From Candidatus Altiarchaeota archaeon (GTDB lineage: Archaea > Altiarchaeota > Altiarchaeia > IMC4 > QMZM01): a DNA stretch of 22,189 bases. The notes under the pieces were generated by a model that did no database searches, had not been told where the DNA came from, and saw nothing but the letters and a program-made list of their open reading frames with translations. Position numbers and translations under genes: made by a program. Below are positions 1 through 22,189 of this stretch, piece after piece; positions within the stretch are counted from its first letter, which is position 1; each line of letters starts with the position of its first letter. Location: the NCBI GenBank assembly GCA_030633595.1, contig DAOVSE010000012.1:1-22189 (forward strand), written 5' to 3'.

Positions 1-88
1 AAGCAGATGATGATCAATACCATGTCGAACCATGCGGCTTGTCCCTTATTTCCTATTTTCATTTGTTTTTGTTCCAAAAAATTCCCTC

Positions 89-99
89 TTAATATATAT
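89..99 (+). promoter_or_regulatory. Putative archaeal TATA box (ttaatatatat) about 25-30 nt upstream of the ATG at 123, implying a leaderless transcript
   Basis: AT-rich TATA-like octamer at the canonical archaeal distance from the start codon; no purine-rich SD-like stretch in between. Confidence 0.35.
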
Positions 100-122
100 C
101 ATATTCAGGTTATATTAATAAT

Positions 123-1874
123 ATGGAACAATCATTAAAAAGTAAGGGTTTTGCGGTTTCACCCTTCTTTCTCATAGGTTTGATCCTTATAGGCTTGACT
201 CTCTCCGTCTATTTTATACAGGTAAGGGAAAGTTCCACAGATAGCATAGGAATGGAGGGTAGTGTAAATAAGGCCATTCTGGATGTGGAAAAACCCAAGG
301 CTACGATACAATCCGTAACCCTGCTTTCTGCCTATCAGTCCGCTTATGAAGCGGGTCAGGACGGAAAGGATGGAGGGATGGATGAGAATAGGATAAAGAC
401 AAAATTAAAAGGGGACTTGATTACCGACCTGAATTTATTCAAGGATTCTTTGGATGGGGAGTTTGATATTTCCGATGATGTTTTTGAATTCTCGGATGTT
501 ACGATAACTCCCAATGTTGACGATAAAAATGAGGGATTTCTGATAAAAGTAAAACCAAAGCCAACTGTTACCCGGAAAGGAGATAACTTGGTGGTTTCCT
601 CTGAGATGGGGGTAGAGAAATTCGTGGGGGCGAGGATCTTTTTGTTGGAGGAACTCTCCGGGGATCTGGAGAGAGAATTTAAGGAGGACCTGGCGCCATT
701 GATAAGATGTACACTCTCGGGGGTAAGTAGCTGTGATATTATTGGTAATAGAATAAAATGCAGTGGAGATCTTCCAGATCAAAGAGAGATACCCGAGGAC
801 TTTATGCGAAAGGAAAATGAAGTTCAGGAAAAGATCCACGAGAGCCTTCTCGAATTGGAGAGTAAGGTGGCGAATGAAAACGCCCTTACATATTTAACAG
901 ATGAGAATGTAACACTGAAATTCGAGATAGATAAGATAAGTGCTAAAATAGATAGATATGTGGATTCCTACAGAGAGCACTGTTGCCCAGGAGCTAGGGA
1001 TGAGGAAACGGGAGAATGTACGGAGTGGGATTGGGATTATGACGTTGATTTGGATATAACAGGTAAGATAGAGATTAACGCTTATCTTGTAGACTATGCA
1101 ACCCTGTATGAGTATCAGGAAGGGAAATTCGAGGTCTGCACAGAAGCCCCAGTAACCCTGAAAAATGGAAAAGTTGAACCATTAGAGTACTATCACAAAT
1201 TTACCGTAAATTACGAGGTTCATATAGATTATATCTCTGACTGTGAGCCAAAACAGGTGGTATCTTCTAGCGACTTAACAAACCCAAGTCTTCCATCATA
1301 CAGAGATAACACAGATAGTCTGAGATATGATGGTAATTTTGGAGGATGTATTGGAGGTAGTATCTATGAGGGGATAGATTGTTCTGATACAGACAACTGT
1401 GTGGATGATTGCGGCGGAGATTGCACCGTAACAGATAGCTGCGCGGAGGAGAGATGTTATGAAGGGGATGTCTGGTGTTATGATAACTGCGGTGATCCAG
1501 ATCATCTGAAGGAAAGTTGTCCAGAGGGTTGTGAGGATGGAAGATGTATGGAGGAAGAATTTACCTCAGGTAGTCTAGATATGAAAATTTCTGGGACACA
1601 TGGTGCCCTAGATGATAAGATAGTGGAAACATTGGGTGGAACGAAGCTTGGGGATCTGAACTATAAGACGGCGGGTAAACAAATATGGGTGACTGTGTGT
1701 TCATTAGATAGCATTCCGGATGGTGTGAGGGTTAGGATTGAAGACAGCGATCGCGATGGAAATCTGGATGACTTTGACATCTTGGGGGTAAGGGTATTGG
1801 AGATAAGGGAAAACTTGGATGTTAATGTCCATCTGGGGGATAGTAATCCTGTGGAGGAGTTTAGCTTTGGGTAG
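123..1874 (+). CDS. Membrane-anchored or secreted acidic surface protein with a cysteine-rich module (hypothetical)
   Basis: 583-aa ORF. N-terminal hydrophobic helix (VSPFFLIGLILIGLTLSVYFI) acts as signal anchor. The rest is strongly acidic (D/E-rich). A cluster of about 14 Cys in about 60 aa (DCSDTDNCVDDCGGDCTVTDSCAEERCYEGDVWCYDNCGD...CPEGCEDGRC) lies near aa 420-480. No recognisable enzyme motif. Confidence 0.55.
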   Translation: MEQSLKSKGFAVSPFFLIGLILIGLTLSVYFIQVRESSTDSIGMEGSVNKAILDVEKPKATIQSVTLLSAYQSAYEAGQDGKDGGMDENRIKTKLKGDLITDLNLFKDSLDGEFDISDDVFEFSDVTITPNVDDKNEGFLIKVKPKPTVTRKGDNLVVSSEMGVEKFVGARIFLLEELSGDLEREFKEDLAPLIRCTLSGVSSCDIIGNRIKCSGDLPDQREIPEDFMRKENEVQEKIHESLLELESKVANENALTYLTDENVTLKFEIDKISAKIDRYVDSYREHCCPGARDEETGECTEWDWDYDVDLDITGKIEINAYLVDYATLYEYQEGKFEVCTEAPVTLKNGKVEPLEYYHKFTVNYEVHIDYISDCEPKQVVSSSDLTNPSLPSYRDNTDSLRYDGNFGGCIGGSIYEGIDCSDTDNCVDDCGGDCTVTDSCAEERCYEGDVWCYDNCGDPDHLKESCPEGCEDGRCMEEEFTSGSLDMKISGTHGALDDKIVETLGGTKLGDLNYKTAGKQIWVTVCSLDSIPDGVRVRIEDSDRDGNLDDFDILGVRVLEIRENLDVNVHLGDSNPVEEFSFG

Positions 1875-2925
1875 AATTCTTATGTAACTTTTCGATAATG
1901 AGATAGGCTAATATAGCATAAATAAAGCCTATCAGGATATCTATGATATAGTGTTCTCCCAGATAAACAGAAGAAAGCCCAACACTCAATGGAAGAAGAA
2001 TCAGGGGCAGGGCTTTTCTACTCCACCTAACAGCAAAGAGAAATAGAATGGATGGATAGGCAGCATGCAGGGAGGGTATGGCCGCTACCGGGTTGGAGTT
2101 TACCAATATGTAGATGGAGGGTAAACCCTTGGGGATAAATGCATTCTCTTGATTAATTTCTGAAAGAATTCTATCTATTCCAGATATGTATCCCTTCTCT
2201 TGTGCCAACCAAGGAGGAGCCGAGGGAAAAAGCAAAAATGTAATCAAGGCTGCATAAGAAACCAGAATCATGCAATCTCTGAATTTTATAAATAAGTTCC
2301 TATCTTTCATCCATAAAAAAACGGCAAATAGTACAGCAGGTGTGAAGTGCAGAAAGTAAAGATTTACAGCTAGGACATCATAGCCATTAATTATTCCCGG
2401 GTGAAAAAAATTCTCCTGTAACCAACGAGTGGGAAGATGACCCAGAAATAGGGCTTTTTCAGCAGAGATTAATCCCTGGTAACAGACCGTGGAACCGAGA
2501 TCATCTGCTATTCCTCGCATAGCATCATAAGCAAATATCAATAGGGCAAATGGTGTCCAATCCGATAAAAATTTCCCCGTTTTTCTCACCAACAGAGTAA
2601 CAAAAATGCCCAAGAAGATCACCTGATCGAGGGTGATTCTCAGGTTATAGTATATTAGGATAAATGATAATGCCAACAAATAGGCTATAGCCCCCATTTT
2701 TGATACGGGATCAAAAGAGTCTTGATCTCCGAGGATTTTCTCAGTAATCTCTGTAATGGAAAGATCGATAACCCCGAAGTAGAAAAGAATTTGATAGAGA
2801 CTATATAAGAGTCCAGTAAATATAAAAAAGAGTCCAGCAGAATCTTTGATAATTACTCCGGTTATTATCAAAGCAAGAGCAATCGTAAAATCCATCAAAC
2901 TAATTTTTTTTTCCACACCTTTCAT
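1861..2925 (-). CDS. Integral membrane protein of the PAP2 superfamily (AUR1/inositolphosphotransferase-like lipid phosphatase/phosphotransferase)
   Basis: 354 aa, multiple TM helices. C-terminal motifs IPSLHAAYP and LGEHYIIDILIG match the PSxH and HxxxD signature of AUR1/PAP2-like enzymes. The ORF-track start at 2925 may be overcalled. An internal Met at 2895 (MDFTIALAL) fits a leaderless start better. Confidence 0.5.
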   Translation of the reverse strand: MKGVEKKISLMDFTIALALIITGVIIKDSAGLFFIFTGLLYSLYQILFYFGVIDLSITEITEKILGDQDSFDPVSKMGAIAYLLALSFILIYYNLRITLDQVIFLGIFVTLLVRKTGKFLSDWTPFALLIFAYDAMRGIADDLGSTVCYQGLISAEKALFLGHLPTRWLQENFFHPGIINGYDVLAVNLYFLHFTPAVLFAVFLWMKDRNLFIKFRDCMILVSYAALITFLLFPSAPPWLAQEKGYISGIDRILSEINQENAFIPKGLPSIYILVNSNPVAAIPSLHAAYPSILFLFAVRWSRKALPLILLPLSVGLSSVYLGEHYIIDILIGFIYAILAYLIIEKLHKNSTQS

Positions 2926-2928
2926 CTT

Positions 2929-2938
2929 AAGCTTAAAT
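2929..2938 (+). promoter_or_regulatory. Putative TATA box (gcttaaataa) in the divergent promoter region between the PAP2-like and GT-C genes
   Basis: AT-rich TATA-like element about 25 nt upstream of the internal ATG at 2961 of the GT-C gene. Oligo-A/T stretch at 2904-2916 could serve the opposite gene. Confidence 0.25.
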
Positions 2939-2939
2939 A

Positions 2940-4271
2940 ATGAGGCTGAGATTAATTAATATGGAAATTGGGAAAATCGCATATTTATACATTATCTTGG
3001 TTTCTTTGCTATCTATAATAATATTTCCCATCATCTCTACCAGCTTACTAGATCATGACGTCTTTTTTCATTTGCTGGTCTCTAAAGAGATGATCAAAGA
3101 GAAAACCCCTTTTCTTTTACACGAACCATGGACTACTACACTAGAAACTCTTAGTTATCCGCCCCTCTTTCATTGGGTCCTCGTGCTTTTCTCCCTCTTT
3201 GGTTTTCTTCCCATGGAAAATTTAGCCTTGTTTTTTCAAATTATTTTTTATCCCCTGGCCTTGTTAACCTTTTATCAACTGACCTCTTATATGGAAGACA
3301 GGAAAACCGGATTTATAGCTGTAATTATTCTCTCCCTCTATTTTCCTTTTTTTGCTAGAACACATCTTGCCATCCCTGAAGCTCTGCAGCACATCTTTAT
3401 TCCACTCGTCTTCCTATCGTATTTAAAGGGCAGGGAGAAGTTATGTGGATTGTTCTCTTTATTCCTTTTTCTGAATCACAACCTGGATGCATTTTTAATC
3501 CTATTGATTATTGGAATACACTGGCTATTTTATAAAAGAGGGAAATTTGCCATGTTAAATACCCTGTTAATTTCTTCTCCCGGAATAATTTTACAGTTAT
3601 ATTCCCATTTCTCTTTCACTGACCCTATTGAAAATATTTTTTCTAAGCTAGGAAACACCAGCTCCATAGATCTGAGCCTAGCTCTCCTCAGTAGTGGTAT
3701 TCTATTTCTTATAGGTGTGTGGGCTCTTTTAAAATATAGAAAAGGAATTAATCCGCTCCTTATTCTGTGGTTTTTAGGAACCTTAATAATTCTATTCTCT
3801 TACAGAGCTGCTCGTTTTCCCGCTTATCTGGGTCCTCCCGCCAGCATTATTATCGCCATGGCTCTTTTAAAAGAATTTAAAACTGAAGGGAGATTTTCTC
3901 TTGCTTTTCCAATCGTGGGATTAATCGCAATAAGTATTTATACTTCCGCGATCTTCTTTCCGTTCTGTTATGACTTTTATGGACCTGGGATAAATGAAGT
4001 AGAGGAATCATCCTATCAATGGATAAAAAGCAATCTTACAGGAAGATCCATCTTTTTTGTGGGGTCCCATGGTTATAAATTGGTTTATTTTACCGACCAG
4101 AAAGTGATAAGAGATGGGGGAGGGGGTGAATATTTATTCTCTAATCTCCCCCACTACTCTCCAGACGAAGGATGGAGATTAATAAGAGATTTCGGGGAAT
4201 ACAGAACTCGGAGGTGGGGGATATATCAAGTATGGGAAGACTATAAGTTATATGTCAGGGTAATAGAATAG
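2940..4271 (+). CDS. GT-C fold membrane glycosyltransferase (PMT_2/ArnT-like, GT39/83-type, dolichyl/polyprenyl-phosphate-sugar dependent)
   Basis: 443 aa with about 10 TM helices. First extracytoplasmic loop carries an acidic DxD-like motif (LLDHDVFF) followed by the conserved YPPLFHW (hPPL) motif typical of ArnT/PMT-like GT-C enzymes. C-terminal soluble region present. The true start is possibly the Met at 2961 (MEIGKIAY). Confidence 0.5.
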   Translation: MRLRLINMEIGKIAYLYIILVSLLSIIIFPIISTSLLDHDVFFHLLVSKEMIKEKTPFLLHEPWTTTLETLSYPPLFHWVLVLFSLFGFLPMENLALFFQIIFYPLALLTFYQLTSYMEDRKTGFIAVIILSLYFPFFARTHLAIPEALQHIFIPLVFLSYLKGREKLCGLFSLFLFLNHNLDAFLILLIIGIHWLFYKRGKFAMLNTLLISSPGIILQLYSHFSFTDPIENIFSKLGNTSSIDLSLALLSSGILFLIGVWALLKYRKGINPLLILWFLGTLIILFSYRAARFPAYLGPPASIIIAMALLKEFKTEGRFSLAFPIVGLIAISIYTSAIFFPFCYDFYGPGINEVEESSYQWIKSNLTGRSIFFVGSHGYKLVYFTDQKVIRDGGGGEYLFSNLPHYSPDEGWRLIRDFGEYRTRRWGIYQVWEDYKLYVRVIE

Positions 4272-4489
4272 CTCCAGACTATATCGATAGCTGAGAAGTT
4301 GTCACAGGAATTCTGCAGTAAATTCGGATTCCTGATGTATTGTAAATTCGATACCGACATAACTGAGATTATGTTGATGATTTTGCTCTTGGAGCAAGCC
4401 AGAGTTGGAACATATATGGATTCGGGCATAGCAAGTCTTCTTCCGATTTAGGTTATTTCTATTATACCTAATATTTTTAGGTAATCCTA

Positions 4490-4497
4490 TTTATATA
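4490..4497 (+). promoter_or_regulatory. Putative TATA box (tttatata) for the small-ORF/SPFH operon
   Basis: TATA-like octamer centred about 25 nt upstream of the ATG at 4519, consistent with a leaderless archaeal mRNA. Confidence 0.35.
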
Positions 4498-4518
4498 CCT
4501 AACGACAATATAGTTAGT

Positions 4519-4698
4519 ATGCTAAACAATAGAGGACATTTCACACCGATATCGAGTTTGTTTCGAATAATCACGATAGCATTGATGCTCATTCTCCTGG
4601 ACATGGCGACGAGGGGAACATTACCAGATCCTGGAGTCATGGGTATTTTTGCGGGGATTGCCATAATTACAACACTGGTGAGCTTTATCCCTATTTAG
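4519..4698 (+). CDS. Small hydrophobic 2-TM protein (59 aa), first gene of the SPFH operon; possible minimal NfeD-like partner
   Basis: Unlisted ORF just below the 60-aa cutoff: MLNNRGHFTPISSLFRIITIALMLILLDMATRGTLPDPGVMGIFAGIAIITTLVSFIPI. Two predicted TM helices. Preceded by the TATA box above and followed 33 nt later by the SPFH gene. Confidence 0.3.
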   Translation: MLNNRGHFTPISSLFRIITIALMLILLDMATRGTLPDPGVMGIFAGIAIITTLVSFIPI

Positions 4699-4731
4699 TT
4701 ATTTATTTAGTCAAAAAAGAATATTCTATTG

Positions 4732-5952
4732 ATGGCATTGATTCCGATCGAGGAGGAAGAGATTCCAGAAGAAGCCAAAAGGGGGATAGTTATAGAAGAA
4801 AAGAAAAGTGCAATTCCATACTGGCAGGCTGCAATTTTTATTCCGATCTTCATAGTTCTGCTGTCTTTATTGATACTATTTCCCGGAGCAACGATCCCGA
4901 TTTATGGGGAAATAAGCGTTAGAATTGGCACTCTGATTTTATTAGTTATACTCGTCTTAGCTGCTTTGATGCTACCGAAAGCCATTGTAAGACTCCTGGA
5001 GTACGAAAGAGCTGTTGTCTTTAGGCTCGGTAAGTTTAGTAGAGTTGCTGGTCCCGGTTGGGTGATCATATTTCCCATAATGGAAAACTATGTAGTAGTT
5101 AGTTTGAGATTGCAGGTTTATACCGTAGATCCCCAGGAGGTTGTAACAAGGGATAAGGTGAGGTTTCTAGTCTCACCAGAAATTTTTATGTATGTTTCAA
5201 ATCCAAAGGATGCGGTCATAAATGTACAGGACTATGAGGGTGCAGTTCTTCAATATATAAACTCTGCATTAACGCATATCTGTGGAAATTCCGCCTCGGA
5301 TTATATCATATCGCATATGGATGATGTAAGTCACAAACTGGAGGACTCGATACATCATATATCAAACCTGCCGGGAAAGGAGTGGGGCGTTACCATACCA
5401 CGGGTTAAATTAACTCTGGTTAGATTTCCGGATAAGGTACAGGATGCCATGCACGAGAAGGTTGCTTCTGAACAATTAAAGTTAGCAGCTCATGAGAAGG
5501 CAGAGGCAACGAAGATAGAGATAGATGCGATCCGGGAGGCCGGATCCAAGCTTACCGACCCCGCAATTACCTATATGTATTTGGAGGCATTAGATAAGGT
5601 CGCAAGGGGAAGGGCAACAAAGATAATATTGCCATTGGAAATTTCTAAGATTGCAGAGACAATAACGAGAAGGACGGGAGCTCCTGTTGATGAGATACCC
5701 CAGATTCAGATACCCTCTGGAGTGATTGAACAATATAAAGGGACTATTGATAACTATGAGAAGAGAATTAAAAGCATAGAAAGCAGGTTAGAGACAAGAG
5801 ATAAAGAGCAGAAAGGGTTAACAGAGAAGATAAAGGATTATGAAAAAGAAGTTGGAGCACCGTCTGAAAAGAAAATTTCTATGAAAGAGAAAGAAAAATA
5901 CAAAAAAAGGATTAGAGAGATTAAAAAAAGATTAGGTGTGAAAAGTAGATGA
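4732..5952 (+). CDS. SPFH/band-7 (stomatin/prohibitin-like) membrane scaffold protein with C-terminal coiled coil
   Basis: Two N-terminal TM segments, then the characteristic SPFH core (RAVVFRLGKFSRVAGPGWVIIFPIMENYVVVSLRLQVYTVDPQEVVTRDKV...). Long Lys/Glu-rich helical tail. Track start at 4729 is a TTG. The first ATG is at 4732. Confidence 0.8.
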   Translation: MALIPIEEEEIPEEAKRGIVIEEKKSAIPYWQAAIFIPIFIVLLSLLILFPGATIPIYGEISVRIGTLILLVILVLAALMLPKAIVRLLEYERAVVFRLGKFSRVAGPGWVIIFPIMENYVVVSLRLQVYTVDPQEVVTRDKVRFLVSPEIFMYVSNPKDAVINVQDYEGAVLQYINSALTHICGNSASDYIISHMDDVSHKLEDSIHHISNLPGKEWGVTIPRVKLTLVRFPDKVQDAMHEKVASEQLKLAAHEKAEATKIEIDAIREAGSKLTDPAITYMYLEALDKVARGRATKIILPLEISKIAETITRRTGAPVDEIPQIQIPSGVIEQYKGTIDNYEKRIKSIESRLETRDKEQKGLTEKIKDYEKEVGAPSEKKISMKEKEKYKKRIREIKKRLGVKSR

Positions 5953-6245
5953 GGATCAAAATGACCGAGGAAAGAATAGATACCAACAACATCTATGTGG
6001 ATGAGAGGGGGGTTTTTGTTTCTATCCGCGTAAATCCCAAGTTGTACAAGAAGCATGTTATCATGAGGGCAGCAGATGATCTCCTACATGAGGAAAAGGA
6101 TATAGATGTTGTTATCACTGGTGATCCAGAAACGGAGATAATAGTTAAATTCATACCCAAGGAGGGTAGAGGAAGCAAAGAAGAACTGCTAAGGATAGCA
6201 TACAGCTTTAATAGTTTGCTGGTAGCGACCTCTGGAAAGGGTTGA
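5949..6245 (+). CDS. Hypothetical 98-aa soluble protein, translationally coupled to the SPFH gene (ATGA overlap)
   Basis: Balanced amino-acid composition. Start overlaps the SPFH stop (atgA). No recognisable motif. Alternative start at 5961. Confidence 0.5.
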   Translation: MRIKMTEERIDTNNIYVDERGVFVSIRVNPKLYKKHVIMRAADDLLHEEKDIDVVITGDPETEIIVKFIPKEGRGSKEELLRIAYSFNSLLVATSGKG

Positions 6246-6276
6246 TCTAGAATTTTTTCTAAACGTTTTAACGTGG

Positions 6277-8037
6277 ATGATGGATAGATTCCCTAGGTTT
6301 TTTAAAGAGGAAGAGGAATGGAAGAGCCTGGAGATAAAACCAAAGCAATTCGAAGATATAGTTTCAAGACTTCTATCTGAATTCAATCTGGATCTTCAGG
6401 AACTGGAAAAGATCGAAGAAGGGGATACTATAGCTATTGCTATAAATAAACTTGGGGAAGAAACAAAATCGCTGGTTAGGACGAGGTCCTATACAATTGG
6501 CCTGGAGATGGAGGATGTTGAGGACCTATATGAGGACATGTTAAGGAACAAAGCTATAAGCGCAATTTTCATAACGAGCTCGCATTTTACAAAGGAGGCA
6601 AAGGAGTTTGCAAAACACGTTCCCATCAAGCTGGTAGATGGGGTTGAACTGGGAAAACTTCTATCAGAATATGGGGTGCCAACGACAGAGTTGGCATTCC
6701 TCTCGGGATTTACTGACAAAAAGGTATTGGGATACTTCAAAAGGCAACGGGCAAAGAAGTTTCTCGGTCTGTTCGGTTCCAGAGAGACGATAGAGGAGAT
6801 AGATAGAATGTACATACCCATGGGTCAATTCTCCATGAAAAAGACAACAAGAGATCTGGAAACAAGTAGTTATTTATATGTGGATCTGACCAGTGGAAGT
6901 GTCTTTCATATGGAAGAAAACAGAATAGAGGAGGATGACTTCATCAAGAGGATACTTGACCTCCCGGAGGAATCGAGAGTACATTTGTTGGATCTGATAA
7001 AGCACGGGGAGCTGGAGCATGAGCACCTGAAAGGCAAAGCGTTGGATATACTGGAGAAGGAGAGATTGATCGGGATTCGGGGTAAGAATGAGGGTGGGGG
7101 TGTTTTGAATATACTTATGAATGAGATAACAAGCACCATGAATATTTTCATTGGGGGGCTCACCTCCATCAGCAGTAAAGAAACGAGCGCTAAAGAAAGG
7201 GAGATAACAACAACCAAATATGTTAGAGCGCGGATAGATAAACCAGTTATAGATGCATCCTTTGACATAGGGCATTTCATAGAATCCAGTACGGAGATCA
7301 ATCCGGAATTTGATCCAGACCCAGTAAACTACTCACCTGAAGATGTAGTTGATGTGTTGAAAAGGATATATAAAGGAAATGATGTATCCTTTGTGAAGAT
7401 GGCATACCTACCGTACTACAGATGCAAATATATAATAGATACAGGAAGAGAAAGATTCAAAAAGCTTTTTACCCCAAAATTCAAACAATTCGTTCCTAAG
7501 CCAACGGCATATACCTGGATCTATAGGACTATAGACAGATTTCCTGCAATTCCATATCTAATAATTGCTTTGGGATATTTGCTTTTAGATCTGGGTAAAT
7601 TGAAAAAAATCCATGTATTGTCATCTGCATTCATATTTCTCTCCATAGCCGTAATTATGGGGGTTTTACTCAAGGTAATCTTCAAGACTGAGAGAAAGAT
7701 TCCAAGATACGGTGGTACCATTGTAAAATACGGATTTCCCTCCATACATGCCCTGGCATCGATTGGGGCCATTGCTTTTGTCTACTTCGTGGACCCCATG
7801 TTCGCATTGCTTTTAGCCCCTCTGGGTTTGCTGTATATGTATTCGAGAATAAAACTCGGAGTACATAGTGAAAGGGACATTTTAGGTGGAGCAATAACGG
7901 GCTTGATAATAGGTATATTCTGCGGTATCTACATTCTTCTAGGAATTTATCTGGAACCCGATATAGAGACAGTATTAGGAGTTCTATTCTTCGTTGCTCT
8001 CTTAACGTTGACCACAATAGAGCTGAGAACGCGGTAA
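6277..8037 (+). CDS. Fusion protein: N-terminal Mrr-like restriction-endonuclease-fold domain (PD-(D/E)xK family), long cytoplasmic middle region, C-terminal PAP2 (type 2 phosphatidic acid phosphatase) membrane domain
   Basis: N-terminus FEDIVSRLLSEF...GDTIAIAINK...SLVRTRSY...AIFITSSHFTKEAKEFAK...IKLVDGVELGKLL follows the Mrr_cat pattern FEELVAELL...DGGID...VQCKRY...VTTSGFTKEA...LIDGEEL. C-terminal 5 TM helices carry the PAP2 motifs KTERKIPRY, FPSIHALAS (PSGH) and SRIKLGVHSERDILGGA (SRxxxxxHxxxD). Confidence 0.6.
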   Translation: MMDRFPRFFKEEEEWKSLEIKPKQFEDIVSRLLSEFNLDLQELEKIEEGDTIAIAINKLGEETKSLVRTRSYTIGLEMEDVEDLYEDMLRNKAISAIFITSSHFTKEAKEFAKHVPIKLVDGVELGKLLSEYGVPTTELAFLSGFTDKKVLGYFKRQRAKKFLGLFGSRETIEEIDRMYIPMGQFSMKKTTRDLETSSYLYVDLTSGSVFHMEENRIEEDDFIKRILDLPEESRVHLLDLIKHGELEHEHLKGKALDILEKERLIGIRGKNEGGGVLNILMNEITSTMNIFIGGLTSISSKETSAKEREITTTKYVRARIDKPVIDASFDIGHFIESSTEINPEFDPDPVNYSPEDVVDVLKRIYKGNDVSFVKMAYLPYYRCKYIIDTGRERFKKLFTPKFKQFVPKPTAYTWIYRTIDRFPAIPYLIIALGYLLLDLGKLKKIHVLSSAFIFLSIAVIMGVLLKVIFKTERKIPRYGGTIVKYGFPSIHALASIGAIAFVYFVDPMFALLLAPLGLLYMYSRIKLGVHSERDILGGAITGLIIGIFCGIYILLGIYLEPDIETVLGVLFFVALLTLTTIELRTR

Positions 8038-8043
8038 TAAATT

Positions 8044-9138
8044 TCAGACTAATTTTCTCGGGATAAACCCAGAGATTAATGAATGATCTGCCAGTACCAA
8101 AGAGATCATAGCCTCAACCACCGGAACGGCTCGTGGAACGATACAGGGATCGTGCCTCCCTTTGATTTCCATAGTTGTTTTCTCCATCTTTTCCAGATCA
8201 ACGGAACTCTGTTCTTTTCCTATAGAGGATGTCGGCTTTACTGCAATTCTGAGAACGATGGGCATCCCATTAGATATCCCACCGAGAATCCCGCCACAGT
8301 TGTTTGTTTTCGTTTGGATTTTTCCGTTCTTTATAACAAAAGGATCATTTGCCTCGGAGCCCTTCAGTTTAGCCATTTCAAATCCCTTACCAATTTCCAT
8401 ACCCCTTACAGATGGAATTGACATCAGAGCCCCTGCCAGACCCGCGTCCAGTTTGTCAAATACGGGCTCCCCGAGTCCGGGAGGAACACCCAAAGCTACA
8501 GCTTCAATTACGCCACCGACAGAATCATTCTCGTTCTTTACGGACAGGATTGCACGCTCCATCTCTTCCCCTTTCTTTGGGTCTATGGTCTTTACGGGAC
8601 TTGAATCAATGATCTTTTTAGATTTCTCGATATCATCGATTTCAATCTTACCTATGTTTATCCCGGCTATCTCCTTCGAATATGCGATGACCTCGATCCC
8701 GAATTTCTTGAGCAATTTCTTTGCAACTGCGCCGGCGGCAACCCTGGCTGCTGTTTCCCTTCCCGATGCCCTTCCACCACCCCTCCAGTCGATCCAGCCG
8801 AATTTTTCCCTCCATGTGAGGTCCCCGTGACCGGGTCTCGGAACGTTTCTCAGAACTTCATATTTGCTTGAATCTACGTCCTCATTTCTTACCAACATAG
8901 AGATCGGTGTTCCCAGTGTTTTTCCCTCAAAGATTCCAGACAGAATTTCTACCTGATCGGGCTCTTTCCTCTCCGTTGCTATGGAGGTTTTTCCAGGTTT
9001 CCTTCTGTCCAATTCAAGTTGAATTTCTTTTCTGGTTAATTCTAAACCGGAAGGACAGCCATCCACGATGCTGCCAATTCCGGGGCCGTGGGATTCCCCA
9101 TATGTCGTTACCCTGAAAATCCTGCCGAATGTATTCAT
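8044..9138 (-). CDS. aroC: Chorismate synthase
   Basis: N-terminus MNTFGRIFRVTTYGESHGPGIGSIVDGCPSGLEL is the canonical chorismate synthase signature. Length 364 aa fits. Confidence 0.95.
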   Translation of the reverse strand: MNTFGRIFRVTTYGESHGPGIGSIVDGCPSGLELTRKEIQLELDRRKPGKTSIATERKEPDQVEILSGIFEGKTLGTPISMLVRNEDVDSSKYEVLRNVPRPGHGDLTWREKFGWIDWRGGGRASGRETAARVAAGAVAKKLLKKFGIEVIAYSKEIAGINIGKIEIDDIEKSKKIIDSSPVKTIDPKKGEEMERAILSVKNENDSVGGVIEAVALGVPPGLGEPVFDKLDAGLAGALMSIPSVRGMEIGKGFEMAKLKGSEANDPFVIKNGKIQTKTNNCGGILGGISNGMPIVLRIAVKPTSSIGKEQSSVDLEKMEKTTMEIKGRHDPCIVPRAVPVVEAMISLVLADHSLISGFIPRKLV

Positions 9139-9174
9139 TCTCTGTTAAATATTTGATTCCAATATATTAATGAG

Positions 9175-10044
9175 ATGATTTCTGAAAAGATTATTACTGA
9201 AGCAATAGTTGAACTTCTCAGGAGGGCCGAAACAGACTTACCGGAAGATGTGGAATCTGCACTCAAAAAGGCATACAGAGAGGAGAAAAGCAAGCTCGGA
9301 AAAATACAGCTAAGGGAGATCCTTGAAAATGTGAAATTCGCGAGAGAGAATTCCATACCAATATGCCAGGACACAGGAATCATAAATTTTTACGTTGGAC
9401 TCGGTAGCAGGGTTAAAATTGATTATGCGCTTATCGAAAATGCATTGATAAATGCCACAAAGCTCGCAACCGAAGAAATCCCCCTGAGACCCAATGCTGT
9501 AAACCCGTTAACGAGAGAGAATTCCGGCAATAACACCGGGATTGGAATCCCAAACGTGGAATTGGAGATCTTAAAGGGGGGGGATTACATAGAAATCACG
9601 GCCTTTCCAAAGGGTGCCGGCTCCGAGAACATGTGCAGATTGAAGATGTTAAAACCGTCGGATGGAATAAAGGATATAAGGAGATTTGCCCTGAAATCCG
9701 TTGCTGAAGCCAAGGGTAATCCGTGTCCTCCGGGGGTTGTCGGCATGGGGATAGGTGGCTCCTCGGATTTAGCGACAAGGCTGGCAAAAAGGGCCCTGAT
9801 GAGAAAAATTGGGGAAAGGAATAAGGATAAGGAGGTAGCAAACCTGGAACAAGAACTGGAAAACTCCATTAATAAGTTGGGAATCGGTCCCATGGGCCTC
9901 GGTGGAAAGACGACCTGCCTGGGTGTTAATATAGAGATTGCATATTGTCATACCGGAAGTCTTCCAGTAGCTATAAATATCGGATGCTGGACCAATAGGG
10001 GGGCAACCGTGAGGATTCGTGATAATGGAGTTGAATTTCCTTAG
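9175..10044 (+). CDS. fumA: Class I (Fe-S) fumarate hydratase / tartrate dehydratase, alpha (N-terminal catalytic) subunit
   Basis: CQDTGIINFYVGLG motif and overall match to the Fe-S hydro-lyase tartrate/fumarate alpha-type family. 289 aa, typical of split archaeal fumarases. Confidence 0.85.
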   Translation: MISEKIITEAIVELLRRAETDLPEDVESALKKAYREEKSKLGKIQLREILENVKFARENSIPICQDTGIINFYVGLGSRVKIDYALIENALINATKLATEEIPLRPNAVNPLTRENSGNNTGIGIPNVELEILKGGDYIEITAFPKGAGSENMCRLKMLKPSDGIKDIRRFALKSVAEAKGNPCPPGVVGMGIGGSSDLATRLAKRALMRKIGERNKDKEVANLEQELENSINKLGIGPMGLGGKTTCLGVNIEIAYCHTGSLPVAINIGCWTNRGATVRIRDNGVEFP

Positions 10045-10412
10045 CTGTGAATTCGTTTATCAACATTTTTGGTAACTATTATATCCACCCCAGTACCGAG
10101 AATATCCTTGACTATTATATCGCCAATTTTTACCGGGGCTTCGATCTCTATGTCTGCGATCTCATCCATTAACGCAAAGATTTTCTCTTTGGGTATTGGT
10201 TTGGATGTCTTTACACTTACAAGAGGTAGTAAACCATTCTTCAAATTTACCGAGGATGTTAAACCCCTCTCCGGGGAGAACAACTCCTTTTTGACATAAT
10301 CCAGACCCTTTTCGCAGAGATTTCCAGATATTTTTTCAATTTCCTCCTCCGAATACTTAACCTCGATTTCACAGCCATTGGGGCATATGATACATACGAA
10401 TTTCTTTTTCAT
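10041..10412 (-). CDS. DUF1667-family small Cys-motif protein (third subunit of a GlpA-like / NOX-like oxidoreductase module)
   Basis: N-terminal CIICPNGCEIEV (CxxCPxGC) motif typical of DUF1667. ATGA start/stop overlap with the upstream oxidoreductase gene. Confidence 0.75.
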   Translation of the reverse strand: MKKKFVCIICPNGCEIEVKYSEEEIEKISGNLCEKGLDYVKKELFSPERGLTSSVNLKNGLLPLVSVKTSKPIPKEKIFALMDEIADIEIEAPVKIGDIIVKDILGTGVDIIVTKNVDKRIHS

Positions 10413-11647
10413 TCCAGCTCTACCCTCAACTCCTTTACATCTTCCAGATATTCCTTCTTTAGATTAAATTGGATCATCTCCGACGGATTTACCCTCATCT
10501 TTGGAATCTTTGTAAGAATCTTCTCTCCATCTTTTACAACTATTTTCCTATTCCTGTCCGGACACATGACCCTTAGAGAAAATTTGACATCATTCTTTCC
10601 ACTTATTAGATGAGGCAAAACATACCTTATACCGTTTCCAGCAGTTACTTTTATATTACTTTCATTCCGTAGTTCCCCTTTTACAAAAGCGGCGGCAGAC
10701 TTTCCAGCTAACTCTGCCTCCAAGGTTACATAGTCGACTAAATCGTGAACATGTAAAACGTTGCCACATGCAAAAATACCTTTTATATTTGTCTCTAGAT
10801 TTTCAGTTACTCTGGAGCCATTGGTTATAGGATCCAGAGAAATTCCGGCCATTTTCGACAGCTCGTTCTCCGGGATGAGTCCCACCGACAGTAGAAGAGT
10901 GTCGCACTTGATTTTTTTCTCAGTACCCTTTACAGGTCTCCATCTCTCATCCACCTTTGCTATTATAACCCCTTCCACCCGTTTTCTTCCCACAACATTT
11001 ACTACCGTATGTTTCAGATATAAAGGAATGTCATAATCCTCAAGGCATTGCACAACATTCCGAGGAAGACCACTGCTGTAAGGCAGAATCTCGACTACTG
11101 CTAAAACCTCTGCACCCTCTAATTTAAATCTTCGCGCCATTATCAGGCCTATGTCTCCTGATCCAAGGACAACAACCCTTTTTCCAACCATGTAATTCTT
11201 TAAATTAATGAAATTTTGAGCGCAACCGGCGGTATAAACTCCTGAAGGTCTCGTTCCGGGAATACATATATTCCCCCTGGTTCTTTCTCTACACCCCATG
11301 GCAAGAACTACGGCTTTCGCCTTTACCTTTATCAGATCCTCTGGACTGCAGACTATTATCTCTTTTTTCTTGTTAATGTCAAGAACCATGCTATTTAACA
11401 TATAGGGGATCTTCAGCTGTTCAACCTTGTCAATAAAGCGTTGCATATACTCCGGTCCGGTTAAGGTCTCTTCAAAAATTTCGATTCCGAAACCCTCGTG
11501 AATGCATTGATTTAAAATTCCTCCCAGATTCTCGTTCCTCTCAATTAACAAGATATTATCAATCCCCTCTTTCCTTGCAGAGATTGCCGCGGATAAGCCC
11601 GTTGGACCCCCTCCGATTATTGCTATGTCTACTTCCTTCTTAATCAT
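10409..11647 (-). CDS. FAD/NAD(P)-binding pyridine nucleotide-disulfide-type oxidoreductase (NOX-like subunit)
   Basis: N-terminal dinucleotide-binding motif IAIIGGGPTGLSAAISA and a second Rossmann motif VVVLGSGDIGLIMA. Overlaps the upstream GlpA-like gene by 8 nt. Confidence 0.8.
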   Translation of the reverse strand: MIKKEVDIAIIGGGPTGLSAAISARKEGIDNILLIERNENLGGILNQCIHEGFGIEIFEETLTGPEYMQRFIDKVEQLKIPYMLNSMVLDINKKKEIIVCSPEDLIKVKAKAVVLAMGCRERTRGNICIPGTRPSGVYTAGCAQNFINLKNYMVGKRVVVLGSGDIGLIMARRFKLEGAEVLAVVEILPYSSGLPRNVVQCLEDYDIPLYLKHTVVNVVGRKRVEGVIIAKVDERWRPVKGTEKKIKCDTLLLSVGLIPENELSKMAGISLDPITNGSRVTENLETNIKGIFACGNVLHVHDLVDYVTLEAELAGKSAAAFVKGELRNESNIKVTAGNGIRYVLPHLISGKNDVKFSLRVMCPDRNRKIVVKDGEKILTKIPKMRVNPSEMIQFNLKKEYLEDVKELRVELE

Positions 11648-13106
11648 TTTTTCTTAAATCCTTCGTTCTTCCGATGAAGAGCCTTGAATTATTTCCTTTT
11701 AAAGTTAGATCGTCAATAGAAGGGTGATGGAGCTCTTCCATTATCTCCACTATCTTAGGCGTACAGAATCCTCCCTGGCATCTACCGCAAGTGGCTTTAC
11801 ACCTTTTCCTCACACTGTAGATATTTCTTGACCCCAAAGGATTTCTCAATGCATCTATTATCTCCTGTCTGGTGACGGTTTCGCATCTACAAACTATGTG
11901 GCCATAATTGGGGTTTTTCTTTATCAATTCCGATTTCTCTTGATTCGATAATTTACTAAAACGAACCGGAGCTTTTCTCTTTGGGTTGAATTTCCGGTTA
12001 TTTTTTAATTTCTTTTTCTTTTTTATTATCTCTACTACTTTTTCCGCAATTGCGGGAGCAGAAGTCAGTCCCGGGGATTCTATACCTATGAGATTGATAA
12101 AGCTATCAATGGATTCCTCTATAACAAAATCTCTTGGCTCCTTAGCAGTAGGTTTGATCAACTTTGGTCTTACTCCCGCAAAACTACGGATAAAATCTTT
12201 CTTGGAGATCTTTGGTAATAGCTCTTTAGCCTCTGCGTACAGTTTTTCCATTACCTGTTCTGTATTTGCGGTATCGTCCACTTCTTCGATGTATTCAGCA
12301 GATGGACCTATGAATATATTATCATCTGTTGTTGGTGTTAAATGAACCCCTAAGCCTCCCAATTCCTTGGGAGGGACGGGATAGACCATTCCACGAATTA
12401 TATCCCTCTTATTTTTATCCAGAATGTGATATTCCCCACGACAGGGATATATCTTATACTTATCAATTCCAACCATCTCGGCGATTTTGTCGGAGAATAA
12501 ACCAGCGCTATTAACTACAAACTCTGATCTGAATTCCCCCTTGTTTGTTTTTACTAGAAAGGAGGAATTCTCTTTGATGCTTAGAACCTCTGTATTGAGT
12601 AAAATTCTAACCCCGTTCTGTAGGGCATTCTCGGACAATGCAACGTTTAATATAAATGGATCCAGGATGGCGCTGGTGGATGAATATAAGGCTTTAATTC
12701 CCTCCACCTCAGGTTCTAATTTCTTAATCTCTTCTCTGTCTATTATCCTTAGCCCTTGGGTTCCATTCTTATCGCCATTGTTTTTAAGCTCATAAAGGTG
12801 TTCTATCTCCCGTTCATTCTTAGCCACGACTAATTTTCCTATCTCTTGATATGGAACATCTAACTCATGGCAAATTTTTGGCATCATTCTATGTCCAAGA
12901 ATGTTAGTCTCTGCCTTCAGAGAACCCGGCTTCATATAGAAACCAGCATGTACAACACCACTGTTTCTACCACTAATCCCCATTGCTACATCGGATTCCT
13001 TCTCAAGAAGGATCGTCTTTACTCTATACTTAGAAAGTTCTCTTGCAATAGCACAACCTACGACACCGCCACCAATTATTATGAAGTCAAACGAATTTCT
13101 TTTCAT
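11640..13106 (-). CDS. GlpA-like FAD-dependent glycerol-3-phosphate dehydrogenase with C-terminal BFD-like [2Fe-2S]-binding domain
   Basis: N-terminal FDFIIIGGGVVGCAIAREL FAD motif and DAO-type core. C-terminal HIVCRCETVTRQEIIDAL...CKATCGRCQGGFC is the BFD-like 2Fe-2S pattern. Confidence 0.8.
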   Translation of the reverse strand: MKRNSFDFIIIGGGVVGCAIARELSKYRVKTILLEKESDVAMGISGRNSGVVHAGFYMKPGSLKAETNILGHRMMPKICHELDVPYQEIGKLVVAKNEREIEHLYELKNNGDKNGTQGLRIIDREEIKKLEPEVEGIKALYSSTSAILDPFILNVALSENALQNGVRILLNTEVLSIKENSSFLVKTNKGEFRSEFVVNSAGLFSDKIAEMVGIDKYKIYPCRGEYHILDKNKRDIIRGMVYPVPPKELGGLGVHLTPTTDDNIFIGPSAEYIEEVDDTANTEQVMEKLYAEAKELLPKISKKDFIRSFAGVRPKLIKPTAKEPRDFVIEESIDSFINLIGIESPGLTSAPAIAEKVVEIIKKKKKLKNNRKFNPKRKAPVRFSKLSNQEKSELIKKNPNYGHIVCRCETVTRQEIIDALRNPLGSRNIYSVRKRCKATCGRCQGGFCTPKIVEIMEELHHPSIDDLTLKGNNSRLFIGRTKDLRKND

Positions 13107-13181
13107 CTTTCGATTGAAGTAATATATTAGGTATTAATTAAATATATTCAAGTAACTGTCACGCCCAGTTAACACATCAAG

Positions 13182-13772
13182 ATGCTCTTAACAACCCCCT
13201 TAACGGATGAAGATGTAGAGAAACTCAATATAGGTGAAATTATCTATCTGACCGGCATTATTTTTACCGCCAGGGACAAGGCTCATGAAAGAGCCCTGAG
13301 ACTGAAGAAATTTCCCGCTGATCTCAGAGGCGGAGTTGTATTTCATGCCGGTCCAATCGTGAAAAAGGAAAAAGGTAAATGGAAGATCATAGCGATAGGT
13401 CCCACCACGAGCTCAAGAATGAATTCCCTCGAGCCAGAATTTATAGATAGATTCAGGATTGGAGGAATAATTGGGAAGGGAGGGATGAATGAGGATGTTA
13501 TAAAATCGATGAGAAAGAACAAGGCAGTTTATTTGTCAATGACTGGAGGTTGTGCCTCCTCTACCTCTAGGATGATCAAAGAAATCAAAAAGGTTTATTG
13601 GCTGAATCTGGGAATTCCTGAAGCAGTATGGATTCTCGAGGTTGAAAAATTCGGTCCATTAATTGTTGCTATAGATACGGAAGGAAATAGCCTGTACGAG
13701 AACGTAAATAAAAGGGTTGACGAGAACCTAAAATCTCTACTGGATAATTACCGAGTTGGAAATCAGCCATAG
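13182..13772 (+). CDS. fumB: Class I (Fe-S) fumarate hydratase / tartrate dehydratase, beta (C-terminal) subunit
   Basis: GEIIYLTGIIFTARDKAHERAL...GGVVFHAGPIV...AIGPTTSSRMN...IGKGGM matches Fe-S hydro-lyase beta-type subunits. 196 aa. Confidence 0.85.
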   Translation: MLLTTPLTDEDVEKLNIGEIIYLTGIIFTARDKAHERALRLKKFPADLRGGVVFHAGPIVKKEKGKWKIIAIGPTTSSRMNSLEPEFIDRFRIGGIIGKGGMNEDVIKSMRKNKAVYLSMTGGCASSTSRMIKEIKKVYWLNLGIPEAVWILEVEKFGPLIVAIDTEGNSLYENVNKRVDENLKSLLDNYRVGNQP

Positions 13773-14939
13773 AAGGAAGCCAAAATACAGTAAGAGAAAG
13801 ATAATTCCCTCAGATCTGCGAACAACCCAGCCAATACGGATAAATATAACTCCAATGAATGAAACAAAAATCATGAAGGGGATTATATAGAATATATTAA
13901 GGCTCTGCAATTCTTGTGTCATTCCTAAACTTATTGGGGAAATCAAAGAGCAGATACCTATAATTAGAGTAATGTTTGCTATATTGCTCCCTATAAGATT
14001 GCCGATAACCATATTCCCAAATCCTTTTTTCACGGATTGTAATGAGATAGCAAGCTCCGGCAGGGATGTCCCTATGCTGACTATCGTCAAGCCAACGATA
14101 CTGGGCCCGATTTTAAGTATTTTTGCTATATCAACTGCGGATTCAACAAAGAACTTTGCACCGAGATAGATAGCAAGACCGCTGATTAATAAAATTCCAA
14201 GTTCATAGAGGATATTCATCCGCAGTTTCTCTTTGTAGTCCCTTATTCTGATTTTATAGGCAGCCCTTTTTTCGTCATCCGTAAGTCGGATCGGAAATGT
14301 TAAGATGCGCTTACCTAATTTTAGTAATCTTTTGGTCTGTTTTAAGTGCCTTTTCAACAGCGTGGAATAGATATTCAGATTAATTCCTTTCCTAACAAAG
14401 CGGGCATGGGCTTTTAGATCAACGACCTTATCCAATTCATACAGAAAGGTGGCATACTCCGTAATACTGTAGAATCTCAAAATACTCGGTCTAACTTTCA
14501 GAAGTATGGAGATATAAAAGAAAAAAAGGAATATTAGAATGATTCCCTCTATAGCATTGATAGTTCCGTCGTAGGCGACGTAGTAGAAAAGAAATGAGAT
14601 TCCAAGGAGGACATAACCGTCCCTGTAAAACATCTCCCTCTCCGTTATCAGCGGGGCAATTAAGGCAGAAAAACCCATAATCAGGGCTATGTTTGCTATA
14701 TTGCTTCCGAGAACATTGCCAAGAACGATCTCGGTCTGTCCAGACTGAGAGGCAACTATACCGGCAGCCAGCTCGGGAAGAGACGTTCCTATAGCAATCA
14801 GGGTCAGACCTATGATAAATTCAGAAACACCAAAGATCTTCGCAATTCTCGCTGCGGCTTCAACGAAGAAGTCCGAGCCCTTTCCGAGAAGGATTAAACC
14901 TGTGATAAATACAAGAGACACTGTAAAGAGATCCGACAT
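13737..14939 (-). CDS. CaCA-family Na+/Ca2+ (cation/Ca2+) exchanger
   Basis: Two internally homologous halves each with the alpha-repeat signature (GTSLPELAAGIVAS... and GTSLPELAISLQS...; GNVLGSNIANIALIMG / GNLIGSNIANITLIIG), separated by a basic cytoplasmic loop. 400 aa. Confidence 0.85.
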   Translation of the reverse strand: MSDLFTVSLVFITGLILLGKGSDFFVEAAARIAKIFGVSEFIIGLTLIAIGTSLPELAAGIVASQSGQTEIVLGNVLGSNIANIALIMGFSALIAPLITEREMFYRDGYVLLGISFLFYYVAYDGTINAIEGIILIFLFFFYISILLKVRPSILRFYSITEYATFLYELDKVVDLKAHARFVRKGINLNIYSTLLKRHLKQTKRLLKLGKRILTFPIRLTDDEKRAAYKIRIRDYKEKLRMNILYELGILLISGLAIYLGAKFFVESAVDIAKILKIGPSIVGLTIVSIGTSLPELAISLQSVKKGFGNMVIGNLIGSNIANITLIIGICSLISPISLGMTQELQSLNIFYIIPFMIFVSFIGVIFIRIGWVVRRSEGIIFLLLYFGFLLWLISNSVIIQ

Positions 14940-15118
14940 GTTAGATTATTTACAGAGAATAAATTAAAGCCTGAATTCCGGAGCATCCTTCATCTCGGCA
15001 TAACTGAAAACTGGGCCGTCTATGCAGACATATTTATTACCGATATTACAGTGGCCGCATTTCATCATTCTCTCCAAGCTATCACTCGGTTGTCAATGTT
15101 TCCCAGGATAGTACATAA

Positions 15119-16399
15119 CTATAAGCTATAAATCTTAATATTTGAGCCCAGTTTTTTCATCACATCTACAAAATCGGGGAAGGATATGTCTATGGACTCC
15201 GCATTGTCTATTGTTGTCTCACCCTTTGCCCTTAACCCTGCCACTGCCAGAGCCATTACTATTCTGTGATCACTCCACCCATGAAGCCTTGTTCCCTTCA
15301 AGAAATCTATGCCCTCTATTTCCAGTTCGTCCTTTCTCTCTTTAATCCTTGCACCCATTTTTCTTAGCTCCGCAGATATCGCCTTTAATCTGTCGGATTC
15401 CTTATAACGAAGATGCCCAACATTCTTTATTAAGGTTTTACCCCTTGCAACAGAGCCAAGAACCGCCACTATCGGAACCAGATCCGGCATATCCGACATG
15501 TCCAGCTCAATTCCTTTTAGCATTCCATTCCCCAAGATTCTTATTTCATTTCTGTTAATCTTTAAATCGACGCCCATTTTCTTTAAGATACTAATGATTT
15601 CTCTATCCCCTTGTTTTGATTCCATGAATAAGTTTTTTACGGTAACATCAGACTCAAGTAAAGATGCTGCAGCAAGTATAAAAGCGCCTGAAGAATAATC
15701 CCCTTCTATCCCATAATCTTTGGCTTTATATTCTTGATCTCCACGAATGTAAAATTTGTTCTCATACAATTTGGCCGTTGCGCCGAATTCTTCCATCACA
15801 TCCAGGGTTAGATCGATGTAGGGCCTCGACTTTGGCTCCGTCGTTATAAGAATCTGTGTGTCCTCGGCCATGCACGGTGCCGCGATCAATAACCCTGATA
15901 TAAACTGAGAGCTTACATCTCCGGCAATCTTGCACGGGCCCCCACTTGATGGACCTTCAACCATTACCGGTGGTTTTCCATTCATGGAGCTGGTTCTCGC
16001 ACCCAGTTCTTCCAAGGCGTTAAGTATGGACTGCATAGGTCTATTTCGAATTGACTCATCACCCGTCAGGGTAACCTTTCCGTGGCACAAACCTGCAACC
16101 GCCGTCATAATTCTGATAGTGGTTCCGGAATTTTCAACATCTATTGTTTTCTCAGGTAAGGTCGGACTTCCTTTAACACCGTCAACAATAATTGTATCAC
16201 CTCTAACCTCAATATCCGCACCGACAGCCCTGCAGGCATTTACACTCGCCATGGTATCCGCAGATATTAAGGCATTATTTATGATGGATTTTCCATCGGC
16301 GAGAGACGCGATAATTATGGCCCTATGAGTGTAGCTTTTGCTCGGTGGTGCGGTTACTGTGCCCTGTAATTTTTCAGAATGTTTAATTGTTATGTTCAT
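15119..16399 (-). CDS. aroA: 3-phosphoshikimate 1-carboxyvinyltransferase (EPSP synthase)
   Basis: N-terminus KLQGTVTAPPSKSYTHRAIIIASLADG matches the EPSP synthase signature. 426 aa. Confidence 0.95.
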   Translation of the reverse strand: MNITIKHSEKLQGTVTAPPSKSYTHRAIIIASLADGKSIINNALISADTMASVNACRAVGADIEVRGDTIIVDGVKGSPTLPEKTIDVENSGTTIRIMTAVAGLCHGKVTLTGDESIRNRPMQSILNALEELGARTSSMNGKPPVMVEGPSSGGPCKIAGDVSSQFISGLLIAAPCMAEDTQILITTEPKSRPYIDLTLDVMEEFGATAKLYENKFYIRGDQEYKAKDYGIEGDYSSGAFILAAASLLESDVTVKNLFMESKQGDREIISILKKMGVDLKINRNEIRILGNGMLKGIELDMSDMPDLVPIVAVLGSVARGKTLIKNVGHLRYKESDRLKAISAELRKMGARIKERKDELEIEGIDFLKGTRLHGWSDHRIVMALAVAGLRAKGETTIDNAESIDISFPDFVDVMKKLGSNIKIYSL

Positions 16400-16425
16400 C
16401 TTCTGTTGTTGATTGCAAATTAGCT

Positions 16426-16444
16426 GAATTTCCGAAGGAAATTC
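16426..16444. promoter_or_regulatory. Perfect 19-bp palindrome gaatttcc-gaa-ggaaattc 27-45 bp upstream of the aroA start codon; candidate operator or 5' hairpin
   Basis: 8-bp perfect inverted arms with a 3-nt spacer, read directly from the sequence. Located between the aroA ATG (16399) and the aroA-5' duplicate. Confidence 0.35.
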
Positions 16445-16490
16445 CTTTCTTTTTCGTCAACGTTTTTCCTTTATAAAGAAAAAGGTTGTG

Positions 16491-16556
16491 TGTGTAGCTT
16501 TTACTTGGTGGTGCTTTTACCGTTCCTTCCAAATTTCCCGTAGGTCGAATTTTCAG
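16491..16556 (-). repeat. Degenerate duplicate of the aroA 5' coding end (encodes GNLEGTVKAPPSKSYTHN versus aroA EKLQGTVTAPPSKSYTHR), about 100 bp upstream of the real aroA start
   Basis: About 75% nucleotide identity over about 50 nt to 16330-16380. Conserved PPSKSYTH codons retained in frame. Embedded in spurious ORF 16383..16724(-). Confidence 0.55.
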
Positions 16557-16573
16557 GATCGTTTTAAGGTAAA

Positions 16574-16583
16574 TATTTATATC
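16574..16583 (+). promoter_or_regulatory. Putative TATA box (atatttatat) for the PH/SHOCT gene
   Basis: About 28 nt upstream of the ATG at 16608, consistent with a leaderless transcript. Confidence 0.35.
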
Positions 16584-16607
16584 TATACTAAACAGTATAT
16601 TAATAAA

Positions 16608-17147
16608 ATGAGCATTAAAAGCTTTTTTCGCGGCAAGAAAATTGATGTGCCAGAGAAGGTCAAAAAAGAGCTCATCCCAGGGGAAAAGGTTCTCCATTCG
16701 GTCAGACAGGCAAGGATAGAACAACTGATCACACCCGACTCAATTATAGTAACCACTGAGCGAGTAATGATAAGGAGACCAAAGCTCTTTGGGTTTGCCG
16801 CCAGCAACAAGGATTTCAGGTACTCCGATATGGGGAACGTAACCGTTCACAGGGGCATACTTAACTCAACCGTCGAAGTAAAGATGAGATTCCTCTCCCA
16901 TGATCTGATATTGAGAGCAATACCCAACGAAGAAGCCCCCGGCATCTCCAGCACGATACATAAAGGCATAGACGGCAGGTTCGAGGGCATGGATGGAGAT
17001 GAGTCCAGAAAATATAGAATTCCCAGGATGGAAACTAAGAGAGAAAGTACTGATGTAGATCTACTGAAAATTCTCAAGCTGAGATACGTGAAGGGGGAGA
17101 TAACAAGAGAAGAATACGAGAGGATGAAGAGAGACATCACGAGATGA
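16608..17147 (+). CDS. Bacterial-type PH domain (bPH_2/YdbT-like) protein with C-terminal SHOCT domain
   Basis: Core EKVLHSVRQARIEQLITPDSIIVTTERVMIRRPKLFGF...VEVKMRF resembles DUF304/bPH_2. C-terminal LLKILKLRYVKGEITREEYERMKRDI is a SHOCT-like motif. The track start at 16488 reads through the aroA duplicate and is rejected. First plausible ATG is 16608. Confidence 0.65.
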   Translation: MSIKSFFRGKKIDVPEKVKKELIPGEKVLHSVRQARIEQLITPDSIIVTTERVMIRRPKLFGFAASNKDFRYSDMGNVTVHRGILNSTVEVKMRFLSHDLILRAIPNEEAPGISSTIHKGIDGRFEGMDGDESRKYRIPRMETKRESTDVDLLKILKLRYVKGEITREEYERMKRDITR

Positions 17148-17577
17148 TTCGCTTAAATCTCATAATTATCGCATCCTCGCCATCCGAGTAGTAATTTTTA
17201 ATGATACCCTCCTTTTTAAACCCTACGCTTTGATAAAATTTTAAGGCAGATCTATTACCTATTCTGACCTGCACATCCACCTCTTCCGTAGATTTCAAGC
17301 AATCTAAAATTTCATTAATTAATCTACTTCCGATGCCTTTTCTTCTAAATTCTGGTGAAACAGCTAATGAAATAACAACGCCCTTTCTCCCCATTGCTAT
17401 GCCGATAACATAACCAACAACCACTCCATCTTTTTGGGCAACCAGAAATCCATCAGGGTTCATCAATAAGTGATAAAGGAAGACAGATTCAGTATAGGGA
17501 CATTTAAAAGATCTCCTTTCAATATCAACAACTTTCCCCAGATCCCCCTGAGTGCATTTCCTTATCCTGATTTTCAC
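17137..17577 (-). CDS. rimI: GNAT-family N-acetyltransferase, RimI-like (ribosomal-protein/N-terminal acetyltransferase)
   Basis: 146 aa. Acetyl-CoA-binding motif RRKGIGSRLINEILD (Q/RxxGxG/A). Overall RimI-like layout. Confidence 0.8.
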   Translation of the reverse strand: MKIRIRKCTQGDLGKVVDIERRSFKCPYTESVFLYHLLMNPDGFLVAQKDGVVVGYVIGIAMGRKGVVISLAVSPEFRRKGIGSRLINEILDCLKSTEEVDVQVRIGNRSALKFYQSVGFKKEGIIKNYYSDGEDAIIMRFKRIIS

Positions 17578-17599
17578 GGTTTATTTTGCATTCATAACT

Positions 17600-17968
17600 T
17601 TTTCTCTAATACAATCCCAGTCGGGATTCCGTGATTGAAGAGGCTCTCGTAGTTGTCTTTCAGCCATTCATAGTAATCATCTTCTGTATATCTACAAAAT
17701 CATTGGGAATTTCCATCTCTCTTTCTTCGAATTCTTCATCTGGAAATTCTCCTCAACTTATAATCCACATCATACCCATCAACAAAACCGAATTCCTGTA
17801 TGCTGCTCAGTTTATAATATGTCTCTCCAGGATAAAGCGAATTTTCCTCTTTAACACATTCCTCTGCTTTTCTCCACGCTTCTTTCATATTTCTACAAAC
17901 AAATAATCGTCTATCCAAAAGCCGTATTCGCCACAGATTATGTTTATTAGTACTTCGTATATTTTCAT
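17600..17968 (-). pseudogene. Fragmented coding region between trpS and rimI: ORF pieces in three frames (MKIYEVLINIICGEYGFWIDDYLFVEI / MKEAWRKAEECVKEENSLYPGETYYKLSSIQEFGFVDGYDVDYKLRRISR / EFEEREMEIPNDFVDIQKMITMNG). Possible frameshift-decayed gene or one or two genuine small proteins
   Basis: Protein-like composition continues across two apparent frameshifts on the minus strand. The longest piece, 17736..17888, has an ATG start. The track's 17918 start is a TTG. The plus-strand ORF 17631..17906 looks like antisense noise. Confidence 0.25.
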
Positions 17969-17974
17969 TCTAAT

Positions 17975-19066
17975 TCACCCCTTCAAGATTCCATCAACGA
18001 CGTCCCTGGCTTTTTCCCTCCTCTCCTGATGCTTCCTGAGGAAATCGACCGTTACTTCCGCACATATTGCCTTGCACTCTCCGCATATTCTCTTTCCAGA
18101 GGTGCAATCCTCGTATATTTTTTTCAATTCCCGATCATCATCAATCAGGTGATAGAGGAAGAGATCATAGATCATGCACCCCTCCGGAATTCCGCCTTTC
18201 TTTCTCTGTTCGTTTACCGTAGCCCTGCCGCCCGTTTTCGAGTTCATTATCTTTTTTATCGCGTCCTTTGGATCATCTGTCAATGCGATATAAGACTTCG
18301 GATCAGAGGAGCTCATCTTCCCGCCCTGTAGACCACCCATGAATTTATGATATGTTGATGATGGTAGAATAAAGCGAAACTCTGTCTGGAATCTCGATGC
18401 AAGGTCCCTTGTTAATCTCAGATGTGGGTCCTGGTCCGCCCCTACGGGAACAACGGTTGGTCTCGGACCCCCGAATTCGTCCAATTGTGGATGCAGGATA
18501 TCGGCAGCCTGAGTTATTACCGAAAATATCTTTCTGGGAGCCATATCACCGTAAATTCCATTCAATTCATTGAAGGTTACCTTTCTCGATAACATGTCCC
18601 TCAGGCGATAATATGGAGTAACGTAGTCGGTTTGAAACCAGAATCTCAGATTCTTTTCCTTGAGCCCTAAAGCTACATAATTTGTCAGGTATTCCTCTAC
18701 GGCAATATTTCTCGACGTTTTGAGATCCATGCCCCTGACCAGATAAGCCTCGAGATCTGCACTGCATAGAAAGATCTCAGCTCCAAGCCCCTGGTAAAAG
18801 ATGATCTGATCCGCGACCATTTTGTGGCCGAAATGAAACTTCCCGGAGGGCATCAGACCGGTCATCATTACAAAGCTCTCTCTCTTCTGAATCGCATTCA
18901 TTATCTTATCGAAATCCCTGTGCCCGAAGATAATTCCCCTTCGAATATACCTGTTCTCAAAGAGGCTTTTTCTGAATTTTTCAAATGACTCAATACCAAA
19001 TTCATCAAAGAGGTTCTTGTAATTTTTTATATCCTCGATACCCCACGGATCTATTCTTGGGTTCAT
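17975..19066 (-). CDS. trpS: Tryptophanyl-tRNA synthetase, archaeal/eukaryotic type
   Basis: N-terminal IDPWGIED...IFGHRDFDKIM then TGLMPSGKFHFGHKMV (HIGH-type) and KMSSSDPKSYI (KMSKS) motifs. C-terminal Cys cluster (CGECKAICAEV). The track start at 19210 adds 48 low-complexity residues. The Met at 19066 (MNPRIDPWG) is preferred. Confidence 0.9.
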   Translation of the reverse strand: MNPRIDPWGIEDIKNYKNLFDEFGIESFEKFRKSLFENRYIRRGIIFGHRDFDKIMNAIQKRESFVMMTGLMPSGKFHFGHKMVADQIIFYQGLGAEIFLCSADLEAYLVRGMDLKTSRNIAVEEYLTNYVALGLKEKNLRFWFQTDYVTPYYRLRDMLSRKVTFNELNGIYGDMAPRKIFSVITQAADILHPQLDEFGGPRPTVVPVGADQDPHLRLTRDLASRFQTEFRFILPSSTYHKFMGGLQGGKMSSSDPKSYIALTDDPKDAIKKIMNSKTGGRATVNEQRKKGGIPEGCMIYDLFLYHLIDDDRELKKIYEDCTSGKRICGECKAICAEVTVDFLRKHQERREKARDVVDGILKG

Positions 19067-19111
19067 TTTTGATAAGATATTATATGATTGGTAGGTAATA
19101 TTTAATGTAAT

Positions 19112-19939
19112 ATGCCTCATTCCATTAAACTGCAGGAAGGTGAGATAGAGAGACTGAAGGGCCTTATAAAGGAAAATAGATTGCAAAAGATCCCCGTAAA
19201 GAGCGAACATGAGCTCTTCAGGGTAGGTGGGATTATACTCTACAAATCCGGGAAGCTGGTTTATGATGAAAACCCGGAGACGGGAAAAATTATCGACGAG
19301 ATCCTAAAGACTGATCACAGTTATGACTACGTGCTCGGAACGGATGAAGCCGGGAAGGGGGAATGGTACGGTCCCCTTGTTGTGGAGTGTGTCGCTCTAA
19401 AGCCCCGGGAGATTGTTGAACTGAGAAAAATGGGGGTCATGGACAGCAAAAAACTAACGAAGAAAAGATTGCTAAAACTCGGGGGTGAATTACGCAGGCT
19501 AGAATTCACAAGAAAGCCCCTCATACTGATGCCGGAAACATACAACAGGAGCTACAGAAAATTTCAGGCAGAGGGGAAAACACTGAACGATTTAATGGCT
19601 TGGGCCCACGCTAGGGCGATAAAGGATCTTGTTGCCGAACTGGAATACGAAAACCTAAAGATCATAATAGACAAATTTGATGTCAAGAAGACCGAATTCA
19701 GACTTAGCGATCTGGATAAAACCGGGGTGAAGGTAATCCAGAAAATCAGGGGTGAGTCAGAGATTCCAGTTGCTACGGCGAGTATACTTGCAAAGTACAT
19801 CTTCGAGAAGCAGGTTGATGAGCTAAATAGGAGATTTAATATGGATCTGAGAAAATCAAGACCGGAGGATGTTCCGGGGGAGATACTTTCAATGGTTTCA
19901 AAGCTTCACTTCAAGAATGTTAGACGGGTCATTGAGTGA
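19112..19939 (+). CDS. rnhC: Type 2 RNase H of the RNase HIII kind (N-terminal TBP-like substrate-binding domain plus RNase HII/HIII catalytic domain)
   Basis: Catalytic motifs GTDEAGKGEWYGPLVV (DEAG), GVMDSKKLTKKRL (DSK) and VATASILAKY. The two-residue insertion KGEWYGP matches the HIII pattern KGDYFGP. The 75-aa N-terminal extension contains ILYKSGKLVY, resembling the RNase HIII N-domain motif (TxYKSGKxxFQG). Confidence 0.65.
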   Translation: MPHSIKLQEGEIERLKGLIKENRLQKIPVKSEHELFRVGGIILYKSGKLVYDENPETGKIIDEILKTDHSYDYVLGTDEAGKGEWYGPLVVECVALKPREIVELRKMGVMDSKKLTKKRLLKLGGELRRLEFTRKPLILMPETYNRSYRKFQAEGKTLNDLMAWAHARAIKDLVAELEYENLKIIIDKFDVKKTEFRLSDLDKTGVKVIQKIRGESEIPVATASILAKYIFEKQVDELNRRFNMDLRKSRPEDVPGEILSMVSKLHFKNVRRVIE

Positions 19940-19991
19940 TCACTTCCTGCTCGTCTTTTTCTCGTATCGCCCCCACATGGAGTTCCATTCC
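19938..19991. repeat. Direct repeat copy 1 (54 bp): a duplicate of the 3' end of the mazG-like gene, encoding ...EWNSMWGRYEKKTSRK* on the minus strand
   Basis: 50 of 54 nt identical to 20667..20720. First 31 nt identical (gatcacttcctgctcgtctttttctcgtatc). Abuts and overlaps the rnhC stop codon (tgatca). Confidence 0.85.
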
Positions 19992-20119
19992 TTGTTAGTG
20001 TTGAGTTCTAAAAGAAAAGGAGTTCACAAAAGGCAATTTTGTTGAAATAATTTCTAAGAAAAGGAGTTATAGCTATCTTCTTAGTTCTTCATATTTTTCT
20101 CTGCTAAGCTTTATTTGTT

Positions 20120-20299
20120 TTAGATTTCTCTCAGGAGACCCTTACTTAATTTCTCATTACCGTGCACAGGAACTACGGTTCTTCTGCCGTCTGAATGAAT
20201 GTATCTTACGTGACTGCCTTTTTTATGAACCCTTTGAAAGCCTAAGTTCTCAAGAAGTTTGCATAAATCCCTGCCAGAAACAGGCACAAGTTTGCTCAT
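20120..20299 (-). CDS. hicA: HicA-family toxin (mRNA interferase), 59 aa
   Basis: Unlisted ORF MSKLVPVSGRDLCKLLENLGFQRVHKKGSHVRYIHSDGRRTVVPVHGNEKLSKGLLREI with the HicA hallmarks (KGSHxxxxH, TVPxH, LxxGLLRxI). ATGA overlap with the upstream hicB stop. Confidence 0.8.
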   Translation of the reverse strand: MSKLVPVSGRDLCKLLENLGFQRVHKKGSHVRYIHSDGRRTVVPVHGNEKLSKGLLREI

Positions 20300-20520
20300 G
20301 CCATTACCTCAACTCGCTGCACTCCAACAAATTTCATTGGATGAATCTCTATCTTTTCTGCCTCCAGACATGCATCAATTGCCTCTTTGATTCTATCTAG
20401 AACCTGAGTTATGGTTTTTCCCTGAGTATAGCACCCCGGAATATCAGGCACTGTAGCCACATATATCCCACCCTCATCCTGTTCAATCAAAACCGTGAAA
20501 TTAAGTATTTTTTTCTCCAT
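20296..20520 (-). CDS. hicB: HicB-family antitoxin (UPF0150 RNase-H-fold partner of HicA), short form without DNA-binding domain
   Basis: MEKKILNFTVLIEQDEGGIYVATVPDIPGCYTQGKTITQVLDRIKEAIDACLE matches the HicB/UPF0150 pattern (YxVxIEqDEdGgYvaxvPdlPGCxTqGdT). The internal Met at 20520 is preferred over the track start at 20571. A TATA-like element lies at 20544-20554. Confidence 0.8.
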   Translation of the reverse strand: MEKKILNFTVLIEQDEGGIYVATVPDIPGCYTQGKTITQVLDRIKEAIDACLEAEKIEIHPMKFVGVQRVEVMA

Positions 20521-20543
20521 ACCGTAGGTCATATCAGATTCCA

Positions 20544-20554
20544 GATATAAATAT
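20544..20554 (-). promoter_or_regulatory. Putative TATA box for the hicB-hicA cassette (atatttatatc on the minus strand)
   Basis: About 29 nt upstream of the hicB ATG at 20520 on the minus strand, consistent with leaderless archaeal promoter geometry. Confidence 0.35.
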
Positions 20555-20666
20555 CCGTCGGCTGAAGCCAACGGTTTTCAGTTAATAAAGATCTTCCCCA
20601 AAGAGATTCCTCACTAAATCGGGTTTATCAATTTGTTAGACAAATAGTAATCGAAGCATTTAAATC

Positions 20667-20720
20667 GATCACTTCCTGCTCGTCTTTTTCTCGTATCTGT
20701 CCCACATGGAGTTCCACTCC
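20667..20720. repeat. Direct repeat copy 2 (54 bp): the authentic 3' end of the mazG-like gene
   Basis: See copy 1. Flanks the 675-bp hicBA segment on the other side. Confidence 0.85.
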
Positions 20721-20968
20721 CCTTTTAGATCTATGTCGAATTTGTTCGCCAGTTTTAGGGTCAGATATAAAAGATCCGTCAATTCCTCTGCAAGCTCCTT
20801 CTTATCGAATTTCTCTATCTTGTACCCATCAAAGCGCAGAATCCTTCTGGATATTTCTCCGAGTTCTTCACTCATATGCAAGGCTATATGCGAGGCTTTG
20901 TCCTTGTCCCAGCCGTATTTTTTATCATATTCTGAGACCTGCTTCTGGAGATCGGTTAAATTTGCCAT
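20669..20968 (-). CDS. MazG-like nucleoside triphosphate pyrophosphohydrolase domain protein (small all-alpha NTP-PPase)
   Basis: 99 aa. EExxE motif (HMSEELGEISRR) followed by an acidic ExxD helix (ELAEELTDLLY), typical of MazG/HisE-type NTP-PPases. Confidence 0.65.
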   Translation of the reverse strand: MANLTDLQKQVSEYDKKYGWDKDKASHIALHMSEELGEISRRILRFDGYKIEKFDKKELAEELTDLLYLTLKLANKFDIDLKGEWNSMWDRYEKKTSRK

Positions 20969-20987
20969 AATGATAATTAGTTAAGAC

Positions 20988-22189
20988 ATGAAAATAAAAC
21001 CACCGGAGCTGGAACACTCGGTAGGAATGGAGCTCTATAAGTCAGATACAGAGGGGATTGGCGGAAAAATTAAGCAAGTTCCGGAGGACTTTGTTGTTGA
21101 GGAGGTAACCCCCGATGAAAAGCCTTTGGAAGTTGACAAGGATATCGGATTTAATAAGGGAGAGCTGGGGGAATACCTGCATTTTACATTGCAGAAGTAC
21201 AACTGGGATACGATACGTGCATTAAAGGTTATCTCGAACAGATTGAATGTAAGCAGGAAGAGATTTGGCTTCGCCGGAACCAAGGATAAAAGGGCTTTGA
21301 CAACACAGAGGGTTTCTGTCTGGGATACGAAAGTTGAAGGGTTGCAGAAGATACGACTGAAGGACATAACCCTGAGGGATTTCAGCTATGCAGATGAAAG
21401 GATAAACCTAGGCGACCTCTGGGGTAACAGATTTATAGTAACTGTCAGAAAAATTGACCTATTAGAGAATTCAATAGACAAACGAATAAATTTAGTAATG
21501 GATGAGCTCGACTCCGGAATACCGAATTTCTTCGGCGTGCAGCGCTTCGGAACCGTGAGGCCGATAACGCATCAGGTTGGGGAGTGGATATTGAGGAGGG
21601 ACTTCAAGAGAGCCGTTATGGTTTATCTTTCGGCGGTCTATGAGAAAGAAAGCGAGGAAAGCAGGGAGGCCAGGAGAGTTCTATCAGAGACGGAGGATTT
21701 CAAAGAGGCCCTGAAGAGATTTCCAAAGCACCTTGGATATGAGAGCTCTATGCTGAATCATCTGGCTAAAAATCCGACGGATTATATCGGTGCATTGAGA
21801 GAATTACCCAAGAAATTGAGGTGGATGTTCGTCCACGCCTATCAGGCTTATATTTTTAATAAGACATTGAGTGAGTACATGCGAAAAGAAATCGAAGTGG
21901 AAAAGCTCCCCCTTGCAGGTTCAGAAATTGAGTTGGATGAGATCACAGCGAGGATTCTCAAGGAAAAAGAAATTTCCCAGAAGAACTTCAAAATAGAGGA
22001 GATGCCGGAATTAAGCTCCAAGGGGATGTATAGGGACTGCTTTATGTATATAAAAGGCTTCGAGGTTGTAAGTACAGGTAAGGACGAATTAAACGAGGGA
22101 AAGAGAAAAGCAGCCATCAGATTCTCTCTTTTAAAAGGGAGCTATGCGACCACAGTTCTGCGTGAAATAATGAAAAACGAGTACTGGTA
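20988..22189 (+). CDS. truD: tRNA pseudouridine(13) synthase TruD/Pus7 family, 3'-partial (runs off the window end)
   Basis: Long plus-strand ORF missing from the ORF track because it has no stop in the window. Motifs EGIGGKIKQVPEDFVVEEV, FGFAGTKDKRALTTQRV (catalytic GxKD), PNFFGVQRFG and KGSYATTVLRE are TruD hallmarks. Alternative start at 21027. Confidence 0.9.
   Translation, partial: MKIKPPELEHSVGMELYKSDTEGIGGKIKQVPEDFVVEEVTPDEKPLEVDKDIGFNKGELGEYLHFTLQKYNWDTIRALKVISNRLNVSRKRFGFAGTKDKRALTTQRVSVWDTKVEGLQKIRLKDITLRDFSYADERINLGDLWGNRFIVTVRKIDLLENSIDKRINLVMDELDSGIPNFFGVQRFGTVRPITHQVGEWILRRDFKRAVMVYLSAVYEKESEESREARRVLSETEDFKEALKRFPKHLGYESSMLNHLAKNPTDYIGALRELPKKLRWMFVHAYQAYIFNKTLSEYMRKEIEVEKLPLAGSEIELDEITARILKEKEISQKNFKIEEMPELSSKGMYRDCFMYIKGFEVVSTGKDELNEGKRKAAIRFSLLKGSYATTVLREIMKNEYW

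Follow-up and report, generated by a model that had tools for sequence, protein, structure and literature searches.

The window analysed here is the whole stretch of 22,189 nucleotides of Candidatus Altiarchaeota contig DAOVSE010000012.1. An RNase HIII-like gene and a MazG-like gene converge in it on a segment that carries a hicBA toxin–antitoxin (TA) pair between two direct copies of the mazG 3' end. Its features are as follows.

19112..19939, plus strand: RNase HIII-like (rnhC-like) gene; Pfam RNase_HII, 90.8 bits; syntenic in relatives
19938..19991, minus strand: right repeat copy (attR-like), a pseudo 3' end of mazG that encodes EWNSMWGRYEKKTSRK and a stop; extends to about 19995 against other alleles
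19996..20119, minus strand: non-coding right arm of the hicBA cassette, from alignment with the L031, L030 and L059 cassettes
20120..20299, minus strand: hicA toxin gene, 59 aa; PF07927 (HicA_toxin), 67.9 bits
20296..20520, minus strand: hicB antitoxin gene; PF15919 (HicB_lk_antitox), 40 bits, cut-off 27
20545..20581, minus strand: left arm of the hicBA cassette, with a TATA-like box and a small hairpin
20582..20666, minus strand: remnant of a second cassette, of the UPF0175/DUF3368-PIN type, from comparison with L003
20667..20720, minus strand: left repeat copy (attL-like), the functional 3' end of mazG plus 2 nt past the stop
20669..20968, minus strand: MazG/PRA-PH-like all-alpha NTP pyrophosphatase gene, 99 aa, from PRA-PH/MazG Pfam families; the target gene

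The two repeat copies agree at 50 of 54 positions and match exactly over their first 31 nt, the longest identical block, outside which all four mismatches fall; two of these are synonymous, and the other two lie within one codon and exchange D for G, a Gly that is also present at this position in the natural homologue P0003. The repeat occurs only twice in the 22-kb window, against zero expected (100 dinucleotide shuffles). The preliminary description, which had reported a 54-bp repeat with four mismatches and had taken one copy for the real gene end and the other for a partial duplicate, is borne out on each of these points: the copy at 20667–20720 closes the 99-aa ORF at 20669–20968 (minus strand) that matches PRA-PH/MazG, a gene kept across Altiarchaeota, whereas the copy at 19938–19991 reads ...NKEWNSMWGRYEKKTSRK and a stop on the minus strand, has no ORF upstream, and reaches about 57–59 nt (19937–19995) when set against other alleles. 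The RNase HIII-like gene, which scores 123.9 bits against NCBIfam rnhC TIGR00716 (under the cut-off of 161.2), is the original convergent neighbour of mazG, and its TGA stop (19937–19939) abuts the pseudo-stop of the right copy. These back-to-back stops (tgatca) had been attributed to the insertion; they are instead the ancestral mazG/rnh junction and are present in empty sites, where the junction reads TAGCTA in L023 and TGATTA in L008. There is no tRNA gene in the window, so the target is not a tRNA att site, and an Rfam search of 19800–21000 returned only a snoRNA match that was dismissed (19.3 bits against a threshold of 40).

The HicA domain, the HicB domain and the overlapping operon of a type II hicBA module are all found in the cargo: hicA scores well above the PF07927 cut-off of 27 bits, and the hicB stop overlaps the hicA start at 20296–20299. 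The hicB ORF as delimited mechanically begins at a TTG at 20571, but its start is likely the ATG at 20520, giving 74 aa; hicB homologues are 74 aa long, and neither L031 nor L030 shares the upstream ATG. The product is a short form of HicB, in which no DNA-binding domain was detected. In the left arm, a TATA-like box, ATATTTATAT, lies at 20545–20554, about 24 nt upstream of the hicB ATG, next to the small hairpin CCGTTGGC-TTCA-GCCGACGG at 20555–20574, and homology to other hicBA cassettes begins at 20581. The right arm holds a window-specific insertion or partial duplication of 45 nt at 20021–20065. DNA alignment places a 1-nt deletion near 20124/20125 that truncates hicA to 59 aa, against 75–77 aa in the orthologous cassettes, and coverage of the HicA_toxin Pfam model is 1–52 of 58 positions in the window versus 1–58 of 58 in L031. 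The hicBA module of the window is decaying, its hicA being frameshifted, and the truncation casts doubt on the activity of this copy. The cargo has no paralogue in the window.

The preliminary description had also assigned the 675 bp between the repeats to hicBA only. The two genes do lie there, and the insert contains no further ORF, but 20582–20666 is the remnant of another TA cassette: the promoter and left end of a PIN cassette occupy 20636–20666, and a 50-nt fragment of the PIN toxin gene at 20585–20634 is identical to L003 4671–4720 at 47 of 50 positions and translates as QIDKPDLVRNLFGEDLY. The insert is not a single minimal cassette; it is a composite in which hicBA is joined by an 81-nt leftover of a decayed PIN cassette, situated between mazG and hicB. 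A PIN cassette very probably inserted between mazG and hicBA and then decayed to these 81 nt. About 33 nt that the window and L003 have in common past the mazG stop were considered as a conserved cassette end or recombination arm; the idea was dropped because the PIN gene fragment follows in the window, which indicates descent from a decayed cassette, and the shared stretch is the PIN-cassette promoter and left end. The same promoter precedes a PIN module in an unrelated context in L067.

To place the window among its relatives, we compared it with other loci (L numbers). A hicBA-less allele was found in L023/L024, L005, L008, L018 and L037, where rnh converges straight on mazG with a single repeat copy and the two stops abut or nearly so. 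Several pairs differ by a cassette. L032 (with hicBA) and L027 (without) are 99.45% identical over 5310 nt, with 3 of 29 mismatches falling within the last 40 nt of mazG; L030 (with hicBA) and L003 form a before/after pair; the sequence past the mazG stop of L027 is that found past the second copy in L003 (with PIN); and L058 (with PIN) and L059 are 99.7% identical. These empty sites and near-isogenic pairs support the earlier reading of the repeats as attL/attR-like junctions of a targeted insertion into the mazG-like 3' end with a bare TA cargo.

Sequence identity differs sharply between the cassette and its surroundings. The hicBA DNA of the window is 92–96% identical to that of L030, L031 and L032, and that of L030 is 99% identical to that of L032; in the flanks of the lineages that share hicBA, TruD and RNH are 73–77% and the mazG body 81–84% identical. 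Overall, the cassette is 92–99% identical across lineages, against 73–93% for the flanking genes. At the level of sequence, there is clear evidence that the 0.6-kb hicBA unit, and not its flanks, crosses lineage boundaries.

The junctions carry further information on how the copies arise. In L031, the copy that abuts rnh keeps the ancestral ...GGAAATAA, while mazG itself ends ...GGAAGTGA and then runs into cassette sequence, so that the left copy closes with a cassette-borne GTGA where the ancestral end is ATAA; this difference suggests that the cassette supplies the new gene end, and it places the crossover upstream of the last 4 nt. At this sampling, polymorphisms in L032/L027, L030/L003 and L058/L059 were uninformative or ambiguous as to crossover placement. 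The right copy of the window carries GGAATGG...GGGCGA, which is unlike the left copy of its host and like right copies elsewhere in the first 19 nt. Left and right copies within a genome differ at 0–1 positions in L030, L058 and L059 and at 0 of 47 in L031 (including the rare TACAAG); they are near-identical yet lineage-specific, a likeness that demonstrates homology-driven conversion between them.

The mazG-like 3' end is a hotspot for three unrelated cassettes: hicBA, the UPF0175/DUF3368-PIN type, and a 90-aa gene of unknown kind (a 90-aa/54-aa pair). Each of these starts 0–2 nt past the mazG stop, spans 0.55–0.85 kb with essentially one TA operon, and has behind it a partial mazG 3' end, nested with the others, that runs to the stop codon and measures about 57 nt for hicBA, 33 nt for PIN and 23 nt for the 90-aa cassette, the terminal ~23 nt being common to all. 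Cassettes occur singly or in arrays of up to three (two or three in L003, L030, L058, L059 and L063); one lies in the opposite orientation, and the older, decayed copy is the one nearest rnh. Boundaries are alike in every lineage, and the repeat-bracketed structure recurs with the same boundaries in at least six other contigs from different samples and lineages. The order is hicBA-PIN-90aa in L030 and L058 versus PIN remnant-hicBA in the window, a difference such that deletion alone cannot derive one arrangement from the other. The 90-aa cassette is missing from L031, while it is present in the sister lineages of L031 and in one more distant lineage. The repeat is not a dispersed intergenic family unrelated to mazG, the alternative raised at the outset, and occurs only as partial mazG 3'-end copies. 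More distant Altiarchaeota (L004, L006, L009, L010, L015, L017, L028, L033, L034 and L043–L053) have no mazG-end copies and have other genes downstream of mazG. Flanking repeats are absent from L062, a DPANN hicBA locus, and this hicBA family therefore does not show the footprint in general.

Based on these comparisons, the hicBA segment is very probably a discrete 0.6-kb mobile cassette, with no recombinase gene of its own, that has inserted into the last 50-odd nt of the MazG-like gene of an Altiarchaeales archaeon. With equal probability, it brings along an imitation of the mazG 3' end, so that insertion leaves mazG intact through the left copy and a pseudo 3' end, the right copy, beside the original neighbour rnh. 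Cassettes may leave as circles through recombination between flanking copies and re-enter by a single Campbell-type crossover in the common 23–31-nt core GA(T)ACGAGAARAAGACGAGCAGGAAGTGA, also given as GAGAARAAGACGAGCAGGAAGTGA. A circle or tandem junction would then read from the cassette right end through one repeat copy into the left end (...CCTAACAAAGGAATGG...GGAAGTGATCGATTCTGAAAACC...). Between the two origins that had been offered for the bare TA module, a decayed element or a cassette mobilised in trans, a mobilised cassette fits better the contrast in identity between cassette and flanks and the presence/absence in 99.5% identical strains, and the notion of an immobile relic fares poorly.

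We searched for the enzyme that might carry out these crossovers. In agreement with the earlier remark that the cargo lacks an integrase, none is encoded in the insert, and neither the window ORFs of at least 90 aa nor the called genes of the annotated flanks yielded a match to an integrase or resolvase family; no transposase was found. Neither a helper element nor a recombinase was seen at the mazG-end site in about 15 subclade loci, in the window, or in viral, phage and plasmid collections. Scans of viral contigs for the att core (two patterns), hicB and the PIN toxin gave nothing, and the phage and plasmid collections contained no blastn match to the whole cassette. One match to the PIN-cassette left-end pattern, in L022, lies inside an unrelated phage gene and was set aside as chance. 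An Xer/dif site was sought as 28 nt with two 11-nt inverted arms and a 6-nt spacer (definition in PMC8371274); the best arms match at 7–8 of 11 positions, the same as shuffles (mean 6.9, maximum 9), in a test not sensitive to core sites that are short and imperfect. Folding the boundaries as single strands revealed no attC-like hairpins (z −0.1 to −0.7 versus shuffles). The cassette ends lack terminal inverted repeats, the target duplications are not constant in length (57, 33 and 23 nt), the three cassette types have no arm motif in common, and no circular cassette form was observed. Thus, of the hallmarks of att-type integration, the gene-end direct repeats and the empty site are found here, and a cognate integrase and a dyad core are not.

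We favor, with somewhat less than even confidence, a crossover made by a site-specific recombinase that would be supplied in trans, from a helper element or from the host. A helper element would give a vehicle for the cross-lineage spread of a precise 0.6-kb unit, which speaks for this reading, and integrase-mediated accretion is known to leave recombinase-less elements in tandem arrays at gene 3' ends (PMC7563491). If it holds, the cassettes might, by analogy, be the archaeal counterpart of bacterial cis-mobilisable elements that accrete in tandem at gene 3' ends, a parallel that we likewise rate slightly short of even. Several observations weigh against a recombinase in trans: none was seen across the loci and collections listed above, the core has no dyad above shuffles, no arm motif unites the cassette types, mazG homology in the hicBA and PIN copies extends further upstream than any common core, which a site-specific reaction does not need, left and right copies are homogenised within genomes, comparable gene-end duplications without recombinases occur at other genes, and a circular form was not seen. 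The same circle-out and crossover-in events could instead be the work of host homologous recombination on 30–57 nt of mazG-end homology, with no site-specific recombinase, which we regard as a serious but distinctly less than even prospect. Cassettes would then arise when a fragment with a TA pair next to mazG circularises, and the bias toward gene ends would follow if only circles with the gene END give viable integrants. The missing recombinase (window ORFs and annotated flanks) and the core without dyad symmetry suit this explanation, as do the variable homology lengths (23, 33 and 57 nt at mazG; 111 nt at TruD in L010), the homogenised copies, and a difference between L058 and L059 that fits deletion between non-adjacent copies. 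It also agrees with gene-end duplications at other genes, with window mismatches that lie outside the 31-nt identical block where the crossover is expected, and with the view that bacterial TA islets without mobility genes spread in this manner (PMC13617665). On the other hand, the flanks are not co-transferred, cross-lineage integration would rest on ~31 nt of perfect identity and be inefficient, a non-replicating 0.6-kb circle has no vehicle between lineages, and a copy of only 23 nt, as the 90-aa cassette has, is very short for recombination of this kind; the start of three independent cassettes 0–2 nt past the mazG stop also speaks against it, although the abutting rnh stop could enforce this through selection.

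The other explanations are much less probable. A larger integrative element in the common ancestor that lost its integrase and all but the TA pair, followed by vertical descent and differential loss, would suit the decaying window copy (hicA frameshift, PIN remnant), the commonness of integrase-less integrated archaeal elements (PMC8371274) and those presence/absence patterns that repeat-mediated loss can explain; we find it improbable given hicBA identities of 92–99% against 73–93% for host genes, the inverted cassette order of the window versus L030/L058, the missing 90-aa cassette of L031, and near-identical strains that differ by a cassette. Still less credible is a transposase or casposase-like enzyme acting in trans, with the repeats as a long, host-copied target-site duplication. 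The host-like, identical or almost identical copies on the two sides in L030, L031 and L059, and new cassettes that adjoin mazG as in polar insertion, resemble its products, but each cassette type has its own duplication length, the left copy of L031 closes with the cassette-borne GTGA and not the ancestral ATAA, the window right copy departs from its host left copy and resembles right copies elsewhere over its first 19 nt, and neither terminal inverted repeats at the cassette ends nor a transposase was found. Promoter-bearing small cassettes rich in TA genes also recall an integron-type array built by an IntI-like integrase from attC x attI recombination, and integrons and integrase-less attC clusters exist in Archaea, with TA modules as the commonest annotated cargo (PMC9668308); this we consider highly unlikely, for no intI lies nearby (window ORFs of at least 90 aa), a directly copied coding 3' end, not an imperfect palindrome, marks each boundary (fold z −0.1 to −0.7), one cassette is reversed, and Altiarchaeota enter the archaeal integron survey (PMC9668308) only as a tree-rooting outgroup. 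Finally, metagenome assemblies can mis-join at repeats, and a 55-nt perfect repeat in L001, rejected as a real duplication, flanks an N run and stems from scaffolding. It is nevertheless almost certain that neither mis-assembly nor local tandem duplication without mobility produced the window structure, which recurs in that independent assembly (99.9% identical over 5974 nt) and in the six or more contigs from other samples and lineages, has copies that differ at 4 positions, and holds a cargo without a paralogue in the window.

Similar gene-end duplications without recombinases were seen at the TruD 5' end in L010 and at the aroA 5' end in the window, and they hint at a general homology-based process. 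On this basis, one could speculate, though we think it rather unlikely, that Altiarchaeales possess a cassette-capture system undescribed so far, in which sub-kb TA (and other) cassettes mimic housekeeping gene ends (mazG 3', TruD 5', perhaps aroA 5') and form polar arrays with no cassette-encoded or dedicated recombinase. Such a system would be analogous to integrons in function while being built on gene-end homology and host recombination, and it would offer a general answer to how TA loci move without mobility genes.

TA loci are among the most mobile prokaryotic genes and usually sit in tiny islets without a mobility gene, and their movement is still argued. The mazG-end locus provides an unusually clean natural series from an uncultivated archaeal phylum, with junctions resolved to the base pair: some sites are empty, others hold one cassette or an array of two or three, one array is decaying, and near-isogenic strains stand a single cassette apart. 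This series makes the choice between a trans-acting recombinase and a short gene-end mimic with host recombination testable, and the latter, if true, would amount to a gene-capture route that is both new and very simple. The locus matters for annotation as well: a pseudo 3' end or a piece of a toxin gene can easily be taken for a small ORF or for intergenic spacer.

The locus shares traits with several known systems. Archaeal integrated elements (reviewed in PMC8371274) likewise have archaeal hosts, att sites in coding genes, tandem integrations and integrase-less cases; those, however, are proviruses and plasmids of several to tens of kb, none of them a sub-kb TA cassette and none from Altiarchaeota. 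Integron arrays, including archaeal ones and integrase-less attC clusters (PMC9668308), resemble it in their small, often single-operon cassettes with prominent TA cargo and no recombinase of their own, which are mobilised in trans and inserted at one array end, but their cassettes have imperfect-palindrome attC sites as boundaries and are inserted at attI next to intI, whereas at the mazG end a coding 3' end, directly copied and lacking hairpin potential, bounds each cassette, and intI is absent. The pdif/dif modules of Acinetobacter plasmids and the Xer-exploiting elements (PMC6449649, PMC5357621) are also small, often TA-bearing and free of recombinase genes, and at their boundaries lie copies of a short site on which a host recombination enzyme acts; their sites are 11-6-11 inverted repeats in alternating orientation, while the mazG core lacks a dyad and all its copies are direct. 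The TA islets of Photorhabdus and the TA module between duplicated Tn3 res sites (PMC13617665) match the present case in their lack of mobility genes, the empty locus with a single flanking site in close relatives, and toxin decay; that case is bacterial, involves a transposon resolution site and not a housekeeping gene end, and is proposed to spread via homologous flanks, whereas at the mazG end the flanks do not travel with the cassette. Tycheposon islands of Prochlorococcus (bioRxiv 10.1101/2020.12.28.424599) have tRNA targets, and active tycheposons have their own tyrosine or serine recombinase, often replication genes, and sizes of 10–20 kb, yet these islands show the same recurrent integration at one conserved gene end, in which new arrivals push older ones inward and leave a trail of partial target copies and degenerate elements. 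The streptococcal CIMEs and microCIMEs, which stack up in tandem where fda, rpmG, rpsI and rplL have their 3' ends (PMC7563491), are deletion derivatives of ICEs and IMEs, usually beside an integrase-bearing helper; here the host is archaeal, the 0.55–0.85-kb units are essentially one TA operon each, their nested copies measure 57, 33 and 23 nt, and no helper, integrase or conjugation gene was seen in any locus. Retained att sites, absent recombination and transfer genes, and tandem accretion, which characterize CIMEs, are all found at the mazG end, and, as in CIMEs, att-type direct repeats duplicate the 3' end of a protein-coding housekeeping gene, two or three elements stand in tandem at one gene end, the target gene stays intact and the cargo is accessory.

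A repeat search of the window recovered the direct repeat pair of the preliminary description at 19938-19991 and 20667-20720 (54 nt, 50/54 identical, 4 mismatches), which is absent elsewhere in the window; its first 31 nt are exact in both copies, a block that occurs twice in the 22,189 bp against 0 chance matches expected from 100 dinucleotide-preserving shuffles. The ORF listing and Pfam gave the following gene map.

Genes around the repeat pair in the window
17975-19066, minus strand: TrpRS
19112-19939, plus strand: RNase HII-superfamily gene (rnh; best match rnhC, score below cut-off)
20120-20299, minus strand: hicA
20296-20571, minus strand: hicB (true start probably ATG 20520)
20669-20968, minus strand: PRA-PH/MazG-like gene, 99 aa (mazG)
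from 20988, plus strand: TruD

There are no tRNA genes in the window. Copy 2 (the left copy) is the true end of the MazG-like ORF, while copy 1 (the right copy, by rnh) reads ...NKEWNSMWGRYEKKTSRK* on the minus strand with stop codons directly upstream, which bears out its earlier description as a partial duplicate. Two of the four mismatches are synonymous and two fall within one codon (D->G), at a position where Gly is found naturally in the homologous MazG-like protein P0003. L001, assembled independently from nearly the same strain, has an identical structure (6 mismatches/5974 nt) and, with the repeat search and gene map, confirms the repeat-bracketed hicB-hicA pair at the mazG 3' end. 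The same scaffold contains a perfect 55-nt "repeat" around a run of N (8572-8781), rejected as a scaffolding artefact; the window contig ends exactly there (22189). Elsewhere in the window, a 586-aa ORF (6277-8037) joins an N-terminal Mrr-type restriction endonuclease to a C-terminal PAP2 phosphatase-like domain, an unusual fusion.

There are 79 close homologues of the MazG-like protein, the named ones all from Candidatus Altiarchaeota or Altiarchaeales MAGs; its C-terminus (...W.RYEKKTSRK) is conserved among them, and the synteny TruD(-) mazG(+) ... RNH(-) TrpRS(+) is common to many lineages. The empty site for which a search had been proposed, with rnh converging directly on mazG and a single repeat copy, was found in the hicBA-less relatives L023/L024 (mazG 86% identical), L005, L008, L018 and L037. 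Since the two stops abut in the empty site of L023 (...AGGAAATAG/CTATCC), the back-to-back "tgatca" geometry at copy 1 is the ancestral junction, preserved by the insertion and not, as had been suggested, created by it.

In L003 (= L029, a Guaymas MAG), the closest relative in the genome collection, mazG is followed by a UPF0175 antitoxin gene, a PIN-like gene of 152 aa (PF11848 DUF3368 in the precomputed annotation), a second and exact mazG-end copy of 31-33 nt, 90-aa and 54-aa ORFs on the opposite strand, and a decayed copy (19/24) that abuts the rnh stop. L027 lacks the PIN cassette and otherwise corresponds to L003: past its mazG stop comes the sequence that follows the second copy in L003. 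Three cassettes, the hicBA toxin-antitoxin pair, the UPF0175/DUF3368-PIN pair (PIN) and the 90-aa/54-aa gene pair (90aa), make up the arrays listed below.

Content of the mazG-rnh interval in the window and related loci, in order from mazG
Empty: L023/L024, L005, L008, L018, L037
90aa: L027, with a decayed copy adjoining rnh; L025, L026 and L068, without a recognisable copy
PIN, 90aa: L003 = L029, L063
hicBA, PIN, 90aa: L030, L058
hicBA, 90aa: L059; probably L032 and L060, both contigs ending short of 90aa
hicBA: L031
PIN remnant, hicBA: window, L001

A partial mazG 3' end terminating at the stop codon comes after each cassette, and the length of the duplication varies with cassette type: about 54-57 nt, starting (AA)GGAATGG, for hicBA; 31-33 nt, starting GAGATAC, for PIN; and about 23 nt for 90aa, with the terminal GAGAAGAAGACGAGCAGGAAGTGA as a core common to all. 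Among the Altiarchaeota loci compared, arrays with mazG-end copies are confined to this subclade. The 90aa cassette is the oldest of the three. It lies at 5144-5537 in L003, 1930-2450 in L025 and 6350-6706 in L027, its gene order is swapped between the L025/L068 and L027/L003 lineages, and neither the 90-aa nor the hydrophobic 54-aa protein has a match in Pfam, NCBIfam or PDB.

The insert of the window is composite and decaying. Of the earlier statement that its 675 bp carry only hicBA, the presence of hicBA stands, its identification being secure; the supposed mazG-hicB spacer at 20582-20666 is the wreck of a PIN cassette. The insert aligns with the hicBA cassettes of L030, L031 and L032 between 20581 and the right copy; the 81-85 nt that separate 20581 from the mazG stop are unrelated to them. 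Within these, 20636-20666 matches the L003 PIN cassette at its promoter and left end, and 20585-20634 is 47/50 identical to the interior of the PIN gene (L003 4671-4720), an in-frame 50-nt fragment translating as QIDKPDLVRNLFGEDLY against KIDKLDLVRNFFGEDLY at PIN residues 14-30. About 337 bp are missing between the two kept pieces, as is everything from mid-PIN through the cassette's own mazG-end copy; a PIN cassette had thus been inserted between mazG and hicBA in this lineage, and most of it was later deleted. The hicBA module is itself decaying: a 1-nt deletion at 20124-20125, shared with L001 and distinct from all other hicBA cassettes, cuts HicA to 59 aa versus 75-77 aa elsewhere, with 6/58 Pfam model positions lost, and the toxin has probably lost some or all of its activity. 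Downstream of hicA, a 45-nt insertion or partial duplication (20021-20065), in which a AACTCCTTTTCTT..TAGAA motif is repeated, is missing from the L030, L031 and L059 cassettes. Directly upstream of the hicBA TATA-like box, an 8-bp hairpin (CCGTTGGC-TTCA-GCCGACGG, 20555-20574), only loosely conserved in L030, L031 and L032, could be an operator or terminator.

Comparison of cassette and flanking identities shows that the hicBA cassette moves horizontally and leaves its flanks behind.

Identity of the hicBA cassette and flanking genes
hicBA DNA: window versus L030/L031/L032, 92-96%; L030 versus L032, 99%
TruD: window versus L030/L031/L032, 75-76%; L030 versus L032, 93%
RNH: window versus L030/L031/L032, 77%; L030 versus L032, n/a
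mazG body: window versus L030/L031/L032, 81-84%; L030 versus L032, n/a
TrpRS: window versus L030/L031/L032, 81-84%; L030 versus L032, n/a

L058 and L059, 99.7% identical, are told apart by the PIN cassette. L032, with hicBA, and L027, without it, share 99.45% identity across the 5310 nt that end at the mazG stop, 3 of the 29 mismatches lying within the final 40 nt of mazG. These clustered mismatches include two amino-acid changes private to the L027 mazG end (M->V and K->E; 6271-6309); one possibility is that excision left L027 with the 3' end of a decayed right copy. In L030/L058 hicBA precedes PIN, and in the window it follows the PIN remnant; deletion from one ancestral array cannot yield both orders. 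The nearest hicB relatives beyond the clade are in DPANN archaea (74-82% identical). The UPF0175-DUF3368 module also occurs outside the mazG site. In L067 (100-150) it stands in an unrelated context, with a PIN toxin 88% identical to that of L003 and the same 35-nt promoter and left end, preceded by AGAAAGTGA (9/11 versus the mazG core end) and with no downstream mazG-end copy.

The repeat is homology that the cassette brings with it and was not duplicated from the host target. The ancestral ...CAGGAAATAA/ttatcc survives in L031 at the copy abutting rnh, and the mazG end there now reads ...CAGGAAGTGA/tcgatt, with cassette DNA beyond it. Over their first 19 nt, the right copies of the window, L030 and L031 agree exactly, a stretch that varies in hicBA-less host alleles; the cassette ends have no terminal inverted repeats. 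Left and right copies differ by 0-1 nt in L030, L058 and L059, 0/47 in L031 and 4/54 in the window, and from lineage to lineage the right copies vary by 4-5 nt; near-identical within a genome yet lineage-specific, left and right copies are therefore subject to homology-driven conversion. Both L031 copies (5286-5309 and 5891-5914) carry a rare TACAAG, a Glu->Lys change at a position at least 90% conserved in the family, which suggests gene conversion between pseudo-copy and working gene.

Similar footprints occur at other gene ends. In L010 (JAYEGX010000078), from a distant Altiarchaeota lineage, a UPF0175-like and PIN-like pair (2539-3371, minus strand) has entered the TruD-mazG interval; on either side of it, direct repeats of 111 nt (2357-2467 and 3843-3953; 84% identical, 43 nt of them an exact block) duplicate the 5' end of TruD. 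Of these, the pseudo-copy adjoining the promoter is host-like by comparison with L012 and L014, both empty at the site, and the N-terminus of the working TruD is now of a foreign type.

Within the window, a 5'-end pseudo-copy of aroA (EPSP synthase) at 16489-16565 is 70% identical over 77 nt to 16326-16402. Situated 163 nt upstream of the real start, with a TATA-like box upstream, it encodes ...LKIRPTGNLEGTVKAPPSKSYTH within a mechanically called GTG-start ORF (16488-17147); about 86 nt without cargo separate the copies, and the pseudo-copy may be a scar left by another insertion at a gene end. In another lineage (L064 2107-3673) a ThaI-like restriction endonuclease with an N6/N4 methyltransferase is inserted between TruD and mazG, which makes the neighbourhood of TruD, mazG and rnh a general hotspot of insertion. 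The Altiarchaeales contig L028 has 49-nt direct repeats (10057-10105 and 11328-11376, 98% identical) around three small ORFs that include SHOCT and DUF7343, and 29-nt repeats (7072-7100 and 8076-8104, 97% identical) around a 240-aa ORF. In the toxin-antitoxin-rich island of another archaeal MAG (L065, JAIYHW010000018), a 79-aa and PIN pair lies between 34-nt direct repeats (3805-3838 and 4590-4622) whose beginning is the final codon plus stop of the ORF upstream (GAATAAATCCCC...); next comes a UPF0175-DUF3368 pair, its PIN toxin 74% identical to that of L003.

The proposal of a targeted insertion at the mazG end, with toxin-antitoxin cargo and no integrase, is supported once the composite insert and ancestral stops are allowed for. 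We tentatively favor crossover by a site-specific recombinase that would be supplied in trans. The precedent is strong: integrases are known to line up elements without a recombinase of their own in arrays at the 3' ends of genes, namely the cis-mobilisable elements (CIMEs; PMC7563491), and tycheposon islands are a further case of such arrays (bioRxiv 10.1101/2020.12.28.424599); the nested copies with one common terminal core, and the need of a precise 0.6-kb unit for a vehicle across lineages, point the same way. Host homologous recombination, a serious alternative and only somewhat less likely, would explain the surplus homology carried by the copies, their homogenisation within genomes and the same footprint at TruD and aroA. 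It also fits a core without symmetry and a helper element not seen in the loci and collections searched: no integrase or resolvase families were found among window ORFs of at least 90 aa or in the genes called within 5-10 kb of the site in annotated relatives, the core and the cassette proteins were absent from the viral contigs searched, and cassette DNA had no match in phage and plasmid collections. The region has no dif-like site above shuffles (defined as an 11-6-11 dyad; PMC8371274), no attC-like folding and no Rfam family.

The literature searched yielded no account of Altiarchaeota carrying such cassettes. The locus differs from integrons, dif modules and transposons in lacking their defining features, as far as these are testable. 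It behaves like a CIME or tandem-accretion hotspot, and as no helper was seen its membership among the CIMEs is incomplete. In its logic of small toxin-antitoxin cargo, no recombinase of its own and arrays, it resembles the integron and pdif cassette systems.
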